Part shown: one piece after another, positions 1 through 64,000 of the stretch | Layout of the letters: each line of letters starts with the position of its first letter | How positions within the stretch are numbered: the first letter of the stretch is position 1 | Source of the DNA: a virus | Lineage: Duplodnaviria; Heunggongvirae; Uroviricota; Caudoviricetes | Virus record (IMG/VR): IMGVR_UViG_3300032242_001414 | Span: 9,079 to 73,078 of that record | DNA length: 64,000 bases | Direction: 5' to 3' (one strand) | Program-made: the position numbers and the translations under genes | Notes under the pieces: model-generated | What the model saw: the letters and a program-made list of their open reading frames with translations, nothing else | Database searches by the model: none | What the model was told of the DNA's origin: nothing

Positions 1-891
1 ATCAAAGCTATCCATAGTCATACCATAAATTAATGGAGCAGAATAGTTTGTGCTGTCACAAACAATAAACTTAGGATAGAGTACATTATAACCTTCTAAG
101 TCAGCAAAATGATGCTTAGCTGCAAAATAGTACAAATAACCTTGAATATATGCTCTACGATATAAATAATACTCATCATAGAAGTTTTCTACAGACCATG
201 TACATTTTAAGTCATATACATTGATTAATCTTTTATCATGATCTATAATCACTTTATCCATCATAGACTTAAATAAATGACCTTCCACTTCATATCCCTC
301 AACCTGTAACTGATTATAAATAGAATATCTAGCACTAGGTACCATATTTACAATCTCTGCAGTGAACTCATTAGTCTTCAGCTCTTCTACAATCTTTGTA
401 GCATTCTCTACATCTTTTGTAGTGACCACTGTTAATCCCTTGCTTCTCACCTCACGGATCTCTTTGTAATACACTTCTGCATCAGATCCAATAAACTTAC
501 CAAGAACAGCATCTAATTTAATCTTAAATCCTGAATCTACATAAGCATCTTTAGCAAGGTCTTCAAAGGTTCTAGTTAATACACCATCTTCATTTGTAGC
601 AGCAGCTGTATGCTTATATAAAGCTTCTACAAACTCTAACATTAATCCTGTTGGTGCACTAGTTACTATAGACATGTGAAATCTGTTATCAAACTCATCT
701 GGTTCTAATAACATTGTTTCTACAATTCTACCCATAGTTGCAGCTAGATTTTCTTCATCTTCCACTGCTTCATTAAGAATATACTTTTTATGGTATTTTT
801 TACGGTTCATAGAGAATTCCTTCAAACTTGAACTGGAATCCATTTTCACTGCTCTGTATTGAGCTTCTGTCTTAGCTGGTCCGTTAATCAT
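1..891 (-). CDS. hypothetical protein, possible PD-(D/E)XK-type nuclease; N-terminal ~297 aa in window, C-terminus lies beyond window start
   Basis: Minus-strand open frame from ATG (revcomp of cat 889-891) to the window edge with no stop; absent from ORF track because it is unterminated. Hand translation starts MINGPAKTEAQYRAVKMDSSSSLKEF and contains ...IDHDKRLINVYDLKCTW..., a D...(D/E)xK-like core. Its ATG overlaps the stop of the upstream ORF (ATGATTAA). Confidence 0.4.
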   Translation of the reverse strand, partial: MINGPAKTEAQYRAVKMDSSSSLKEFSMNRKKYHKKYILNEAVEDEENLAATMGRIVETMLLEPDEFDNRFHMSIVTSAPTGLMLEFVEALYKHTAAATNEDGVLTRTFEDLAKDAYVDSGFKIKLDAVLGKFIGSDAEVYYKEIREVRSKGLTVVTTKDVENATKIVEELKTNEFTAEIVNMVPSARYSIYNQLQVEGYEVEGHLFKSMMDKVIIDHDKRLINVYDLKCTWSVENFYDEYYLYRRAYIQGYLYYFAAKHHFADLEGYNVLYPKFIVCDSTNYSAPLIYGMTMDSFD

Positions 892-1132
892 GTTGATTTG
901 CTTTAAAGTCATTAATAATTGTTTCACTCATTCTTCTAATTTCTATTGGTACTTGTTTGAACCACCATCTCACTTCCATTTCATACTCACGTCCTTGTTC
1001 ATCTTTACCTCTGGGATTAATCAACCAGAAATTGTAAGTTTTGTCATCATATTCAACAGATCCTTCATACCATATTTCAGTGAATGATGGCTTTCTGTTA
1101 ATACTTACTGTTAGTTGTCTTTCTTCACTCAT
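884..1132 (-). CDS. hypothetical protein (82 aa)
   Basis: ORF track; tightly packed between neighbours with overlapping stop/start codons. Confidence 0.5.
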   Translation of the reverse strand: MSEERQLTVSINRKPSFTEIWYEGSVEYDDKTYNFWLINPRGKDEQGREYEMEVRWWFKQVPIEIRRMSETIINDFKANQHD

Positions 1133-1533
1133 TTTTTTTCTAATTTAGTTTTTACATCATGACATTTTTCACACAGCACCTGTAGATTATCTATCTCACA
1201 GAATAGTCTTTCTACAAATCCTGGCAAATCTTGTGCACAGTTTAAGCTACCTGCAGGTTTTATATGATCGACATTAATTTGTTTCTCTGGAAACCAATTC
1301 TTACAATTAGCACATTGATATTCAAACTTTTGTCTTTTATTGGTTCCCTTATATGCACGCTTAGCTTTAAGCTTACATTCTGTAATAGGTTTCCACCATC
1401 TTGATTTTTGTCTCAATGCACTTCTAATGAAGCTCCAGAAAGCAGATTCTGTCATTGTACCAGCATTTCTCACCTTAGGGCTTCTTGCTCTAGGTATTTT
1501 GGTTCTTCTTTTTGTAGCGTTTTTCTTTATCAT
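1129..1533 (-). CDS. HNH endonuclease
   Basis: VDHIKP...NLQVLCEKCHDVKT matches the HNH (His-Asn-His, CxxC) nuclease motif; basic N-terminus; adjacent to a tRNA gene. Confidence 0.8.
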   Translation of the reverse strand: MIKKNATKRRTKIPRARSPKVRNAGTMTESAFWSFIRSALRQKSRWWKPITECKLKAKRAYKGTNKRQKFEYQCANCKNWFPEKQINVDHIKPAGSLNCAQDLPGFVERLFCEIDNLQVLCEKCHDVKTKLEKK

Positions 1534-1548
1534 ATATAATATTTAATA

Positions 1549-1622
1549 GCCCAGGGATGAGATTCGAACTCATATCTTCTGATTAATCGTCAGGTGCTCT
1601 TTCACATTTGAGCTACCCTGGG
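1549..1622 (-). tRNA. tRNA-like gene (74 nt), anticodon assignment ambiguous
   Basis: Minus-strand sequence CCCAGGG-TA-GCTC-AAATGTGAAA-GAGC-A-CCTGA-CGATTAA-TCAGA-AGAT-ATGAG-TTCGAAT-CTCAT-CCCTGGG-C: 7-bp acceptor stem, D arm, T arm with canonical TTCGAAT loop, discriminator C, no encoded CCA. Anticodon loop CGAUUAA has G at position 33 and AUU at 34-36, which is non-canonical. Confidence 0.6.
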
Positions 1623-1631
1623 ACTACAAAA

Positions 1632-3149
1632 TTAATCAATTGTTACGATTCTTTTAGAAATTTCTTGCTTAATTTCATCTAAAGATTTCACAATTGTATA
1701 CATTTCTACAGCAGATAAAGCTGGTAAGTTGAAATCATACTTCTTAGCTTCAGCTGTGAATCCTTCTTTAGCTTTATCAGCTAAGTTTTCTAATTCACGT
1801 ACAGCATAAGACTCATCCAACTCTAATGTATCAAAATCAAGATCATGTAAGATTTCTGTTGCTTCCTCACGAGGAACAGTCATAATTGGTAAATATTCCC
1901 AACATCTGCCCTTAGATTCACCAATACCTACAACCTTCATAGGATTAATAAGTACAAGAACACTCGTATCACCACATCCTACATAGTGAATTTCATCACT
2001 AGTGAAGTGTAAACCTTCAGCACCACAATCATCAGTATTCCATCTACACTTAGCTGGGTCCATGCTTACAGCTCTACCAATACGAATATCAAATGTTCTA
2101 CTATAAGCATCTGTGAATCTATTCTCTGCTCTATTAGGCAAATCTAGATAAAGATCAGTTAAGTTACCAATCTCTTCACCATATTGCTCTTCACAATGTT
2201 TGTACACTGTACCTGAACCAGAACATTCTGAACAATCACAGCTATCGTCATAATAACAATCATTATCTTCATCATATTCATCAGCTTCACAAGGAACAGT
2301 TCCTGAACCATCACAATATGTACATGGCTCTAGTTCTTCAAATACAGATTTATGAACCATTGTATAATCACCATTCTTTAAGAATACTAAATAATCATCT
2401 GGTTTCTTCTTCCATACAGCCTTCACCTTATTATAAGCATTACTTACAAAGTGAACTAGTTCATTAGATCCATGGAGTGTAACCACATTACGCAATGCTA
2501 CAAAGAAGCCCTGCTTAGTGATACCAAATGCATTCTTCTTCAAGAAGTTGAATAACTTATCTGCTACCTCAGCTCTTGGATTCAAGCAACACCACATAAA
2601 GAATCTGTGTAAAGCCTGAAACTCATCACTATTTGTACCACCATGCTTACCAACCACTTCTAAGAATTCTTCTACAAGTAATGGAGGAAGAGTTCTATTG
2701 ATGCCCTTTAGATATAAAGAACCATCTTTCATCTCAAACTCTTCTAATGTAGCTAAATACTCAGCACCTCTTTGGATAGCCTTAGCTTTCTCATACTCAG
2801 CTTCAGCTTTTCTTCTTTCTGTTCTCACTTCTTCAGAACTAACTAATTCAATTAATTGACCTTCTGATTTAGCATCTTTGGCTGCATAATAATCATTTGT
2901 TGTTGCTGGAGATTTGGTAATAATATTACCATCATTCATTACAATAGTTAGTGTATCATTAACCATTTTAATGTTTAAATAGGGTTTGATACCACCATTT
3001 GTATATGTAGAATTCCATTGATAAGGAGAAGAAGGAGCTATTGCTCCCTCTTCATTATCTAATTGATCAAACGCTTGTTCAATCTTGTTTTCTACTACTC
3101 TTTCAATTGTGCGTTCAATAGCACTTTTAAACCATTTTAAGCTTAACAT
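1632..3149 (-). CDS. DnaJ-type (CxxCxGxG) zinc-finger containing protein, function unknown
   Basis: Track ORF 1632..3185 starts at TTG; the first ATG (MLSLKWFKSA) at 3149 removes the overlap with the upstream gene. The Cys-rich block CTYCDGSGTVPCEADEYDEDNDCYYDDSCDCSECSGSGTVYKHC contains two CxxCxGSGTV repeats, identical in pattern to the DnaJ cysteine-rich zinc-finger repeats. Confidence 0.55.
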   Translation of the reverse strand: MLSLKWFKSAIERTIERVVENKIEQAFDQLDNEEGAIAPSSPYQWNSTYTNGGIKPYLNIKMVNDTLTIVMNDGNIITKSPATTNDYYAAKDAKSEGQLIELVSSEEVRTERRKAEAEYEKAKAIQRGAEYLATLEEFEMKDGSLYLKGINRTLPPLLVEEFLEVVGKHGGTNSDEFQALHRFFMWCCLNPRAEVADKLFNFLKKNAFGITKQGFFVALRNVVTLHGSNELVHFVSNAYNKVKAVWKKKPDDYLVFLKNGDYTMVHKSVFEELEPCTYCDGSGTVPCEADEYDEDNDCYYDDSCDCSECSGSGTVYKHCEEQYGEEIGNLTDLYLDLPNRAENRFTDAYSRTFDIRIGRAVSMDPAKCRWNTDDCGAEGLHFTSDEIHYVGCGDTSVLVLINPMKVVGIGESKGRCWEYLPIMTVPREEATEILHDLDFDTLELDESYAVRELENLADKAKEGFTAEAKKYDFNLPALSAVEMYTIVKSLDEIKQEISKRIVTID

Positions 3150-3162
3150 GTTTTTGCTTTTT

Positions 3163-5520
3163 TTAAATTGTTTGTAATTCTTCAATTGTGTCTACAGTTA
3201 ATTCTTGCTCTAATGGAGCATCTTCAGTTAATTTTAGAGTGTAGTGCTCTAAGTTAACTCTTGTTTTGTGATACTTAAAGAGATCAACAAGTGCAGTCAT
3301 TAATGCTTTATCTTCATAACGAATTGCATATCCCATCTTACTTAACATTGCGTTCAAGAAAGGTAATTTGGTAAGCACCTCATTCACTTGCTTATAGATC
3401 ATATATGTTGGTTGATCAAACAAGTTGTTCTCTTTAGCATGTTCCACTATTATATTTTTGATCTCATCACTAGCATAGTTTCTGTTATTGTTTTTATGAT
3501 ATACTCTTAAAGTTTCTAACTTATCTGCTAGATCAGTAGATATCTCTTTAACAAATTCTATTCTATCAAATATAGCTCTATTATTTCTACATAGGTCTTC
3601 TACTAAGAATTCTGTAGCCATTGTTCTATATGGTCTGTTTTTTCCTTCCATAAATTTATCTAATGTTATCCAGTTATGTAATTCAGCTTTCTGTAAGTTA
3701 TCAAATGTGGCTTGTGCAACAATAACAAACTTTGCATGTTTGTCAAATTGAGACCACCATTTATCCATCTTCTTCTTATCAGCTTCTACAGCATAAACAT
3801 GTAACATATTTACTTTATGGATTTCTTCCATTTTAAATGTGGTAGGAACAAACTTAGCATATTGTTCAATTAATGTATTCTCTGTCTTGGTACCCACCTT
3901 ACCAGAGAATTCACCTTTCATTCTAACCTTCTTAACACCACCCACTGTTGTAGCTTTGGCTAAGATTTTAACTCTCTTAGCTTTCTGAGCAGCTGTCCAT
4001 TCTTCAGGAATAGCAATAGCATCAGCATCTATCATTCTTGCTTCATAAAGACTAATTACATGTCTTAATTCTGTAATGATTTGTCTCCATTGAGATTTAG
4101 GATAGTTCTCTAGTCTTAGCATAGACCAATATGTATGATAATCAACTTGATTACCACTTCTAAGCGTAAAAGGTTTGATATCTTTCTTAACAAATAGCAC
4201 TGTTTTGTAATCAGTTCCTAATATACTTCTTAAATAGTCTTGTTTACTTTTAGTAAGTCTATCTGCAAAATAATAGATATCACCATTGTGGCTACCACCA
4301 AAATCTTGTGGTCTTAAGTTAGTAGTCCAGTAGTTCTTGGCATTACCAAATCTACCATTGTTATATCTAAACTTAATTTGATACTCACCTAAGAAATAAT
4401 CCTTAGCTGTTTCAGCAAGTCTTTTGAAATCTAATAGCTCTACACCTTCTAGTTTAGGTTGTTTCATAGGAGTGGTAGCACGCTCAAGTAATTGTGTTAC
4501 ATCAATTCTACTTGGATATCCTATAATAGAACCATCCATATATTTATATCTATCATTATAGAATTCTAGAATGGATGTGATGTCAGACTTGTCTGTAATG
4601 CTTTCATTATATTTATCCATGAAAACATTTGCTACAGCAATAATTTTATCTATGATAGTTCTTTTAGCTTCTTGAGTATATCTAATAGCTTCTCTGTTAG
4701 GAGTTGGAAATAAACCATCACTCAAAGTAAATCTTAAAGCCATTTTCATATTGATTCTCTCAATACCAAGCTTCTCCCAGTCAATTGGATAGCTAACATT
4801 ATCTAGACATAAATGCATGTCATTATTCTGAGCTAAACTAGAATATTGATAATGCTCAGCTCTATGTATTGTGAAATTATTACTTACATCTCCCCAAGCA
4901 CTATCTACATCAAAATATACACTCTCAAAATAAGCTAATTGCTCCTTAATCTTCTTAGTGAAGTGATATTTATCGTAGTAATCCACTGGAACAATCACCT
5001 TTACACCATTTGGTTCTGTAGTTGGTGTTTCATATAAAAGATCGATACTGTTTGTATCCTCTCCTTCATACATCATATATTTACGTTCTACACCATTCTT
5101 TCTAGCTACGAAATAAAAGCTAGAGCTATAGGCTAATGGAGCTTTGAATCCTAAGCCCATCATACCTAATTCTGTGTTGCTATCACGCTTGGTTGATTTA
5201 CCATATTTACTGATGATATTAACTACATCATCTGCATCTAAACCAATACCAAAATCCTCAACAGCAAACTCAAATGTATCTGTCTTCACTGCTCTCTTAA
5301 ATGAAACAATGATAGGCTTGTCACTTCCAGCTCTTCTATGACTATCCAGTGCATTACTTGCACACTCACGGATAGTAGAGCCTATTGCATCAGAATATAA
5401 ATTCTTACTTAACATCTGCATCAGCACTTGTGCAGAATCTAAGTCTAGTGACATTTTCACAGTTTCCTGTGTTTCTCCCTCTTGGAGAATGTGTGATTCG
5501 GTTTGTTTTTCTAAGATCAT
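3163..5520 (-). CDS. Hsp90/HtpG-like GHKL (Bergerat-fold) ATPase, 785 aa
   Basis: N-terminal LYSDAIGSTIRECASNALDSHRR (cf. HtpG [22 protein letters not shown]), VEDFGIGLDADDV (cf. ISDNGVGMT), ISKYGKSTKR (cf. IAKSGTKSF), ELGMMGLGFKAPLAYSSSFYFVA (cf. LIGQFGVGFYSAFIVA); these are the N, G1 and G2 boxes in Hsp90 order. Confidence 0.65.
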   Translation of the reverse strand: MILEKQTESHILQEGETQETVKMSLDLDSAQVLMQMLSKNLYSDAIGSTIRECASNALDSHRRAGSDKPIIVSFKRAVKTDTFEFAVEDFGIGLDADDVVNIISKYGKSTKRDSNTELGMMGLGFKAPLAYSSSFYFVARKNGVERKYMMYEGEDTNSIDLLYETPTTEPNGVKVIVPVDYYDKYHFTKKIKEQLAYFESVYFDVDSAWGDVSNNFTIHRAEHYQYSSLAQNNDMHLCLDNVSYPIDWEKLGIERINMKMALRFTLSDGLFPTPNREAIRYTQEAKRTIIDKIIAVANVFMDKYNESITDKSDITSILEFYNDRYKYMDGSIIGYPSRIDVTQLLERATTPMKQPKLEGVELLDFKRLAETAKDYFLGEYQIKFRYNNGRFGNAKNYWTTNLRPQDFGGSHNGDIYYFADRLTKSKQDYLRSILGTDYKTVLFVKKDIKPFTLRSGNQVDYHTYWSMLRLENYPKSQWRQIITELRHVISLYEARMIDADAIAIPEEWTAAQKAKRVKILAKATTVGGVKKVRMKGEFSGKVGTKTENTLIEQYAKFVPTTFKMEEIHKVNMLHVYAVEADKKKMDKWWSQFDKHAKFVIVAQATFDNLQKAELHNWITLDKFMEGKNRPYRTMATEFLVEDLCRNNRAIFDRIEFVKEISTDLADKLETLRVYHKNNNRNYASDEIKNIIVEHAKENNLFDQPTYMIYKQVNEVLTKLPFLNAMLSKMGYAIRYEDKALMTALVDLFKYHKTRVNLEHYTLKLTEDAPLEQELTVDTIEELQTI

Positions 5521-5522
5521 AA

Positions 5523-5885
5523 TTAATAGTTTACTTCGATGTTAAATTCTTTTAAGATTTCTTTTGCTTTTAATATGTTTTCTATTTCTTTTTGGTCTGT
5601 AATGTTTTCTTTGTTTAATTTTAAAATTCTAGTGTCTCTTGGTGTATTTACGTAATGCTTCCAGATTCTAGTAAGCTTCCAAAGTTTACCATTTTCAGAA
5701 TACATTGGATCTCCTTGTGCTTTTTCCCAATACTCTTTAGAACGTACAACATTTATAGGTGAAAAGTATTGAACTGTACCACCTCTTCCTTGTCCAAAAT
5801 AAATACCAATACAAAAATCATTACTATTGCTAATTGCTACTAAATCACCTCTGTGGATATCTCCACCATGTTTAACTGTATACAT
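5523..5885 (-). CDS. hypothetical protein (120 aa)
   Basis: ORF track; ATG start; 2-nt gap to upstream gene. Confidence 0.5.
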   Translation of the reverse strand: MYTVKHGGDIHRGDLVAISNSNDFCIGIYFGQGRGGTVQYFSPINVVRSKEYWEKAQGDPMYSENGKLWKLTRIWKHYVNTPRDTRILKLNKENITDQKEIENILKAKEILKEFNIEVNY

Positions 5886-5897
5886 AATTGTGTCTTT

Positions 5898-6617
5898 TTA
5901 GAATGGTGTTCCATCTAACCATTCGATTTGAAAATTGTTGTTGTCTTTTAGAACCTTGTTTACCATTTTAAATGTATCTCCTGATTCCCATTCTGTATTC
6001 TTATAGCTTGCAGATGCTGGATGACTAGTTGCAAATACCCAACTGAATGGATTTACATATTTAACATATCTAGCAGCATCCTTACCTAAGAATATAAATG
6101 GTACTTGTGTAGGATTTAGAATCTCCTCTATGACATATTTAGTGAATGGTTCCCATATCTCCATGTGTGAACCTGCTTTATTCACCTCAACAGTGAGAGA
6201 TGCGTTAAACATTAACACACCCTGATGAGCTAGATAACTTACATCTGGATTCTCTTTATTACAATAGGCACATAACCCACCATAATTCTCTCTTTCTATA
6301 GCATTATAGAATTGTTGTAATGATGGCTGTAATACACCAGTGGTAGAACAACCCATTAACAAACCATCTGCTACAGGAGATCCATTCTTTAGTGTGTGAT
6401 AGGGACAAAAGCCCATTAACACCACCTTTAAATCATCTAGTGAGGTTTCTTTGAAGCATCTATATACATTCTGTGAGAGAGGAGCAATTTTCTTGCCCCT
6501 CTGACTCTCAGATTTGAGATATTTATAGATGTTATCACAAGCTTCACTCTCAATAAATGGTTGCATCTTCAAGTGCCAGCTTTCATGAAACTGATCTTTA
6601 AATTTCTCCCAATTCAT
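5898..6617 (-). CDS. uracil-DNA glycosylase family-1 (UNG) homolog with substituted catalytic motif
   Basis: Collinear with UNG: VVLMGFCPYH (UNG VVILGQDPYH), ADGLLMGC...QPSLQQFYNAIE (AHGLCFSV...PPSLVNIYKEL), LAHQGVLMFNASLTVE (LENQGVLLLNTVLTVR), IWEPFTKYVI (GWETFTDKVI), ATSHPASASY (KAPHPSPLSA). The water-activating Asp and the Gln of GQDPYH are replaced by Cys and Phe; the catalytic His of HPSPLS is retained. Confidence 0.65.
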   Translation of the reverse strand: MNWEKFKDQFHESWHLKMQPFIESEACDNIYKYLKSESQRGKKIAPLSQNVYRCFKETSLDDLKVVLMGFCPYHTLKNGSPVADGLLMGCSTTGVLQPSLQQFYNAIERENYGGLCAYCNKENPDVSYLAHQGVLMFNASLTVEVNKAGSHMEIWEPFTKYVIEEILNPTQVPFIFLGKDAARYVKYVNPFSWVFATSHPASASYKNTEWESGDTFKMVNKVLKDNNNFQIEWLDGTPF

Positions 6618-6618
6618 A

Positions 6619-7386
6619 TTAAAATATTGATAATTGATTAAACATTGACCCTGCTTCTTCTAATGTTAAAGGAGCTACTGGTTCATTATATGCATTAAAG
6701 AACTTATGTGCTTTAATGTGACTATCCATCCATAAGCTAGGATGTGTTTCCTTCATAGCAAATGTTGTGTAATTATATAATTCCCATAAGCTATCAGGAG
6801 CACCATAATCATGTGTAGGATTAGATAACTCTCTAGAGATGATATTTAACTGTGTAGATGTAATAAATTGCTCTTCAAGCATCATTCTACCAATTAACTC
6901 AGCTTTAACACGTCTAGTGATTTCTACTTGCTTCATAGCATCTCTTTCCTTTTGCATCTTCTGAAAAGAATCACCTGCTAATTTGATATAATCTCCAATA
7001 GCCTGTGGTGTGAATGATTGCACCTCACCAACATGCTTCTTTTTGAATGCACCATATTCACCAGATACACAACCATTAGAACATACTAATATGCGTGTAC
7101 CAATAGCAAACTTTAATGTAAGTTGTTTATTGTAGCTATTTTGCCAACCAACTTGTAATTGCATTTCACTATCTGCAACATTGCTAATTGTATATTTTCC
7201 GTTAGCAATTTGTCCATCCTGAGCAGCTGTATATATTTCTTTATCTAATTTGAAACCAGCTTTCTCAATACCTTCTAATGTAAGGTCTATTAATTGTCCA
7301 TGCCCAATAGGCTTATATGTTCTTGTTTGAGCAGGAATATCTGTTCCTAATATCAAACTCTTTGTAGCACTGTAATTATTCTCCAT
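6619..7386 (-). CDS. DUF932-family (phage/plasmid-like) protein
   Basis: RILVCSNGCVSGEYG resembles the LVCSNG signature of DUF932 proteins found in phage recombination/replication modules. Confidence 0.45.
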   Translation of the reverse strand: MENNYSATKSLILGTDIPAQTRTYKPIGHGQLIDLTLEGIEKAGFKLDKEIYTAAQDGQIANGKYTISNVADSEMQLQVGWQNSYNKQLTLKFAIGTRILVCSNGCVSGEYGAFKKKHVGEVQSFTPQAIGDYIKLAGDSFQKMQKERDAMKQVEITRRVKAELIGRMMLEEQFITSTQLNIISRELSNPTHDYGAPDSLWELYNYTTFAMKETHPSLWMDSHIKAHKFFNAYNEPVAPLTLEEAGSMFNQLSIF

Positions 7387-7549
7387 CTTCTGATAGTATA
7401 ATTGTTTTATTAAAATATTTACTTAAAATACCTGATAGGTTTTCTATACCTATACATTCTATTTCATCTCCTTCAGATGTTTCTAACCATTCTATTTCGT
7501 TTTGAATGGATTCAATTAAATCATCTAAATTGTTTGGTCTTTGTATCAT
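7376..7549 (-). CDS. small acidic hypothetical protein (57 aa), not in ORF track
   Basis: Hand translation MIQRPNNLDDLIESIQNEIEWLETSEGDEIECIGIENLSGILSKYFNKTIILSEDGE. Its start forms an ATGA overlap with the stop of the primase-like gene, and its stop overlaps the DUF932 start. Confidence 0.3.
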   Translation of the reverse strand: MIQRPNNLDDLIESIQNEIEWLETSEGDEIECIGIENLSGILSKYFNKTIILSEDGE

Positions 7550-8550
7550 AGAATTCTTTTGTTTATTAAATGATTCTGTATAGCTTGTAAACCATGAGCT
7601 TTAGCTAAATCAGCCCAATCTTTTATTCCCTCTTTAAGATATCTCCTAGGGACATTACAGTAACCAAAGTCAAATAACTTAGTTATCTGCTGAGAATTGG
7701 TAACACCTGTAACATCACTATCAAAACTTAGGATTTGTCTGTCTGAGTTTGCTTTCAAATACTCCACATTCTCATGGGAGAAGCAACCAATACCTTCATT
7801 CTGAACTGCACAGCAGCACGGAAATACCTTCTTCATAACCATATAATCCTTCTTGCTCTTATTGATAAAAGCAGTTTCACAATTAACTATATCTTCTTTA
7901 CCATCCATTGCGGTGATAGGAACATTATTGGGCATCCATTTGCTCTTTTTATCTGCAAATGGTCTATATATCTTCCAATACTGTCCCTCATATAGATAGC
8001 CAAATCTCAATTCATTCTCTGGGAGAACAAACTTACTCTTGTTCAAGTAGACATTCTTAATTGCATAAATGTTATTATCTCTAAGGTCTTGTATATCCTG
8101 GTAATAGCTGGACCAATAATCAAGTTCACTTTTTGTAAACTTTCTAGTGGTCACCTGTATGAAAGAATATCTCTTTTCAAGTTCAGGTTGTTTATAAGAA
8201 GATGTTATTCTCTTATAGTCTTCTGTATATTTACCAGTTGTGATACCAAGATTGAAATCTTTATCAATCAGTCTCAATACATCATCAAATGAAGCTAGGT
8301 TAAATAGTGTCTTGACAAAATCAAAACAATTACCACGTTTATTTGTGTCTGCAAAGTCTATAAATGATAGAAATCCTCTCTTGTTACCAATTACAAATGA
8401 AGGATTGTTCTCTGTTCTGAAGGGGGAATAAGTAACTTTATTGAGCTTCCAATCATGATCAGGCATATAATATCTAAATATATCATACTCACTAATCTTG
8501 TCTAAGATAGCCTCTGCAGTTAACTTAATCTTTCTTTTACCATTAATCAT
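7546..8550 (-). CDS. putative DNA primase (TOPRIM-like)
   Basis: QILSFDSDVTG resembles the DnaG TOPRIM DxD motif (LCFDGDRAG), with an upstream acidic residue (NCETAF); positioned beside SSB-like and helicase genes. Confidence 0.45.
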   Translation of the reverse strand: MINGKRKIKLTAEAILDKISEYDIFRYYMPDHDWKLNKVTYSPFRTENNPSFVIGNKRGFLSFIDFADTNKRGNCFDFVKTLFNLASFDDVLRLIDKDFNLGITTGKYTEDYKRITSSYKQPELEKRYSFIQVTTRKFTKSELDYWSSYYQDIQDLRDNNIYAIKNVYLNKSKFVLPENELRFGYLYEGQYWKIYRPFADKKSKWMPNNVPITAMDGKEDIVNCETAFINKSKKDYMVMKKVFPCCCAVQNEGIGCFSHENVEYLKANSDRQILSFDSDVTGVTNSQQITKLFDFGYCNVPRRYLKEGIKDWADLAKAHGLQAIQNHLINKRIL

Positions 8551-8614
8551 GTCTTAAAATTAAAACCCCCACCAGTTTACTGATGAGGGCTTTTTATGGA
8601 GGATGGGTCAAATA

Positions 8615-9487
8615 TTAATAATCCATATCATCATCAGCAATCACTTTATCTGATGCTACCAGATTATCATCTGGATTGTAATCTTTAATATCTTTGAATG
8701 TATAATAATCTTTACAACCATATTCACCTGTTACGTTTAATACAAAACGCTCATGAGGTTTTAGTTCTTTAGATTTCTTAGCACGTAATGTATTTAATAC
8801 ACCATTGTTACTATAATCTAACAATCTAAATTGCTTCAAGCAATATGAAGGTAAGAATGCTTTGTTATACACAGCTTGATACTCTTTAGTCTCATCTTCT
8901 TTGATTACAGACTTAATTGTAGCTAATGCAACAACATTGGTAGCAAATTCACCACCCACTTGTTGTTTAATATCTCTAACATTACCATTCATAAGTTTCT
9001 TCCACTCTAATTGTAATGTAGATTCAGCATCACGTAAATCAAGATTACCTAACCATGTGCGTAAGAAGTTATAGAAATCTTCTTCACCCACAAATGCTGG
9101 ACGATATTCTCTTGTTGTAAACCAACTAGCTAAATTGTTAGGATCATCAGCCCAAGAACACATACCAACAGCATTGATATATTGTTTCTTAGTTTGATCT
9201 TTGTTCTCTTTAACAGCATCTTCTAAGAAGAATGTCACTTTGAACTTTTCCTTACTTTTCACTTCTTCTAACCAAAAGTCTATACGCAATGTTTTATTGC
9301 CATTTTGACTCTTGCCTAAATACTCAGTAGCTTTACTATCTTCCTTAAGCTCCATGCCTAAGATATCCTTATACTCTTCAGCATCAGGATTGATTGCTAC
9401 CACTTCTGCTTCAAATAACCCTACCTTCTTGGTAAAGTCTGCAGGTAAATTACTCTGTTCTCTTTTCTTTCCACCGATTGTACTCAT
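8615..9487 (-). CDS. hypothetical protein, possible ssDNA-binding protein
   Basis: 290 aa ending in the acidic tail ADDDMDY, reminiscent of SSB C-terminal tails (DDDIPF); adjacent to a Sak4-like ATPase. Confidence 0.35.
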   Translation of the reverse strand: MSTIGGKKREQSNLPADFTKKVGLFEAEVVAINPDAEEYKDILGMELKEDSKATEYLGKSQNGNKTLRIDFWLEEVKSKEKFKVTFFLEDAVKENKDQTKKQYINAVGMCSWADDPNNLASWFTTREYRPAFVGEEDFYNFLRTWLGNLDLRDAESTLQLEWKKLMNGNVRDIKQQVGGEFATNVVALATIKSVIKEDETKEYQAVYNKAFLPSYCLKQFRLLDYSNNGVLNTLRAKKSKELKPHERFVLNVTGEYGCKDYYTFKDIKDYNPDDNLVASDKVIADDDMDY

Positions 9488-9514
9488 GTTTTCTAAGTTT
9501 AGATTTATTGTGAT

Positions 9515-10186
9515 TTATTTATAATACTCATCTATTGTATCTACAACTAATTGTAGATTATTAGGGATTTTGATGTCTGCAAACATTCCATCTGGACTTT
9601 TTGCTGGATACTTTTTATATCTATTTGTTACAAAGCTATAGTTAGCTGTACCATCTTTAGTCTCATCAACATTAGTGTACAAACACACAGTTAATAAACC
9701 TTCTAGTACAATTTGATTGTCAATCATCTTACCTGCTGTCTTAATCTTATATCCTATAATCTCACCACCATCCTCAATAGTTTCAGGATGTGTAAAATAG
9801 AACACTTTAATATCATCACGTAATTTTCTTGCTTCTCTAAATAAATCCACCATATCTCTAGCCATCAATGTGAACTTGGTAAAACCAACTTCTGCAGCTT
9901 TAGCCATTATATTGAATCCCATTATGTAGTTAGAATCCTCAATGATAATGTTCTTAATGTGAGTTGCTTTTTCAGAAATGTTTTTTAACAATCTAGTGAT
10001 TTCAATCGCATCATCTACTTCCTTGTAATTCTTGTTTTCAGAATTGTACAATTTCTCTGCTCCTTTGAAAGGTAATTCCTTCTTAGCAACATTGATAATG
10101 TAGGTTTCTTTAGGATCTAAATATTTGATTGCTGTGGACTTTCCTGTACCAGTGGGACCCACAATCCCAATTAGCTTACTTGCCAT
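9515..10186 (-). CDS. Sak4-like RecA-superfamily ATPase (recombination/annealing helper)
   Basis: Walker A GPTGTGKST at the N-terminus; ~220 aa single-domain ATPase, the size and architecture of phage Sak4 proteins. Confidence 0.5.
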   Translation of the reverse strand: MASKLIGIVGPTGTGKSTAIKYLDPKETYIINVAKKELPFKGAEKLYNSENKNYKEVDDAIEITRLLKNISEKATHIKNIIIEDSNYIMGFNIMAKAAEVGFTKFTLMARDMVDLFREARKLRDDIKVFYFTHPETIEDGGEIIGYKIKTAGKMIDNQIVLEGLLTVCLYTNVDETKDGTANYSFVTNRYKKYPAKSPDGMFADIKIPNNLQLVVDTIDEYYK

Positions 10187-10189
10187 AGT

Positions 10190-10402
10190 TTAATTGTTTT
10201 GTTCTTCCAAAGGTACATTAATCTCTTCAGATTTCAAAATATTTCTTTTGGTTTCCACAACACTTGGATCAGCTAAAATCAAGTTATAGAAAGACTCTGC
10301 AGGTTCTTTTTGTGCAAACCACTTAACTGTTGAGTCATCAACTATAATAGCATACATTGTTCCAGTTCCTGGTTTAATTTCTTCTACTAATTCTACTTTC
10401 AT
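10190..10402 (-). CDS. hypothetical protein (70 aa)
   Basis: ORF track; ATG; overlaps the helicase stop by 4 nt. Confidence 0.4.
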   Translation of the reverse strand: MKVELVEEIKPGTGTMYAIIVDDSTVKWFAQKEPAESFYNLILADPSVVETKRNILKSEEINVPLEEQNN

Positions 10403-11499
10403 ACATATTTTATTTTCTTATGATCAAAAAACTCAAGAGCACTCCTGAGCCATTTTTTCTCTACATCTTCTGTAGAACACACGATATATATGTGTGCTTT
10501 TTTGTCTGGTGTGTTGTATTCCATAGCCATGCATCTATTTATCTTTTGGGCTAGGTTTTCACCATTACTATCAAAGTAATTGATTATCACACGGTTAAGT
10601 GGTTTATATGTAACACCAGTGTTTCCAATCTTCACAACAGCCAAATGATTACCTTTACCATTAGCAAATGCTTCAAATGTATCTTTCTCACCTGCTTTGC
10701 TGTGATAGACAGGAATTCCTAATGAATCAGCTATTTTAGTAACACCACAAAATACTAATATACGCTCATCTTTATGAGCTGCTAATAGTTCTCTGGTCTT
10801 CTCCATCTTAGCAATACTGTTCTGAATGATTCTCATTCTAGCTAAACGTAAGAACATAGTGTTCTTATTCTGTCTCTCTAGTTGATCAATCACCCATGCA
10901 TAGCTATCAAACTGTTTCTTTTCAGTACGCTGTTTACCCTTATAGTCATTAAGTCTTTTGTTATCTAGTGGCACTGTAACTACTGTTATTTCATAGTCTA
11001 CAATAACACCTTCTTCAATGGCCTGTTCTATAGTGTATTCAGCTAATACATGTAATCCTAGTTCTTCTGCTAATGTTTTTTCTGTCCAGCTAGATAGGGT
11101 ACCAGTTAAACCAAGCACACTAATGCATTTTAGCTCCTTTACAGCCTCTATTTGTGCTTCAGAGAGTAAATGTATCTCATCAAGAATAACCAGGTCATAT
11201 GTGGCCTCTGTGTGCTTCTTAATAGATAAGTGTGTTGTATAGGTGATGTTGGTATTTTTATACTTTCTATCTTTAAAGTCTGATTCCCAAGAATCTTTAA
11301 TCTTTAAGTCAGGATAGGCTATAAGTATATTAATATCTTTACCTAGTTTCTCTAGGATGTTGATAGTTGTATAAATCTTACCAAATCTAGGACATAGGTT
11401 TAGAATACCAAATTCACCATGGTCTAAAAATATCTGAGCAAACTCCTTTTGTCTTTTATCCCTTAAAGTAAGGGGTTGGTTCTTGCGGTGGGTTGCCAT
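10399..11499 (-). CDS. superfamily-2 DEAH-box DNA/RNA helicase
   Basis: DLVILDEIHLL (DEAH, motif II), LGLTGTL (motif III), N-terminal nucleotide-binding region; 366 aa. Confidence 0.7.
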   Translation of the reverse strand: MATHRKNQPLTLRDKRQKEFAQIFLDHGEFGILNLCPRFGKIYTTINILEKLGKDINILIAYPDLKIKDSWESDFKDRKYKNTNITYTTHLSIKKHTEATYDLVILDEIHLLSEAQIEAVKELKCISVLGLTGTLSSWTEKTLAEELGLHVLAEYTIEQAIEEGVIVDYEITVVTVPLDNKRLNDYKGKQRTEKKQFDSYAWVIDQLERQNKNTMFLRLARMRIIQNSIAKMEKTRELLAAHKDERILVFCGVTKIADSLGIPVYHSKAGEKDTFEAFANGKGNHLAVVKIGNTGVTYKPLNRVIINYFDSNGENLAQKINRCMAMEYNTPDKKAHIYIVCSTEDVEKKWLRSALEFFDHKKIKYV

Positions 11500-11668
11500 A
11501 GCTTAAAATAGTTGTAAATGACCAGAATAACCATTCTATATTGATTGCTACATATGGATCAAAATCTTGTATGTTATTCATTATAGCTACAGTTGGTATT
11601 AGTACCACCTGCCACCAATGGCTTTCTTCTGTTGGTAAGGTGTTATACACCTTGGTTGATATTCTCAT
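11456..11668 (-). CDS. hypothetical protein (70 aa), uncertain
   Basis: Fills the 170-nt gap between the two helicase genes but overlaps the SF2 helicase start by 44 nt; an internal Met is possible. Confidence 0.25.
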   Translation of the reverse strand: MRISTKVYNTLPTEESHWWQVVLIPTVAIMNNIQDFDPYVAINIEWLFWSFTTILSYGNPPQEPTPYFKG

Positions 11669-11669
11669 G

Positions 11670-12731
11670 TTATTTATTTAAGAAAAATGTTTTGTTTACT
11701 ACAGAGTCATAATCTGCATCAGTTATATCGTTTCTCCTTGGTAGTTCTTTAAACATACCAATCTGGCCTAAGAAACCTAGACCTATTCTGATGTCATCTT
11801 CTCCATAGCTGTTTTTAATAAGTCTCAAGGATCTGAAGTATTTAGCTCCATAATCATCTCTCAACTTGTTTAAATTATATCCAGATGGGTCTTCCACCTT
11901 GTATCTCATAGGATCGAATAATGCTAATACTACATCAGAATCATTCTGTGTTTGTGAACTATCTGCAAAATCTTCTAATTGTGGTTCTACATCACCATTC
12001 TTAATCCTAATAGGATTAGATATGTCACGATTGAACTGGCTTACAACCACTGGTGTATATCCATAGAAGTCTCTAGCAAATCTCAATTCATCAGACATCT
12101 TATCAATTGCTGCTTTTTTAGTGGGCTGAGCCTGTGTAAGTTTCAATAGACCAATATGATCAATAACAACGATAGTTAGTTCATTCTCATTATTAGGAAT
12201 ATACACCTTGTTATACTGATCCACTTGTTCTATTACACCATTCTCAAGAGCATGTGTTTTAAGCTCTTTAGCAATACCCACTGGGTTCTCTGGACCATCG
12301 ATGATTGTAACCACATCATTCATGTTTCCTATATAATCTTCATACATAAGAAATAGATCGTGCTCATCTTTAGTCATCTTATCAGTCCAACCCAATAGTT
12401 TAGGAACAGGTACAATGATACCCTGATCCAAGAATATCTTCCTACTCACCCATTTAGCAAGCTTGTATGTCTTGCTACGCTCCATAGATCTATATATAAT
12501 ACGAAGCTTCATTTTTGGATTCTTCTGACTAATATACCAATCAAATGGATTCAAGACATATGCATCATCTATAAAGGAAGTTTTACCAGAACCAGTAAGA
12601 CCACCTATTAGTGTATACATAGACTTCCTGATACCTATATATCTATTAAGCCTATCAAAGCCCATAGGGATACCATTATTTCTACCATCTAATCCTGCTT
12701 GTACTTCTCTTTTTAAATGTTCAAAACTCAT
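11670..12731 (-). CDS. DnaB-like replicative helicase (RecA-like C-terminal domain)
   Basis: Walker A GGLTGSGKTSF, VVIDHIGLL (Walker B region), VVVSQFNR; typical DnaB/phage gp4-type helicase core. Confidence 0.7.
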   Translation of the reverse strand: MSFEHLKREVQAGLDGRNNGIPMGFDRLNRYIGIRKSMYTLIGGLTGSGKTSFIDDAYVLNPFDWYISQKNPKMKLRIIYRSMERSKTYKLAKWVSRKIFLDQGIIVPVPKLLGWTDKMTKDEHDLFLMYEDYIGNMNDVVTIIDGPENPVGIAKELKTHALENGVIEQVDQYNKVYIPNNENELTIVVIDHIGLLKLTQAQPTKKAAIDKMSDELRFARDFYGYTPVVVSQFNRDISNPIRIKNGDVEPQLEDFADSSQTQNDSDVVLALFDPMRYKVEDPSGYNLNKLRDDYGAKYFRSLRLIKNSYGEDDIRIGLGFLGQIGMFKELPRRNDITDADYDSVVNKTFFLNK

Positions 12732-13354
12732 ATATCTGTTCCTCCTTTAATAATTGGTTTTTCTTCAATTGTTTTACCTTCTCTAATTAATTCAATGAAT
12801 GGTTCAAATGTTCTCTGGTTCAAATACGTAAGAGAATTTTGCATATAACTAAGTTTGTTAGTCTTGCTAGCATAGGAATTCTCTTTCTTTTGAAGCACTT
12901 CATATTTTAGTGCTGCAATCAATTCATCGATGGTATATTCTCCTTCTTGAAGAATAGCATTAAGTTTGGCTTTACAATCATCTTTCTTTACACGCATACT
13001 TCTAGTGCCTGTAAAGTCCTTACCCTTATGGGTAAATGTATCAGTTCCTGGATAAGCTTTCCACCACTCATCAAAATCGTTAGAGTCTTGTTTCTTCTTA
13101 ACTAATTTAGTTTCTGGTGTACCTTCTTCATCTAGAAATCCTAATACTGATTTACCAATAAGAGTAATTCCAAAGTTTTCTGATAGTAAACCTTTTCTTC
13201 TTAATGTTTGACACAATACACTCATCTTGGGATTATCACACAGAGCTGTAGCATCTGCACCCTCATCAACTAATTTTAGGAAATATACTATATCTAAGCT
13301 GTAACCAGCTTTTAATATCTCCTCAAAATGGTAAACTGTAATGTTTAGTTTCAT
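12728..13354 (-). CDS. hypothetical protein (208 aa)
   Basis: ORF track; ATG; 4-nt overlap with the helicase gene. Confidence 0.5.
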   Translation of the reverse strand: MKLNITVYHFEEILKAGYSLDIVYFLKLVDEGADATALCDNPKMSVLCQTLRRKGLLSENFGITLIGKSVLGFLDEEGTPETKLVKKKQDSNDFDEWWKAYPGTDTFTHKGKDFTGTRSMRVKKDDCKAKLNAILQEGEYTIDELIAALKYEVLQKKENSYASKTNKLSYMQNSLTYLNQRTFEPFIELIREGKTIEEKPIIKGGTDI

Positions 13355-13559
13355 GTGTCTTTTTATCTAATATGTTATCTGTGTCTATAACAACAATTGT
13401 AGCAGGCTGTCTTAATTCCTTCTGAAACTCTTGTTCTAAGAGCATTTGTTGTTCCCACAAATATACAACATCTTTAAGAGATTCCCTCTCCCAATCTTGA
13501 TTTATTTTCAAAGCTTGGTCTTTCATTCTCATATTTATTATTGTTCCAAAAATAAGCAC
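13323..13559 (-). CDS. hypothetical protein (78 aa), one of three staggered overlapping ORFs
   Basis: ORF track; protein-like composition; overlaps neighbours by 32 and 86 nt in different frames; the true start may be an internal Met. Confidence 0.3.
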   Translation of the reverse strand: MLIFGTIINMRMKDQALKINQDWERESLKDVVYLWEQQMLLEQEFQKELRQPATIVVIDTDNILDKKTHETKHYSLPF

Positions 13560-13788
13560 AACTTAGTGTTGCTACACCAAATCCATCATGATTATTATCA
13601 AACATGAAATCTAACTTATATGGAGGTTCTGAAAAATATGATTGACCTAAGTCTTCTGGGGTAGCTGTGTATCTATGACAATTCAGTCTTAATAAGCAAC
13701 TCCCTCCCTTGCACATCGATATGTCTGGCATCTTCTGTGTTTTTATTGTGATTAATGTAAATTCGTAAAACTCTTCCTGTATCTTCAA
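13474..13788 (-). CDS. hypothetical Cys-containing protein (104 aa), staggered overlap
   Basis: ORF track; CKGGSCLLRLNCH motif; overlaps both neighbours in other frames. Confidence 0.3.
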   Translation of the reverse strand: MKIQEEFYEFTLITIKTQKMPDISMCKGGSCLLRLNCHRYTATPEDLGQSYFSEPPYKLDFMFDNNHDGFGVATLSCAYFWNNNKYENERPSFENKSRLGEGIS

Positions 13789-13945
13789 TCATTACAACCA
13801 CCTTGCATCTAGCATCCCAATTGTAATATTTAATAACACCATTCTCTATAACTTCTACTTGTGTAGCTAGTGTAGTGTTTAAAATATTTTTACTAGGTAG
13901 TTTGCTCAGGTTTATGTCCCTCGTGCTCATTGGTCTCAGTGCCAT
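13673..13945 (-). CDS. hypothetical protein (90 aa), staggered overlap
   Basis: ORF track; overlaps the thioredoxin 3' end by ~50 nt. Confidence 0.35.
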   Translation of the reverse strand: MALRPMSTRDINLSKLPSKNILNTTLATQVEVIENGVIKYYNWDARCKVVVMIEDTGRVLRIYINHNKNTEDARHIDVQGRELLIKTELS

Positions 13946-14216
13946 TTTGTTTATTTAGTTTAATTGCATCCTTTAAATGGTTTTTAGTCATCAAGCCTTT
14001 GTTTCTGAATACAACAGTGTTACCCTTCATCATTATGATTGTAGGTATACTAGTAACATTGTATCCTCTTGCAGCTGCTTGATCCTCATCAATGTTTATC
14101 TTTTGTACATCAATGTCATCAAATTCAGCTACCACCTCATTAAATGCTGGTCCAAAAGCTTTACATGGTCCACACCATGGTGCACTGAAATAAAGCACTT
14201 GTAGTTTTTCACTCAT
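13893..14216 (-). CDS. thioredoxin
   Basis: Canonical active-site WCGPCK, cis-Pro region SIPTIIMM, ~105 aa thioredoxin fold length. Confidence 0.85.
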   Translation of the reverse strand: MSEKLQVLYFSAPWCGPCKAFGPAFNEVVAEFDDIDVQKINIDEDQAAARGYNVTSIPTIIMMKGNTVVFRNKGLMTKNHLKDAIKLNKQNGTETNEHEGHKPEQTT

Positions 14217-14226
14217 CTTAATTTAT

Positions 14227-14475
14227 TTATATGTTAGTAATCTTGTCTGTAACTACAGTTAATGGAGGTTCATCCTTCTTAAATGTGTTTATATATTCTT
14301 TAATACACCATTTAAGCATAGCTTTGATAGCCTTTCTTCTTTGTTTAGCAGGCTTTGTGTAAAACACCCTGAACACCTGAAATACTACATCATTCATATA
14401 TATTGTTTTATTCTGCTGCGTAACCAAAGAATATCCACTCACCATCTCTTTCATTAGTAGCTTTTTTATATTCAA
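14227..14475 (-). CDS. hypothetical protein (82 aa)
   Basis: ORF track. Confidence 0.4.
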   Translation of the reverse strand: MNIKKLLMKEMVSGYSLVTQQNKTIYMNDVVFQVFRVFYTKPAKQRRKAIKAMLKWCIKEYINTFKKDEPPLTVVTDKITNI

Positions 14476-14977
14476 TTTTAGCTACTGTAGGATCAGTTTT
14501 AAGCAGTTTCTTTCTCATTACAACTCTAGTGGTAATCTGATGTGCTTCTGTATATGTTCTAGCTGCTTTAACAGCATCACCTTTTGTCATGCATGAGGTA
14601 ATAACATTATGATCATTATCATAATAACCTTCCACCTCATACTTAAGAATCCATTTCTTTGTACCAGGTGTAACTATGTGCTCCACTTGAGATTTGGTTT
14701 TGTTCTTATTACCTACAGGTGGTACAACACATATAGCTGAACAATCACGTTTGTTCATAGCATGACTATCAAATCTATCACGTATGTAAGCAGATACATC
14801 ATTGAACTTACTTTTCTTATATAGTTCTGTTTCATCTCTAAATCCATGAGTGGTACTAATTGTACCATTGTAGCCATCTTGACTACCATATTCATCTTCA
14901 GCTATTTCACAAGCTCTATTATATGCTTGTTGTGCTGTTTTACCAACACTTCTTACCTTAAATTGACATGCTCCCAT
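14408..14977 (-). CDS. hypothetical protein (189 aa)
   Basis: ORF track; ATG start. Confidence 0.5.
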   Translation of the reverse strand: MGACQFKVRSVGKTAQQAYNRACEIAEDEYGSQDGYNGTISTTHGFRDETELYKKSKFNDVSAYIRDRFDSHAMNKRDCSAICVVPPVGNKNKTKSQVEHIVTPGTKKWILKYEVEGYYDNDHNVITSCMTKGDAVKAARTYTEAHQITTRVVMRKKLLKTDPTVAKIEYKKATNERDGEWIFFGYAAE

Positions 14978-14979
14978 AA

Positions 14980-15234
14980 TTAATTGTTTTTAATTCGTAA
15001 TCCAAATTCTAAATCAAACCAATTGAATGTATCCTCAGCTCTTTCTTTTCTGCATTTAAACACCTTCTTTAATAAAGGCAATGCATAAGCTTTGAACTGA
15101 TCATGTTGTTCTTGTGTCATGGTCCATTTATTGTACCATTCTTTTGTCATATAGGCTTCTTGCATAGATTTACCAACCATTTCTAGTTGGTAGTCTAACA
15201 AGTGATCAGCTATTGTCTCGCGATTTACCTTCAT
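14980..15234 (-). CDS. hypothetical protein (84 aa)
   Basis: ORF track; ATG start. Confidence 0.45.
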   Translation of the reverse strand: MKVNRETIADHLLDYQLEMVGKSMQEAYMTKEWYNKWTMTQEQHDQFKAYALPLLKKVFKCRKERAEDTFNWFDLEFGLRIKNN

Positions 15235-15835
15235 AAAATATTAAGTTTGTTTTATTGTTTCTGATACCATAAAGTTGTTTAGCAAAATGGTTATATTTTA
15301 AATTATTAGCATCTGCAGCTTCTTTTATACCATCATAAACTACACCAGTGGATATATCTATTACTTTCCTTTTCTTTAATGAAGGTTTACCTAATTTAGC
15401 TTTACTTAGTTTATCTTTATGTTCTTCAGATAATAATTTACCTGTATTCCAAGGTTTAGTTCCTTTAGGAGGGCCAAAAGAAGTTCTTCTTAATCCTGTA
15501 TTAATAGCATGTCTAACATTTTCAGATTGAGTACACCATTCCAGATTCTCAATTCTATTATCTGTTTTTATACCATTAATATGATTAACTACTGGTTTAT
15601 TATCAGGATTTGGTATGAATGACTCTGCAATTAATCTATGAACAAGATGTCTTTTGTTTGTATCACTCATTCTAAGTTCTAATGACATATAACCATTTTT
15701 CATTAAAGCTATCTTTAATAATTTACCTGGCTTTTGTCCACTCATTCTATTAGAATGTTGTGACTTAACATTACCTAAGTTACTAATTTGATACAATCCT
15801 TCATATTCAGGTATATCTTTCCAAATTTCTGTCAT
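15206..15835 (-). CDS. HNH homing endonuclease with NUMOD motifs
   Basis: Track ORF starts at TTG (15880); ATG at 15835 gives MTEIWKDIPEYEGLYQISNLGNVKS (NUMOD4 motif), then VHRLIAESFIPNPDNKPVVNHINGIKTDNRIENLEWCTQSEN (HNH_3) and a KPWNTGK...LSKAKLGK NUMOD3-like repeat. Confidence 0.8.
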   Translation of the reverse strand: MTEIWKDIPEYEGLYQISNLGNVKSQHSNRMSGQKPGKLLKIALMKNGYMSLELRMSDTNKRHLVHRLIAESFIPNPDNKPVVNHINGIKTDNRIENLEWCTQSENVRHAINTGLRRTSFGPPKGTKPWNTGKLLSEEHKDKLSKAKLGKPSLKKRKVIDISTGVVYDGIKEAADANNLKYNHFAKQLYGIRNNKTNLIFYEGKSRDNS

Positions 15836-15889
15836 TATATTATTTTTGGCAAAGGTAAACAGAATAATTGATACTACCAAATATTTTCT

Positions 15890-16114
15890 CTATTGATCTT
15901 TCCCATATGATTCTATATATTGTTTAACTTCTTCCCAATAAGGATGATCTCCAGCTTCTAATTTCTCATTAGCTATTAAATGTTTCACTGCTATTAATGC
16001 AGATGCTTTAGCTATTGCTGTAACTACATCCATATCTAGTTTATGTCCCACCTCTGCTAGTACTGCTAGTGAGAATTCAGCAATTAGAAAGTTTGCTTGT
16101 GCTTGTGCTTCCAT
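15890..16114 (-). CDS. hypothetical protein (74 aa)
   Basis: ORF track. Confidence 0.45.
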   Translation of the reverse strand: MEAQAQANFLIAEFSLAVLAEVGHKLDMDVVTAIAKASALIAVKHLIANEKLEAGDHPYWEEVKQYIESYGKDQ

Positions 16115-16371
16115 TATAATGTTAATTGATATCCGTTAATGTGTTTATATGCAGGATAGCCTTTTACACTATTCTCTGTTAGTTCTCTAGACCATTCTTT
16201 TCTGAAATGTACAGATGGTTTACCATCCTTAATCTCTGCAACAGTACATGTAGGACCATTATCTTCTACAACTTGCCATAGTTCTGGTTCATATGACCTT
16301 CTACTGGTCATACTCATTCCCCATGCATGTACAAAGAACTTTCTACCTTCAAGTGATTGTGCTTGTATCAT
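16114..16371 (-). CDS. hypothetical protein (85 aa)
   Basis: ORF track. Confidence 0.45.
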   Translation of the reverse strand: MIQAQSLEGRKFFVHAWGMSMTSRRSYEPELWQVVEDNGPTCTVAEIKDGKPSVHFRKEWSRELTENSVKGYPAYKHINGYQLTL

Positions 16372-16372
16372 G

Positions 16373-16549
16373 TTAGATTCTTTTTATTATATAGTCATTA
16401 AACTTATCAAGATCAAAACTACTGTTAATAGATTCAAAGAACTTCTTATAAGCCCAATAGTAATCTGATGCTGTTGGATATCTATGTCCATTAGCTATGC
16501 AATCATCTACTACTAAATCTGCAGCTATTTTAAAATGTGATTTACCCAT
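16373..16549 (-). CDS. small hypothetical protein (58 aa), not in ORF track
   Basis: Hand translation MGKSHFKIAADLVVDDCIANGHRYPTASDYYWAYKKFFESINSSFDLDKFNDYIIKRI; its start codon is embedded in the conserved 21-nt leader motif. Confidence 0.4.
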   Translation of the reverse strand: MGKSHFKIAADLVVDDCIANGHRYPTASDYYWAYKKFFESINSSFDLDKFNDYIIKRI

Positions 16550-16567
16550 AGGTTATTTGTTTTGGTT
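16547..16567 (-). promoter_or_regulatory. conserved 21-nt leader ACCAAAACAAATAACCTATG(G) spanning a start codon (site 1)
   Basis: Plus-strand CATAGGTTATTTGTTTTGGTT is identical at 16547, 16902 and 17143, and 19/21 at 20156. Confidence 0.6.
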
Positions 16568-16644
16568 ATAAAAAACACCCAAGATTTTACTCATAAGAAG
16601 GGCAAAGTCCTTTTTGTCTTATCCTATTACCACTAGGTTGGGTG
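16568..16644 (-). terminator. structured rho-independent terminator (minus strand)
   Basis: On the minus strand CACCCAA...TTGGGTG (plus 16638-16644 / 16576-16582) encloses a nested ATAAGA/TCTTAT and AAGG/CCTT hairpin and is followed by UUUUUU (plus A-run 16570-16575); lies downstream of gene 16653..16904. Confidence 0.45.
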
Positions 16645-16652
16645 CTCAAATA

Positions 16653-16904
16653 TTAATTTCTTATTTCGTTAGTATCTATTTGATATGAAGTTGTACTATT
16701 ATAGTTATTCTTATAATACTCTTCTCTACTATAATGTGGTAAAATAGGATGGTTTATGGGTGTTTCTTGACCATCTGAAAAAGCTTTTTGTATCTGCTCT
16801 TTTTCTTTAAATGTTAGTTCTTTCAGTTTTAATAATAATTCTTTGTTGAATACTATTGGATTCATTTCAATATATTCAATTAATTCTTGCATTGCTGTTT
16901 TCAT
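16653..16904 (-). CDS. hypothetical protein (83 aa), MKTAMQE-paralog A
   Basis: Shares the N-terminus MKTAMQE with 17149..17382; start codon sits in the conserved 21-nt leader. Confidence 0.5.
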   Translation of the reverse strand: MKTAMQELIEYIEMNPIVFNKELLLKLKELTFKEKEQIQKAFSDGQETPINHPILPHYSREEYYKNNYNSTTSYQIDTNEIRN

Positions 16905-16922
16905 AGGTTATTTGTTTTGGTT
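16902..16922 (-). promoter_or_regulatory. conserved 21-nt leader (site 2)
   Basis: Identical to site 1; contains the ATG of gene 16653..16904. Confidence 0.6.
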
Positions 16923-16959
16923 AATTTGTGTCTAATTTTGGAATTTGTGGTATCATAAT

Positions 16960-17145
16960 TTAATTTTGAGATGCTTGTTTACACTCATCTGATTGCTGAA
17001 ATGTATTAGGTCTTTTGTCATAGTCACTTGAACCACAAGCATACTTAGTTCTTGGTGTCAGAGCATCTACTTCAATAGAACCACATTTAGGACAATATTC
17101 TTTTGTAGAATTAGATGTCATTAATGGTCTTTCTTCTTGTTTCAT
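16960..17145 (-). CDS. small zinc-ribbon-like protein (61 aa)
   Basis: CPKCGS...YACGSS Cys pairs; start codon in the conserved 21-nt leader. Confidence 0.45.
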   Translation of the reverse strand: MKQEERPLMTSNSTKEYCPKCGSIEVDALTPRTKYACGSSDYDKRPNTFQQSDECKQASQN

Positions 17146-17163
17146 AGGTTATTTGTTTTGGTT
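17143..17163 (-). promoter_or_regulatory. conserved 21-nt leader (site 3)
   Basis: Identical to site 1; contains the ATG of gene 16960..17145. Confidence 0.6.
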
Positions 17164-17382
17164 ATAGGTTTGGTTGTAGTATCTATCTCCGCTAAACATA
17201 GTTTTATTTATTTCTAATGCTTCATCTAAATCACACGCTTTGTAACCTCTATCATAAGCATTTACTATTTGCTCTTTTTCTTTTTCAAGATATATATTAA
17301 ATCCTTTATCAAAGATTTCGTTAGCCATATAAGGATAATTAGCTTTTAATTCATCAAACCATTCTTGCATTGCTGTTTTCAT
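17149..17382 (-). CDS. hypothetical protein (77 aa), MKTAMQE-paralog B
   Basis: N-terminus MKTAMQEWFDELK; immediately downstream of the DNA polymerase gene. Confidence 0.5.
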   Translation of the reverse strand: MKTAMQEWFDELKANYPYMANEIFDKGFNIYLEKEKEQIVNAYDRGYKACDLDEALEINKTMFSGDRYYNQTYNQNK

Positions 17383-19334
17383 TAGAATAAACTTAATTGG
17401 TTCTTGTCAATATTGACTTTTCTTCTTTTACCTTCTAATTGTATCTTATGTACAATACGCTCAGCACGCTCTATATAATATGCGTGATTAATATTATCAA
17501 GAGAATAATCTGGTGATAGATGATTACATACAGTCATCAACCAATCACCTGCTTCCACTTGTGATACATCTGCAGCATTGGATGTACATTCAGGATTCTT
17601 AACCTTTAATAGTTTCTCTCCTGTATTAGATACATAATATCTAATTAGCTTGTTATATATTGTTTTCTCACTAGCTGAGTGACCTTCATAATGAAAGTCT
17701 TTACTAGATTTCTGACGTAAACAAAAGTCATATATATTCTTCCAATTACGAATAGTATCAGCAACAGGGATATTGCTAGTATAGTATAACTCGAGGGCAA
17801 TTGGAACAATCCTTGCACTTTTGTTCTTATGTAGCTCAAAGTCCGTGAGAAAGTCACCTTTCTTTTTAATTTCTCCATCTGTTTTGATTGCTAAATAGTC
17901 ATTAACTGTGCTGAATATAATCTTCTGGTAGTCTGTACGCTCTAGCTCATAACTAGTTAGCTCCATCCACCATTTGTTTATCTCATGCATCTTATCTATC
18001 TTATCTTTTGTTACCATAATGGTAACACCATCAGTATTAGCTGATATTATATTTATATCATTCAACTCATACTGCTCGATAAGCATAAGTAAACTCAATT
18101 CACCTGTAATAGTGGTAAACATAGTCAGTTGTCTATCATATATCCAGTTTTGCATATCACTAGACTTACCATAAACACTATTAACAGCAAGCTTAAGAGC
18201 ACCCACAATACCTTTGATTTTCTTATCTTTCTTAGCCAAAGGTTTAAGTTCGAGTCTCTTTTCAAACATCTGTTTATAGCCTCTGAGAAATTCAGGACCA
18301 AGGTGAGCAGGATAGCGAGCGTTGTTGATAATAATGGCAGGATAATAAGAAGACACATCCCAATCCACAATAAATGTTTCATCATCAGCTTCAAATATTT
18401 TAGGTTTATTCTCTGTATGCAGACCACCCTTGGCAAATGTATATGTATTACCATAGAATTCTAATGACTCTTTAAAATCATCAGTGAGTGTGAATATCTG
18501 CTTCTTGACATGCTTTAAGAACTGTTGAAGCTCTGGTGTCTGGAATGCTATATAATCAGCAATACAGTTCTTTGCTTTAACTTCCTTACGGAAATATCCT
18601 TTCTTTGGTAGTTCAGTGTAATGTATACCCTTCTCTTGGCAATAATACTTTTTAATCATCTCATCACCAATCTTACTGTCAGAATAGTTAAGACAAGGAA
18701 TACCAAACTCATCAAATATATCTTGTCTGAGTTCTATTTGGTTATTACCCTTGTACAATGGATGTTCAGTGTTACCTGTTGTCACCTTATAGAATTCATA
18801 GGTAGCCATTACATCATTATGACAATAATCCTTAGTTAGTTGAATCTCATCATCAGTCATATCAGTTTTACTGTGGTGGATAGGCATCTCTTCAATGTTC
18901 TCCAGATCCATCTCAAACTCTAATCGTTTTAATGATACACGTCTATTCTTATTATCATAGTGATTAACTCTGAATAAATCAATTTGCTTATTGTGTAACC
19001 ATTCCTCTTTATATTCAGGGAATACATCATAATTAGCATCATGTATTACATCTGCAGCCTTCTGAGCTATTATAGCTGTAACTTCAAGAGCACTTAATTC
19101 ATGCCATTGCTGATGATTTCTAATGATCCATTCAACCACCTGACTATCGAATCTAAGGTTATTATAGCCCACCCAATAGTATTCATCATATTGTTCAGTA
19201 AATCTAACAAATGCATCTAATTGATTAGTGTTTTTACTCACCTCGAAATCATGCATTGCACCAGTTCCAGGATTATATATGCTAACAAGAAACAGCTCCT
19301 GCATTGTTTCTATATCATAGATGAGTACGTTCAT
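17382..19334 (-). CDS. family B DNA polymerase (compact, 650 aa)
   Basis: Exo I LIYDIET, Exo II YNNLRFD, Exo III YCHNDV; polymerase motif A DVSSYYPAII (DxxSLYPS), motif B KLAVNSVYGK (KxxxNSxYG), motif C ISANTDGVTI (YxDTDS-like). Confidence 0.8.
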   Translation of the reverse strand: MNVLIYDIETMQELFLVSIYNPGTGAMHDFEVSKNTNQLDAFVRFTEQYDEYYWVGYNNLRFDSQVVEWIIRNHQQWHELSALEVTAIIAQKAADVIHDANYDVFPEYKEEWLHNKQIDLFRVNHYDNKNRRVSLKRLEFEMDLENIEEMPIHHSKTDMTDDEIQLTKDYCHNDVMATYEFYKVTTGNTEHPLYKGNNQIELRQDIFDEFGIPCLNYSDSKIGDEMIKKYYCQEKGIHYTELPKKGYFRKEVKAKNCIADYIAFQTPELQQFLKHVKKQIFTLTDDFKESLEFYGNTYTFAKGGLHTENKPKIFEADDETFIVDWDVSSYYPAIIINNARYPAHLGPEFLRGYKQMFEKRLELKPLAKKDKKIKGIVGALKLAVNSVYGKSSDMQNWIYDRQLTMFTTITGELSLLMLIEQYELNDINIISANTDGVTIMVTKDKIDKMHEINKWWMELTSYELERTDYQKIIFSTVNDYLAIKTDGEIKKKGDFLTDFELHKNKSARIVPIALELYYTSNIPVADTIRNWKNIYDFCLRQKSSKDFHYEGHSASEKTIYNKLIRYYVSNTGEKLLKVKNPECTSNAADVSQVEAGDWLMTVCNHLSPDYSLDNINHAYYIERAERIVHKIQLEGKRRKVNIDKNQLSLF

Positions 19335-19336
19335 AA

Positions 19337-19591
19337 CTATTCAGTTTCATTATTTAATACATCTTCAAACTTAGCTGCAGCTGCACTATCTTGTTCTTTT
19401 AATAGATCTAATGCAATATCATATCTATTTGCAATAGTTTGAGCATTAAATAACTCTAGTTGTAAACTGTCTATAGTGTTATTCAAACCATTTGATTTGT
19501 ATAAATTGATTTGTTTGTGCTGGTCATATATTATATAGAATAACACAAGCACAGAACTCAATGTAAGAATTGCGTTTATATACTTTTTCAT
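19337..19591 (-). CDS. small membrane protein (84 aa from internal ATG)
   Basis: Track ORF 19337..19681 overlaps the upstream gene in another frame; the ATG at 19591 (MKKYINAILTLSSVLVLFYIIY) abuts the upstream stop and gives one predicted TM helix. Confidence 0.4.
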   Translation of the reverse strand: MKKYINAILTLSSVLVLFYIIYDQHKQINLYKSNGLNNTIDSLQLELFNAQTIANRYDIALDLLKEQDSAAAAKFEDVLNNETE

Positions 19592-19592
19592 A

Positions 19593-19793
19593 TTATTTAT
19601 TTTTATGTCTATCATATCTCTTACCAAGATATGTAGTGTATCTATCATTCTTTTTAAATCTAGCTTTGCCCTTTTCTCCAAGCTGTATTATTTTAGTTTC
19701 CATATCAACATCGAATAGCTCATCATACGACAAGCTATCTCGATGCTTTTTGATACTAACCAAAATATCAGCTTCTGTTATATATGTTTCCAT
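19593..19793 (-). CDS. hypothetical protein (66 aa)
   Basis: ORF track. Confidence 0.4.
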   Translation of the reverse strand: METYITEADILVSIKKHRDSLSYDELFDVDMETKIIQLGEKGKARFKKNDRYTTYLGKRYDRHKNK

Positions 19794-20008
19794 TATATAT
19801 GTATTGTTTTAGCTATAGTTTTCCAATGATTTGGATCAGTCCAAAGATATCCTCTTGTATATTCTTGTTCTTCAATATACAATTGTAACCATATAATATG
19901 ATCAGTCATAGTAATCTTACTAAGAACCTGTGTTGGTAACCAAGCAAATCTAGTTTTAAATCTAACATCACCTAAACTAGGTTTATTATTTTTTATTTCC
20001 CATTTCAT
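19793..20008 (-). CDS. hypothetical protein (71 aa)
   Basis: ORF track. Confidence 0.4.
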   Translation of the reverse strand: MKWEIKNNKPSLGDVRFKTRFAWLPTQVLSKITMTDHIIWLQLYIEEQEYTRGYLWTDPNHWKTIAKTIHI

Positions 20009-20026
20009 AATGTGTAATTTAATGCA

Positions 20027-20158
20027 TTATTTTATTTTATATTGGTTAACCCAAATAGGTATTGAATAAAAAAACCATATTTTTCTTCTAACTGTATAAC
20101 CATTTTCATCTTCCCCACAATAAATTTCAAAGTTGTTTAATCCTTTTTTATATTTCAT
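20027..20158 (-). CDS. small hypothetical protein (43 aa), not in ORF track
   Basis: Hand translation MKYKKGLNNFEIYCGEDENGYTVRRKIWFFYSIPIWVNQYKIK; start codon in the conserved 21-nt leader. Confidence 0.3.
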   Translation of the reverse strand: MKYKKGLNNFEIYCGEDENGYTVRRKIWFFYSIPIWVNQYKIK

Positions 20159-20176
20159 AGGTTATTTGTTTTGGTA
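20156..20176 (-). promoter_or_regulatory. conserved 21-nt leader (site 4)
   Basis: CATAGGTTATTTGTTTTGGTAC; contains the ATG of small gene 20027..20158. Confidence 0.55.
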
Positions 20177-20184
20177 CAAAATTA

Positions 20185-20204
20185 CTTGAATACATATATG
20201 TATT
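20185..20204. repeat. perfect 20-bp palindrome TGAATACATATATGTATTCA
   Basis: Self-complementary by direct reading; lies between the stop of the GIY-YIG/HTH gene and the leader of the next small gene. Confidence 0.8.
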
Positions 20205-20213
20205 CATAAGTAT

Positions 20214-20792
20214 TTATACTGAGTTTTTTAATGTGGGAACTAATTTATATCCCAATATGTCTAATAGCTTTACAATAGTGTTATAAGAAGGATTACCCTT
20301 GTCTAATTCAATATCATTTAAAGTTCTTTGAGTTATTCCAGCTAATTCTGCTAAATCTCCTTGCTTTAAATTAAGAGATTTTCTTCTATTTCTAATGAGT
20401 CCACGTACAGTTGACACTTCAATAAGTGTATCATTTGTTCTTTTAAGTGCTTTTTCAAGATTGTATTGAGCAATATCAATAGCTTCTGTCAACTCTGCAA
20501 TATAATCACTTTTATAAATAAGTACATTTAAGAGCTGACAGCCTGCTTCTTCATAAAACTTTATCCAGAATTTCTCTCTTTCTATTAAACTATCTTGTGT
20601 AGGACATTCTTGAATAACATCTACCAAAGGACATAATCCTTGGTCTCTTAAATCTGAGACCCAATTATTTACTGATTCACTATGTGAGTATATTAGATGA
20701 GATTTAGCTCTTTTTATACCTGAGCTACTCTTTCCTATATACATATAGTTGTCTGTTTTTGGACATCTAAGTCCATATATTATGTATTGCAT
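20214..20792 (-). CDS. I-TevI-like GIY-YIG homing endonuclease fused to a C-terminal XRE-type HTH domain
   Basis: Track start is TTG; ATG at 20792 gives MQYIIYGLRCPKTDNYMYIGKSSSGIKRAKSH (GIY-YIG), and the C-terminus LKQGDLAELAGITQRTLNDIELDKGNPSYNTIVKLLDILGYKL is a Cro/C1-type HTH. Confidence 0.7.
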   Translation of the reverse strand: MQYIIYGLRCPKTDNYMYIGKSSSGIKRAKSHLIYSHSESVNNWVSDLRDQGLCPLVDVIQECPTQDSLIEREKFWIKFYEEAGCQLLNVLIYKSDYIAELTEAIDIAQYNLEKALKRTNDTLIEVSTVRGLIRNRRKSLNLKQGDLAELAGITQRTLNDIELDKGNPSYNTIVKLLDILGYKLVPTLKNSV

Positions 20793-20836
20793 ACACAAAT
20801 ATATGAAATATATTTCACATTGCCAAATCTAAACAG

Positions 20837-21160
20837 CTATTTCTTTGTAGTTTTTCTAGTTTTTACAAATGGTTCATCGCTCTTAGCTCCATTCATTTGC
20901 TTAGGATTATCTTTCTTCTTAGGAAATTTTACCTTCTCCCAATTAGGATTATTATTTCTAGTTTCACAAGCTGTAAGAAATGCTGCACTAAAGATATTAA
21001 ATAGCTTATCATCTTCTTCTAATAAACTAGCTAATGCAGTACCAAGTCCTGCACCATTTTCAATATCATCATGATATACTAATTCTACGTGATTACCAGT
21101 TACACCAATAAATAAGTGAGCTCTAATGTCTTTTACCTTTAAACTGTTAGCTTTTGCCAT
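20837..21160 (-). CDS. hypothetical protein (107 aa)
   Basis: ORF track. Confidence 0.45.
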   Translation of the reverse strand: MAKANSLKVKDIRAHLFIGVTGNHVELVYHDDIENGAGLGTALASLLEEDDKLFNIFSAAFLTACETRNNNPNWEKVKFPKKKDNPKQMNGAKSDEPFVKTRKTTKK

Positions 21161-21332
21161 ATTGTTCGTTTTTAATAATGATTGAATACACCTTTGTACC
21201 TTTTGTTCTTCTACGTTTGTCTAGCTTTTCTCTAAGCTCTTTGTTTTCTTGCTTATATTTAACTAGTTCATCACGTAAATAGTCTATTTCCATTTGTAAA
21301 ATGGCTGACTGTTTAACTTCGTAATTATTCAT
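21147..21332 (-). CDS. hypothetical coiled-coil protein (61 aa)
   Basis: ORF track; Lys/Glu-rich helical sequence. Confidence 0.4.
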   Translation of the reverse strand: MNNYEVKQSAILQMEIDYLRDELVKYKQENKELREKLDKRRRTKGTKVYSIIIKNEQYGKS

Positions 21333-21534
21333 TGTTGTCTATTTTTCTTCCTAATGAAGGATTATTCTGCAGACTTATCTGTCTGTTGTCTAATGACCAT
21401 ATATCACCATCATCCATAGCACACATAAATAGTGTGTAATGCTCTTGTGAATAATCTATTACCAGGAATGCATATCCTTTCATACCATCAGATTTCCTGG
21501 TTATTGGTATCATCGGATTTAGTTGTAGAATCAT
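21325..21534 (-). CDS. hypothetical protein (69 aa)
   Basis: ORF track. Confidence 0.35.
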   Translation of the reverse strand: MILQLNPMIPITRKSDGMKGYAFLVIDYSQEHYTLFMCAMDDGDIWSLDNRQISLQNNPSLGRKIDNNE

Positions 21535-21636
21535 GTCTATTAATTATGTTACCATCATCATCCATATATGGTGCCCTATGGAATTCATAGGACAACCATA
21601 TAATGGCAATGAATAACACAAAGATAATGAAATAAA

Positions 21637-21861
21637 TCATTTTTTGTAGTTTTTGAATCTAATTAATTTTCCTGGTGTATTATTGTACTCATCTGAAGGT
21701 GTGTACATATATCTACCATCCTTGATTACCAATCTTTTAGAAGCATCTATTCTAGATAGTCTATAAACTGCTTCAATGAACTTATCAGCAGCTGCATCAG
21801 CTGTGTAAGATAGCACATCAATGTGTGAATAGTTTCTACTTGAGTCTATTAGTGTGGGCAT
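21637..21861 (-). CDS. hypothetical protein (74 aa)
   Basis: ORF track. Confidence 0.4.
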   Translation of the reverse strand: MPTLIDSSRNYSHIDVLSYTADAAADKFIEAVYRLSRIDASKRLVIKDGRYMYTPSDEYNNTPGKLIRFKNYKK

Positions 21862-21862
21862 T

Positions 21863-22108
21863 TTAACTTAATTTTAGATTCTTATAATATTGTATATGTC
21901 TTTGTTCATCCCATAATTGCATCATAGAATGAGCATTATATATTCCTTCTCTATGTTCAACAGCTATACCAACATTGTTAGCAGCAGCCCATTGTTCATA
22001 TGTTAATTGTTCCTCTGGTGTAACAGTGGATTGTGTACGTATTACACAAACTCTTGGTCTATCTTCAGGAGCTTTGTCCTTAAATAGTAAATCTAATACA
22101 TTTTTCAT
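21863..22108 (-). CDS. hypothetical protein (81 aa)
   Basis: ORF track. Confidence 0.4.
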   Translation of the reverse strand: MKNVLDLLFKDKAPEDRPRVCVIRTQSTVTPEEQLTYEQWAAANNVGIAVEHREGIYNAHSMMQLWDEQRHIQYYKNLKLS

Positions 22109-22111
22109 ATA

Positions 22112-22303
22112 TTATTTATTTGGATTTTCAGATATACCACAAGTACCACTATATCCCATAGAAGTGTATGTTTTCTTTTCAAAAACTAAATCTAAGTGTT
22201 CTTTAATGATTTGTACCTGTGTTTCATCTAGTGATTGTAAATTAGATATTTTTGATATTTCAAAAAAACCTTGTAGCCAATAGGCAAATTCAAGTGAGTT
22301 CAT
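22112..22303 (-). CDS. hypothetical protein (63 aa)
   Basis: ORF track. Confidence 0.4.
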   Translation of the reverse strand: MNSLEFAYWLQGFFEISKISNLQSLDETQVQIIKEHLDLVFEKKTYTSMGYSGTCGISENPNK

Positions 22304-22325
22304 ATTTAATTTAATTTAATTTAAT
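22304..22325. repeat. short tandem repeat (TTTAA)x4
   Basis: atttaatttaatttaatttaat spanning the intergenic spacer between two minus-strand genes. Confidence 0.7.
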
Positions 22326-22845
22326 CATAATTTGATTCATCATCCATATCATCCCAATCTTCATAATCATCTGGTGTTGTATCCTCATCATATTCCTCAT
22401 CAGTTGGTAATCTAACAGTCACTTTATCCATATATAATATTGGTGTAACTATTTCTTCCCCATCATCATTAATAAATGCATACACCTCAATCTCTAATAT
22501 ACCATCCTCATTCTCTAATATATAGTTATAATCTTTAATATCTATATCTCTTAGTTCATCAGAATGTTCTCCCTCATCAAACCAACCTAATTGGTCTGGT
22601 GTGGCTAATGGATCAGCAAATGCATCAGGATTAGATGTAATAGTGAATATGAATGGTTCAACAGGCCAACCATTGATTAATATAAATGACTCTGTGTCTC
22701 TTGGTATTTCCTTAAGCTCAAACACCTCATAATACTCTATAAGTGTCTTAAGCTTTAGCATGCTCACCTTACGTAGGAATAGCATACCTATTTCAAATTT
22801 AGTTGGTATATATGATTTGAATACCAATTTAGCTAATATAAACAT
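22321..22845 (-). CDS. hypothetical protein with extremely acidic C-terminal half (174 aa)
   Basis: C-terminal ~90 aa rich in D/E, ending ...PTDEEYDEDTTPDDYEDWDDMDDESNYD. Confidence 0.5.
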   Translation of the reverse strand: MFILAKLVFKSYIPTKFEIGMLFLRKVSMLKLKTLIEYYEVFELKEIPRDTESFILINGWPVEPFIFTITSNPDAFADPLATPDQLGWFDEGEHSDELRDIDIKDYNYILENEDGILEIEVYAFINDDGEEIVTPILYMDKVTVRLPTDEEYDEDTTPDDYEDWDDMDDESNYD

Positions 22846-22865
22846 ATGTTAGTTTTTAATAATGA

Positions 22866-22898
22866 ATAAAAAATAGAGCCCAGCATTACACTGAGCTC
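22866..22898 (-). terminator. rho-independent terminator (minus strand)
   Basis: Minus-strand hairpin GAGCUCAG-uguaaug-CUGGGCUC followed by UAUUUUUU (plus A-run 22868-22873). Confidence 0.45.
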
Positions 22899-23066
22899 TA
22901 CCCCACACATTGCCTAATAGCCCAACTTTGACAATTCGTTAATATCAGCTGTAATAAATACATTCTGATGTTTAATTAGTTCTATTATATATTTAAACTT
23001 GGCTATTTGTTTAAATATGTAAAATTCTTTTGGTGTTAGTGTTATTGTTTTCATATTATTGCTATA

Positions 23067-23348
23067 TTAATATCTTTGTATTTCATCATAAAATGGTTTA
23101 CTTTTAGGCTTTGGACTAGATTCAAATAATCCTCTACCAGCATCATATCCTTTAAAATAATGATACATTTCATGTCTGTGTAAATAGCTATCTAAAAATA
23201 GATAGGCTACAATATAGCCTACAAAAGAAACAAAACTAACAGCTGCTAACATTCCAATAGAATACTCAAATGACATTGGTATAATAATGATGAGCACTGT
23301 GGTGATGATGAACATAGCAATAGCTATGTATAATTCAAGTTTTTTCAT
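23067..23348 (-). CDS. small two-TM membrane protein (93 aa), holin-like topology
   Basis: MKKLELYIAIAMFIITTVLIIIIPMSF and LAAVSFVSFVGYIVAYLFL hydrophobic segments followed by a charged C-terminus. Confidence 0.45.
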   Translation of the reverse strand: MKKLELYIAIAMFIITTVLIIIIPMSFEYSIGMLAAVSFVSFVGYIVAYLFLDSYLHRHEMYHYFKGYDAGRGLFESSPKPKSKPFYDEIQRY

Positions 23349-23883
23349 AAATAATGTGTGTTAATTGATTGATTAATAATAAGTTAGATTGAATAGAGCT
23401 CCCACATAGAGAATGCAGGAGCTTATTTCAATGATAAAAACAAACAATATGTAACTGGTTACATACTATCTTTAATACATTCTTACCTTTGGTAAACGCT
23501 AAAGGCTAATAACTAAAAGAATGTATAATAATGTTATATACCCATTGCTGCACCTAATACAGCACCAATAGTAATAATGACTAGAAATATAACTATATCT
23601 CTATCATCATCATGTTTAATAAGTTTCTTCATGTGTTGGATGTATTTAATGTGTGAATAAAATCCCTCTGTACTCAGATGTAGACTAAACTATTGCTTTA
23701 CAGGATGAATAGTTTTGCCTGTAACATGTCTTACATCTGTCTATCCTTGGGAAATAGAAATGGTACATTATCTATATAATTGTTATTTAATGCTATATAT
23801 ATCTTTTGTATAGCACGAATTATTGAATTGGTTTATATAGGCTATATACAGGGATGGATGACACACCCACTCATTTATCTCCA

Positions 23884-23903
23884 CAAAATGTTCCACGTGG
23901 AAC
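23884..23903. promoter_or_regulatory. candidate operator: AAAATGTTCCACGTGGAAC (perfect 14-bp palindrome GTTCCACGTGGAAC)
   Basis: Self-complementary core; near-identical copy at 24669..24688 on the other side of gene 24002..24421. Confidence 0.45.
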
Positions 23904-23949
23904 AATTCCAAGTGGTTGTGCCCACCCTAAAGCAATTCTGCCCACCCAT

Positions 23950-23994
23950 ATATATAATAAAATAACAAGTGGCTATTGCTAACCACCTGTTATT
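23950..23994 (-). terminator. strong rho-independent terminator for gene 24002..24421 (minus strand)
   Basis: Minus-strand 12-bp stem AATAACAGGTGG/CCACTTGTTATT (one G-U pair) with a 10-nt loop, followed by UUAUUAUAUAUAU. Confidence 0.55.
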
Positions 23995-24001
23995 CAATTA
24001 A

Positions 24002-24421
24002 TTACAAGCTTACTGAGATTAAATTCTTAATCTTATCTTCTGTAAGAGCTTCTACTTTGTACTCTTCAACAGCGATGTTATCAACTGAGTAGCTGATTAA
24101 GCCTGTGTTAGCATTTGGCATATTGATTTGGTTGTACAATTCGCCTGCTGAACTAACTTGTTCTTTAATTTCGAACCCTAATAATTGGTTCAATGTAATC
24201 TCTTTGCTTCTGAAGCTATCACTAACAGCTTGTGAACAAATCACTTGCTCTTGTGTACCGTCAGCTTTCTTAAGGATTACCACTAATCTTCTGTCTGTAG
24301 CAATTAAGTTAGAAGGAATGAAGTCAACACTTCCACCCTTACCTACTACTGATGCAACTGTACCTAATGATGTTGCATTAACTGTTGTTTGTGCTTCACG
24401 CACTTTGAAATTTAAAGCCAT
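24002..24421 (-). CDS. hypothetical protein (139 aa), apparently monocistronic
   Basis: ORF track; flanked upstream by the control region and downstream by a strong terminator; near-identical 19-nt palindromic sites lie on both sides. Confidence 0.55.
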   Translation of the reverse strand: MALNFKVREAQTTVNATSLGTVASVVGKGGSVDFIPSNLIATDRRLVVILKKADGTQEQVICSQAVSDSFRSKEITLNQLLGFEIKEQVSSAGELYNQINMPNANTGLISYSVDNIAVEEYKVEALTEDKIKNLISVSL

Positions 24422-25270
24422 TTTGTTTTGGTTTTATTTGTTATGAAAAATATTTAATATGTTGAAAGGGTTATGACAGGATAATCAGAGGGTTATGACA
24501 GGGTGCTAGTTGATTTTACTTTTACCCACTCCCTAGTCAAAATTAGTTCTTCTGACACAAGCACTAGGGGGCTAGCTCCAACCTCCCAACTTGCACAGGG
24601 GGTTCTGATATGGAGAGGACTACCCTCCCATCAATATAAAGGGTTTGTAAAATTGGAAAAAAAATTTTGTAAAATGTTCCACATGGAACTATAGTCATAA
24701 GCCTCTGATATACAACAGCTTAAGACATCCCTGTGTTAAATGTCCCAAAGCCCCATGTTAAATGTTTGCATGAATTTTTCCAAAGTTTCATGCAGGGGAT
24801 TGTCCAGTTAATTAACTAAAAAACTGGACATTTGGCAAGCTATAACCTAGCTATATCCTGCCAAAAGTCAAGTTCACCCTTTACTATTTACCTCCTATGG
24901 TAAAGCTATTGCCTGACTTATCATACATTATTATATCATTTTACATATAATGTATGATATAGTTTACATATTATATGCTTTAGAATATAATGTGTCTTAT
25001 AAGGGACACATCAAGCTATAGGTTGTCCTTTATAAGGGACATTATAATATGCTGTTGTACCAAGATTATAATATCCTGCTAGAAAAATAAATTTGGTAGT
25101 GTGAAATATATTACAGATTTTTGGGGGGGAATACAAGGGGGGGCTTGGAATAAGATATTCTACTATAGCTAATTGGGAAAAATAAAGCATAATATAGCAA
25201 TAAGTTTATGAATAACTAAAATAGTTATTTGACAATCAATAGAATATACATACCTTTGTGTTAATTATAT
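24422..25270. promoter_or_regulatory. divergent intergenic control region between the minus-strand early module and plus-strand late module
   Basis: ~850 bp without a convincing ORF. Contains direct repeats GGGTTATGACAGG x2 (24468-24480, 24490-24502), TGTTAAATGT x2, TTATAAGGGACA x2 (24997-25008, 25030-25041), AT-rich ACATATAATGT/ACATATTATATG repeats, a GC-rich island (24520-24640) and two G7 tracts (25123-25129, 25137-25143). Confidence 0.6.
24669..24688. promoter_or_regulatory. candidate operator copy 2: AAAATGTTCCACATGGAAC
   Basis: Differs by one base (G to A) from the 23884..23903 site; inverted arms GTTCCA/TGGAAC. Confidence 0.45.
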
Positions 25271-25627
25271 ATGGAAAAGACCAACAACATTATTGTACAG
25301 AAGCTTAGGACACAGCTAGAAGATAGCTTTGGTGTAGCTGAGAAGTATTATAGCTTGTTGTCAGCTGTTAACAATTTAGGATTAACACCTAGAGAGATAC
25401 AATTGATAGCTTTTACAGCTATTAAGGGAAACATCTCCTACGCTAATATAAGAGCTGAGTTCTGTGAGAAGTATAAGAGCTCTCCTCCAACAATAAACAA
25501 TATGATTAGTAAGCTTAAGCGTATAGGGGTGTTTATTAAGGATGGTACAAAGGTGAAGGTCAATCCAGTGATTGTGCTCAACTTCGATAGGGATATTACA
25601 TTACAAATAAACCTAACGCATGGATAA
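25271..25627 (+). CDS. hypothetical protein (118 aa)
   Basis: ORF track; first gene of the plus-strand module. Confidence 0.5.
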   Translation: MEKTNNIIVQKLRTQLEDSFGVAEKYYSLLSAVNNLGLTPREIQLIAFTAIKGNISYANIRAEFCEKYKSSPPTINNMISKLKRIGVFIKDGTKVKVNPVIVLNFDRDITLQINLTHG

Positions 25628-25973
25628 GCCAGTGAGTATGTCGGTTAAGGACTTCTTGGTTAGGACACTAGCTGTGAAGATGTTGACAAGTGAGAAGACA
25701 ATAGAGGCTGTCATTAACCACCAGTTTCAGTCAGCCAACGAAGCTCTTGATTTAAATAATAGTGTGGAGATAGCTGGATTTGGAAAGTTCTTCTTTAATA
25801 GTAAGAAGGCAATGAAGAGAATAGAACAGCTGACAGTTAAAATAGCAGCTCTCGAAAAGATTATTGCAGACCCATCTACATCTGATCAGAAGAAGAGATC
25901 CTCACAGGTGACAATAGATAGGGCTCAAATAACCATCAACGAATTAAAAAATAAAACTACATATGAACATTAA
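25620..25973 (+). CDS. hypothetical protein with partial HU/IHF-like motif
   Basis: N-terminal helical region plus VEIAGFGKFFFN resembles the HU VxLxGFGxF core, but the RxGRNPxTG beta-arm is absent. Confidence 0.35.
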   Translation: MDKPVSMSVKDFLVRTLAVKMLTSEKTIEAVINHQFQSANEALDLNNSVEIAGFGKFFFNSKKAMKRIEQLTVKIAALEKIIADPSTSDQKKRSSQVTIDRAQITINELKNKTTYEH

Positions 25974-26259
25974 TTTCTCCCAGATCTATGAGGGTTGGAA
26001 GAACAACCTATTCCCAGCTAAAGAGATGAAGTCTTACATCAAGCAAGTTGGAAAGGAGAGAATGGATATTTGTGAGCAGTGTGAGTTCATCTCCACTAAA
26101 CACACCACCATTAGACCAGATGTTCATTGTACAGATTGTGGATGTACATTATCAGCAAAGACTAAATGTCTTTCATGTGCATGTCCTTTAGATAAATGGA
26201 AAGCAGTAGTTGCCTCTCAAGAAGAGGAAGAACAATTAAAAAAACAAATCCATGGATAA
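25963..26259 (+). CDS. zinc-ribbon protein (98 aa)
   Basis: CEQCEF...CTDCGC...CLSCAC Cys pairs; preceded by an AAATAAAACTACAT-ATG leader. Confidence 0.5.
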   Translation: MNINFSQIYEGWKNNLFPAKEMKSYIKQVGKERMDICEQCEFISTKHTTIRPDVHCTDCGCTLSAKTKCLSCACPLDKWKAVVASQEEEEQLKKQIHG

Positions 26260-26515
26260 TAACGAAGTATTAACAATTAGAAAGATTCCATTAGATGGCT
26301 TTATAGATATTCTGATGGATTTATATAATAAGGGTGTAGATTATATTGACATCACAGGGGTGACTAATGAGCACTCAGATAAGATGGCTATATCCTTTAC
26401 GTCTGAATATATGATGGAAGGAGTTGAAGAAAACTTTGAAGACACTCCTCCATTAGATATAAAAGATTTACTAAATCAAAAACTGTCTCAAGAAGACTTA
26501 GATGAATTAATATGA
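26252..26515 (+). CDS. hypothetical acidic protein (87 aa)
   Basis: ORF track. Confidence 0.45.
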   Translation: MDNNEVLTIRKIPLDGFIDILMDLYNKGVDYIDITGVTNEHSDKMAISFTSEYMMEGVEENFEDTPPLDIKDLLNQKLSQEDLDELI

Positions 26516-26796
26516 GAAAAGACCAATACCAACAGGCTCTTCATATTCTACAGGAACTACATAAAGACTTCCCTACATACAACTTGGGAAGACACCTATC
26601 AACAGCTTTAGCAGACTATGGAGATATATGGGGAATGACTGATAAAGAAATTGTATTTGCTCTAGAGAAATATAAAAGTGAGATTGAGATGGATGTCCCT
26701 CATCCAGATGAGTCAGAGATAGATAGGATAATTAAGGAGGGAATGGATTTAGATAACATACTAAAAGAGGAGGAGTCAGATGGCGACAACTATTAA
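26512..26796 (+). CDS. hypothetical protein (94 aa)
   Basis: ORF track. Confidence 0.45.
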   Translation: MRKDQYQQALHILQELHKDFPTYNLGRHLSTALADYGDIWGMTDKEIVFALEKYKSEIEMDVPHPDESEIDRIIKEGMDLDNILKEEESDGDNY

Positions 26797-27115
26797 AAAA
26801 ACTACATATGTAAATACAGAGCTTGAATGGGCTGAGTCACAACTCAAAACATGGAAGGCTTATGTAGATGCAAATCCCTTACATGAACTGAAGGATAGAA
26901 TTGAATGGAAACCTACAGCTAAAGGAGGAATGTTACCAATGGTAATAGCCAGTATTGAAGCTCAGGGTAAGTTTGTCCAAGAGACAATGAAGAACTATCT
27001 AGCGTTGGTTGAGGTGGTAGATAAGCTAAGAAGTATAGAAGAAGCAAAGGTGGAGGTTAGAGGTAAGGGTGAATTGTCAGGAGCTGCTGCTGAATTCTTA
27101 GCAAATAGAAAATAA
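26780..27115 (+). CDS. hypothetical protein (111 aa); positional candidate for small terminase subunit
   Basis: Immediately upstream of, and overlapping, the large terminase gene; no recognisable motif. Confidence 0.4.
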   Translation: MATTIKKTTYVNTELEWAESQLKTWKAYVDANPLHELKDRIEWKPTAKGGMLPMVIASIEAQGKFVQETMKNYLALVEVVDKLRSIEEAKVEVRGKGELSGAAAEFLANRK

Positions 27116-29160
27116 TGAACGAACTACAAAGCATAGATTATAAAGATTGGTTTATAAACCAGAAGAGACTTCCAGATAAGGATTCTTCTGAGTGCAAATC
27201 TTTTTATGATTTTCATAAAGATCTATGTCTAAACGGTGCTATGATGGGGGGTGTTTATATCAACCCCTTTCTATATTGGCACCTTAACATCTGGCATACA
27301 GAGGTGGATGTTATTGATAGTTATGGAAGGATTGCACAGAAATATGCAAATCCTCTCCTAAGAGATAATGAATGGTTAGTAACAAACGAAATTGATAGAG
27401 CTCAGCAAGAAAAGCGAGGTTTGGTCATTCTAGGTATTAGACGTTTTGCTAAATCCGTTCTTGAAGCATCCTATATTGCATGGGGTGCCACCTTTGATGA
27501 GAACAGTCAGAATATTATTGCAGGCTTAAATGCCCCAGATATTAAACTGATCACTGATAAGATAGACAAAGGATTGAATTTCATTCCTGAGTATTGGAGA
27601 TGGCAGAGGATTGAGGACAACTGGAAGAACCAAGTGACTTTAGGTATAAAGACTAAGTCTGGTGAACGTATCCCATTCTCTTCCATTCTAATACGTAACC
27701 TTGATGAAGGTAATAATGAAGAGGCAATTGCAGGTACAAAACCACGTAAATTAATTATAGATGAAATTGGTAAGGGTAATTTTCTTCGAGGCTTACAAGC
27801 TGCTATACCAGGTTTCACCACTCCTTATGGCTGGGGATGTTCTCCAATTCTTACTGGTACTGGTGGTGACATGAAGAAATTCATGGATGCAAAAAGCTTA
27901 ATGTTTGATGTAGACAACTTTAATTTTCTTACATATAATAATAGTAAAGATGAACAACGTATACATGGATTGTTCATTCCTGCTAAATATAGAATGGAGG
28001 CAAAGGAGGAATCTAGCCTTGGAGAATTCTTAAATGAACCTGTTGGTTCAGACTTACATCAGATTAAAATGCTTGTAAGTAATGAGCAGAAAGCTATTGA
28101 TATAACCAACAATAACTTAGAAAGACTTAAGAAAGCTGGTGATCGTGTTGCCTATTTAAAGGAGAAGATGTATTACCCACAAGAAGTGGATGATATATTC
28201 TTGAATGAGGACACTAACATCTTTGATATTGAATCAGCTAAGAGACAGAAGTTTAGACTGCAACAGGTGGAAAGAACAGGAACTCCTGTCATATTATATA
28301 TGGATGATAATGGTGGTATAGCTCATGAGTTTACAGATAAGCTTCCCATCACCAACTTCCCATTGAAGAACAGTGATAACAAAGATGCACCTATTGTTAT
28401 ATATGAATTCCCTGTAGAAAGTCCTGCATATGGATTATATGTAGCAGGAGTCGATCCTTACAGACAAGGACAATCAGCATATTCAAGCTCATTAGGAGCA
28501 GTTTATATTTATAAACGAATGCATGATCTTACAGGTGAGAAATATCAAGATATGTTCGTAGCTTCGTATTGTGCAAGACCAGATAATAAAGAAACATGGA
28601 ATGAACAAGCCAGATTCCTTATTAAGTATTACAATGCACGTACGCTCTGTGAAAATGATGATATATCCTTTATTGAATATATGAAGAGTAAAGGAGATGC
28701 TCACTATCTAGAAAGACAACCAGATTGGCTTAAAGAAATAGTTCCAGCAACCACTGTAAAAAGAGATTATGGAATTCATCGTTCAAGTCAGAAAATAATT
28801 GACTATCTTCACACTTGTTTAAAGAAGTATATGGAAGAAGCAATATATGTTGAGAAGGATGAGAATGGTGTGGTGATAAAGGAAACATTGGGAGTGAATA
28901 AGATATTTGATCCTGTTCTCCTTGAGGAAATTATACAATATAATGACCAAGGAAACTTTGACCGTATCATTGCTGCAGAATTAGCTATAGCTCAAGCAAT
29001 GAAGATGGACCCAATTATGGGTAAGGCTGGAGGATCAGGAGATGCAAGAGTGAAGGCAATGTTCTCTAAGAAACAAGGGAATGTATTATTTACAGATTCA
29101 AGAGCAGGGATGTTTGGCAAATCCCCTAATAGATATAAACGAAATAAATTGTTTACATAA
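27115..29160 (+). CDS. terL: terminase large subunit
   Basis: 681 aa; Walker A-like LGIRRFAKS (cf. T4 gp17 SRQLGKT), Walker B LIIDEIGK, C-terminal nuclease-like acidic motifs (YVAGVDPYRQG); followed directly by a portal-sized gene. Confidence 0.75.
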   Translation: MNELQSIDYKDWFINQKRLPDKDSSECKSFYDFHKDLCLNGAMMGGVYINPFLYWHLNIWHTEVDVIDSYGRIAQKYANPLLRDNEWLVTNEIDRAQQEKRGLVILGIRRFAKSVLEASYIAWGATFDENSQNIIAGLNAPDIKLITDKIDKGLNFIPEYWRWQRIEDNWKNQVTLGIKTKSGERIPFSSILIRNLDEGNNEEAIAGTKPRKLIIDEIGKGNFLRGLQAAIPGFTTPYGWGCSPILTGTGGDMKKFMDAKSLMFDVDNFNFLTYNNSKDEQRIHGLFIPAKYRMEAKEESSLGEFLNEPVGSDLHQIKMLVSNEQKAIDITNNNLERLKKAGDRVAYLKEKMYYPQEVDDIFLNEDTNIFDIESAKRQKFRLQQVERTGTPVILYMDDNGGIAHEFTDKLPITNFPLKNSDNKDAPIVIYEFPVESPAYGLYVAGVDPYRQGQSAYSSSLGAVYIYKRMHDLTGEKYQDMFVASYCARPDNKETWNEQARFLIKYYNARTLCENDDISFIEYMKSKGDAHYLERQPDWLKEIVPATTVKRDYGIHRSSQKIIDYLHTCLKKYMEEAIYVEKDENGVVIKETLGVNKIFDPVLLEEIIQYNDQGNFDRIIAAELAIAQAMKMDPIMGKAGGSGDARVKAMFSKKQGNVLFTDSRAGMFGKSPNRYKRNKLFT

Positions 29161-31742
29161 TGGCAATTATAAGGTATACAAAAGACGCTACCATAAGGTA
29201 TGCATATTTAAACATCTTCCCTGACCAGTTCAAGACTGATAAGGAGAAGCAAGATGAGAGTTGGGTGAAGAACACAATGGACTACTTTGCAAACAAAGCT
29301 TATGCTGAGTATATAAAGAACAGAGATACATTTGTTAAAAACTACGATTTGGTTAAGGGAATCCTACGTATGGAAGACTTTTACCAAGAACCACAAGTGA
29401 GAAGTTTTACAGATGTGCTTACAGCAGACTTACAGCTTCCAGCATATGTGAAGATGTATTCTATTATCAGCACTCCTCTTAATGAGCTAGTTGGTGAAAT
29501 AAGTAAAAGACCAGATGCTTTCCGTGTGAAAGCTTTTGATGACGATAGTCAGTCTGAAGAACTAGAATTCAAAACTAAAATTCTTCAAGATTATGTAATC
29601 TCTCAAGCTAAACAAAAGATTCAAGAGGATGCAGCTATTCAGGGACAAGAAATAGATGATGATCAATTGCAGCAAATGACTCTTGATGAGGTGAAAGATG
29701 AACTTGATAGTTATACATCTATAGCTGAGAAGTGGGCTAACCACGTTCTTACATCTCAAAAAGCTGAGTTTGTTCTTAAGGAGAAATCAGAAGATGCATT
29801 TAGAGACTTATTAATATCTGCTAGAGAGTTCTATCATATCTATGAGGACAACTCTAAACTTGGATTTAATATAGAAGTGGCTAACCCAAAGAATACATTC
29901 TTCTTAACTACACCAGATAGAAAGTATATTTCAGATCCTACAGGTAGAGCACAAGGTGCATATGCTGCTGGTATTGTGCAAGTTATGGAGCTATCTGAAA
30001 TCATTGAGACATTCCCTGACTTAACTAAAGAAGAGATTGATCACTTACGTAGCTCATTACAAGACTATGGTTTGATCAATGTACGTGAGTCTAACTTAGG
30101 TAATCCTAATGCTACACCAGGTATTGACTCAGTTCAATATGATACATATGATCCTCTTGTTCTACAAACTAGAATGATTATTGAATCTGAGATGAAAGAG
30201 AATGATGATGGTTTGAAAGACTTCTTAGGACTAACGTCAAACGTTAGTAGTTTTGGTTACAAATATGTTGTAGTGAGAACCTATTGGATCTCCAAGAAGA
30301 AGATTGGTAAGTTAATCTACATGGATGAAATGGGTAACGAACAATCTATACTTGTAGATGAGAACTATAAATCTGGTACTATCCCTACACAAACTTCATT
30401 AGAATGGGGATGGATTAACCAATGGTATCAAGGAGTGAAGATTGGTCCAGATATCTACAATATCAAACCATTCAAATTATTAGACTATTGTCCTATTATA
30501 GGATTGGTTCATGAGGTGAAGAATACAGAGGCTAAGTCTTTGATAGACTTGATGAAACCATTCCAGGTGTTATATAATGTATGTATGAATCAGCTTTACA
30601 AGCTTCTTGAGAAAGAGGTGGGTAAGGTGTATTTAACATCTATCAGACACGTACCAGTTCCTAAAGATGGTGATGCACAGGATGCATTAGATGTATGGGA
30701 AATGGAAGCACGTAATAGAGGGGTTGTATTTATAGATGACTCTCCTGAGAACTTAAAGAGCCCAAGCTCATTTAACCAGTTTAGAGATATTGACCTTACA
30801 CGTACGCAAGAGATTCAATCTAGATATACACTTGCTATGCAATTAAAGAATGAGTGTTGGGAATTGATAGGTATGTCTAAGCAACGTTTAGGATCTATCT
30901 CTGCTAGTGAATCTGCTACAGGTACAAATACAGCTATCCAACAATCTTATTCTCAAACTGAGCCATTATTTGTAGCTCATGAGTATGTATTAGGACAATT
31001 ATACCAAGCTATTATTGATGCTGCTTTATATGTAGAAAGTAGGAAACCACAATCTACTATTTCTTACATTACATCTGAAGGAGAATCTGCATTTGTTTCT
31101 GTTAATGGATCTGAGCTTAAGTTCCGTGATCTTAAAGTGTTCTTAACTAACAGACCAGAAGATAAAAAGATGTTTGATGAAATCAGAGGATTGTCTCAAG
31201 CTGTTCTTCAAAACGGTGGTAGTTTACATGATATTATTGAGCTTTATAGCACTAACTCTGTACGTCAGATGAAGAAGGTATTTAAAGTGCTTAAGAATAG
31301 ACAAGATGAGATACAGAGTCAACAATTGCAACAGAAGCAACAACAGTTGGATCAACAACAACAACAAGCTGAAGCTGCATTACAACAAGCTCAACAACAA
31401 CATGAGGAGAAAATTGCTCATGATGATTACCAAAAAGAACTTGATCGTATTAATAAAGTTCAGGTGGCTACAATTATTGCTGAAGGTAAAGAGAAAGTTC
31501 CATTGGATGCAGATCAATCAGGAATACCTGATGCATTGGAAATCAGCAAGTTAACTCATGAACAAGACAAAGCTGCTAAAGATTATCAACTTAAAATGAA
31601 TGAAATTCAAAATAATAGTAGACATGATGCAGAAAAGATGGCAATAGAAAGAGAAAAAATACAATTAGCTAGAGAAAACCAAGTAAACGATCTTGCTATT
31701 GCAAAAGAAAATGCAAAGAACAGATCTAATAAAACCAAATAA
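29160..31742 (+). CDS. putative portal protein (860 aa) with Gln-rich C-terminal coiled coil
   Basis: Position directly after terL with start/stop overlap; size; C-terminal QSQQLQQKQQQLDQQQQQAEAALQQAQQQHEEK. Confidence 0.55.
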   Translation: MAIIRYTKDATIRYAYLNIFPDQFKTDKEKQDESWVKNTMDYFANKAYAEYIKNRDTFVKNYDLVKGILRMEDFYQEPQVRSFTDVLTADLQLPAYVKMYSIISTPLNELVGEISKRPDAFRVKAFDDDSQSEELEFKTKILQDYVISQAKQKIQEDAAIQGQEIDDDQLQQMTLDEVKDELDSYTSIAEKWANHVLTSQKAEFVLKEKSEDAFRDLLISAREFYHIYEDNSKLGFNIEVANPKNTFFLTTPDRKYISDPTGRAQGAYAAGIVQVMELSEIIETFPDLTKEEIDHLRSSLQDYGLINVRESNLGNPNATPGIDSVQYDTYDPLVLQTRMIIESEMKENDDGLKDFLGLTSNVSSFGYKYVVVRTYWISKKKIGKLIYMDEMGNEQSILVDENYKSGTIPTQTSLEWGWINQWYQGVKIGPDIYNIKPFKLLDYCPIIGLVHEVKNTEAKSLIDLMKPFQVLYNVCMNQLYKLLEKEVGKVYLTSIRHVPVPKDGDAQDALDVWEMEARNRGVVFIDDSPENLKSPSSFNQFRDIDLTRTQEIQSRYTLAMQLKNECWELIGMSKQRLGSISASESATGTNTAIQQSYSQTEPLFVAHEYVLGQLYQAIIDAALYVESRKPQSTISYITSEGESAFVSVNGSELKFRDLKVFLTNRPEDKKMFDEIRGLSQAVLQNGGSLHDIIELYSTNSVRQMKKVFKVLKNRQDEIQSQQLQQKQQQLDQQQQQAEAALQQAQQQHEEKIAHDDYQKELDRINKVQVATIIAEGKEKVPLDADQSGIPDALEISKLTHEQDKAAKDYQLKMNEIQNNSRHDAEKMAIEREKIQLARENQVNDLAIAKENAKNRSNKTK

Positions 31743-31744
31743 AT

Positions 31745-32272
31745 ATGTTAGATGGTAATATTCTAATAAGCACCTTAGAATGGGTAGGTGAAAAATGGAA
31801 AGATTACATTTCTCCTATAGTAATACTTAGATGTTATGAAGGAGGGGTGCTTCTTAGAATAGGAAAATATAAACATGAACTTAGAGAAGGATGGAACTGG
31901 AAACTACCAATTATAGATGAAATACATACAGTTGTTAAAACTATAGATACATTTCATGTAGCAGCTGTTGATATAACCACTCTTGATGGTAAACAAGTCT
32001 CTGTTGAACCAATTATTAAATTTGATATAGTCGATTTTAAAAAATATCTTGTAGATACTAATAATGCATCTGACAATCTACATGATGTAGTGAGAGGTGT
32101 AATAGCTGATCACCTGACAGATTGTAATTGGGATGAGATTAAAGACAAGAAAACCCTAACCCAAATCAAAAATAAACTTAAAAATGAGGCTGATGATGTG
32201 GGGGTAAACATCATAAAAGTTTATTTTGGAAGGGTAGTTACTACTAAAATGTTTACTGTTTTTAAAGAATAA
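31745..32272 (+). CDS. hypothetical protein (175 aa)
   Basis: ORF track. Confidence 0.5.
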   Translation: MLDGNILISTLEWVGEKWKDYISPIVILRCYEGGVLLRIGKYKHELREGWNWKLPIIDEIHTVVKTIDTFHVAAVDITTLDGKQVSVEPIIKFDIVDFKKYLVDTNNASDNLHDVVRGVIADHLTDCNWDEIKDKKTLTQIKNKLKNEADDVGVNIIKVYFGRVVTTKMFTVFKE

Positions 32273-32407
32273 TAAACATTTTTGGTTATAGTAAAAAATA
32301 TTAATGCTATATTATCCTGAATATCAGGCCTTATAGTGTTCTATCTCTTTGCTATTAATTTAACTTGATATACTTTTACATTGAAAACCAAATAAATACA
32401 ACTACAT

Positions 32408-33682
32408 ATGGCTGAGAATTTAGATAACCAATCATTTGGTAACTTTAGTATTCAAGATACTATGGATATGGGAATGGGAAGTGCAGAACTATTAAACGAT
32501 TTAATGGGACCTGAAACTTCTACAACTAACCCAGATGATATTCAGGATATTAACACTCCTGAAAAAACTACTGAACCTGCTCCTGCTCCTGCAAAAAAGG
32601 CAGCACCTGCAGCAGAAATTGATAGTAAAGAAAAGGAAGATTCTACTAAATCCCTTCAGGATTTCCTTTTAGGAGATGATAAAGAAGAAGAGGAAGAAGA
32701 AGAAGAAACTCCTGCTCCTACAAAAACTAAAACTCCAAAAGCTGAAACAACTGAATCTGAGGAAACTACAGAAGATGATGATGAAGAAGCAGCACCTGAA
32801 TCTACATTCAGTTCATTAGCTAAAGACCTATTTAAGTTAGGTGTATTTTCTGCTGATGAGGATGAGGATGAAGAACCAATTAGCACTCCTGAACAATTCC
32901 TTGAGCGTTTTAATGCTGAGAAGAAGAAGGGAGCTATTGAAGTGGTAAACAACTTCATTGGACAGTTTGGAGAAGATTATCAAAATGCATTTGATGCCAT
33001 ATTTGTAAAAGGAGTTGATCCTAAAGAATATTTTGGCACATTCAATAAAATACAGTCTTTTGCTGAGATGGACCTTGCTCAAGAGGACAATCAAGTATCA
33101 GTGCTTAAACAAGCCTTACTTGAACAAGGGTTTGAACCTGAAGATATTACAACAGAGATTGAAAGACTTAAAAACTATGGTGATTTAGAATCAGTTGCTA
33201 CTAAACATCATAAAGTGTTGGTTAAGAAAGAAGCTGTAAAGCTTCAACAACTAGAACAACAAAAGGAACAACAATTACAAGCTCAAGCTCAATATAAGCA
33301 ACAATATGCTGCTAATATTACAAATGTTCTTCAAGATAAATTGAAGGCTAAAGAGTTTGATGGTATTCCTTTAAACCCAAAACTTGCTGGTGAACTACAA
33401 GATTTCCTAGTTACAGATAGATACAAAACTCCTACAGGTGAAATGCTTACAGAGTTTGATCGTACTATCCTAGATCTAAAGAGACCTGAGAATCATGAGA
33501 AGAAAGTTAAGGTGGGACTTTTACTAAAGATATTAGAAAAAGATCCTACATTATCTACCATTCAAAAGACAGGTATCACCAAAAAGTCCAATGAGTTATT
33601 TGGTGAGGTAGCTAGACAAGCACAAAAGAGTGCAGTGAAATCAAGTAAAGCCCCAGCAAAATCTAACTCTTGGTTTGTATAA
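32408..33682 (+). CDS. acidic protein with PA repeats and a Glu run, putative scaffolding protein
   Basis: PAPAPAKKAAPAAE, EEEEEEEE, acidic/coiled-coil composition, located just upstream of the capsid gene; preceded by the conserved AACCAAATAAATACAACTACAT-ATG leader. Confidence 0.4.
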   Translation: MAENLDNQSFGNFSIQDTMDMGMGSAELLNDLMGPETSTTNPDDIQDINTPEKTTEPAPAPAKKAAPAAEIDSKEKEDSTKSLQDFLLGDDKEEEEEEEETPAPTKTKTPKAETTESEETTEDDDEEAAPESTFSSLAKDLFKLGVFSADEDEDEEPISTPEQFLERFNAEKKKGAIEVVNNFIGQFGEDYQNAFDAIFVKGVDPKEYFGTFNKIQSFAEMDLAQEDNQVSVLKQALLEQGFEPEDITTEIERLKNYGDLESVATKHHKVLVKKEAVKLQQLEQQKEQQLQAQAQYKQQYAANITNVLQDKLKAKEFDGIPLNPKLAGELQDFLVTDRYKTPTGEMLTEFDRTILDLKRPENHEKKVKVGLLLKILEKDPTLSTIQKTGITKKSNELFGEVARQAQKSAVKSSKAPAKSNSWFV

Positions 33683-33722
33683 TTACAAATAAATAAATTA
33701 AAAAATTTAAAACAATAAAAAA

Positions 33723-35276
33723 ATGGCAATTCAAACAATTCCAGGTTTAACTGGTTTTACCTATGCTAGAGTAGCTTCTATGGACAAGCGTGCTGTAGGT
33801 AAATTAACAGATGCAAACCACTTGGAAAGCTTTCACTCTACAGAGCCAGCAGACTATGATAAGAAAATCATTAGCTTGTATACTCAGAGCTCTCTTTACA
33901 GTAATGACTTCTTGGACATGATTAACAAGAGCACTCCTTACTATATCGATAACAACAGTGATGCTTGGAAGTGGCAAGTTCAAGTTCCATACAAATTCCC
34001 TAAAATCATTGACATCCCTACTACAACTTTAGAGTTATCTAAGCCAGGTATTGATGGTCAAGAGTTCCAATTGATTATTGACACAAACGAATTCTCTAAG
34101 AATGCTATCGTTTCTGTTGGTACTCGTCAATATGGTCCTCGTTTCTATGTTGTGAAAGATCCTCAACCATGGAACGTTGGTTATTTGTATACTTTCACAT
34201 TAGTTACAGACAATCCAGTTGTAGACTTCGTAAGCCCAGTATTCTTAAGAATTGGTATCGAATTAGAATTGGTTGATGCTGCTATTGGTGAATTTGATCA
34301 AGACTTATTAGGTCTTCCTCGTTTAGGTGAGCAAATCACAATGTTTGAATCTTTAGGTTCTGCATATGGTTATGAGCACAAGATCACTGAGTGGGCTGAT
34401 GATAAGATGATGAGAGATGCTTCTGGTAAACCTTTAGATATTTTGGTATATGCTCCTCAAAGACGTAACCAATTACCTTTAACTCGTAATGATGTTAAAT
34501 GGGAACCATTTATTGAGTTCTGGATGCGTAAGTCTATGTTAGAATTAAAAGTTAAGCGTATGATCTGGGCTAAGCCTGGTACCGTGAAGACTAATGGTTC
34601 TAAGCAAGAATTAAAGAGAACTTCTGCTGGTGTATACCACAGAATGCGTAATAACGGTAACTTAGTACAATACAACCGTGGTGAGTTCACTGCAAACTTG
34701 ATTCGTTCAGTGTTTGGTGACTTGTTCTACAGACGTGTTGATGTTAAGGATCGTAGAGTTAAAATGTACACTAATGAAGCTGGTTTTGACGTGTTCCAAC
34801 AAGCTTTAAAGAATGATGCATTAAATTCAGGTTTAACTTTCATGGCTGATTCTGGTAATCGTTATTTACAAGGAGAAGGTCAACATATCACTTACAACTT
34901 TGCATTCGATGCAATGGTAACTCGTGAGACTGGTCGTGTTGAACTTATTCACTTGAAAGAGTTAGACTTACCTCAAACTAACTTAGAATTTGGACAAAAC
35001 AAGAAATCAACTCCAGTATTTATGGTGTTTGATGTATCTCCAATGTCTGATGGTTCTATGGTTAACAATATCCGTGAAGTACGTATGAAGGGTGCACCTT
35101 CTATGACTTGGGGTTATATCGATGGTACTCGTCACCACTTAGGTTTTGCTAAGTCTCAAGGTATGAGTTCTGCGAACAAATTCCCTGGATATGAAATCTG
35201 GATGAAAGATCGTTGTGATGTATTCATCGAGGATTTATCTCGTACAGTATTGATTGAAGAAATTCCTCAATTCTAA
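33723..35276 (+). CDS. major capsid protein (517 aa)
   Basis: Follows the scaffold-like gene; codon usage differs from neighbours (Arg as CGT, Gly as GGT, frequent GTT/GCT/TTC), indicating high expression; followed by two strong hairpins. Confidence 0.65.
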   Translation: MAIQTIPGLTGFTYARVASMDKRAVGKLTDANHLESFHSTEPADYDKKIISLYTQSSLYSNDFLDMINKSTPYYIDNNSDAWKWQVQVPYKFPKIIDIPTTTLELSKPGIDGQEFQLIIDTNEFSKNAIVSVGTRQYGPRFYVVKDPQPWNVGYLYTFTLVTDNPVVDFVSPVFLRIGIELELVDAAIGEFDQDLLGLPRLGEQITMFESLGSAYGYEHKITEWADDKMMRDASGKPLDILVYAPQRRNQLPLTRNDVKWEPFIEFWMRKSMLELKVKRMIWAKPGTVKTNGSKQELKRTSAGVYHRMRNNGNLVQYNRGEFTANLIRSVFGDLFYRRVDVKDRRVKMYTNEAGFDVFQQALKNDALNSGLTFMADSGNRYLQGEGQHITYNFAFDAMVTRETGRVELIHLKELDLPQTNLEFGQNKKSTPVFMVFDVSPMSDGSMVNNIREVRMKGAPSMTWGYIDGTRHHLGFAKSQGMSSANKFPGYEIWMKDRCDVFIEDLSRTVLIEEIPQF

Positions 35277-35287
35277 TAAATGCCCCT

Positions 35288-35378
35288 CTGAGGATAGTAT
35301 CCTTAGACTGACACCCCTGGTGTTTCGCATAAAAAAATCAGAAGATGTTCCCCCCACCTCCCAGTGGGGGAATCTTCT
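35288..35378 (+). terminator. tandem hairpins downstream of the capsid gene (terminator or RNA-stability element)
   Basis: Near-palindrome CTGAGGATAGTATCCTTAG (35288-35306), then GC-rich stem CCCCCAC/GTGGGGG (35351-35357 / 35364-35370) extended by GAAGAT/ATCTTC (35341-35346 / 35373-35378); no clear U-tract. Confidence 0.4.
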
Positions 35379-35467
35379 AAACTACAGATGGATGAGTTGG
35401 AGAAATTCCCAATTGCATTCCCTTCGATGGGAACCATCTGCAAATAAACCAAATAAAACAACTACAT

Positions 35468-36436
35468 ATGGGCAAGATAGGAAAAATCTCTACCTTAAAG
35501 AAGGATTACAACAATTCTCAGTTACAAACAATGCAAGGAGGACTTGCGTTAAAAGGCTTAACAAGAATCCCTGGTACAGGTGTATTTAAATACCCTTACA
35601 AAGAATTAGATGGTCAGTATAGAACAGGATTAGATCCTAATGCTGCTTACATCAGACGTATAGCTGATAACTTAGAAAGAGAAATGGAAATTGAAAGAGT
35701 TACTGATTTACGTAAAAGACTTGAAGCTCAATTAGGTGATATTGACTTAGGTCCTCGTTCTAATTTCTGGAACTATGGATTATCAACATCTAATGATGAT
35801 ACATTACATGTACAAGCTGTTAAGTTAATGGACGGTGATAACTTCTTTGACTTTAGTAATCCATCTCAAGAATTAGCGTTTGCATGGTTAAGAGTTCATC
35901 CAACAATTGCTTCTAGCTATCAAGCATGGGAGCGTGGTGAATATCCAGCAGATATCCAATTCTATGTAGCAGATGATGAAATTGAGAATGCAGTGTTATT
36001 CAAGAAAAAACAATTGATTAACAAAGCTATCATTAAGTTTGATCAAATGTCTATTGAGAAGAAGCGTAAGGTGGCAAGATTGTTAGGATTACCAGTTAGT
36101 GAAGACACTAAGGAAGAATCAGTTTACAATCAAGTAGATAACCTATTAAAACAAACAGAATTCAAGAATGGCAAATATGCTGGTTTAAACCCTGTAGAGG
36201 TGTTTGGCAGATATGCAGATATGAAGGAAAACTTGCTCCATATTAAAGATTTAGTAAAACAAGCAATTACACATTCAGTTTATAGATTGAAACCTAATGG
36301 TAAAGTTTATGAAGGTGAATTTGAAATAGCTAAGGACGAAGATGATTTAGTTAAGTTCTTAGCAGATGAAGATAACCAAGATGAGTTATTGACATTAGAA
36401 GGTAAGTTGAAAAGTAAAAAATTAGCATCGATATGA
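35468..36436 (+). CDS. hypothetical structural-module protein (322 aa)
   Basis: ORF track; preceded by the conserved AACCAAATAAAACAACTACAT-ATG leader. Confidence 0.5.
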   Translation: MGKIGKISTLKKDYNNSQLQTMQGGLALKGLTRIPGTGVFKYPYKELDGQYRTGLDPNAAYIRRIADNLEREMEIERVTDLRKRLEAQLGDIDLGPRSNFWNYGLSTSNDDTLHVQAVKLMDGDNFFDFSNPSQELAFAWLRVHPTIASSYQAWERGEYPADIQFYVADDEIENAVLFKKKQLINKAIIKFDQMSIEKKRKVARLLGLPVSEDTKEESVYNQVDNLLKQTEFKNGKYAGLNPVEVFGRYADMKENLLHIKDLVKQAITHSVYRLKPNGKVYEGEFEIAKDEDDLVKFLADEDNQDELLTLEGKLKSKKLASI

Positions 36437-37164
36437 TCCCAGTAGATAGTTTATTATATAAGATTGATCAGAAACTAAATAAACTATCGACTAACGAACA
36501 TCAGCAGATTCAATTAGAAGATAAGATTTTAGCTCTGAATGAGGCCCAAATTAAGCTTGTTAAACAAAAGCTAGATGGTCCAGCCACTCCAAGTACGCTT
36601 GGATTGGATGCTTTCAGAAAGCGTTATGAAGATCTTCAGAAGTTAATTGAGAACTATGAGGACCATCCTCTAAACTTGGTACCAACCAATCCTCAATTAC
36701 ATCAATACACTGCTGATCTAACAGGAATCACACCATCATATATGTTCTACATGGACTCATATGTATTGGCAGATAAAGGTAGATGCACAGATAGAATTAT
36801 ATGGATAAATAGAGAGTTAGTAAAGCATGGAGATATTCCTGTTATAATTAACAACACTCACTATAGACCATCATTTGAATATCAGGAGACATTTAGTAAC
36901 ATCAATACAAACCAGATAATGGTGTATTCAGATGGAACATTCACTCCAAAGACATTGTTTCTATCCTATCTAAGATACCCTGTGTATATTGATAAAGTTG
37001 GATATGTTCATTTTGATGGTACTGATTCTGTTAATTCAAACTGTGAATTAGCTGCATATCTAGAAGATGAATTGGTAGACTTAACAGTAGAGAACCTAGC
37101 TATGTATACAGAGAATGTAGCTGCTACACAATCTGCAGAATACAGAATTAGAACAAACGAATAA
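36433..37164 (+). CDS. hypothetical structural-module protein (243 aa)
   Basis: ORF track; 4-nt overlap with the preceding gene. Confidence 0.5.
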   Translation: MIPVDSLLYKIDQKLNKLSTNEHQQIQLEDKILALNEAQIKLVKQKLDGPATPSTLGLDAFRKRYEDLQKLIENYEDHPLNLVPTNPQLHQYTADLTGITPSYMFYMDSYVLADKGRCTDRIIWINRELVKHGDIPVIINNTHYRPSFEYQETFSNINTNQIMVYSDGTFTPKTLFLSYLRYPVYIDKVGYVHFDGTDSVNSNCELAAYLEDELVDLTVENLAMYTENVAATQSAEYRIRTNE

Positions 37165-37191
37165 TTTTTCATAATTTAAATATAAAACAAA

Positions 37192-38331
37192 ATGGCGGAT
37201 TTTTCATTAACCACCCTCTTTGTTGTACCAGTAGGAAACACAATCCCTAGCTCTGGATCAACACAGAATTTAACAGCTGGTCAAGTAGGTATCTATTTGA
37301 ACACTTACGCTGCTGCTACAGCAGGTAACATTGCTGCTGCTCCTTATTTTTACATTGCACAAGGAAGAACTAACACCTACTTACAAGGTACTAAGCGTTC
37401 TGACAAGATTGCTTCTAAAAACGTTACTCAATGGTACAAAGTTACTGGTAACCCAGTTGCTGCTAACCAAGTAACTAAAATTGGAAATTTCCAAGTGAAG
37501 CCAGGTGAAATTATCACTTTAACTTTACGTGCTTTCTCTAGCTACATCAACACATTGTATTTCAACGGTTTCACTCGTAGTGTAACTGTAAATGCTCCAT
37601 GTTTAGCATGTGGTGGAGATCCTTGTACTGATGTTGATGTTCCTGCTTTAATCGATCAATTGATCTTAAAATTACAAGCAAAAGCTCCAGGTAACAATCC
37701 TGACAACATTTCTTTCAGCACTTTCTATCAGTTCCAACGTGTTGGTAATGATCAAAATGCTAAGTTAGTTATCAGTGGTAAGCCTTTAACTAAGTATGGT
37801 CAACCATGTGATGTGGCTGCATTCCCTTGGGAATATGACCGTATGTGGTTCCGTACTTTCATCTTCGCTGGTCCAGCTACAACTGCTGACTTCATCGTTG
37901 CTGATCCTTGTAACAATGTTGCTGATGTTGTTGTAACTCAACGTTCTACTTATGTGTCTGGTACTTCAGATGAGATTAAGCAATTAGAAAAGAATTTCTA
38001 TAGCTATCAAGCTGGTTACTTAAAGCACTTATATAGAATGGTTGGATACAACGAAAACTTTGAAAGCTGGGTATCTGATGGTACTACCTACGATACTTTG
38101 TATATCAAGTTTAACGAGTATGACAAATCAACATACACTTGGGGTGACTACATTTACGAAGATGCTACAGTTATTTTAGCTATCCCTTCTGGAGATACTC
38201 AAGATTACTTAGATATCTTAGTACCAGCATTAGGTTCTCCAGTAGATGACAGTGCTCCTATTACAAGCACAACTAGTACAACAACTACTATTTGGCCTAG
38301 TACATCAACAACAACTACTTTAGCTCCTTAA
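37192..38331 (+). CDS. second highly expressed structural protein (379 aa) with Thr/Ser-rich C-terminus
   Basis: Capsid-like codon bias (CGT, GGT, GCT); C-terminal ITSTTSTTTTIWPSTSTTTTLAP; followed by a strong terminator. Confidence 0.5.
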   Translation: MADFSLTTLFVVPVGNTIPSSGSTQNLTAGQVGIYLNTYAAATAGNIAAAPYFYIAQGRTNTYLQGTKRSDKIASKNVTQWYKVTGNPVAANQVTKIGNFQVKPGEIITLTLRAFSSYINTLYFNGFTRSVTVNAPCLACGGDPCTDVDVPALIDQLILKLQAKAPGNNPDNISFSTFYQFQRVGNDQNAKLVISGKPLTKYGQPCDVAAFPWEYDRMWFRTFIFAGPATTADFIVADPCNNVADVVVTQRSTYVSGTSDEIKQLEKNFYSYQAGYLKHLYRMVGYNENFESWVSDGTTYDTLYIKFNEYDKSTYTWGDYIYEDATVILAIPSGDTQDYLDILVPALGSPVDDSAPITSTTSTTTTIWPSTSTTTTLAP

Positions 38332-38359
38332 TAGAACAAGAGTAGTTATCATATAACCT

Positions 38360-38410
38360 ATGCCAGAGGGTGAGAGGATATTTCTCAAATCCTCTGGCAT
38401 TATTATTTTA
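38360..38410 (+). terminator. rho-independent terminator
   Basis: Perfect 10-bp stem ATGCCAGAGG (38360-38369) / CCTCTGGCAT (38391-38400) followed by TATTATTTTA. Confidence 0.55.
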
Positions 38411-38417
38411 AATAACC

Positions 38418-38975
38418 ATGACTTTAGATTTTTTAGTAATTAATACATTCGATGTTAATACATTAGGTGTGGCTGATACATCAACTTATGATACCAACCC
38501 ACCAGATGTAACATCCCCAACTATGTCTATTACTATTCCTGGTTTTATAGATCCTGTGCTTATTCCTTTCAATCCTAATGACTTTAATGTATACAACTCT
38601 GCAATATTAGGACTTAGTCCAGTGGGTGTAAGTCAACCTCTTCCAGATGGTGTTTACTATCTGAAGTATACAGTTGCTCCAGCTACTACATATCATGTAG
38701 AGAAGAATATAATGAGAACAACTAGAATACAAGAGAAGTTTGATAATGCATTTATGAAATTAGATATGATGGAATGTGATAGTGCAATTAGAACACAATC
38801 AAAGGTTGTATTAACTAGTATCAATTTTATGATACAAGGATCTATTGCAGCAGCTAATAACTGTGCTATAGATACAGCTAATACATTATATATTCAAGCA
38901 GACAGACAATTAGATTATTTTATAACCAATAACTGTGGTTGTTCTGGTAACAATTACATAAATAATTTTTATTAG
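38418..38975 (+). CDS. hypothetical protein (185 aa)
   Basis: ORF track. Confidence 0.45.
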   Translation: MTLDFLVINTFDVNTLGVADTSTYDTNPPDVTSPTMSITIPGFIDPVLIPFNPNDFNVYNSAILGLSPVGVSQPLPDGVYYLKYTVAPATTYHVEKNIMRTTRIQEKFDNAFMKLDMMECDSAIRTQSKVVLTSINFMIQGSIAAANNCAIDTANTLYIQADRQLDYFITNNCGCSGNNYINNFY

Positions 38976-39031
38976 TATGGCAAACTGTAGAAACTGTGGC
39001 CTAAAAGTAGGCTGCGGATGTCAATTAATCA

Positions 39032-39355
39032 ATGGATTATGTTCAGCATGTAACTATGCTGCATCCCAAACCTCTCAAAGAATTAAAAATGTTATATCCA
39101 AGATTAACAAATTGTATCGAGTGTGCTAGTATACCTGCATTACTAACTGATATAGATAATAGATTAACCTATTGGGCAGTTGTTCAGTATAATAATATTG
39201 TGTTCTCTGTGAACCATTATATACCTGGAGAAGTGGTAGGTGCTTTAATAAATTATAAACAAATATTAACATACAAAGCTTGTAATCCTAACTATTGTAA
39301 ACCATTTACAATACCTATGATTGCTAGTAAAGTAAAATTGTTAATACATAAATAA
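39032..39355 (+). CDS. hypothetical protein (107 aa)
   Basis: ORF track. Confidence 0.4.
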   Translation: MDYVQHVTMLHPKPLKELKMLYPRLTNCIECASIPALLTDIDNRLTYWAVVQYNNIVFSVNHYIPGEVVGALINYKQILTYKACNPNYCKPFTIPMIASKVKLLIHK

Positions 39356-39363
39356 ATATAGAT

Positions 39364-40458
39364 ATGTCTTGCGAAAGTTGTTATAATGGATGTGTGCAAG
39401 TTACATCAGATGAATGTGTTAGATATACAGGTCCAGATTCTGTACCTTTGGATATTCAGACAGGAGATTCGTTAGCTGTTGTAGAAAGACAGCTTATTGA
39501 TAATGTAACATCGTTTTTAGATGGTTCAGGTATTAAGCTTACTATTAATCCAGCATTTATTTGTGCAGTTATAGAAGCATATTTACCAGCACCTGTTGAG
39601 GGTAAATACACTCTTCCTGATTATATAACAGGTCTTACAAGAGGTGCTTGTGCTATACAGGATGAAGTTGGTAATTTATATTATCAATTAAGTTTATTAC
39701 AAGGAACATATGATGTAAACTGTCTTGTAGGAGTTTTACCTACAGATGGAACTGTTGCAGTTTTACAAGCTACAATTAATAAGCTTTGTCAGACAGCAAC
39801 CGATTTAACTGCTCTATCATTAGATGTAAGTTCAAACTATGTTAAGTTAGCTGATTTGAATGGATTAATTCAAGCTTATTTAGATAGCCAATCTGGTAAT
39901 ATGACACAGCAATATAAGAAGATGGTTCCTTATACAGCTGTAGAATACTATGGTCCTCTTACAAACTTTGATGGTTCAGGTGCTGGTATATGTGACCTAG
40001 GTTGGGATAAAGTTTATTTATGTAATGGTGCTAATGGCACTCCTGATAAAAGAGGTAGAGTGGGTGTAGGAGCTATTAAAGATGTTCCTGGTGGACCATT
40101 AAACCCTGCTGTAGATCCTGCATATACAGGTAATCCTAACTATGATAAAGGAGATACTGCTGGTGTAAATTCAGTGGTATTAGGTGTAAATAATCTTCCT
40201 ACTCACTCACATGGTAGTTCAGTGAATACAACTGTTACAGATCCTGGACATACGCATCTTGCAGGAAAAACAGGAGAAACAGGAGGTGGAGGAACTATTG
40301 CTCTATCTAGCAATCCTGGTGCAGATTATGTAACATCATCTTCTACAACAGGCATCACTGTAAATACAACAGTGACAATTGGTAACACTGGTTCAAATGT
40401 AGCACATACTAACATTCAACCTGTAATTGCTACTTATTACATTATGTATATTCCTTAA
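39364..40458 (+). CDS. tail fiber protein with phage tail-collar domain
   Basis: C-terminal LPTHSHGSS...DPGHTHLAG...NVAHTNIQPVIATYYIMYIP matches the phage tail collar signature (HxH ... HxH ... HNNxQPY ... YIIxx). Confidence 0.7.
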   Translation: MSCESCYNGCVQVTSDECVRYTGPDSVPLDIQTGDSLAVVERQLIDNVTSFLDGSGIKLTINPAFICAVIEAYLPAPVEGKYTLPDYITGLTRGACAIQDEVGNLYYQLSLLQGTYDVNCLVGVLPTDGTVAVLQATINKLCQTATDLTALSLDVSSNYVKLADLNGLIQAYLDSQSGNMTQQYKKMVPYTAVEYYGPLTNFDGSGAGICDLGWDKVYLCNGANGTPDKRGRVGVGAIKDVPGGPLNPAVDPAYTGNPNYDKGDTAGVNSVVLGVNNLPTHSHGSSVNTTVTDPGHTHLAGKTGETGGGGTIALSSNPGADYVTSSSTTGITVNTTVTIGNTGSNVAHTNIQPVIATYYIMYIP

Positions 40459-40477
40459 TATTTTAAATCAATTATAA

Positions 40478-40720
40478 ATGTCTTGTTTACCTGGAATGGA
40501 CTGTTGGGAGGCTTATTATCATCCTCCTGGTGTTCCTAACTCAAACACAGTATTGTATGTTGGACCAAATCTTCCTAATTCAGGAGTTAACACAAACAAT
40601 AGTTTAACTGTTGCTCTTGAGAAAATAGATAGTAAAATGGATGCTGCCACTATATTAAATGAGATTGCAGCAAACCCAACTTTGAAAGCACAACTATGTG
40701 CAATTATAAACCAATGTTAA
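40478..40720 (+). CDS. hypothetical protein (80 aa)
   Basis: ORF track. Confidence 0.4.
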   Translation: MSCLPGMDCWEAYYHPPGVPNSNTVLYVGPNLPNSGVNTNNSLTVALEKIDSKMDAATILNEIAANPTLKAQLCAIINQC

Positions 40721-40731
40721 ACCAAAATTAA

Positions 40732-41379
40732 ATGACAGTATTAATCACATTAACCTTAGCAGGAACTAGTGTAGGTCCTTTTGATATATATTCAGATGTA
40801 GATGGATTCACTACACCTACCGTAACAGGTGTGTCTAGAGCAGATTTAATAGCTGGGTATTATGCTACAGTGCCTGATGGAACTACACAAGTGTTAGTTC
40901 AATCTACAGGAACTTGTACTACACAGCTTTATTTAACTGTAAGTGGTAACACTACCACTACAACTACAAGTTCTACTACTAGCACTACTACCACTATTCT
41001 TACATCAGGAGTATTGACTATTGCTTATAATAAGTATTCATCAACATTTACATTAACTGCAAGTGTTCCTACACCACAATCAATTTTGATTAGTGGAGCT
41101 ATCACTGCAGATGGTTATCCTACTAATGCTTGTACAGGAGCTGTTACAGGTGCTTCATTAACTGGAAACCATCTTGGATTGAATGTTGGAGAATCTGTAG
41201 CTTCTCATGTACCTACTTTCAGTAGCGGTACTTGGTCTACAAGCTTAACTGTTGGTATAACAGATGTTACTATTCCAATAGTAGTAAATGGAGGATCTCC
41301 AGTTCTTTATTCTAATGGAAGTACACTTGTAGCAGGAACTGTAAGCTACCTAGTACACATTGTAACTGAGTGTTCATAA
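40732..41379 (+). CDS. tail fiber-like protein with Thr-rich linker (215 aa)
   Basis: N-terminal ~60 aa (AGTSVGPFDIYSDVDGFTTPTVTGVSRADLIAGYYATV...VQSTGTCTTQLYLTV) is paralogous to the N-terminus of 49971..50834; NTTTTTTSSTTSTTTTI linker; terminator follows. Confidence 0.5.
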   Translation: MTVLITLTLAGTSVGPFDIYSDVDGFTTPTVTGVSRADLIAGYYATVPDGTTQVLVQSTGTCTTQLYLTVSGNTTTTTTSSTTSTTTTILTSGVLTIAYNKYSSTFTLTASVPTPQSILISGAITADGYPTNACTGAVTGASLTGNHLGLNVGESVASHVPTFSSGTWSTSLTVGITDVTIPIVVNGGSPVLYSNGSTLVAGTVSYLVHIVTECS

Positions 41380-41414
41380 TCATTAAAAACCCTGGTTGTT
41401 GGTTTCCAAGGTAT

Positions 41415-41447
41415 CCCCTGGCCTTTCTAGGCTGGGGGTTTTTGTTT
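41415..41447 (+). terminator. rho-independent terminator
   Basis: Stem CCCCTGGCC / GGCTGGGGG (two G-U pairs), loop TTTCTA, followed by TTTTTGTTT. Confidence 0.65.
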
Positions 41448-41555
41448 AATTTATAATTAAATTAGTTATTTTCATTAATTAAATTAGTTAGTATATTTTT
41501 GGGAATATCAAAAATAGTTCTTACCTTTACAGTAATTTTAACCAAACTTAACTAT

Positions 41556-42806
41556 ATGTCTGAAAACCAAAGTCTATTAGACCAACTTCAACAAATGCTA
41601 CACTGGAAGAAATCAAAGAAATACTATGCTGAAAAGCTAGGAATTACAGAAGCAGAAGTTGATGAACTTCTAGCAGATATTAGAAACAAAGAGGTGACAG
41701 AAATTGAAGCAGAACTTGGAAATTACATAGCAGACTTGGAAGATACAATTGTTAGATTTACAGAAGATATAGTTAAGGGTACAGGAGAGGTGGTAGCTAA
41801 CTTATCTGAGGAAGTAAAGAGTTTAGAAGATCTTATTGAGAAGTGTAAGATAGATACAGATAAATGGGAGATAACTAAATATGTACAGAACTACTGGGGA
41901 AATGCAGAACAACCTCACTGGCAAGTAAAAGCTTGGTTAGGAAAGAAGTCTACAGAGCAAGTATTTCAAGATGCATTTGTAGACTTTTTAGCTTCATATA
42001 AGCCTGTAAGTCAAGATGTTATAAGTCCTAAGTTTGTAGAAGGTAAGAGTAATGCTATGTTGGTTATCAACAAGCAAGACTCCCACTTAAACAAATATGA
42101 TATAGATGGTAATAATGATATTTCTTTTAGATTGGGTAATATCATTTACAAAGTGGAAACTATTGTTAACCAAGCAAAGCTTTCTAACAACTTAGAGAAC
42201 ATCACCTATATTATTGGTTCTGATGAGTTTAATAGTGAATACTCTGGTATGACTACTAAAGGAACTCCTCAGACAAACACTCACACATACCATGATTCAT
42301 TTAAGTTCATATGTGAGCATGAGATATTAGTAATTACAATGTTATTACAGCATGCAGAAAATGTAAATGTGGTGTATGTAGCTGGTAATCATGATGAGTT
42401 TGCTGGATGGCATATGATCACTTGGTTGCAAGCTTATTTCAGAAACATTGATAGATTACAATTTGATTGCTCTCCTAAGTATAGAAAATACATAAGTTAT
42501 GGAACTTCAGCATTAATGTTTAATCACGGAGATGCTATTAAGCCTGCTAAGTTAGCAGCATTATTCCCAATGGAATTTAAAGATGGTTGGTCTTTTCATA
42601 GCAACTTCTATATATTCACAGGAGATAAACATCATGAAGTGAGTCATGATTTCAATGGTATTAAATTTTACCAAATTCCAGCATTCTCAAATGCAAAGAG
42701 TCTTTGGGATGATAAGAATGGTCATGTGATGTCTAAAGCTGAAGTGACTGGATTCTTAATAGAGCAAGGCTCAGGAATGACAAATATATTCAAACAGTAT
42801 TTATAA
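41556..42806 (+). CDS. calcineurin-like metallophosphoesterase domain protein
   Basis: Track start is TTG (41499); first ATG 41556 (MSENQ...). Motifs DSH, IIGSDEF (GD), VAGNHDEF (GNHD/E), FNHGDAI, FTGDKHHEVSHD (GHxH-like) in phosphoesterase order. Confidence 0.55.
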   Translation: MSENQSLLDQLQQMLHWKKSKKYYAEKLGITEAEVDELLADIRNKEVTEIEAELGNYIADLEDTIVRFTEDIVKGTGEVVANLSEEVKSLEDLIEKCKIDTDKWEITKYVQNYWGNAEQPHWQVKAWLGKKSTEQVFQDAFVDFLASYKPVSQDVISPKFVEGKSNAMLVINKQDSHLNKYDIDGNNDISFRLGNIIYKVETIVNQAKLSNNLENITYIIGSDEFNSEYSGMTTKGTPQTNTHTYHDSFKFICEHEILVITMLLQHAENVNVVYVAGNHDEFAGWHMITWLQAYFRNIDRLQFDCSPKYRKYISYGTSALMFNHGDAIKPAKLAALFPMEFKDGWSFHSNFYIFTGDKHHEVSHDFNGIKFYQIPAFSNAKSLWDDKNGHVMSKAEVTGFLIEQGSGMTNIFKQYL

Positions 42807-43525
42807 TGGCAACATTAAGAAAAATGGTCTCAGATATTCGTGGTATGAATAAACTCATATCCACGGATAACCTTATTACAGACAGAGTAATAGCTGCTGA
42901 GATCAGAGTTAACACACAATTATTAATCAAGCGTGAGGCAAACCTCAGAAAGCTTTGGGCTACAGACACTGTATTCACCACTATTCCTTGCTTAGAACTT
43001 ATTGAAGTTCCTATCTCTGAATGCTGTGGATATACAGATCCTTGTCAAGTGGCAAGAACTAAATTTAAATTACCTCGTATATCTGAAGGTAATTACCAAT
43101 ACCTTATTCAAGGGGTATGGTCTATTAATGCAATGGGTGGACAAGGAACTAAATTTAAAGAAGTTACAATCAATAGATATTTGAATCTATTACAGCTTCC
43201 TATCATTAAGAATCAAACTTACTATTGGATAGCTAATGAATATCTATATGTAAGCAATCCAATGTTAAAAGCAGTGAGAATTGCTGCTTTCTTTGAGGAA
43301 GATGTACCAAATGATTTAATGTATCCAGAATGTGGATGTGGACCAGTACCAGTAGTTCTTGATGAAGACTATTGTAAGAACCCATTAGATAAAGAATATG
43401 CTTGTCCTGGTTATTTAGAACAACAGGTATTAGCAATGACAACACAAAAATTACTACAGACATACTTTAGAATTAATGATGATAAGACAGCAGATGCTAA
43501 AGATGACCAAGTAACTAAAGTGTAA
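42806..43525 (+). CDS. hypothetical structural-module protein (239 aa)
   Basis: ORF track. Confidence 0.5.
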   Translation: MATLRKMVSDIRGMNKLISTDNLITDRVIAAEIRVNTQLLIKREANLRKLWATDTVFTTIPCLELIEVPISECCGYTDPCQVARTKFKLPRISEGNYQYLIQGVWSINAMGGQGTKFKEVTINRYLNLLQLPIIKNQTYYWIANEYLYVSNPMLKAVRIAAFFEEDVPNDLMYPECGCGPVPVVLDEDYCKNPLDKEYACPGYLEQQVLAMTTQKLLQTYFRINDDKTADAKDDQVTKV

Positions 43526-43526
43526 T

Positions 43527-44003
43527 ATGCGAATAAAAATTGATTGGAGAAGCTCCAGTAAAGAAAACTACAATAACTTCTGCAAGAAGAATCCTACAAT
43601 CAAACTTTCATTTGATGAGTGGAGAAACATTATATATCAATATAATGAGTCCTTCAAGAGCTATATTTTAGAAACTGGAGAGAAAGCTAGACTTCCTTTT
43701 GGATTTGGAGAATTCTCAATCAATAAGAAAAAAAGAAAGAAATTAAAAACAGTTGATGGAAAAGAAATGGTTAACCTTCCAGTAGATTGGCAAAAGTCTA
43801 AAGAGAAAGGAAAACGCATATACAACTTCAACTATCATACAGAAGGATACTTCTTTGGATGGATGTGGTTTAAAGAGTCTGCTAGATTGAGAAACATAAA
43901 TCTCTGGTACTTTAAGCCTTCACGTGTAACTTCTAGGTTACTATCCCATTATATAAAAACTGATGATAAATATCAACATATTTATCGTGAGTGGAAAAAT
44001 TAA
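43527..44003 (+). CDS. hypothetical basic protein (158 aa)
   Basis: ORF track; Lys/Arg-rich. Confidence 0.45.
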   Translation: MRIKIDWRSSSKENYNNFCKKNPTIKLSFDEWRNIIYQYNESFKSYILETGEKARLPFGFGEFSINKKKRKKLKTVDGKEMVNLPVDWQKSKEKGKRIYNFNYHTEGYFFGWMWFKESARLRNINLWYFKPSRVTSRLLSHYIKTDDKYQHIYREWKN

Positions 44004-44009
44004 AATAAA

Positions 44010-44987
44010 ATGTCATATTATTACAAGTACAACTTTGTTTCTCCTCAACCAGTTTATGCAACTGTTAAAGAAGAACTAAAAAGTTATTTTGATACAGGTG
44101 CAGTAGATGATCTATTGTTCCCTACTTACTTAGACAAATGTTTAAAGAAGTTAGGTAGAGCAACTTATGTCATCTCTGAACAAATTTTGCATATAAATGA
44201 TTTTGAGGCTAGACTTCCAGATAATTTCTATGCTGTAAGAGAGGCTTGGATGTGTACAGAAATACCATCTAACTATCCTATTCAAACAGCTAATTCATTC
44301 TATTCTCAAGCATCTAGTCAAACAACAATACAAGTGAGTCCTCTTACTAGAGGTACAGGACCTTGTGTTAATCCTGTATGTAATGATACTAATTGCTCAG
44401 GACAATGTATGCCTGAGATTATACAAGCTGTATATAAGACTAATCAATCAGTAGCTAGAGCTTATAGAAATGAATACTTGCTTAAACCAGGTAACATTTC
44501 TGTAAGAAAGAACTGTGATGTAGAATATACTAATGCTTGGGAGTTCTACACTCCACCACCTCCAATTCATGAATTCACTCCTGGTTCTGCTAGTTATGAT
44601 TCATTTGATATTAGAGATAACAAATTTGTTACCAACTTTAGAGAAGGAACAGTTCATTTGATATTCTATGCTACAGAATATGATCAGATTGGAAATCAAA
44701 TGATTCCTGATAACTTTCGTATTAGAGAGTATGTAGAACACTTTATTAAATATAAGGTGTTTGAAATGTTATCTAATCAGCTAACTGATGAAACTTTCCA
44801 ACAAATACAAGCAAAGCTAGCTTATTACAAACAGCTATCTGAAGAAGCCTTTATTATGGCTGATATTGAAATCAAGAAGCAAGATCCTTGGACTAAACAA
44901 AGAAGGATTAAGAATGACTTGAATAGATTTAATATGTACGAATTACCTAATAGATCTTACAACGCATATGGTTGGGGAAGAAACTAA
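44010..44987 (+). CDS. hypothetical structural-module protein (325 aa)
   Basis: ORF track. Confidence 0.5.
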   Translation: MSYYYKYNFVSPQPVYATVKEELKSYFDTGAVDDLLFPTYLDKCLKKLGRATYVISEQILHINDFEARLPDNFYAVREAWMCTEIPSNYPIQTANSFYSQASSQTTIQVSPLTRGTGPCVNPVCNDTNCSGQCMPEIIQAVYKTNQSVARAYRNEYLLKPGNISVRKNCDVEYTNAWEFYTPPPPIHEFTPGSASYDSFDIRDNKFVTNFREGTVHLIFYATEYDQIGNQMIPDNFRIREYVEHFIKYKVFEMLSNQLTDETFQQIQAKLAYYKQLSEEAFIMADIEIKKQDPWTKQRRIKNDLNRFNMYELPNRSYNAYGWGRN

Positions 44988-44996
44988 TAAATAATT

Positions 44997-47900
44997 ATGG
45001 CTGAAGAACAACAACAAGGACAACAAGAACAAGGGAATGTTAGGCAAGAATACAATCTTGGTAGAGTTGGCTTAAACATGGACTCAACTGTTAATCAGAT
45101 TGAGAAAGGTAAGTTAACTTATGCTTTGAATGCTAACTTGGAAAACTTTGATGCTAATTCTGTTAACTATCAGAATGAGCAAGGGAATGTTCATTGCTTA
45201 GATTTTCCTAGTGGTTATCAGCTTATTGGACAACACTTCATTCAAGAAAAAAATAAACATATATTCTTTTTAGCCAATCCTTTAACTGGAGGTTCTGAGA
45301 TAGGGTATATGGATAATAATGATTGTATATATCATACACTATCTACAACTTATCCTGATTTAGGAATTACAGTGAAGGCTAATTCTCCTTGTCTTAATTT
45401 TAGCATTAATCATCCTATTCATAAGTCTGTACATAAGATTACTAACTGCACCACTGAGGTGTATTGGACAGATGGAGTTAATCCTAGAAGATATATAGAT
45501 ATTGAGAATGTTCCATACATTTCAACTATTGGTTCTAATGTTTGTAATGTAATAGCTATTCCTGAACTTGATTGTAATAAATTAAAAATACAACCTAATT
45601 TCAGTATTCCAGAATTAACAATCAATAGTATTGTTAATGAAGGAGAGTTAGTAGCTGGTACATACCAGTTTGCTATTCAGTATTGTAGTGCTCTTGGAGA
45701 TGCATACACATCTTACTACTCAGTAACTAATCCTGTTTCTATTGCTAATCCACAACTCACTACAAATAATTTTAACTATCCTGTAGGTAGATCTATTATA
45801 TTAGATATTAGCAATATAGATATTACAGGTTATTTTGAATATTATAACGTAGCTGTTATTAAAACTATCAATGGTGCTTCCACTGTGCAATTAGTGGGTA
45901 CATATTTCATTGATAAACAAACAAACCAAATAACTTATACAGGTCAAAATAAAACAGAGATATCTCTTTCCACTACAGATATATTCATAAAATATCCTTA
46001 TTATGATATTGCTCAGGATGTAACTAGTGTACAGGATATATTAGTTTGGGATAATTTAACTTCTATAGATAGAGTGAGTTATCAAAAGATTGCTAATCAG
46101 ATTGACTTATTATGGGAAACATATAGAATTCCTTCTAATGAAAACTATGCAGATGGTGTAAATACTGCAAATCTAAGAGGTTATCTTAGAGATGAGGTGT
46201 ATGCATTTGAAATAGTATTCTTATTAAAGAATGGTAAACAAACAGATGGTTTTCATATTCCTGGTAGAACTGCTACAATAGATGATTTAGTGGTGGTTGA
46301 TAAAGTTTCAAATGCTGATTATATTGGAACTGGAACTGAAGCTCCTTATTGGAAGATATATAATACAGCATCTGTAATTGCAAATGCTACAGGACCTAAA
46401 ATTGGAAATGCTACACCATATCAATATGGTCAGTTTGCATATTGGGAATCTACAGAGAAATACCCTTGTAATCCAAATGTTTGGGGAAACCTTGCTGATC
46501 AACCAATCAGACATCATAAGTTCCCAGATGTTCTTGTAAGTCCTATTTTTGAAAGTGGAGCATATACAGTTAGTCCTGATTTTAAACCAGTGATGCAGCA
46601 AAATGCAATCTATCCAATTGGTGTTAAAGTTAGCACAGAACAAATTATTGATTTAATTAACACTTCTGATTTAACTGATAATCAGAAAAATGAGATAGCT
46701 GGATATAAGATTGTTAGAGGAGATAGAGCTACAAACAGTTCTATTGTAGCTAAAGGTATGTTAAGAAATGTTGGTAGATATACAAGAGAAAATCCAAACA
46801 ATGCTAACTCTACGTATTACTATTATGCTAACTATCCATATAATGACTTTAATCCAGATCCTTTCTTATTAGAAAGAAACAATGCTTACAATTCTCAATG
46901 TAAAACTTATAAGATAGAGGCAGGACCTAATGCTGGAACAATCACTTACACTGACTGTTTTACAAATGAACCATCTTCAAGAAGTTTTACAACTTATGAA
47001 GTGTGGAATCAATGTTCTTTAACTGATCCTCAAGTAACAGCAGGAAGTCCAACTATTACAAATCTAACTGCCACAGCTTATTTATTAAGTTGTTTACAGG
47101 TTAATGGGCATACACAATTTCAATATACAGATCCTTCTACATTATCTCCTATTTCAATTAACGTTTATTACGGTAACCCACAAACTGTAAATTCTACAAC
47201 AACTCCTGTAAGAATAAGTGGTTCAGATAAATATGTTGTACAGTTAAATAATAACTATGTAAATACATATTGTGAACCACAACCACTAAATGGATTTCCA
47301 TACACTGATGCACCTGCTAGATATGTATTCAATTCTCCAGAAACTTCTTTTGGACAACCTGTGTTAGGTAACATAATCAAAATGGAGAATGCTATATTTG
47401 GTGCAGGTAGAGCTCATTTTGTAAAGGTTAAAAACAATGCTCAATATAAACTATTAAGTGAACAAGTTCAAGTGGATGCTTTGAATTCAAGTTATAACAT
47501 TGCTAAGATTACAGGAACACTTGATGCAACAGCAATGTTTACAGCTTTCCAAGCATATCTACAACTTTATATAAATGGTATCAATAGAAGAAACTATGCA
47601 TATTCATTTAACTCTATAGCTCAATATGACTATGGAGTTCCTATTGATAATGGTTTAGGAGTTAAACAAAGAGAACTTAGCATCTGTCAATATCTTATTC
47701 CTGGTGTACAATCAGTAGGAGATAATAACAATGTTAACAATTTCCAAAGAGAATCTTCTGTTTATTTGAAGATGTCAAATGAAATTTATGCTCTACCAAG
47801 AGTGGATGACACACCAAATCTTCTTGTAAGTAATGAACGTACAATCACTGATAATTCAAGATTTACAATCTCTCAAAGAGGAAACTGTGCCACTCCAGAA

Positions 47901-49955
47901 ATGCAAGAGGATATTAAGGTGCTATCTTACTATGGATCTATAAAGAACATCTTTGTAAATCAATGGGGACAGATGTATTCTTATCAAACAATTGATACAG
48001 GATTCCAAAGAATATTCAGCACTTACTCAAGTGCTCAACCAGATGTAGCATTTGGTGGAGATACATTCATTGGTAAGTTTGCTTATAAAACAAAACTTCC
48101 TTTCTTTATTGATAATAGAGTGAATGCTCAAGATGATAGTGATGTTTATTATGATGAGATAGGTAATGTAGCCTATCCAAAATATTGGCATTCTTCTAGA
48201 TCAATATTGAGTAACTACATGGCTGGTACAACATTAATGAAGAATATTATATCAGTTAAAGCTCACAACTTTGATTGTCCTAATAATCCAGATATACCAT
48301 CAAGCACTACTAGTAGCACTACAACCTTCCCTGAAGGAGCAGTAACTGTAAGTACAACTAACGCATATTATGATGGTAAGTTCTATTTATTTGCATATGG
48401 TATTCCTTACTTCTATTGTGAATCTTCTATTAATGTAGACTTACGTCAAGCATTTAATAATTTAGAAGGTGATTTCTACCCACACGTGAGCACAGGTATT
48501 CCAGATAACTGGTTACAACAAACTAATGTTCCTATTGCTTTTGATAATACGTACACTTATAATGTAACTTATTCTAGACAAAATACAGAGAATACATTCT
48601 CTCATTTGCCTATAGATTGGTCACCTCAATTATGTTATACAAACTATCCATTTAGAGCTATCTATTCTGAGCAACAATCATCTAATCCTAGCAATAAGGT
48701 GAATAGCTGGTTAAACTATGCTCCTGTAGCATACTTTGATTTCCCTCAGAACTATGGTAAGTTGGTATCTTTAGATGGTATTCAGAATAAAGCCATCATA
48801 GCTAGATTTGAGAATAAGAGCTTCTTATATAATACAATGCTTACGGTTAGAACTAGTAACCCTCAAGCTGCTTATTTAGGTAATGATTCATTATTTAGAA
48901 GTGCCCCTCCAATTGATTTTGCTGAAACAAATCTTGGATACATGGGAACTCAACATAAGTTCTTATTAAAGATTCCTCAAGGACAAGTTTCTATTGATGC
49001 TAAGAGAGGTCAGATATTCTTAATCTCTTTGAACATGTATGGTAGATATGTTCCTAATGATATGACTGCTTTTAGTTCTGGTGTAAATAGGTTTATAACA
49101 GACCATTTACCATTTGAGATTTTAAAATACTATCCTAATGCTAACATAGATAACCACTTCAATGGTATTGGTATACATGGTGTATATGATAGTAAGTATG
49201 ATAGAGTGATTATTAGTAAGTTAGACTACATTCCTCAAATTGAATATAGAGGAGTTATTCTATATGATGAAGCTCTTGACAAGTATTATATAAACAAGCA
49301 TTATGGAACAACAGTTCTTAGACAATATGTAAATCTTACAGACACTCAGTATTTCTGTAACAAGTCTTGGACCTTATCTTTTGATATGAATACTAGCAGT
49401 TGGGTGAGCTTCCATAGCTACATTCCTAACTTCTACATAGCTGAAAATAACTTCTTCTATTCTGGGTTGAATGGAGGTTGTGATTTAGAAGCAATTGCTC
49501 TTCAAGAAATCACCACTACAACTACAACTAGTACATCAACAACAGCAGCACCATGTTGTAACTTAAGTGGTACAGCAGTGTTTGTTCCTGGAGTGTGTGA
49601 AACTGATGGTACAGCAATATCTGTAGGTCCTTGTGATTTAGATGGTAAAGCAAATGCTTCAATAACCACAACAACCACCACCACTACATTACCTCCTCTT
49701 GATTTTAGTACATCTTATGGTTGTGATTTTGGTAATATTACTGTTAACTCAACAAGTACATCAGGTGGAGTTCCTCCTTATTTTTATGGAACAACATATT
49801 TTTTATCAGAATCAGAAGCTTTAGCAAATGAAAGTTGGGTAGAAGCTAGTTCAATTGGTTATGGTGTAGGTGTTACTAATGGTACATATTGGATAGTAGC
49901 AAAAGATAGTGTTAACACTTTAAAAGCTAAAAGTGTAACAACAGGGTGTTTTTAA
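44997..49955 (+). CDS. giant structural protein (1652 aa) with Thr-rich linkers and C-terminal SprB-like repeat; putative tail/adhesin
   Basis: Uninterrupted 4.96 kb ORF; linkers SSTTSSTTTF, EITTTTTTSTSTTAAPCC, ASITTTTTTTTLPPL; C-terminal YGCDFGNITVNSTSTSGGVPPYFYGTTYF fits the SprB repeat pattern (C.G...i.v...GG.PPY.Y). Confidence 0.65.
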   Translation: MAEEQQQGQQEQGNVRQEYNLGRVGLNMDSTVNQIEKGKLTYALNANLENFDANSVNYQNEQGNVHCLDFPSGYQLIGQHFIQEKNKHIFFLANPLTGGSEIGYMDNNDCIYHTLSTTYPDLGITVKANSPCLNFSINHPIHKSVHKITNCTTEVYWTDGVNPRRYIDIENVPYISTIGSNVCNVIAIPELDCNKLKIQPNFSIPELTINSIVNEGELVAGTYQFAIQYCSALGDAYTSYYSVTNPVSIANPQLTTNNFNYPVGRSIILDISNIDITGYFEYYNVAVIKTINGASTVQLVGTYFIDKQTNQITYTGQNKTEISLSTTDIFIKYPYYDIAQDVTSVQDILVWDNLTSIDRVSYQKIANQIDLLWETYRIPSNENYADGVNTANLRGYLRDEVYAFEIVFLLKNGKQTDGFHIPGRTATIDDLVVVDKVSNADYIGTGTEAPYWKIYNTASVIANATGPKIGNATPYQYGQFAYWESTEKYPCNPNVWGNLADQPIRHHKFPDVLVSPIFESGAYTVSPDFKPVMQQNAIYPIGVKVSTEQIIDLINTSDLTDNQKNEIAGYKIVRGDRATNSSIVAKGMLRNVGRYTRENPNNANSTYYYYANYPYNDFNPDPFLLERNNAYNSQCKTYKIEAGPNAGTITYTDCFTNEPSSRSFTTYEVWNQCSLTDPQVTAGSPTITNLTATAYLLSCLQVNGHTQFQYTDPSTLSPISINVYYGNPQTVNSTTTPVRISGSDKYVVQLNNNYVNTYCEPQPLNGFPYTDAPARYVFNSPETSFGQPVLGNIIKMENAIFGAGRAHFVKVKNNAQYKLLSEQVQVDALNSSYNIAKITGTLDATAMFTAFQAYLQLYINGINRRNYAYSFNSIAQYDYGVPIDNGLGVKQRELSICQYLIPGVQSVGDNNNVNNFQRESSVYLKMSNEIYALPRVDDTPNLLVSNERTITDNSRFTISQRGNCATPEMQEDIKVLSYYGSIKNIFVNQWGQMYSYQTIDTGFQRIFSTYSSAQPDVAFGGDTFIGKFAYKTKLPFFIDNRVNAQDDSDVYYDEIGNVAYPKYWHSSRSILSNYMAGTTLMKNIISVKAHNFDCPNNPDIPSSTTSSTTTFPEGAVTVSTTNAYYDGKFYLFAYGIPYFYCESSINVDLRQAFNNLEGDFYPHVSTGIPDNWLQQTNVPIAFDNTYTYNVTYSRQNTENTFSHLPIDWSPQLCYTNYPFRAIYSEQQSSNPSNKVNSWLNYAPVAYFDFPQNYGKLVSLDGIQNKAIIARFENKSFLYNTMLTVRTSNPQAAYLGNDSLFRSAPPIDFAETNLGYMGTQHKFLLKIPQGQVSIDAKRGQIFLISLNMYGRYVPNDMTAFSSGVNRFITDHLPFEILKYYPNANIDNHFNGIGIHGVYDSKYDRVIISKLDYIPQIEYRGVILYDEALDKYYINKHYGTTVLRQYVNLTDTQYFCNKSWTLSFDMNTSSWVSFHSYIPNFYIAENNFFYSGLNGGCDLEAIALQEITTTTTTSTSTTAAPCCNLSGTAVFVPGVCETDGTAISVGPCDLDGKANASITTTTTTTTLPPLDFSTSYGCDFGNITVNSTSTSGGVPPYFYGTTYFLSESEALANESWVEASSIGYGVGVTNGTYWIVAKDSVNTLKAKSVTTGCF

Positions 49956-49970
49956 TTGTAAATATATAAG

Positions 49971-50834
49971 ATGGCAAAAACAATAATCATAAAATTAATA
50001 AAGGCTGGAAGCAGAACAGGACCATTTGACATCATTGATCAATATGGAGAAACATTAGTTACAGGAGTAACTAAGCAACAGCTTATTGATGGATATGCAT
50101 TAAATGTAGATAATAGTTCTACCATGGTTATATTACAATCCACTGGTAGATGTCATACATTAGTAGAATTACACATTACTCAGGCTACAGAAGCAGAGAT
50201 AGCTGCCATAATTTATACACCTTATAATACAGGTAGTATATGGACACATTTGAAAGACATAACTGTTTATAATAAGTATTACGATAATATAGAACCATTT
50301 ATACTAGAATACCCATTTGCTTACCTATCTTATGATGAAATCCTTCAGAATGTTAAGGATTATACAAGAGCAATCAAGTATCTACCTAGTACCACTGGAT
50401 CATATAATGATAATGCAGCTATAGAAGTGAATGGTTATTTTAATAAAGCTATTTTATATAATGGTCAACAATGTTCAGGATTATTGTTGTTAGTTCCAAA
50501 ACCTTTACGTAACTTGCAACAATATTTGACCTATCCTATATATAATGCAGATAGTAAGACTATCACTTATGCTAAGTCTGATGGCTTCTATCAATACAAC
50601 ACTTTCTGGGGATTAGTTAAAGATAAAACTGTACCTTTGTTTAATACTACTTGTGAGTCATTATCCATAGATAAAGTTCTAAATCAAGCTAATATGGATT
50701 ATGGAAAAAGATCATATAAGAAAGAACCTCTAAGAGCTAAATTCTTAAAGGTTAGACACATACTGGATGACAAATCTGATTTACATTTAGTTAGTGGATT
50801 TATTGTTACACCTGCTGAAATATCTTACAAGTAA
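49971..50834 (+). CDS. tail fiber-like protein (287 aa), N-terminal domain paralogous to 40732..41379
   Basis: AGSRTGPFDIIDQYGETLVTGVTKQQLIDGYALNV...ILQSTGRCHTLVELHIT aligns with the 40732 product N-terminus. Confidence 0.5.
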   Translation: MAKTIIIKLIKAGSRTGPFDIIDQYGETLVTGVTKQQLIDGYALNVDNSSTMVILQSTGRCHTLVELHITQATEAEIAAIIYTPYNTGSIWTHLKDITVYNKYYDNIEPFILEYPFAYLSYDEILQNVKDYTRAIKYLPSTTGSYNDNAAIEVNGYFNKAILYNGQQCSGLLLLVPKPLRNLQQYLTYPIYNADSKTITYAKSDGFYQYNTFWGLVKDKTVPLFNTTCESLSIDKVLNQANMDYGKRSYKKEPLRAKFLKVRHILDDKSDLHLVSGFIVTPAEISYK

Positions 50835-53800
50835 TGGCAAAAAGTTTAACACCAAAAAAAGCTAGAGAAATATTACATGACAAATCTGTTCATGGACATC
50901 CTCTTACAGACAAGCAAAGAAGATTCTTTGGTGCTATGTCTAATATGGAATCTGGTGGATGGTTAGATAAATATGCAGATGGTGGAAACATAGTTGGTCC
51001 TAAAGCTGCTCCAATAAGAATTAATGGAACAGAAGTGTTTGAACATGGTGAAGATACAGCAACAGCAGACAAAGAAGAGAATGGAGTGAATCCAACTAAT
51101 TTAACTAAGAAAGGAGTTAAGTATGCAGAGAGTGTAGGACAAGAAGCATTAAAAAGAGGAAAGAAAGCTGTTATCACTAGTGATGTACAAAGAGCAAAAG
51201 AAACAGCAGATGTTATTGGACAAACAGCAGACTTGCCTGTATACAACAATCCTATATTAAGAACATGGGATATTGGTGAATATGATGGAGCTCCTGAAGG
51301 AAGCTTTAAAGAAAAGCAATGGGCTAGTAAATCTAGCACTCCTGTTCCTGGTGGAGAATCATTTGATAGCTTCAAAGCTAGAATGGAGAAAGCTTTTGAG
51401 TTTGCAGAAACTGCTCCTAAAGATGCTGATATTGTAACACATAGTAAAGTGACTAGAGCATTTAAAGCTCTTCATGACACAGATGGTAAATGGACTGATA
51501 AAACTACTAAGAAGTTTTTAAATATTAAAAATGAGGCTAAAGCTAAAGAAGGAGTTTTATTACAGAAGAAACAAGATAATTATGGTAAACAGGCTAACTA
51601 CAATGATAATCAAACATCTGTAGGTCCTGGATTTGTAGGTATGGGTAACAATCTTAAAGGTAGAGACTATTCTCCTGCATGGGGTGGACAGTTTCAGAAT
51701 GGTGGAGGTATACCTACTGATAAAAGAAGTCAAGAGTTTTATAATACATTAAAAGATTATTACACTGCTCCTGATAGAACTGAAGCAGAAAAAGCAAGCT
51801 ATGCTGCTTTCCAAAGACTTAATGAAGCTCATGGATATGCTCCAGTAGCTGTAAAAGAACGTACAATTGCAGGAAAACGCTCAATGATAAATCCATTTAC
51901 TGGAAGACTTAACTTAGTTGCAGAAACTGATCCTAATGTTGGAGAAATTGAATCTACTCCTCAAAAGTTAATGGAGCAGTATATGAATGAATATAGTCAT
52001 TATCAACAATATAATGAACATCCTGAAGAATCAAGATTAGAAAAAACAGGTAGATTCTTGGGTCATATGGCTACAGACTTTGGTCAAATGCTTAAAAATA
52101 CTAAAGGTCTTAACTTTGGAAAAGCATATGATAAGAACTATTTCACTCCTGGTACAACAGAATATGAAGCACATCAAGTGATTCAACCTAAATTACAAAA
52201 TGAGTGGGCAAACTACTATGGTCAAGAGTGGACAAAGAATAGAAATAAATTACAAATGGGTGGAAGTATGCCAGGTGCTGTAGGATTCACATACGCACGT
52301 ACAGCTGGAGCTGCTCCTGCTAATGGTAAGTATGCTAAGAAAACTAAAGCAAGTGCTCAGAATGGTAAGGAAATGAGTTTCTATCAACAAGGATTAGATT
52401 TCACTCCTAAGACTATAAGTAAGAATGGTTCTGTGATTAAAGATGATATGGGTCAATGGGCACACCCAGGTGAGGTTACAGAGATTAATTCTAACAACAT
52501 CACAATGGAAGGTGTAGACTATCCTGTACTTGGTGTATCTGATACAGGAGATACAAAGCTTATGCAACCTGACCAGAACTATAAGTTCAAGGGTAAGAAG
52601 GTTACAGAATACCCAATGGCTCAAACTGGTATTACAATGGGAGTTGAGTCTGGAACATATCAACCCACTTCTAAAGTTGCTACAAAAGAAGAGATTAAAG
52701 CAGCTAAGATGCAGGCAATGAGAGATAGGCAAGGGTATATAAAAACTGCAGAACCAGAAGAATCTACATTATCTAGAGCTTGGAATATTGCTACTCATCC
52801 AATGACAGCTTTATCATATAAAATACATGGTAGAGATATTCCTGAACACTTTGAAAGAGGTGAACAGAATATACTAGAACATGCTACTAATATTGTTAAT
52901 CCATTTGGTTATATTGATGCAGCTGCTTCTATTCCTGGTAATCTAGCTAAAGGAGAATTTATTAATGCTGGATTAAATGCAGCTACAATACTTCCTTTAT
53001 TATCAGAAGCAAGAGGTTTACCAAGAACAAATCTTAGTTCAGTTCAACCTATAGAGGGAGTTGTTAGTAAAGCAGGAATTCCTGATCCAACAGGTTTTGT
53101 AGATGCCATGTTTCCAAAATTAGATCCTTTAAAATTACTTGGGGGTCAATCAGATATTATGGAATTTAGTCCATTAAATTATCTTCCTGGATATGGAAAT
53201 AAACTAGGTGGAAACAGACAAGCATTTAGAAAGTTTGGAAACTCTATACAAGATGTTATAGAAAGAAAAGCATTAAGCCCTAAAGGTGGATCTAAATTTA
53301 GACTTGGAAGAGATCAAATAACTAATGAGGGAAACTGGGCTGCTATGGGTGAACCAGCTGAAAATTATCAAGGTGTATTTGAAGCTACATTTGATTTGAA
53401 TCATCCTGAATCAAATCTTTCAGCACAACATATCCCTAATAGAAATGGTGTGTTAATGATGGATAAATATGGAAGACCAATTGTTGATATACCATTATCA
53501 GAACCATCAATGTCATTTAATAGAAGACTTCCTTTCTCTACAAGATATGTACCTATTGATAAACAAAAGTTAATAAACAATCAATTTCAACTTGCAACAT
53601 TTGCTCCTCATACACAAAGTCTTGTTGAAAAATATGGATTAGGATTAGGAGTTGCAAATTTAATGGGAAAGGGTGCTGTAGATACATATAATAAATATAC
53701 TATAGATCCTATTATTAATATAAGTAATAAAATAGAATCAGATTCTACTAAGAAAAAAAGTGGGGGATGGTTAGATAAGTATAAAGCTCAGGATGGTACA

Positions 53801-55273
53801 GAAATTCCAGAAGGAATGACTTTACCTACAGTTACTGTTACTTCTAGTAAACCTTCTGTATGGGGACATATGAAGTTTGCTCCATATGATCCTAGTAAAG
53901 CTGAAACTACTATATCACAATGGAATCCTAAACCTGGTGAAAGAGAAGCATTAGCTGCTGCAGAACAAGCTAGAAAAGATGAAGCAAATAGTTGGTATAA
54001 TAATAAACATATCAAAGCTTTTCGTAATAGTGCTTTTATGGACCCTACGGCTTTAGGCACAGCAACTGCTGCTGCATTACTTGGTCCAGAAATTATTGCT
54101 GCTGCTCCATATATAGCACCAGCATTGGAAACTCCTATAGCAGGTGTTGCAGGATTAACAGGAACTAATATTCTTGGTGCAGCTGCTGCTTATCAAGGAC
54201 TTGAAAATCTTCCTAATACAGCACAATCTGTAAAGACAGCTTATCAAAATCCTACTTGGAATAATATAGCAACTGCTACATCAGATGTTGCTTGGAATGC
54301 TCTTGATTTAGCTCCTGTTGTATCTACTGTAGCTAAAGAAACAAAACCATTCTTAGGTTCTAAAGTATCATTTAATAATTCTTTACAATCAGTAGAAAAT
54401 TCAGAACTACCAAAATTATCAATAGCAGAAGGTAATGTTTTAAAAAATGAATTACCACTTAACAATCAAATATCTAGATCTGAACTTAATGCGATGATTA
54501 AAAGAGAAAGTGATTGGTTAAATAGTGATGAATACTTAAGAAGAAGAATGGCTAACACAGGAGAAACTGAAGCACAAGTAAAAGCAGCAGTTGATAAGTA
54601 TCATGACAAAATTAAAAAAACTGAAATTGTTGTAGGAGATACAAAAGATCCAGCAACTTATGGATATTATAATCTTGGTAAAACTGAAAATCCAAAAATA
54701 GTAATAGGTGAGCATTTAACTAGAGATGAGGCATTAGCTACAGCTGACCATGAAATTAAACATGCAATGGGGCAAAGTTCTGGATTTTATGAAAAGTCTG
54801 ATATTGCTGCTAAGTATAAAAACTATCCAACAATTAAAGTGGGAAATTGGTTTCAAAGAAATGTACCAGGTCTTGGTAAAGTAGCAGATCATATGGTATA
54901 TTTAAACAAAGGAGAGGAACAACAAGTTAGAGCATTAAAATTATTAGATCTTATAGAAGAATCGGAAGGAATTCCTAGAGGAACTCAATTAACTCAAAAA
55001 GACCTTACATCTTTTGTAAATAAACATAAACCTGGAACAGAAGCTGGTGAAAATTTTATTAAGATTCATGGTGATGTAAATGATTTAATACAAAATGTTG
55101 CTAAAAAATATGGCAAAGATGTTAAAAATACACCACGTAAAAGACTATTAGATTTTCTAAATAAAGCTTATGTTTTACCTGGAGCAGCTGTAGTAGGTGG
55201 GGCAGGATTAATAAATAATGAATCATCTAATGATAAACAAAAAAACGGTGGCTGGTTAGATAAATATAAATAA
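50834..55273 (+). CDS. giant virion-module protein (1479 aa) with three GGWLDKY motifs and an HExxH motif
   Basis: ESGGWLDKYADGG (res ~40), KSGGWLDKYKAQDG (~980), KNGGWLDKYK at the exact C-terminus; TADHEIKHAMGQ (HExxH) near res ~1290. Confidence 0.65.
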   Translation: MAKSLTPKKAREILHDKSVHGHPLTDKQRRFFGAMSNMESGGWLDKYADGGNIVGPKAAPIRINGTEVFEHGEDTATADKEENGVNPTNLTKKGVKYAESVGQEALKRGKKAVITSDVQRAKETADVIGQTADLPVYNNPILRTWDIGEYDGAPEGSFKEKQWASKSSTPVPGGESFDSFKARMEKAFEFAETAPKDADIVTHSKVTRAFKALHDTDGKWTDKTTKKFLNIKNEAKAKEGVLLQKKQDNYGKQANYNDNQTSVGPGFVGMGNNLKGRDYSPAWGGQFQNGGGIPTDKRSQEFYNTLKDYYTAPDRTEAEKASYAAFQRLNEAHGYAPVAVKERTIAGKRSMINPFTGRLNLVAETDPNVGEIESTPQKLMEQYMNEYSHYQQYNEHPEESRLEKTGRFLGHMATDFGQMLKNTKGLNFGKAYDKNYFTPGTTEYEAHQVIQPKLQNEWANYYGQEWTKNRNKLQMGGSMPGAVGFTYARTAGAAPANGKYAKKTKASAQNGKEMSFYQQGLDFTPKTISKNGSVIKDDMGQWAHPGEVTEINSNNITMEGVDYPVLGVSDTGDTKLMQPDQNYKFKGKKVTEYPMAQTGITMGVESGTYQPTSKVATKEEIKAAKMQAMRDRQGYIKTAEPEESTLSRAWNIATHPMTALSYKIHGRDIPEHFERGEQNILEHATNIVNPFGYIDAAASIPGNLAKGEFINAGLNAATILPLLSEARGLPRTNLSSVQPIEGVVSKAGIPDPTGFVDAMFPKLDPLKLLGGQSDIMEFSPLNYLPGYGNKLGGNRQAFRKFGNSIQDVIERKALSPKGGSKFRLGRDQITNEGNWAAMGEPAENYQGVFEATFDLNHPESNLSAQHIPNRNGVLMMDKYGRPIVDIPLSEPSMSFNRRLPFSTRYVPIDKQKLINNQFQLATFAPHTQSLVEKYGLGLGVANLMGKGAVDTYNKYTIDPIINISNKIESDSTKKKSGGWLDKYKAQDGTEIPEGMTLPTVTVTSSKPSVWGHMKFAPYDPSKAETTISQWNPKPGEREALAAAEQARKDEANSWYNNKHIKAFRNSAFMDPTALGTATAAALLGPEIIAAAPYIAPALETPIAGVAGLTGTNILGAAAAYQGLENLPNTAQSVKTAYQNPTWNNIATATSDVAWNALDLAPVVSTVAKETKPFLGSKVSFNNSLQSVENSELPKLSIAEGNVLKNELPLNNQISRSELNAMIKRESDWLNSDEYLRRRMANTGETEAQVKAAVDKYHDKIKKTEIVVGDTKDPATYGYYNLGKTENPKIVIGEHLTRDEALATADHEIKHAMGQSSGFYEKSDIAAKYKNYPTIKVGNWFQRNVPGLGKVADHMVYLNKGEEQQVRALKLLDLIEESEGIPRGTQLTQKDLTSFVNKHKPGTEAGENFIKIHGDVNDLIQNVAKKYGKDVKNTPRKRLLDFLNKAYVLPGAAVVGGAGLINNESSNDKQKNGGWLDKYK

Positions 55274-55291
55274 ATCATACAAAAGTTCAAT

Positions 55292-58200
55292 ATGAAAGAT
55301 CAAATCTTAAAGATCGCTAAAGTAAAGTCTGAAAAGGAATTCTATAAGAAATATCCATCAGAAGAAGCATTTATGAAAGCTCATGGTAAAGCATTTAAGA
55401 AAGCTGCTATGGGAGCTAAAATGGTGAATACACAGTTACATCAATTAACTGACTTTGGTAATCCTCCTCAAGCACAAGTGGGTGCATACATTGGTGGTAA
55501 AGCAGACCATCCTTTTAATCCTATATCATTCAATGATTTGTTAACTAATACAAAAGCAGTGAATGCTGGTCTTACTAAAGAGGAACTTGAAAAACAAGAA
55601 ACTTTAAATAGACTTGATGGTACTAAAGGTGGACCTACTTATAAAGGAGTGAGTAGTGATCTTTCTGGTATCATTGATGTATTAGGATCTAAATCAGCTT
55701 CTACTACTAAAAATGTACCAAGTGCTGCAAATAATTATGCAGGATTGGGAGTGGATGATGATATACCAGTTCAAAAAAATGGTGGTCGTAAGTTAAAGAA
55801 AGGACAAAATGGATTAGATACTTTTGGTATTGGTAAAATGTTAGGAACTGCTTTCCAAAATCAAGGAGGTCTTGGTACTGGACTTGCTAATATAATTAAA
55901 CCAGGATTAGGTACTAACATTATGAATGTTGGTGCTGAAGGTGCATTAGGTGCACAAGGTGCTGGTGCAATGGCTGGTGCTGAGGCTGCTGGTCTTGGTA
56001 TAGTGAATGCTGTTCCACAAATATTACAAGGGGCTGGACAAATTGAACAACAACATGCTAATATTGCTAAAGCAAATCAATTTTCAAAGATTAGTAATTT
56101 AACAGCTTCTGCTCTTGAATCTGCACCAGATAGAGCTAAACGTAGATATGTTAGACCTGAAGATGCATTAGTACAACCTGGACAATTAGGTTCTCCTCAA
56201 GGAGTTGGTACAAACTATTTATCTGCTCAGAACGGTAGATCAATTGGTGGTAATCCAACTGAGATACAAAATACATATGCTCCTGGTAATCTATATGGAG
56301 ATCTTGGATATGAGCCTTTAAATGATAGCAATCCTAAACAATATGCTTATGGTGGTAATATTCCTACAGCAGAGTTTGGAGAATACTTCCAAGATTCTGG
56401 TCAAGCTTCTATAGGTAAAGGAATTGGATCTGCAGTGGGTACAGCATTCTTTGGACCTGTTGGTGGTGCTGTTGGTGGATTCTTAGGTGGTGTAGCTGGT
56501 AACTTATTTGGTGGTGTAGATGATGCTAGAAAGCTACAACATTATCAAGATCTTGGTAGAATAAATACACAAAGAGCTGCATGGGCACAGGGAGCAAATG
56601 CTATACATGCACAGAATGCGAATGTAATGAAAGATGGTGGATATACAGATGATGATCATGGATGGGTTAGCAATGGTTGGAATCCTCAAGTGATTACTCA
56701 CTTTGGTGATTTAAATGTATCTCAAGTGCACAACTTTGCACATCAAGGAATGGATACATTAAGAGCTGGTGGACATTTAAAAGAATACACACCTCCTAGT
56801 GCAGAAGCTATGTACACAGGAAGAGATCAATATGCTATGGGTGGAGATTTACAAACTCATTGGGGAGGTAAAGCTGAAACCCTATCTCACAATCCTTATT
56901 TACCAGATGGTGGAGAAACTGTAATGTTTAGAGGACAATCTCATGATGAAACAGATGGTAAAGGAAGAAGTGGTATAGGTGTTACCTATGGTGATAATCC
57001 TGTAGAAGTGGAAAGAGGTGAACCAGCTGTTAAGTTACAAGATGGTGGTAATGCAGGTGATGATAACTTAGTGGTATTTGGTAACATGATGATTCCTAAT
57101 TATGGTGTATCAGAAATTGGAGATAAAAAAGCTAGTGGTAAGAAGTTTAAAAACTATGTTGCTGACTTAAGTAAGAAAGAAGCAAAACACAATAAAACTA
57201 TTGAAAAGGCTACAGATATAGTAAACAATGCAAATGGTACTGATCCATTTGATCAACTATCTCTTAACGCTGGTAAAGCAATGATTATGGGAGCAAATCT
57301 TAAATTAAAAGATATAGCTGATAAGAAACAAAAAGCAGCTATGGTACAGAATGCTATTCTTGATACAGCAGCAGAGTTTGGTGTAGAAAGTGATGGTTTA
57401 GCTAAAGGTAAGTTAAGACCTATTAAAGACCCTTCTATTGGTAAAGATGGTAAGAAGTTAAAGAAAGCTCAAGTAGGTTGGCATCCAGAATGGAATGATG
57501 CTCAAGGAACAACAACACCACCTTATCAGGGTATACCTATGTTAACTGCTATTAATGCAGATCCTTCATTTGAAGTACCTCGTCTTGGAATAGGACAACC
57601 AAGAACAACTATTCCTTATGATCCAATGTATCCAGGAGAGATTATAAAAGCTGATCAGCCTAAATTACCTAGTGCACCAACAAGTATTGATCCTGCTGTT
57701 TTAAATAGAAGTTTAGCTGCTTTGAAAAAATTAAAACCTACTAAAGATAAAGGTAAAGGATTTGGTTGGGAAGATGCTACACAATCATTATTAAGTGCAT
57801 ATCCATTCTTTAGACCTACAAATCAATTACCTCTTGATCCTAGTCAGTTAATGGGTGAAATGTATGCATTGGGTAGCAATCAGTTAGAAGGAGTGAAAGC
57901 TCAGACATACCAACCAATGTTAGATCAACCTTATGATATATCTTTACAAGACCAATTGAATTCTATTGATTCTCAGGCTAGAGCTGCTATTTTAGCTGCT
58001 GGTCAAGATCCTTCTGCTCAGTCAGTTATTATGGCTCAAGCTGCTGATGCTAAGAATAAAGTGTTAGGAGAACAATTTAGAGCTAATCAAGTTAATAAGG
58101 CTGCTGTATATCAAGCTAATAGACAAGCTATTAATCAAGCTCAATTACAAAATTTGGGAATCCTTGATAATCAATATGTTAGACAAGAAACAGCTAAGTC

Positions 58201-58531
58201 TAAAACTAAAGCTGAGACATTTGCTGCTCTTGAATCTATTAGTGATAAGATTGCTAAGAACAAGCTTGAGAACAGAACATTAGGTATTACAGAGAATATG
58301 TACAACTACAGATTTGATCCTCAAGGTAGAGCTTATAACATTAACAATCCTGCTCAGTTTGCTATTCCTTCAGTAGGAATATCAGATCCTGACTTAACAG
58401 ATAATGGTGCACCTGCTGGAACAGTTCCAGTGATTGGTGCTAATGGACAAGTTACAGCATATAAGGTAATTAAGCCAACTACTACTAAAAAAAGAAACGG
58501 ATCTATTGTTAAAGCTATAAAAAATCTATAA
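55292..58531 (+). CDS. giant virion-module protein (1079 aa) with Gly/Ala-rich segment
   Basis: GLGTGLANIIKPGLGTNIMNVGAEGALGAQGAGAMAGAEAAGLGIVNAV hydrophobic Gly/Ala-rich stretch; recurring xGG motifs (QKNGGRKLKKG, AYGGNIPT, AMGGDLQTHWGG, LQDGGNAGDD). Confidence 0.6.
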   Translation: MKDQILKIAKVKSEKEFYKKYPSEEAFMKAHGKAFKKAAMGAKMVNTQLHQLTDFGNPPQAQVGAYIGGKADHPFNPISFNDLLTNTKAVNAGLTKEELEKQETLNRLDGTKGGPTYKGVSSDLSGIIDVLGSKSASTTKNVPSAANNYAGLGVDDDIPVQKNGGRKLKKGQNGLDTFGIGKMLGTAFQNQGGLGTGLANIIKPGLGTNIMNVGAEGALGAQGAGAMAGAEAAGLGIVNAVPQILQGAGQIEQQHANIAKANQFSKISNLTASALESAPDRAKRRYVRPEDALVQPGQLGSPQGVGTNYLSAQNGRSIGGNPTEIQNTYAPGNLYGDLGYEPLNDSNPKQYAYGGNIPTAEFGEYFQDSGQASIGKGIGSAVGTAFFGPVGGAVGGFLGGVAGNLFGGVDDARKLQHYQDLGRINTQRAAWAQGANAIHAQNANVMKDGGYTDDDHGWVSNGWNPQVITHFGDLNVSQVHNFAHQGMDTLRAGGHLKEYTPPSAEAMYTGRDQYAMGGDLQTHWGGKAETLSHNPYLPDGGETVMFRGQSHDETDGKGRSGIGVTYGDNPVEVERGEPAVKLQDGGNAGDDNLVVFGNMMIPNYGVSEIGDKKASGKKFKNYVADLSKKEAKHNKTIEKATDIVNNANGTDPFDQLSLNAGKAMIMGANLKLKDIADKKQKAAMVQNAILDTAAEFGVESDGLAKGKLRPIKDPSIGKDGKKLKKAQVGWHPEWNDAQGTTTPPYQGIPMLTAINADPSFEVPRLGIGQPRTTIPYDPMYPGEIIKADQPKLPSAPTSIDPAVLNRSLAALKKLKPTKDKGKGFGWEDATQSLLSAYPFFRPTNQLPLDPSQLMGEMYALGSNQLEGVKAQTYQPMLDQPYDISLQDQLNSIDSQARAAILAAGQDPSAQSVIMAQAADAKNKVLGEQFRANQVNKAAVYQANRQAINQAQLQNLGILDNQYVRQETAKSKTKAETFAALESISDKIAKNKLENRTLGITENMYNYRFDPQGRAYNINNPAQFAIPSVGISDPDLTDNGAPAGTVPVIGANGQVTAYKVIKPTTTKKRNGSIVKAIKNL

Positions 58532-58617
58532 TCAAACCAGTTATACCAAATTAACAAAATCTATTATTGTTCTTGGTATTTCTGATATTTTAATTTACAT
58601 TTGCTAATTCTTATATT

Positions 58618-61305
58618 ATGGCCTCATTTACAGACGAAATATCAAAATTTAATCCCTACGTACAGCAGTTACCTATTGATGCTATGACCCAAGTGGGCAT
58701 GTACAAGCAACAACAGTATGACCAAGGTGTGCAAAAGATTCAAGGTTATATTGATAATATAGCTGGAATGGATGTTACTGATAAGCATAAGCCTTATTTA
58801 CAATCTAAACTTGATGAGTTAGGTGGGAAATTAAGAACTGTTGCTGCTGGGGATTTCTCTAACCAGCAATTAGTTAACTCTGTAGGAGGTATGGCTACTC
58901 AAATAGTTAAAGATCCTATAGTTCAGAATGCTGTTTATTCTACTCAGGTGTTAAGAAAAGGAGATGCTGATAGAGAAGCTGCCATTAAAGCAGGTAAATC
59001 TAATCCTAATAATGATGCTTTCTGGGATAGTCAAAAAGCTGAATGGTTAAATGATGGAAATATTAAATCTCGTTTTAATAGTAGATATATAGAACATTGG
59101 GATGTAGATAAGAAACTTACAGATAGAGCTGAGAAGATATTAAGTCACCCAGATGTATATAGTACAGAGAATGTATATATGCGTGATCCTCAAGGAAACA
59201 CATTATATTTTGGAACAGAAACAGTAAAAGATCCTAAAACTGGTAAAACAGTGATAGATCCTAAAACTAAAAAAGCTGTAACTCGTCAAACTGTTTCTAC
59301 AGATCCTAGTCAAGGAAAACCTGAAATAGATGCAGCTATAAATAAGATTTCTATAAAGGGAATATCTGCTGAGAAGTTATACAATAATTTCTTAGATAGT
59401 TTAGATGCTAAAGATGCTCAACAATTAAGAATAGATTCTTGGGCTAAATATAGAGGTGTTACAATGGAATCATTTGCACCAGATATAATCAAAGCTTATG
59501 AAGGTAGAAAGAAGTTACAGTCTCAAGAAATAGTTAACTTATCTTCAGCATTATCAAATCCAAACTTAACATCTGAACAACAAAATATACTTAGAGCTAG
59601 ATTGACAGATCTTCAGAGTAATGAAAAAAATGGTACATTAGATAAAGAATTAAATGCTACATTAGAAGGACTTAAAGATCCTGCTAAATTAGAAAGCTTT
59701 AAAGAACATATATACACACAAAAACATTTAATGGACATGGCAAATGACATGTCTTATAAAAGTTACGAGCAAGAATATAAGAATAATCCATATATGCAAG
59801 TGTATATGGAAAAGCAAAGATTAAACTTTGATATGCAAAAAGCTGCAGATGAAAGTCGTCATAGATGGGCAACATATGATTTAGCTAAAGATAAAGCTAA
59901 TTGGGATAAATATACTTGGTCAGAAGAATTTAGATTTAAAACAGATAAAGAAAAGAAAGAGTGGCTTGAGAAACATCCAGATCCAGTGATTACAACATCT
60001 ACAACTCCTAACACTGCTGTTCCTAAAACAGTGGAAGATCAATGGAAGATTGCTGGTGATGCTGCAAATAAGATGAAAACAATACAAAATGATTATGCAG
60101 AAACATTGTTTCCAGGAATGACTTATGATCAAAAACAAAAAGGATTTTCAGATTTGTTAGAAAAATATCATACAAACCCTACAGGAAATTATAGTCCTGA
60201 TGAAAAGAATTTCTTAAAGGAATATTATGATGCTAATAATGAAATGCTAAATGCATCTAAATTAGGCACTGCTGCTGAAAAATTAGAAAAGGAAGCAAAG
60301 ACTAATGCATACAAAAGTCTACCACCACTTGCTGGATATTCAGGAGAGGATGTTGGAAAGTTATCTGAATTTATAAATGACTATAGATTTGAAGGACAAG
60401 CTATTCCAGTTGCTGGTCCTTTATTGGAAAAGTTAAAAACTTACAAGAATGGTCAATATGCATCACTTGCTCCACTTTTACAAAAATGGGTAAATGGATT
60501 TGGATATAATGGTACTCCTAGTGCTGAGGATAAGAAAGTTAATAGTACAATTGAGAATCTAAATTCAAATAAAACTATTAGTAAAGCATCTGATGAAGCA
60601 CAGAAAAAAATTGCAGACTTCTTAGCTAAAAATACTCCAAAGAAAACTGCACAATATGAAGCACTTGATGTAGAAACAAATAAAGATCAACAAGCTGCTG
60701 TTAATAAATATCTTACATCAGTAGCAATTAATGATGCTAATACTGGTAATAAAGCTGGAGCTTCTGAAGTATTAAGTTGGGATACAGAAAAAGGTGCTGG
60801 TAAAACAAAATTTAGTGTAAAGAAAAATGATGATGGTACCACTGAAATGGTAGCAGTTAAAGGAGATGGATCAAAGACAATCACTCTTCCTATGAACTAT
60901 GACCAACAAGCATATTTTCCAGAAGTAAGAGCATTTAGTCCATATGCTCAATACAAAGATTATATAGAACGTTCTCCTAATAGAACTACAGACATGTTGG
61001 ATAAAAGAACTCCTCAAGTTGATCCTGCTCATGCTGTAAGTGCAATAATAACAGGGTTTGATGTTCCTGGATTAAAGAATGACTCTATAGCTCCATTAGT
61101 TAGATTTACTATAGAAGGGAATAAGAAGAATGATGGAAGTGCTAATGATAGATATCTTTTGAATATGTTTGTTAAAGATCCTAATTCACCAATATGGAAA
61201 GCACAAAGAATTACTCCTGACTATGTTCCATTTGGGGGCATAGAAAATATACTAAATGCAGTAAATAAAGATGCTTATAATGAAGCATTAAAAACTTGGA
61301 AATAA
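58618..61305 (+). CDS. large Lys-rich coiled-coil virion-module protein (895 aa)
   Basis: ORF track; highly charged; candidate internal/ejected or tail assembly protein. Confidence 0.55.
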   Translation: MASFTDEISKFNPYVQQLPIDAMTQVGMYKQQQYDQGVQKIQGYIDNIAGMDVTDKHKPYLQSKLDELGGKLRTVAAGDFSNQQLVNSVGGMATQIVKDPIVQNAVYSTQVLRKGDADREAAIKAGKSNPNNDAFWDSQKAEWLNDGNIKSRFNSRYIEHWDVDKKLTDRAEKILSHPDVYSTENVYMRDPQGNTLYFGTETVKDPKTGKTVIDPKTKKAVTRQTVSTDPSQGKPEIDAAINKISIKGISAEKLYNNFLDSLDAKDAQQLRIDSWAKYRGVTMESFAPDIIKAYEGRKKLQSQEIVNLSSALSNPNLTSEQQNILRARLTDLQSNEKNGTLDKELNATLEGLKDPAKLESFKEHIYTQKHLMDMANDMSYKSYEQEYKNNPYMQVYMEKQRLNFDMQKAADESRHRWATYDLAKDKANWDKYTWSEEFRFKTDKEKKEWLEKHPDPVITTSTTPNTAVPKTVEDQWKIAGDAANKMKTIQNDYAETLFPGMTYDQKQKGFSDLLEKYHTNPTGNYSPDEKNFLKEYYDANNEMLNASKLGTAAEKLEKEAKTNAYKSLPPLAGYSGEDVGKLSEFINDYRFEGQAIPVAGPLLEKLKTYKNGQYASLAPLLQKWVNGFGYNGTPSAEDKKVNSTIENLNSNKTISKASDEAQKKIADFLAKNTPKKTAQYEALDVETNKDQQAAVNKYLTSVAINDANTGNKAGASEVLSWDTEKGAGKTKFSVKKNDDGTTEMVAVKGDGSKTITLPMNYDQQAYFPEVRAFSPYAQYKDYIERSPNRTTDMLDKRTPQVDPAHAVSAIITGFDVPGLKNDSIAPLVRFTIEGNKKNDGSANDRYLLNMFVKDPNSPIWKAQRITPDYVPFGGIENILNAVNKDAYNEALKTWK

Positions 61306-61306
61306 T

Positions 61307-64000
61307 ATGGCAACCAGTAACGATAAGTTAATTGAGAATGAACATTTACCAATGGACCCAACATTGGGAGGGCCTCATGTTGATTTAAGGTCTCCTAATC
61401 AATTGCCTTTAGGTAATTTTATTCCTGGTGAACCTAATCCTGGTCCTATATATGCTCCTGTAAGTCAAAGAGGATATAGTCTTGCAGAACTTGCACAGAT
61501 GGGCAATATGCCTGGTCCTGGAGGATTTGCTCAACCTTTTCAATCTATTCCTGAAAGTGAACTTCTTGCTAACCAACGCTATCCTATATATGGAAGAGGG
61601 GTTGGTGATTTAGAAGACATTAATGCACAACAACAAACCTGGTATGGTAACCTTGGAAGAGGTGTAGTTAAAGGTGTTGCTAGAGCTATTGGTACAGTTG
61701 CTTCAAGTTTTACAAATATTCCTAATACTATCTCTGCTATTAAGAATGGTGATATATCTAAACTATCAGGAGACCCTGATGGATATGAAGGAGCTGTGGA
61801 TACTTGGGTAAACAATTTAGATACTTGGATGCCTACTTATCAATCTAAAGCTGCTAAAGATCATCCTTATTATAGTTTTATTCCTTTTACAGAAGGGAGT
61901 TCTTATGCATGGGGTGAGAAGTTTATACCTAACTTAGGTTTTATGGGTGGTGCTATTGCAGGTGCTGCTATACAAGATCTTGCTATAGGTGCTGTAACAG
62001 AAGGAGTGGGTGAGATTCCATTAATAGGTGCTCAAATTGGTAAAGCTTCTTTATGGTTAAATAAAGCATTTAGTGCTGAAACTAAATTAGGTAGAGCATT
62101 AGGAGCTACAGAACTTTCTCAAATAACTAGACTTAATAACTTAGCAACAGATTTAGGAAAGAGTGAAAGCTTTATTCTTAATATGAATAAGGTAGCTCAG
62201 TTAGCTGCAGCAAGTAGAGTGAATAATGCTTTTAGATATGGTATGGCTATCTATGGTTCTTCTATGACAGAAGCATCTATGGAGTCTAGAGATGGATATA
62301 AAAAGATTAAAGATGAATTAGTTAATCAATATAAGTTTGATCATTTTAATCAAGAACCAAGTGGTGCAGATTTACAAGAAATAGAAACATATGCTAGAGC
62401 TGGTATGAATACCAGATTTGGTATTAACATGGCATTATTAACTGCATCTAATACATTGATGTTTGGTAACTTATACAAATCAATGATTAATGGTGGAGCA
62501 GGTGCTATCACTGGTAGCTTACAACAAAGTATTGAGGGAGCAGGTAAGATAGGATTACAAGAAGGTAGTCTTGATGTATTTGAAAAGAAAGCTGCTAAAA
62601 CAATTGCTGGAAGAGTTTGGGATTCTGTTAAACCAACTGTTTCTACAATGTTTGCAGAAGGTGTATATGAAGAGGGTGGACAGTTTGCTGCTGAGAGAGG
62701 TACATATGATTACTATACAAGAAAGTATAAAGCTGATAAGAATAAAGAAACTTGGGATAGCTTAAACCAAGTTATCAAGTCTACTGTATATGGTATGAAC
62801 CAACAGTTTGGTACTCAAGAGGGTATTGAAAATATGTTGATTGGTTCTCTTACAGGATTAATTGTAGGTACTGGTGAGCATATATATGATAATTATAAAG
62901 GAGTAGGTACTAATGCTAGATTAGCTAATGCTATTAATATTGTTAATAGATATGGTGTAACTGGAACATTAAAGCAAATGTACGATAGTACATTAACTTC
63001 TGCTGGTATTGCTAGAGAGATGGAAGCAGCAAATGCTTCTGGTGATGTATTTAAATTTAAGAACTTACAAGAAGATCAGTTCTTTAATTTTGTACAATCA
63101 CGTATTCCTGCTGGAATGCATGATGTAACAATTGAGCAATTAAAAATGCTTAAAGATCTTCCTAAAGAAGAGTTTGAAAAGTTATTCCAATTAGATTGGA
63201 ATGCTACAAATAAAACAACTGTAGGGGAATATGTAGATAACTTAATTGCTAAAGCAAATGAAATTAAATCCACTACAGATTTAATTGATAAAAGCTTTAA
63301 GAATCCATTTAAGAATGCTCCTGATTTTAATAACTTAGATACAGTTATTGAAGCTGACAATCATAACAGATTTGAAGATTACAAAACTGATTTAACATAT
63401 TATGCTACTACAGCTCAAGCTGTAAACAATAGAATAAACTCTGTTCAAAATTCTATCAATGGTATTAATCCTTTGATTAGCACTGACTTAGTTAGTCAAC
63501 TTACTAACAAAGAAAGATTAACAGAGTTACGTGATTTCTATGAGCAAAAGGCTGCTAACTTAAATAAGACAATCACTGAATACACTAGTCCTGTTGATAG
63601 AAAATCAACTAGAGATCAAGTTAAAGCTTTACGTACAAACTCTGAAAGAATCAATCTTCTTTTAAATAACAATCAAGTGGATGAAAAAACATTTGAGAAG
63701 TTATTGAACTTTGAAGTGAATGGTCAAGATGTAACTAAAGATAATGCAGTTCCTATTGGTAGTGCTGCTGAATTGTTACAATATGGTATTGATGTTAACA
63801 GATTGAATAATAGAAAAGAAAGAGCATCTAAAGCTTATGATGAGTTAACTACTAAAGAAGGCTTTGAGAAATACTTTGAACAAGCTGATCAAATACAAGA
63901 AGATTTAACTAATAGAGTTGAGGAAGAAGAAAAAGCTGATGAGGAAAAGAAACAAAAAGAAGAGGAAACTGGTGTAACACAACCATCCACTGAACCAACT
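61307..64000 (+). CDS. large virion-module protein, 3'-partial (>898 aa, continues beyond window end)
   Basis: ATG at 61307 (MATSNDKLIENEHLP...) opens a frame with no stop to the window end; absent from the track because it is unterminated; Gly/Ala-rich hydrophobic segment FMGGAIAGAAIQDLAIGAVTEGVGEIPLIGAQIG. Confidence 0.6.
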   Translation, partial: MATSNDKLIENEHLPMDPTLGGPHVDLRSPNQLPLGNFIPGEPNPGPIYAPVSQRGYSLAELAQMGNMPGPGGFAQPFQSIPESELLANQRYPIYGRGVGDLEDINAQQQTWYGNLGRGVVKGVARAIGTVASSFTNIPNTISAIKNGDISKLSGDPDGYEGAVDTWVNNLDTWMPTYQSKAAKDHPYYSFIPFTEGSSYAWGEKFIPNLGFMGGAIAGAAIQDLAIGAVTEGVGEIPLIGAQIGKASLWLNKAFSAETKLGRALGATELSQITRLNNLATDLGKSESFILNMNKVAQLAAASRVNNAFRYGMAIYGSSMTEASMESRDGYKKIKDELVNQYKFDHFNQEPSGADLQEIETYARAGMNTRFGINMALLTASNTLMFGNLYKSMINGGAGAITGSLQQSIEGAGKIGLQEGSLDVFEKKAAKTIAGRVWDSVKPTVSTMFAEGVYEEGGQFAAERGTYDYYTRKYKADKNKETWDSLNQVIKSTVYGMNQQFGTQEGIENMLIGSLTGLIVGTGEHIYDNYKGVGTNARLANAINIVNRYGVTGTLKQMYDSTLTSAGIAREMEAANASGDVFKFKNLQEDQFFNFVQSRIPAGMHDVTIEQLKMLKDLPKEEFEKLFQLDWNATNKTTVGEYVDNLIAKANEIKSTTDLIDKSFKNPFKNAPDFNNLDTVIEADNHNRFEDYKTDLTYYATTAQAVNNRINSVQNSINGINPLISTDLVSQLTNKERLTELRDFYEQKAANLNKTITEYTSPVDRKSTRDQVKALRTNSERINLLLNNNQVDEKTFEKLLNFEVNGQDVTKDNAVPIGSAAELLQYGIDVNRLNNRKERASKAYDELTTKEGFEKYFEQADQIQEDLTNRVEEEEKADEEKKQKEEETGVTQPSTEPT

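Follow-up and report, generated by a model that had tools for sequence, protein, structure and literature searches.

Here we report that a crAss-like phage encodes, inside its DNA-replication gene cluster, a homolog of family-1 uracil-DNA glycosylase (UDG), the UNG-like protein, whose motif A has cysteine in place of the water-activating aspartate. Few DNA repair enzymes are as well understood as UNG, whose motif-A Asp is treated as defining, yet a large and abundant natural clade has dropped it and keeps its uracil pocket under strong selection. We propose that the protein is a UNG-derived, replisome-associated module that would still recognise uracil and would excise it slowly or not at all, a reading to which we assign a probability of about 0.5. 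The gene lies in a window, the whole stretch of DNA analysed, of 64 kb, and has the following features.

5898..6617, minus strand: UNG-like gene, an open reading frame from ATG to stop encoding 239 aa with the family-1 UDG fold; it carries the signature of the Asp-less subfamily, G-[LMFY]-[C/S/A]-P-Y-H-[T/S]
6396..6413, minus strand: motif A GFCPYH, residues 69-74, in the context VVLMGFCPYHT
6405-6407, minus strand: Cys71 codon TGT, at the water-activating Asp position (alignments)
6204..6206, minus strand: Asn138 in GVLMFN, equivalent to E. coli Asn123 and human Asn204, uracil specificity (alignments)
6006..6023, minus strand: motif B HPASAS, residues 199-204 (alignments)
5901..5918, minus strand: C-terminal tip LDGTPF-COOH, acidic Pro-Phe (clade counts and AF2 confidence)

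Family-1 membership and the lost aspartate

By sequence and by modelled structure, the UNG-like protein is unambiguously a true family-1 member, and the homology claimed in the first-pass annotation was borne out by profiles, alignments and AF2/Foldseek. It matches the Pfam UDG domain PF03167 above the cutoff (E 5.5e-8, 33.4 bits versus 24.3), UNGs in the PDB (E 7e-17) and phrog_12143, a family of 'unknown function' (E 3.8e-37). The NCBIfam UNG equivalogs gave full-length matches (E 3e-37), with all five models below their curated cutoffs (best 128.4 bits versus 162). The AF2 model (pLDDT 96.6, pTM 0.92) retrieved human UNG-DNA complexes from the PDB with Foldseek (TMq 0.83, rmsd 2.1 A, E 1.5e-16), and its best structural matches in BFVD were viral UNGs. 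A megablast search with 9 kb around the gene found no match among GenBank phages, and the closest deposited phages are distant (protein identity at most 32%). The Asp-less proteins are labelled everywhere simply as 'uracil-DNA glycosylase'.

The replacement of Asp by Cys and of the adjacent Gln by Phe, as initially read from the sequence, was recovered in pairwise, multiple and profile alignments. GFCPYH aligns over GQDPYH without gaps in three independent phmmer pairwise alignments with solved UNGs, and a MAFFT alignment of E. coli Ung with 134 representatives, as well as the NCBIfam profiles, gave the same register. Cys71 occupies the position of E. coli D64 and human D145, Phe70 that of E. 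coli Gln63, and His74 that of E. coli His67 and human His148. The alignments placed no Asp or Glu at the water-activating position, the outcome on which the first-pass reading had been made to depend, nor anywhere within or adjoining motif A. Three independent, nearly identical contigs have TGT at this codon, as do many that are more distant, which rules out a sequencing error. In human UNG, activity drops dramatically when Asp145 is replaced, even if the substitute is Glu (PMC8730318). The literature searched, mainly open-access, contained no Asp-less family-1 UDG and no comment on the active site of Crassvirales UDGs.

Judging from the sequences of its relatives, loss of the Asp is a clade trait and not the oddity of a single phage. 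The Asp is never restored in the 120 closest clusters or in sets of 30 and 80 IMG/VR loci, the C/S/A type makes up 37 of 135 representatives at 50% identity, and the pattern G-[LMFY]-[C/S/A]-P-Y-H recurs in hundreds of environmental crAss-like phages; the full set of homologs exceeds 1200. Among the 120 closest clusters, motif A is spelled GMCPYH in 98, GMAPYH in 16 and GFCPYH, the minority spelling found here, in 6. The exchange of Cys for Ala, a two-nucleotide change, occurred at least twice, once at 82-85% identity inside the subclade of the query and independently in locus L026, and an exchange to Ser is also seen among close relatives. An NJ tree for the Asp losses is too star-like to show how often and in which order they occurred or whether the degenerate forms are monophyletic, and the recent events between Cys and Ala alone are secure.

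Whether related phages conserve the Cys, a check suggested in the first-pass annotation, has a divided answer: most carry it (103/119 close homologs and 65/80 IMG/VR loci), and Ala or Ser takes its place in the others. Given these swaps among close relatives, the idea that the Cys side chain itself has a special function is not supported. We regard as quite unlikely, for the same reason, a family-1 analogue of UdgX in which Cys71, activated by His74, would trap the C1' oxocarbenium and form a covalent adduct at uracil. For covalent capture, UdgX uses a His that lies in a particular inserted loop; UdgX belongs to another, family-4-like family, and the UNG-like protein has no such insertion. Its Cys is replaced by Ala, which is no nucleophile, in the query's subclade and in L026, and by Ser elsewhere. 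The prevalence of Cys favours such a trap, as does a His at position +3 in 16 of 18 Cys-type representatives, and there is a precedent in that the UdgX of Mycobacterium smegmatis recognises uracil in DNA without behaving as a turnover enzyme and places a UDG fold in a tight, specific uracil-DNA complex (PMC4787834).

Two further ideas about this site were rejected. Asp84, at the position of E. coli His73, could have been a relocated acid, but it is kept equally in Asp-bearing relatives (46/61) and is thus not a compensatory replacement. Neither a metal or Fe-S site built from four Cys nor a pairing of Cys71 with Cys90 was upheld: all groups share Cys90, while Cys27 and Cys54 lie at hydrophobic-core positions of UNG and are kept in the close clade only, and variants with Ala71 still carry these cysteines.

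The uracil pocket and its loss in relatives

The UNG-like protein shares with E. coli Ung, human UNG and herpesvirus UL2 the same fold (TM 0.8-0.88) and collinear motifs; conserved among them are Pro-Tyr in motif A, a Ser in the Pro-rich loop, Asn in GVLLLN and His-Pro in motif B. Its first description as collinear across all blocks holds roughly; apart from Asp64 to Cys, the departures from family-1 UNGs are Gln63 to Phe, Phe77 to Met, Leu191 to Ala and, at the Ser166 position of the Gly-Ser loop, Ser to Lys (Gly178-Lys179). The protein also differs in a single insertion, which lengthens the hairpin after motif A by 4 residues, in scoring below the NCBIfam cutoffs, and in its acidic Pro-Phe tip. 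SHPASAS aligns over HPSPLS with His199 on the catalytic His187 of E. coli, which confirms the earlier assignment of this histidine.

Residues that line the pocket are strictly conserved. Asn138 shows no change among the 119 closest homologs or the 80 IMG/VR loci, Tyr73 (E. coli Tyr66, which excludes thymine and 5-substituents) is aligned and invariant, and the close clade has no variation at His199, Pro200, Ala201 or Ala203. The serine of the Pro-rich loop is kept as Ser99 in QPSL (E. coli Ser88). Phe77, which stacks on uracil, corresponds to Met88 in the query and its close clade, and Phe, Met and Leu alternate here across the phage family, Asp-bearing relatives included. The intercalating Leu191 corresponds to Ala203, and Ala is near-universal in the phage clade, again including members with the Asp. 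Across the Asp-less clade Tyr73, Met/Phe88, Ser99, Asn138 and His199 are all held, and 87 positions are invariant across the 119 homologs.

This conservation bears on the suggestion that the protein tells of non-canonical bases in the phage genome. A specificity moved to 5-hmU or another thymine replacement would be in keeping with the changes of Phe77 to Met and Gln63 to Phe in the pocket lining, and with a Fringe-like glycosyltransferase encoded near the dUTPase of a close relative. However, the residues that block 5-substituents (Tyr73) and read the uracil face (Asn138) are the invariant ones, position 77 varies as freely in Asp-bearing relatives, the relative's dUTPase itself speaks against such a genome, and no thymidylate-synthase-like, hydroxymethylase-type or base-modifying enzyme was found among the window ORFs. 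We consider the modified-base explanation very improbable, and the link to non-canonical bases is not supported.

The gene is also under strong purifying selection. Its median dN/dS is 0.19 within the clade and 0.13 against the window, compared with 0.11 for the primase, 0.12 for SNF2, 0.08 for DnaB and 0.23 for rIIA against the window, so that it is constrained as strongly as the neighbouring primase and helicase genes. The absence of the catalytic Asp, and the greater losses in some relatives, might be taken as signs of a decaying, functionless UNG remnant. This reading is refuted by the selection analysis, and an ORF that is intact in every one of over 110 loci, together with the many invariant positions, makes it next to impossible.

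Sister lineages show each step from the canonical enzyme to a pocket-less scaffold in one genomic slot. A single lineage comprises three grades, namely a D-type (L122), the C/S/A type (L027-30) and a degenerate form (L120). Degenerate members lack motif A, Asn123, motif B with its His and intercalation loop, and the Pro loop, and still hold residues 1-40, which form the N-terminal helices, and P238-F239; the PF tip is present in 16 of 21 pocket-degenerate representatives and in 10 of the 11 aligned degenerate members. A scan of IMG/VR with the degenerate protein P0134 found nothing, and a scan with the degenerate alignment found C/S/A-clade loci only. The series may serve as a natural experiment on the conversion of an enzyme into a non-catalytic replisome part, the route inferred for poxvirus D4 and for the polymerase domain of N4-like phages. 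Together with the invariant pocket, the purifying selection and an Asp that never comes back, the pocket-less relatives in the slot are consistent at the sequence level with the first-pass proposal of a catalytically attenuated uracil-binding protein or sensor.

A working repair UDG that is only slower is possible, with odds clearly short of even. Hydrolysis would be dissociative, with His199 stabilising the anion and His74, possibly with Cys or Ser, positioning the water. Natural UDGs of families 2, 3 and 5 (MUG/TDG, SMUG1 and UDGb) similarly lack the motif-A Asp; they have other motifs and belong to other families, carry Asn or Ala at the water-activating position and use leaving-group stabilisation. 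Family 5 UDGb has Ala there and is active, and D64N/D145N mutants retain about 10^-3 to 10^-4 of activity, within the range of the natural slow glycosylases (MUG/TDG). Slow turnover is further favoured by the invariance of all pocket and leaving-group residues and by the strong purifying selection. A His at +3 is more frequent among C/S/A representatives (26/37) than among those of the D-type (5/61; raw Fisher p 2e-10), in a test that ignores kinship, so that the enrichment may be a single clade signature. In human UNG, His148 lies at the catalytic water, where it may assist Asp145 (PMC8730318). On the other side, Ala71 in close relatives means that the side chain at this position is not needed, and the best-known rate-enhancing residue was lost and stayed unreverted across hundreds of lineages, which is hard to reconcile with fast repair. 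Pocket-less relatives persist in the same slot, and neither an AP endonuclease nor a ligase was found in the window. A second, canonical UDG was likewise not found among the ORFs of at least 70 aa in the 64-kb window, outside which lies about 25 kb of genome, partly seen through relatives.

Replication genes and the acidic Pro-Phe tip

The following genes of the replication module are relevant to the proposed role.

5523..5885, minus strand: 120-aa ORF (p120), 12 nt downstream of the UNG-like gene (synteny)
6619..7386, minus strand: DUF932 gene, 1 nt upstream of the UNG-like start (Pfam DUF932, E 8.8e-7)
7546..8550, minus strand: DNA primase, the constant upstream neighbour (phrog_12622, E 2.6e-32)
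8615..9487, minus strand: 290-aa ORF (p290) between Sak4 and the primase, candidate SSB (sole indication, its tail ...ADDDMDY)
13893-14216: thioredoxin gene
17382..19334, minus strand: DNA polymerase, family A type, in the same replication module (phrog_1252, E 3.6e-138)

In 30 loci the gene order is DnaB-SNF2-Sak4-p290-primase-(p57)-(DUF932)-UNG-like-(p120)-rIIA-rIIB. The DUF932 gene is present in most relatives and missing from L013, L020, L025 and L034; in L013, L020 and L034 the primase directly overlaps the UNG-like gene, with the primase stop lying over the UNG-like start. The arrangement of primase and UNG-like genes is likewise seen in cultured relatives, Flavobacterium phage Fpv1 among them. 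The C/S/A form was not found in any cultured phage; motif A reads GQDPYP in Fpv1, GEEPYP in Flavobacterium phage FPSV-S29 and GKEPYR in Cellulophaga phage phi14:2, which also has Asp at the His187 position, so that these phages could serve as natural pairs of active and attenuated forms. The p120 ORF, a common but not universal neighbour, has no match in Pfam, PHROG or PDB, and searches of the same three databases with p290, which is present in all related loci, also returned none. The polymerase had no match in a PDB sequence search, and its homolog in L120 matches Pfam DNA_pol_A and DNA_pol_A_exo1; this family-A type polymerase is a candidate partner of the UNG-like protein.

In 167 of 196 unique clade sequences the UNG-like protein ends in PF, and 161 of these 167 have an acidic residue within the 4 preceding positions, compared with about 41% expected. 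Tips in the clade include DEEDPF, DAEDPF, LDELPF and ...EEETDGLPF, and Dulem virus 41 has the acidic variant EYDEEETDGLPF. Among the 64 window ORFs, only the UNG-like one ends in PF. The AF2 model has 6 residues below pLDDT 90, and its last 10-residue block averages 82. The tail is short, with 6-8 residues beyond the final Trp of the fold, and in this phage contains one Asp only.

Bacterial SSB similarly has a flexible acidic C-terminus ending in a hydrophobic residue followed by Pro-Phe; its SSB-Ct sequence is DFDDDIPF, and the IPF tip docks on DnaG, ExoI, PriA and RecO (PMC10143822) and also on E. coli UDG itself (PDB 3uf7). The UNG-like tail differs in being much shorter, less acidic and placed on a glycosylase fold. 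By analogy, the acidic PF tip suggests a concrete docking mechanism, although the tail could instead be a structural cap; it is missing in about 15% of the clade, including the GLSPYH subgroup.

Proposed role and known counterparts

In the proposed replisome module, the UNG-like protein would be an accessory of the phage replication machinery rather than a fast repair glycosylase. It would still capture uracil, probably on single-stranded or template DNA, a preference suggested by Ala in place of the duplex-intercalating Leu throughout the phage clade. Lacking the Asp, it is expected to cleave the bond more slowly by orders of magnitude, with any residual turnover depending on stabilisation of the uracil anion by His199 and positioning of water by His74. 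The PF tip would tether the protein to a pocket of the SSB-tail type on a phage or host replisome protein, and the selected function may be replication-coupled reading or marking of uracil combined with a structural role. Association with the viral polymerase complex would be supported indirectly by the constant place after the primase, the persistence of pocket-less relatives in the slot and the conserved PF tip. Some observations fit this model less well: the PF tail is short and not universal, and His199 acts mainly in catalysis, by leaving-group stabilisation, so that the absence of any change at this residue argues for continued selection on some chemistry and favours the slower enzyme or a mixed role.

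A more specific variant, which we hold to be rather doubtful, assigns a thiol centre to Cys71 and His74, possibly with the clade-wide Asp84. The centre would trap C1' or hold uracil uncut, so that the protein would act as a non-excising read-ahead sensor clamped through the PF tip to the family-A polymerase replisome. If true, it would be a free-standing phage counterpart of UdgX and of the uracil-sensing pocket of archaeal polymerases.

The logic of the replisome module would be that of poxvirus D4/E4, of herpesvirus UNG and of the inactivated UDG domain in N4-like DNA polymerases. UNG of MHV68 binds replication factors independently of its own catalytic residues. Among polymerase-fused phage UDGs, the domain of N4-like PolA has lost its catalytic residues, and that of SPO1/SP15-like polymerases is active and reads dU ahead of the fork (bioRxiv 10.1101/2025.03.26.645540). 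These fusions resemble the proposed module as replication-coupled units with active and inactivated forms and a family-A polymerase; they are, however, covalent and of family 2 or 4 type where stated, whereas the UNG-like protein is a free-standing family-1 member, encoded next to the primase, with its pocket retained.

If the Cys and Ser forms hold uracil-DNA tightly without cutting it, they might be developed into uracil-detection reagents. The clade also makes it possible to test how uracil is dealt with during replication in crAss-like phages, which dominate among the gut and marine viruses of Bacteroidota, and 'UDG' calls in Crassvirales gene-content tables may hide functionally different proteins.

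Vaccinia D4 has a processivity role that is independent of catalysis, with motifs GIDPYP and HPAARDR and no intercalating Leu (PMC1936997). Poxvirus D4/E4, processivity-factor subunits of the viral DNA polymerase, share with the UNG-like protein the family-1 fold, the missing Leu and an HPAA-like motif B, and G[QM]DPYP, the motif A found in phage relatives that have the Asp, resembles that of D4. In contrast to the UNG-like protein, D4 keeps the Asp, Asn and His, is an active enzyme and docks via A20, of which no homolog is known here; the analogy is one of logic, not of catalytic state. On this analogy, the UNG-like protein may have a D4-like role in the replisome, and loss of Leu191 predicts that it would bind Ugi poorly. 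In direct comparison, the D4/E4 chains match residues 132-236 only, the C-terminal half of the UNG-like protein, at a marginal E of about 1e-3.

The UNG-like protein and its altered motif A

The gene encoding the UNG-like protein (the query) is located as follows:

5898..6617, minus strand: UNG-like ORF, uninterrupted, 239 aa, N-terminus MNWEKF

Its product exceeds the threshold of the Pfam UDG superfamily model (E 5.5e-8) and aligns to each of the five NCBIfam UNG equivalog models along almost the entire model (best E 3.4e-37). It further matches phrog_12143, which has no assigned function in PHROG (E 3.8e-37), and 57 distinct UNG sequences of solved structure (best E 7e-17). Pairwise alignments to the solved UNGs place VVLMGFCPYHT on VVILGQDPYHG with zero gaps, and SHPASAS on HPSPLS. 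The AlphaFold2 model, built with 145 homologs as input (pLDDT 96.6, pTM 0.92), superimposes on human UNG-DNA complexes (TM 0.83/0.88, rmsd 2.1 A), and its best viral structural matches are giant-virus and herpesvirus UNGs. The reading frame, family matches, alignments and model therefore bear out the first-pass annotation, which had described a UNG homolog carrying GFCPYH in place of GQDPYH.

In E. coli Ung numbering, the alignment shows that Pro65, Tyr66, His67, Ser88, Asn123, His187 and Pro188 are retained, and that Gln63 is replaced by Phe, Asp64 by Cys (Cys71 of the query), Phe77 by Met, Leu191 by Ala, and Ser of the Gly-Ser loop by Lys. Two UNG-defining features, the Asp and the Leu, are absent, and the protein falls below all curated NCBIfam UNG equivalog cutoffs (128 vs 162 bits); judged by its sequence, it is filed as a UNG-fold derivative, not as a uracil-DNA glycosylase. 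Throughout the phage UNG-like radiation, Asp-bearing members included, residue 84 (E. coli His73 position) is nearly fixed as Asp and residue 90 (Val79 position) as Cys, and both second-shell residues differ from those of cellular UNGs (AHGL...V).

Replacement of the Asp and selection on the gene

A large protein database contained 1244 homologs at E<=1e-5. Motif A in the 120 closest clusters (68-100% identity to the query, on contigs up to ~116 kb) reads GMCPYH in 98, GMAPYH in 16 and GFCPYH in 6. Two IMG/VR scans yielded 30 and 80 loci of the query's clade; the Asp position in the second is occupied by Cys in 65, Ser in 8 and Ala in 7, with one additional degenerate-pocket outlier. Every clade member of both scans has Met in place of Phe77 and keeps Asn123 and His187. 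Among 135 full-length representatives (50% clustering, down to ~30% identity), Asp is found in 61, Glu in 10 and other residues in 6; 37 carry Cys, Ser or Ala (C/S/A) with Asn123 and His187 intact, and in the remaining 21 (degenerate) Asn123, His187 or both are lost as well. The homologs, whose phylogeny is star-like, form a gradient from Asp-bearing to pocket-less proteins, and by these residues the query's clade, which lacks the Asp but keeps the pocket, appears to be intermediate. Ala replaces the intercalating Leu in nearly all 135 representatives, including the Asp-bearing ones.

Conservation of the Cys in related phages, a question raised by the first-pass annotation, holds for the loss of Asp, which is absent from all 120 closest clusters, but not for the Cys itself, which swaps with Ala and Ser. 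In the query's sister group (82-85% identity), Ala stands at the Cys71 position and all other subclade-specific positions are shared with the query; this exchange (TGT<->GCT) requires two nucleotide substitutions. A second, independent Cys<->Ala change was found in a related locus at 62% identity (L026), and other subgroups of the clade have Ser. Because of these replacements Cys71 itself is not essential, and the exchange argues against an obligatory thiol nucleophile; a covalent trap formed by the Cys is very unlikely, and we grade it, together with modified-base specificity and a pseudogene, as poorly supported or refuted.

The His at +3 occurs in 26 of the 37 C/S/A representatives and in 16 of the 18 Cys-type ones, versus 5 of the 61 Asp-bearing phage representatives, which mostly have Pro. 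The raw association is strong (Fisher p 2e-10), but it takes no account of phylogenetic relatedness and the C/S/A members mostly group together, therefore we regard G-[LMFY]-[CSA]-P-Y-H-[TS] as the signature of a subfamily. His148 of human UNG is named alongside Asp145 at the catalytic water (PMC8730318; PMC2699497), thus the corresponding His74 of the query is the obvious candidate should some water positioning persist.

Across the 119 closest homologs, 87 positions are invariant, including Pro72, Tyr73, His74, Met88, Ser99, Asn138, His199 and Pro200. Within-clade pairwise dN/dS of the UNG-like gene (Nei-Gojobori) lies between 0.05 and 0.33, with 0.19 as the median, and a gene-by-gene comparison gave the following values:

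Median dN/dS at 14 loci, with the window gene as reference
Sak4: 0.07
DnaB: 0.08
primase: 0.11
SNF2: 0.12
UNG-like: 0.13
p290 (290-aa ORF): 0.19
rIIA: 0.23
DUF932: 0.23

The low dN/dS and the invariant pocket residues thus indicate that the uracil-recognition and leaving-group apparatus is selected despite the lost Asp. By these measures the gene is functional and under constraint; that it is a pseudogene is hardly credible, given its intact ORF and the purifying selection seen in dN/dS values of 0.13-0.19.

Genomic setting

The window has a G+C content of 33.6%, gave zero matches to deposited phages in a nucleotide search, and encodes on its plus strand a crAss-type muzzle protein, terminase, portal and major capsid protein. 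Among deposited proteins, those closest to the UNG-like protein are UDGs of Crassvirales, Flavobacterium and Cellulophaga phages (<=32% identity), and the source is an uncultured environmental crAss-like phage. The minus strand carries a replication module comprising a family-A type DNA polymerase, thioredoxin, DnaB, SNF2 helicase, Sak4, the 290-aa protein, primase, a 57-aa ORF, DUF932, the UNG-like gene, a 120-aa ORF, rIIA and rIIB, among them:

17382-19334, minus strand: DNA polymerase, 650 aa; phrog_1252, E 4e-138
13893-14216, minus strand: thioredoxin, between DnaB and the family-A polymerase; Pfam E 4.5e-20
8615-9487, minus strand: 290-aa ORF, between Sak4 and primase, kept in all relatives
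6619-7386, minus strand: DUF932 gene, its stop 1 nt upstream of the UNG-like start; in most, not all, relatives
1632-5520, minus strand: adjacent rIIA-like (785 aa, GHKL ATPase N-terminus) and rIIB-like (505 aa) genes

The order DnaB-SNF2-Sak4-p290-primase-(p57)-(DUF932)-UNG-like-(p120)-rIIA-rIIB is kept in 30/30 related loci. The 120-aa ORF lies 12 nt downstream of the UNG-like gene; the window ORFs include no second member of the UDG superfamily. In loci without DUF932 (L013, L020, L034), as in Flavobacterium phage Fpv1, the start of the UNG-like gene and the stop of the primase gene overlap; DUF932 is missing from some relatives, so it is no obligate partner.

The 650-aa polymerase had zero Pfam matches at E<=0.01 and zero PDB sequence matches; its homolog in the related locus L120 bears DNA_pol_A annotations, and on this evidence the window protein is classed as a very divergent family-A polymerase. 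One possible client of the thioredoxin is the class II ribonucleotide reductase; the polymerase, as in T7, is another. The 290-aa ORF, adjoining the primase and with zero Pfam, PHROG or PDB matches, ends in ...ADDDMDY, an acidic aromatic tail of phage-SSB type, and may be an unrecognised SSB of this phage lineage. The rIIA/rIIB-like genes, directly downstream of the replication genes and kept in all relatives, are the fastest-evolving of the block (dN/dS 0.23). At L120 9625-12875, the counterpart of window rIIA (3163-5520), the rIIA homolog is split into ORFs of 121 aa and 605 aa by a LAGLIDADG homing-endonuclease ORF, which looks like an intron or mobile-element insertion.

The possible link to non-canonical bases raised in the first-pass annotation found no support. 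Downstream of rIIB, the contig of a close relative (L008; UNG-like protein 85% identical, GMAPYH) encodes dUTPase, RecA and class II ribonucleotide reductase, with a glycosyltransferase gene near the dUTPase:

L080 13218-13658: dUTPase
L080 15325-16056: Fringe-like glycosyltransferase (Pfam E 3.3e-7), ~1.7 kb on

Neither a thymidylate-synthase-like hydroxymethylase nor another DNA-modifying enzyme was detected among the window ORFs. Judged from the window and the relatives' partial loci, a uracil-containing or hypermodified genome has no support; specificity of the UNG-like protein for a modified base is very unlikely.

Pocket-less relatives, C-terminal tip and proposed role

The homologous representative P0134 (42% identity to the query) has GPPPSY as motif A and His at the Asn123 position, and its motif-B His is missing. 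Its slot in L120 is identical (PolA ... DnaB-SNF2-Sak4-p291-primase-p57-DUF932-p74-UNG-like ... rIIA-rIIB), with neighbours 58-75% identical to the window proteins. The UNG-like protein of L027, a C/S/A locus with equally diverged neighbours, is 58% identical to the query; therefore the pocket-less form evolved faster, its ORF still being intact. Within this lineage the slot is also filled, at L122, by an Asp-bearing form, P0124 (FMDPYN). Column conservation across the 21 degenerate representatives collapsed in motif B (0.22-0.30), motif A (0.38) and the Pro-rich loop (0.39), and held in the first 40 residues (0.44-0.62) and the C-terminal block (0.54), whose tip in the query is:

5901-5918, minus strand: LDGTPF, residues 234-239, conserved acidic Pro-Phe end

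Pro238 and Phe239 are conserved in at least 75% of these 21 representatives, and in 11 aligned degenerate members the last Phe is invariant and the Pro nearly so. Since pocket-less forms persist in the same slot with the tip kept, retention of the family is independent of uracil excision.

The Pro-Phe end is present in 167 of 196 unique clade sequences and persists even in pocket-degenerate members; 161 of these 167 sequences carry Asp or Glu at one or more of the four positions before it (composition expectation ~41%), where basic residues are rare; ~15% of clade members, the GLSPYH subgroup among them, are without it. Common forms are LDGTPF (query), DEEDPF, DAEDPF, YEEPPF and LDELPF, and the canonical crAss-like UDG of Dulem virus 41 ends in EYDEEETDGLPF. 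The tail reaches 6-8 residues past the last Trp of the UNG fold; only six residues of the predicted model are under pLDDT 90, and its last block averages 82. Among the 64 window ORFs, only the UNG-like protein has a PF C-terminus.

This conserved, flexible acidic tail with its hydrophobic-Pro-Phe end resembles the C-terminal tip of bacterial SSB. Acidic tails with a terminal Phe in phage T7 gp2.5 and gp4 bind T7 polymerase. The IPF end of the SSB tip DFDDDIPF docks on DnaG primase, ExoI, PriA and RecO (PMC10143822; PMC10164576), and E. coli UDG itself is another docking target (PDB 3uf7). By analogy, we infer that through this tip the UNG-like protein would be tethered to a replisome protein of phage or host.

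In UNG enzymology, Asp is the water activator and cation stabiliser and His187 stabilises the uracil anion (PMC1936997; PMC8730318), and in human UNG even Asp145Glu leads to dramatic activity loss (PMC8730318). On this basis, the UNG-like protein would still flip and bind uracil, cleaving orders of magnitude slower. The substrate would be single-stranded or template DNA, as suggested by the missing intercalating Leu across the phage clade. Our best explanation, with a probability of about one half, is that the protein recognises uracil while tethered to the replisome, as a module whose excision is weak or absent. Precedents in which a UDG fold serves the replisome independently of catalysis are vaccinia D4 (PMC1936997), a gammaherpesvirus UNG and the UDG domain of N4-like polymerases, which has lost its catalytic residues, beside active SP15-like polymerase-UDG fusions that read dU in front of the fork (bioRxiv 10.1101/2025.03.26.645540). 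The main rival, a slow yet biologically sufficient glycosylase acting via His199 and His74, has its strongest point in the strict retention of His199 and is a less likely alternative; the two readings can overlap, as in D4.

In the literature searched, with most subscription journals outside its scope, no description of a family-1 UDG subfamily without the Asp was found, and Crassvirales UDG appeared only as a gene-content list entry or presumed anti-defence gene. Most deposited crAss-like phages are canonical (GQDPYP in cr111_1, DAC15, Dulem virus 41 and Fpv1). The protein of cultured FPSV-S29 (L116 2989-3732) has GEEPYP and is otherwise near-identical to that of Fpv1 (L002 5887-6636), and Cellulophaga phage phi14:2 (L001 7980-8690) has GKEPYR with Asp replacing the motif-B His187. 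All these proteins are annotated 'uracil-DNA glycosylase', which is probably too confident for those of Fpv1, FPSV-S29 and phi14:2; Fpv1 versus FPSV-S29 and phi14:2 provide natural test pairs differing at motif A or the motif-B His. The phage-collection record L117 (CAKLQH020000011.1, 'Acinetobacter phage MD-2021a') combines type II secretion genes with cmk, rpsA and an ung of canonical bacterial type, and seems to be a bacterial contig misplaced among phages; the matches to 'Listeria phage LM 4-11-1/4-14-1' may be a similar case.

Follow-up and report, generated by a model that had tools for sequence, protein, structure and literature searches.

A 21-nt element, consisting of a G-free 18-nt leader and an ATG, begins four small genes in the window (the whole 64-kb stretch of DNA analyzed). 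It recurs at gene junctions in other phages, where small-gene cassettes have been gained, lost or exchanged at its edges. The window is from a crAss-like phage, whose host belongs to Bacteroidota and has no Shine-Dalgarno (SD) sites. With moderate confidence, the element is explained as a stop-restart leader that is portable, lacks structure and works independently of SD sequences, and that is also a crossover point for shuffling small early genes. The analysis shows the anatomy and distribution of the element, upstream stops used in every frame, and breaks in homology at its borders. We infer that translational coupling and initiation are its selected function and that exchange proceeds by homologous or micro-homology recombination.

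Copies of the element and their surroundings

Three exact minus-strand copies of AACCAAAACAAATAACCT-ATG (plus-strand string CATAGGTTATTTGTTTTGGTT) were found. A fourth copy had a single mismatch, with TACC... for AACC... on the coding strand. The first-pass annotation had correctly reported the three exact copies, the small-gene ATG inside each copy, and a degenerate relative ahead of gene 24002–24421, but it had counted two changes in the fourth copy. The copies and the features around them are listed below.

16547–16567, minus strand: copy 1, exact; leads the 58-aa gene; preceded by T (T/AA) and a hairpin with a U-run
16902–16922, minus strand: copy 2, exact; leader and ATG of the 83-aa gene
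17143–17163, minus strand: copy 3, exact; closes the 77-aa gene (last four codons NQNK and the stop) and, after CCT, supplies the ATG that opens the 61-aa gene
20156–20176, minus strand: copy 4, TACC... variant; leader and ATG of the 43-aa gene
24419–24442, minus strand: degenerate permuted relative aacaaataaAACCAAAACAAA-ATG; leads the 139-aa gene 24002–24421
16373–16549, minus strand: 58-aa gene; orthologues in relatives show five different upstream junctions
16653–16904, minus strand: 83-aa gene; MKTAMQE...KEKEQI family, without the NQNK tail
16960–17145, minus strand: 61-aa gene; CxxC...C zinc-ribbon-like pattern
20027–20158, minus strand: 43-aa gene; homologues in L108, L109, L110 and L095
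17149–17382, minus strand: 77-aa gene; mosaic MKTAMQE...EKEKEQI...YYNQTYNQNK family
16921–16956, minus strand: 11-aa mini-ORF ending on T/AA that overlaps the 5' edge of copy 2
16573–16647, minus strand: long-range stem GAGCACCCAA/UUGGGUGUUU, then UUUUUU, directly upstream of copy 1
20177–20184, minus strand: TAATTTTG, matching the Bacteroidetes -7 box TAnnTTTG; abuts copy 4
20188–20205, minus strand: GAATACATATATGTATTC, an 18-nt perfect palindrome lying between the -7 box and the homing-endonuclease gene; conserved in L108
20214–20798, minus strand: free-standing homing endonuclease (GIY-YIG + HTH_3), directly upstream of copy 4
15206–15880, minus strand: NUMOD4 + HNH_3 homing endonuclease on the opposite side of the small-gene block

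All four copies lay within 24 kb of early-type genes. No further copies with up to 3 mismatches were found on either strand of the whole 64 kb, and a second weak relative with 4 mismatches preceded gene 9515–10186. The 21-mer had 0 matches among 100 dinucleotide-preserving shuffles of the window, and the chance expectation was none, which bore out the earlier claim of conservation far beyond chance. Similarity among the four copies ended at the element borders: in the 15 nt before and the 12 nt after the element, the copies differed from one another. The linker is best written T-AACCAAAACAAATAACCT-ATG-A.

Three of the four small ORFs had homologues in related contigs and are therefore real genes; no homologue of the 61-aa zinc-ribbon-like ORF was found among the fetched loci. 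The exact leader was present at all four homologues of the 43-aa gene. The start of the 77-aa gene overlaps the DNA polymerase stop (TAATG), and its 3' block TACTACAACCAAACCTAT (17164–17181) prolongs the linker, as happens at about one third of copies elsewhere. In an AF2 prediction, the YYNQTY motif of this family lay in a helix, and NQNK formed an unstructured tail. The stem at 16573–16647 looks like a terminator, with a folding energy that was not significant (z = -0.3). The palindrome may be an operator or terminator stem.

The exact 21-mer occurred in at least 119 IMG/VR contigs of uncultured phages. The carriers comprised at least two unrelated lineages, crAss-like phages and phages of about 34 kb, and one carrier lineage was not crAss-like, with a different terminase and replication module. 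Among 185,579 bacterial genomes, only seven stretches held the 21-mer, all of them on short metagenome-assembled genome (MAG) contigs, and three of the five MAGs concerned were Bacteroidota bins. The 21-mer was absent from 50,697 GenBank phage records and was not found in the searchable literature.

Stop-start junctions and translation context

An ORF of at least 30 aa began at 89% of about 150 non-redundant copies. An upstream ORF stopped inside the element in 91% of 145 non-redundant copies, and 9% were truly intergenic. The upstream stop was the internal TAA in 70% of the 145, T/AA in 16%, and the TGA of ATGA in 5%, so that all three reading frames were used. T at -1 and A after the ATG were each present in 84%. 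The 117 junctions represented 103 distinct family pairs drawn from 108 families. In the window, three of the four copies had no upstream ORF of at least 30 aa ending in the element. Stop codons in all three frames lay within 19 nt of the AUG; termination would therefore take place near the start, and reinitiation is possible. By a rough estimate, three-frame stops occur by chance in about 10% of AT-rich 25-mers, which counts against the stop-restart reading.

No SD sequences were found upstream of the window genes. The element has AAAA at -14 to -11, as reported for initiation regions of F. johnsoniae (PMC6847099). The predicted folding energy was about 0 around two copies, and no competing AUG, GUG or UUG was found in the element. 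At independent-anchor loci, the commonest 12-mers before start codons contained AAACAAATAA or AACAAATAA, followed by 1–4 nt and ATG. A at -3 and -6 is a positive determinant in F. johnsoniae (PMC6847099). With C at -3 and U at -6, the element departs from the textbook optimum for an initiation region. G-free leaders preceded 22 of 70 genes of this phage. Lack of structure is insufficient to account for 18 nt staying exact.

The first-pass annotation had proposed a shared promoter or leader, or a regulator site. A shared leader at the start codons of small genes of the replication (early-type) module held, and the promoter did not: no Bacteroidetes -33/-7 boxes were found inside the element, and upstream ORFs stop inside 91% of copies. 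The element is probably not a promoter. It may possibly be a site for a translational regulator. Where a canonical TAnnTTTG -7 box was present (window copy 4; L007, L065 and L078), it lay 0–10 nt upstream of the element. With the reported spacing of 4–5 nt from -7 box to transcript start (PMC6847099), transcripts would start at or just before the element, which would make the element a 5' UTR. The box abutting copy 4, kept in L108 as TAACTTTG, predicts by this spacing a start 4–5 nt into the copy.

Cassette exchange at the element

The 21-mer was the sole shared sequence in 93% of copy pairs. In copy pairs with one homologous flank, similarity stopped 0–3 nt from the element edge. The flanks of the four copies being unrelated, no longer duplicated segment contains the element; it is not a simple gene duplication, and the objection from duplication that accompanied the earlier claim fails.

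Joints were compared among close relatives, with DNA polymerases about 75–86% identical at the nucleotide or protein level. Identity between the window and L108 stepped from 73% to 94% at 20175, and identity between the window and L020 from 73% to 90% at 16573. Three different arrangements lay downstream of the same homing endonuclease in the window, in L108 and in L185, each joined inside leader-like sequence. Copy 4 was a hybrid joint of two leader-like sequences that remain separate in L108. At the 58-aa gene, the element was present in the window, L020 and L059, and the gene directly adjoined DNA polymerase in L029. Close relatives of the window thus differ through cassette gain or loss at the element. 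The leader stayed identical at 18 of 18 positions despite downstream coding sequences that were 73–88% identical and unrelated upstream sequences. The diverse junction combinations were drawn from metagenome assemblies, so some may be chimeras; the window alone has four contexts.

Alternative explanations, known systems and proposed role

The element could instead be bound by a sequence-specific trans-acting factor that co-regulates a set of small early genes, for example a translational repressor or activator acting on RNA, a small RNA or a DNA-binding protein; this is considered unlikely. The exact identity across 18 nt exceeds the requirement of the ribosome, and the element is asymmetric, always on the coding strand beside start codons, phage-specific, and essentially missing from bacterial genomes. 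Read from the sequence, TAACC recurs in it as a direct repeat (TAACC...TAACC) at a distance of 13 nt. A gene beside copy 4 encodes an HTH protein, and trans-acting control, which is established for stoperators, is also the proposal made for the start-associated sequences of mycobacteriophages. However, the element occurs in at least two unrelated lineages, and in flanks of up to about 14 kb per locus no larger candidate factor gene common to both was found; small-gene cassettes, among them the MKTAMQE family and the 43-aa gene, were the exception. The MKTAMQE family had no fold match, the GIY-YIG/HTH gene was in only three other loci, degenerate versions of the element with variable spacing to the ATG were common, and the window had no antisense copy at up to 3 mismatches. 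A functionless remnant is quite unlikely. Here the 3' end of the abundant MKTAMQE...YYNQTYNQNK family, a 4-nt spacer and ATG would have been scattered by tandem duplication, decay and recombination and homogenized by frequent gene conversion between co-infecting phages. This family is the commonest neighbor (80 flanking ORFs), all four window copies adjoin a member or a site where a relative has one, and about one third of upstream tails are ...YYNQTYNQNK. Its blocks 5' ATGAAAACAGCAATGCAAGAA and EKEKEQI are also nucleotide-invariant, with shuffled variable segments between, and NQTY/NQNK resembles a partial internal duplication (as read from the sequence). Yet only 12 of 129 family members sampled via the N-terminus had the exact leader, and more than 100 other families flank the element on either side. 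Among the three window copies without an upstream ORF of at least 30 aa (copy 2 has the 11-aa mini-ORF), two are exact and the third is one base off. The sharp borders lie at the 21-mer and not at the family tail, and the 43-aa and 58-aa genes retained the exact leader while their coding sequences diverged.

It is very unlikely that the element is a promoter of the crAss-type virion RNA polymerase, or of the host enzyme carrying an alternative sigma factor, with transcripts that begin at or beside the ATG and thus give leaderless or near-leaderless early mRNAs. Phage RNA polymerase promoters are exact repeats of about 20 nt, early promoters of crAss-like phages are not known, and terminator-like features precede two window copies; the absence of a common upstream motif from phi14:2 early transcripts (10.1101/2020.03.07.982082) also counts for a promoter. 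Against it stand the tight stop-start junctions of apparently co-transcribed ORFs at 91% of copies, the occurrence of the element in the lineage that is not crAss-like and differs in terminase and replication module, and the presence of only four copies in 24 kb of early-type genes. The element itself lacks -33/-7 elements, and the TAnnTTTG boxes just upstream in several cases place the transcription start at its 5' edge. A target of a homing endonuclease or site-specific recombinase, with the small genes as integron-like cargo, is highly improbable. GIY-YIG and HNH homing endonucleases lie on both sides of the region, the copies are direct repeats bracketing cassettes, and the GIY-YIG gene is a recent arrival, with 93% nucleotide identity to L185 against only 75% for the adjoining DNA polymerase. 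However, an endonuclease cutting the element would cleave its own genome four times, and the endonuclease families are missing from most element-carrying loci. No dyad symmetry or attC-like structure was found in the element, and no integrase or resolvase among the window proteins scanned. In relatives, the joints vary in register, as in crossovers at micro-homology, and do not resemble precise site-specific exchange.

Stoperators are repeats of Cluster A mycobacteriophages and sites of the L5 gp71 repressor, which binds about 24–30 copies across the whole genome. Like the element, they are asymmetric repeats at or near stop and start codons in short intergenic spaces, oriented with transcription. 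The element, in contrast, has few copies confined to the early-type module, crosses phage families, and has no known cognate binding protein. In the Susskind-Botstein modular theory, linker sequences lie at the module junctions of lambdoid phages, where boundary sequences were reportedly described by Clark and colleagues in 2001. These are likewise short conserved gene-border sequences proposed to guide homologous module exchange, but they are weakly conserved, debated and lineage-specific, whereas the element is an exact 21-mer with a stop/start coding role.

The start-associated sequence (SAS) of Cluster K mycobacteriophages, contrasted with stoperators in its description, is 13 bp (GGGATAGGAGCCC) with an SD core (Pope et al. 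2011, PMC3203893). Both SAS and the element are short, asymmetric repeats that hardly vary and lie a few nt ahead of ATG start codons, in a single orientation, at non-structural genes of many families, sometimes with the upstream stop codon inside. Both are nearly absent from host genomes and suspected of a role in translation initiation, the function of both being unproven. The element differs in having 18 nt plus ATG, no G and no SD, in lacking accompanying ESAS-like inverted repeats, and in supplying stops systematically in three frames. SAS is limited to one phage cluster, whereas the element is common to unrelated lineages and coincides with mosaic breakpoints, which were not reported for SAS (PMC3203893). 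The T4-type promoter-early stem-loop (PeSL; Arbiol et al. 2010, PMC2839356) is also a conserved regulatory motif, with copies that separate small, non-essential ORFan genes in plastic parts of the genome, where homing endonucleases are common and recombination between copies inserts, deletes or replaces intervening genes. PeSL consists of a sigma70-type promoter and a terminator hairpin and is therefore a transcriptional unit; the element has neither, being unstructured and inside junctions that are putatively coupled in translation. The SD-less initiation regions of Bacteroidetes (Baez et al. 2019, PMC6847099) share with it A-richness, lack of structure, AAAA at -14 to -11, no extra AUG near the start, and a TAnnTTTG -7 box followed by a short leader. 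These host regions are degenerate and favor A at -3 and -6, whereas the element, an exact sequence, carries C and U, respectively, at these two positions and was not found in host genomes.

As a stop-restart leader and crossover point, the element would provide on the mRNA a G-free, unstructured, SD-independent initiation region for any ORF placed after it. A ribosome ending any upstream ORF would stop beside the start codon and could reinitiate. Just after a -7 promoter box, the element would become the short 5' UTR of the transcript. Identical copies lie at many junctions in phages sharing hosts, so it would also offer micro-homology for insertion, deletion and exchange of small early-gene cassettes within and between phage lineages. 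The homing endonucleases adjoining it in the window probably stimulate such events. Since ordinary initiation regions are degenerate, a further cause, either a trans-acting factor or continual gene conversion, may be required to keep it exact. The other conserved blocks of the YYNQTY family, into whose 3' block about one third of copies run on, show no nucleotide variation and contain rare codons, so hitch-hiking with this family could explain part of the conservation. The element sits exactly where small genes are swapped in and out, and therefore resembles a natural adapter through which accessory genes are shuffled and expressed.

The 21-nt element and its setting in the phage genome

The 21-nt element at the starts of four small genes, an 18-nt leader followed by ATG, is a previously undescribed and widely shared sequence that marks cassette boundaries. 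Its plus-strand form, CATAGGTTATTTGTTTTGGTT, was found exactly at 16547–16567 (copy 1), 16902–16922 (copy 2) and 17143–17163 (copy 3), and with a single mismatch at 20156–20176 (copy 4). The first-pass annotation had placed the three exact copies correctly and had counted two changes in the fourth, which was one too many. The coding-strand (minus) form is AACCAAAACAAATAACCT-ATG, in which the ATG starts ORFs of 58, 83, 61 and 43 aa, as had been described. No match was obtained at 3 or fewer mismatches in 100 dinucleotide-preserving shuffles, consistent with the earlier statement that the conservation is beyond chance. A window scan at 6 mismatches recovered only two weak relatives preceding genes, those at 24002–24421 and 9515–10186; the former was the degenerate relative already reported. 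Neither the 15 nt on the 5′ side of the element nor the 12 nt on its 3′ side were related among the four copies. The conserved unit is therefore sharply bounded, and the longer duplicated segment that the first-pass annotation had named as a refutation of its reading was not present.

The window is part of a crAss-like phage. The features around the element were as follows.

About 24.5 kb down to 1, minus strand: replication module (DNA polymerase, helicases, RIIA/RIIB, thioredoxin, UDG)
15206–15880, minus strand: NUMOD4+HNH_3 free-standing homing endonuclease
16573–16647, minus strand: hairpin upstream of copy 1, a 10-bp long-range stem enclosing about 55 nt and then UUUUUU, between the 83-aa gene and copy 1
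17382–19334, minus strand: DNA polymerase, an intact 650-aa gene
20188–20205, minus strand: perfect 18-nt palindrome GAATACATATATGTATTC, with the homing-endonuclease stop on one side and the −7 box of copy 4 on the other
20214–20798, minus strand: GIY-YIG+HTH_3 free-standing homing endonuclease, immediately upstream of copy 4
From 27 kb, plus strand: terminase, portal and major capsid genes
44997–49955: Crassvirus muzzle protein (PF25731)

All copies in the window lay on the minus strand, which is the coding strand, in the replication (early-type) module, all within a 3.7-kb span of it; the structural module (25–64 kb of the window) contained no copy. The two homing endonuclease genes bracketed the element region. 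No Shine-Dalgarno (SD) sequences were found upstream of the window genes, where the DNA was A-rich, and the −7 promoter element of Bacteroidetes, TAnnTTTG, occurred several times. Both features fit a Bacteroidota host. A scan for sigma70-type promoters gave fewer matches than shuffles and is the wrong model for Bacteroidota. Transcription in F. johnsoniae starts 4–5 nt past the −7 box (PMC6847099). At the GIY-YIG+HTH_3 gene the −7 box TATATTTG (upstream to 20812) ended 3 nt before the ATG, so that with this spacing a leaderless mRNA is predicted. The phage also encoded an AAA_24 (Sak4-type) protein.

The four copies were preceded by different sequences. Copy 3 formed the end of the 77-aa gene (NQNK*), and in copy 2 the stop T|AA terminated an 11-aa mini-ORF. 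This mini-ORF (16921–16956, minus strand; 11 codons, MIPQIPKLDTN*) spanned the gap from the 61-aa gene to copy 2 and could be a deleted-cassette remnant or a genuine coupling ORF. Copy 1 was preceded by the hairpin with its U-run, and copy 4 by a −7 box. The folding energy of the hairpin was no better than that of shuffles, and a different hairpin with a T-run occupied the equivalent place in the related viral locus L020; the hairpin may be a terminator. The palindrome GAATACATATATGTATTC was kept with one change in another related locus, L108, and could serve the HTH domain as an operator or form the stem of a terminator.

Several other observations were made in the phage genome. The only RNA family matched by Rfam in the window was a tRNA at 1549–1622 (minus strand, 51 bits), called by ARAGORN as tRNA-Asn with anticodon ATT; in its anticodon loop, CGATTAA, the anticodon is preceded by G instead of U and the wobble base is A. 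The region 1632–5520 (minus strand) encoded a RIIA-like protein of 785 aa and a RIIB-like protein of 517 aa. A 1479-aa protein with an N-terminal His_Phos_1 (histidine-phosphatase) domain (50834–55273, plus strand) adjoined the muzzle protein. No DFDxD RNA-polymerase motif was found among the large ORFs of the window, which is part of the genome. In the related loci L085 (reverse complement, 2384–5418) and L059 (74–2479), the DNA polymerase was split in two ORFs by an inserted ORF of 275 or 219 aa; this looks like a homing endonuclease or intron insertion, absent from the window.

Junction anatomy, the MKTAMQE family and distribution

The anatomy of the element was investigated on about 150 non-redundant copies among the IMG/VR matches listed. 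An ORF of at least 30 aa followed the element in 89% of these copies (median 70 aa), and an upstream ORF of at least 30 aa stopped within it in 91%; only 9% were truly intergenic. The upstream stop was the internal TAA in 70%, giving the C-terminus ...NQNK on many unrelated proteins, a TAA formed by the preceding T and the first two As of the element in 16%, and the TGA of ATGA in 5%. The base at −1 was T in 84% and the base after ATG was A in 84%. The stop usage and these two flanking bases indicate that the functional unit is T-AACCAAAACAAATAACCT-ATG-A. This unit has stops in three frames within 19 nt of the restart codon, and all three are used in nature. A copy with a displaced ATG, AACCAAAACAAATAACCTAcaaaaccATG, was observed in the related locus L185 (780–850), which shows that the leader can decay through small insertions.

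The commonest neighbour of the element was the MKTAMQE family of helical proteins of about 75 aa, which carries no Pfam domain or annotation and comprises at least 330 clusters at 90% identity. The window members were the 77-aa (17149–17382) and 83-aa (16653–16904) genes, both on the minus strand. Three blocks, MKTAMQE, EKEKEQI and YYNQTYNQNK, were conserved, with shuffled, unrelated segments between them; the family has a mosaic conserved-variable-conserved architecture whose segments are freely recombined. The blocks were nucleotide-invariant and used codons that are rare in the phage (TAC 20%, AAC 33%, ACC 7%). In about one-third of the copies listed, the element extended upstream into TACTACAACCAAACCTAT, which encodes YYNQTY. 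An AF2 model of a family protein (pLDDT 86) placed YYNQTY in the last helix and NQNK in an unstructured tail. A PDB fold search with this confident helical model gave no match and therefore no functional clue. When the family was sampled by its N-terminus, independently of the element, the exact leader was present in 12 of 129 members and a leader with 4 or fewer mismatches in about one-quarter; the remainder had unrelated leaders. The element may have originated as the 3′ end of this family, and it is not tied to it.

An exact-match scan of IMG/VR found the element on at least 119 contigs, with 158 copies among the matches listed; these contigs came from many different samples and ranged from 4 to 287 kb. 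The DNA polymerase of the window was matched in 11 loci among the matches listed, at about 67–86% protein identity (closest 80–86%). Most other listed loci represented one or more further lineages that were not crAss-like, with contigs about 34 kb long that carried a phrog_2-type terminase, a primase/helicase, a RecE-like exonuclease and a DnaB-like helicase. A shared "HNH" protein in 35 loci was rejected as a single-linkage artefact, since what the loci had in common was just an N-terminal domain (about 110 aa), on the opposite strand. An exact scan of 185,579 bacterial and archaeal genomes (one per species) found 7 stretches, all on short MAG contigs, in bins including Sediminibacterium, uncultured Bacteroidetes and Draconibacterium. 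These look like binned phage fragments, and a host-derived ribosome-binding sequence, as an exact sequence, was thereby rejected. Among 50,697 GenBank phage records, no DNA was similar to 16–21 kb of the window, a 69-nt junction query had no match covering the 21-mer, and the 77-aa protein was unmatched; the element was not found in this collection. No paper with the element string was found in the searchable literature.

Portability and recombination joints

The 117 two-ORF junctions among the copies listed represented 103 different family pairs from 108 families, and 21 families were found on either side of the element. Among 11,935 copy pairs, 93% had nothing in common beyond the 21-mer; where one flank was homologous (83 pairs), similarity ended 0–3 nt from the element edge. 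The diversity of pairs and the sharp ends of similarity ruled out simple duplication and showed that the element is a discrete, transferable unit. The unrelated flanks in the window were consistent with this, and the paralogous MKTAMQE genes (77 and 83 aa) did not have a common leader. The other recurrent junctions, ATTCTAATG and GACTATAAACTATAAACT-ATG, were also considered as portable linkers and were rejected, since they proved to be either 9-mers shared by chance or context conserved between orthologues.

Insertions, deletions and replacements between relatives ended at the element, and the copies flanked small ORFan genes. Identity between the window and L108 was 73% at the nucleotide level through the GIY-YIG gene and changed to 94% exactly at the element (20175). 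Compared with L020, the DNA polymerase was 73% identical and the sequence from 16573 onwards 90% identical, and L020 was without the three cassettes present in the window at 17398–16573. After the same −7 box, L108 had ...TAC|AAACAAAACAATATTTT-ATG, an MKTAMQE-family gene, a 3-mismatch copy, a small ORF, an exact copy and the 43-aa gene; at the same place the window had ...TAC|CAAAACAAATAACCT-ATG directly preceding the 43-aa gene. This comparison indicates that two leader-like sequences crossed over and left copy 4 as a hybrid, which accounts for the one mismatch in it. These breakpoints are direct evidence of crossovers at the element.

The same genes were found with different junctions. The 58-aa gene was preceded by the element in the window, L020 and L059, by an overlap with the DNA polymerase stop (TAATG) in L029, and by other junctions in L085 and L185. 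The 43-aa gene had the exact leader in L108, L109, L110 and L095, with proteins 77–95% identical, and at least L109 clustered with loci outside the crAss lineage. The leader was identical at 18 of 18 positions where the coding sequence was 73–88% identical and the upstream sequence was unrelated. The GIY-YIG+HTH_3 gene was 93% identical to its L185 counterpart at the nucleotide level, while the adjacent DNA polymerase was 75% identical, which suggests that the endonuclease gene recently homed. In L185 this ORF was fused to TTAAAAACAAATAACCTATGA and stopped at a TGA overlapping the next ATG.

Proposed mode of action and comparison with known systems

Translation initiation in F. johnsoniae involves an unstructured region, As at −14 to −11, −6 and −3, and no nearby AUGs (PMC6847099). 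The element has AAAA exactly at −14 to −11, its leader contains no G and hence no alternative start codon, and the predicted folding energy around copies 2 and 3 was 0 to −0.4 kcal/mol. These features and the three-frame stops fit an SD-independent stop-restart (translational coupling) adapter, which would double as a short 5′ UTR. A TAnnTTTG box lay 0–10 nt upstream of the element in a handful of copies, including copy 4 and those in L007, L065 and L078, for which the predicted transcript start is at or just before the 5′ edge of the element. In independently fetched loci, the commonest pre-start 12-mers contained AAACAAATAA or AACAAATAA, followed by 1–4 nt and ATG. For recombination, the AAA_24 protein and the two homing endonucleases could provide annealing and double-strand breaks. 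Overall, the chances of the proposed stop-restart linker mechanism are put at about even.

A pure initiation-region account is weakened by C at −3 and U at −6, which are off the F. johnsoniae optimum, by the frequency of G-free leaders (22 of 70 genes in this phage), and by the exactness over 18 nt, which ordinary regions do not have. A putative binding site for a trans-acting factor would explain the exactness. Apart from the small-gene cassettes (MKTAMQE family, 43-aa gene), the flanks available, up to about 14 kb long, yielded no larger gene in common as a candidate for such a factor. Hitch-hiking with the MKTAMQE family accounts for some of the pattern but not for the sharp borders or the copies without an upstream ORF of at least 30 aa ending inside. 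In 70% of junctions the two ORFs were in frame with TAA-CCT as the sole separation; more speculatively, regulated UAA read-through could fuse neighbouring small proteins.

A promoter within the 21-mer is unlikely. No sigma70 hexamers or Bacteroidetes −33/−7 boxes were found in it, its coding strand has no TTTG, and the TAnnTTTG boxes lie outside, upstream; a polymerase-specific promoter is also at odds with the presence of the element in a non-crAss-like lineage. The first-pass annotation had proposed a shared promoter or 5′ UTR; with the stop of an upstream ORF contained in 91% of copies elsewhere, the element is better described as a leader than as a promoter. It is also unlikely to be the target of a homing or site-specific enzyme, since this would entail self-cleavage, the element lacks symmetry and the register of the joints varies. 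A bolder and rather improbable reading is that the 22-mer is the recognition site of a dedicated trans-acting machinery common to phage families, either an annealase/recombinase on DNA or an RNA-binding regulator on the leader. Promoterless small-ORF cassettes would then be taken up, cut out and swapped among unrelated Bacteroidota phages at a single universal stop-restart adapter, as in an integron-like system.

The closest analogue of the element is the start-associated sequence (SAS) of Cluster K mycobacteriophages, which has the consensus 5′-GGGATAGGAGCCC with an AGGAG Shine-Dalgarno core and is confined to Cluster K (PMC3203893). Both are asymmetric conserved repeats a few nt upstream of starts, mostly ATG (4 of 4 in the window, 89% of the copies listed). 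Both have one orientation and occur only at non-structural genes, for the element as seen in the window; both are associated with many gene families (108 flanking the element) and are absent from hosts (7 stretches in 185,579 genomes for the element). The element differs in that its sequence is unrelated, G-free and without an SD core, and comes from Bacteroidota-type phages; its cross-lineage spread is new. The element works like SAS and is an analogue, not a member.

PeSLs of T4-type phages are promoter-terminator units (PMC2839356). The element resembles them in a cassette-shuffling role at small ORFan genes, but has no sigma70-like early promoter inside the motif and no stem-loop terminator (0 to −0.4 kcal/mol, copies 2 and 3). 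Stoperators are bound by the cognate phage repressor and occur in many copies genome-wide, unlike the 4 copies within 3.7 kb of the early-type module. A Shine-Dalgarno site (GGAGG-like, 5–10 nt upstream) differs from the G-free leader. In integron attC sites, imperfect inverted repeats form a recombinogenic hairpin, and there is a cognate tyrosine recombinase; the element has no dyad symmetry or structure, and the window proteins scanned included no integrase. It also differs from the Bacteroidetes sigmaA promoter, whose −7 box TAnnTTTG is not inside it. In phi14:2, a model crAss-like phage, early transcripts had no common upstream motif (10.1101/2020.03.07.982082).

The element provides a sequence handle on internal-cistron translation in Bacteroidota, whose ribosomes ignore Shine-Dalgarno sites. 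If it works as proposed, it would be a ready-made 21-nt part for polycistronic constructs in Bacteroidota. As a search key for metagenomes, it could retrieve small mobile phage genes in the hundreds. The exactness of 18 non-coding letters across more than 100 gene contexts may point to an unknown factor. The element is also a sequence handle on the free exchange of small accessory genes of the host-takeover or anti-defence type, even between unrelated phage families.
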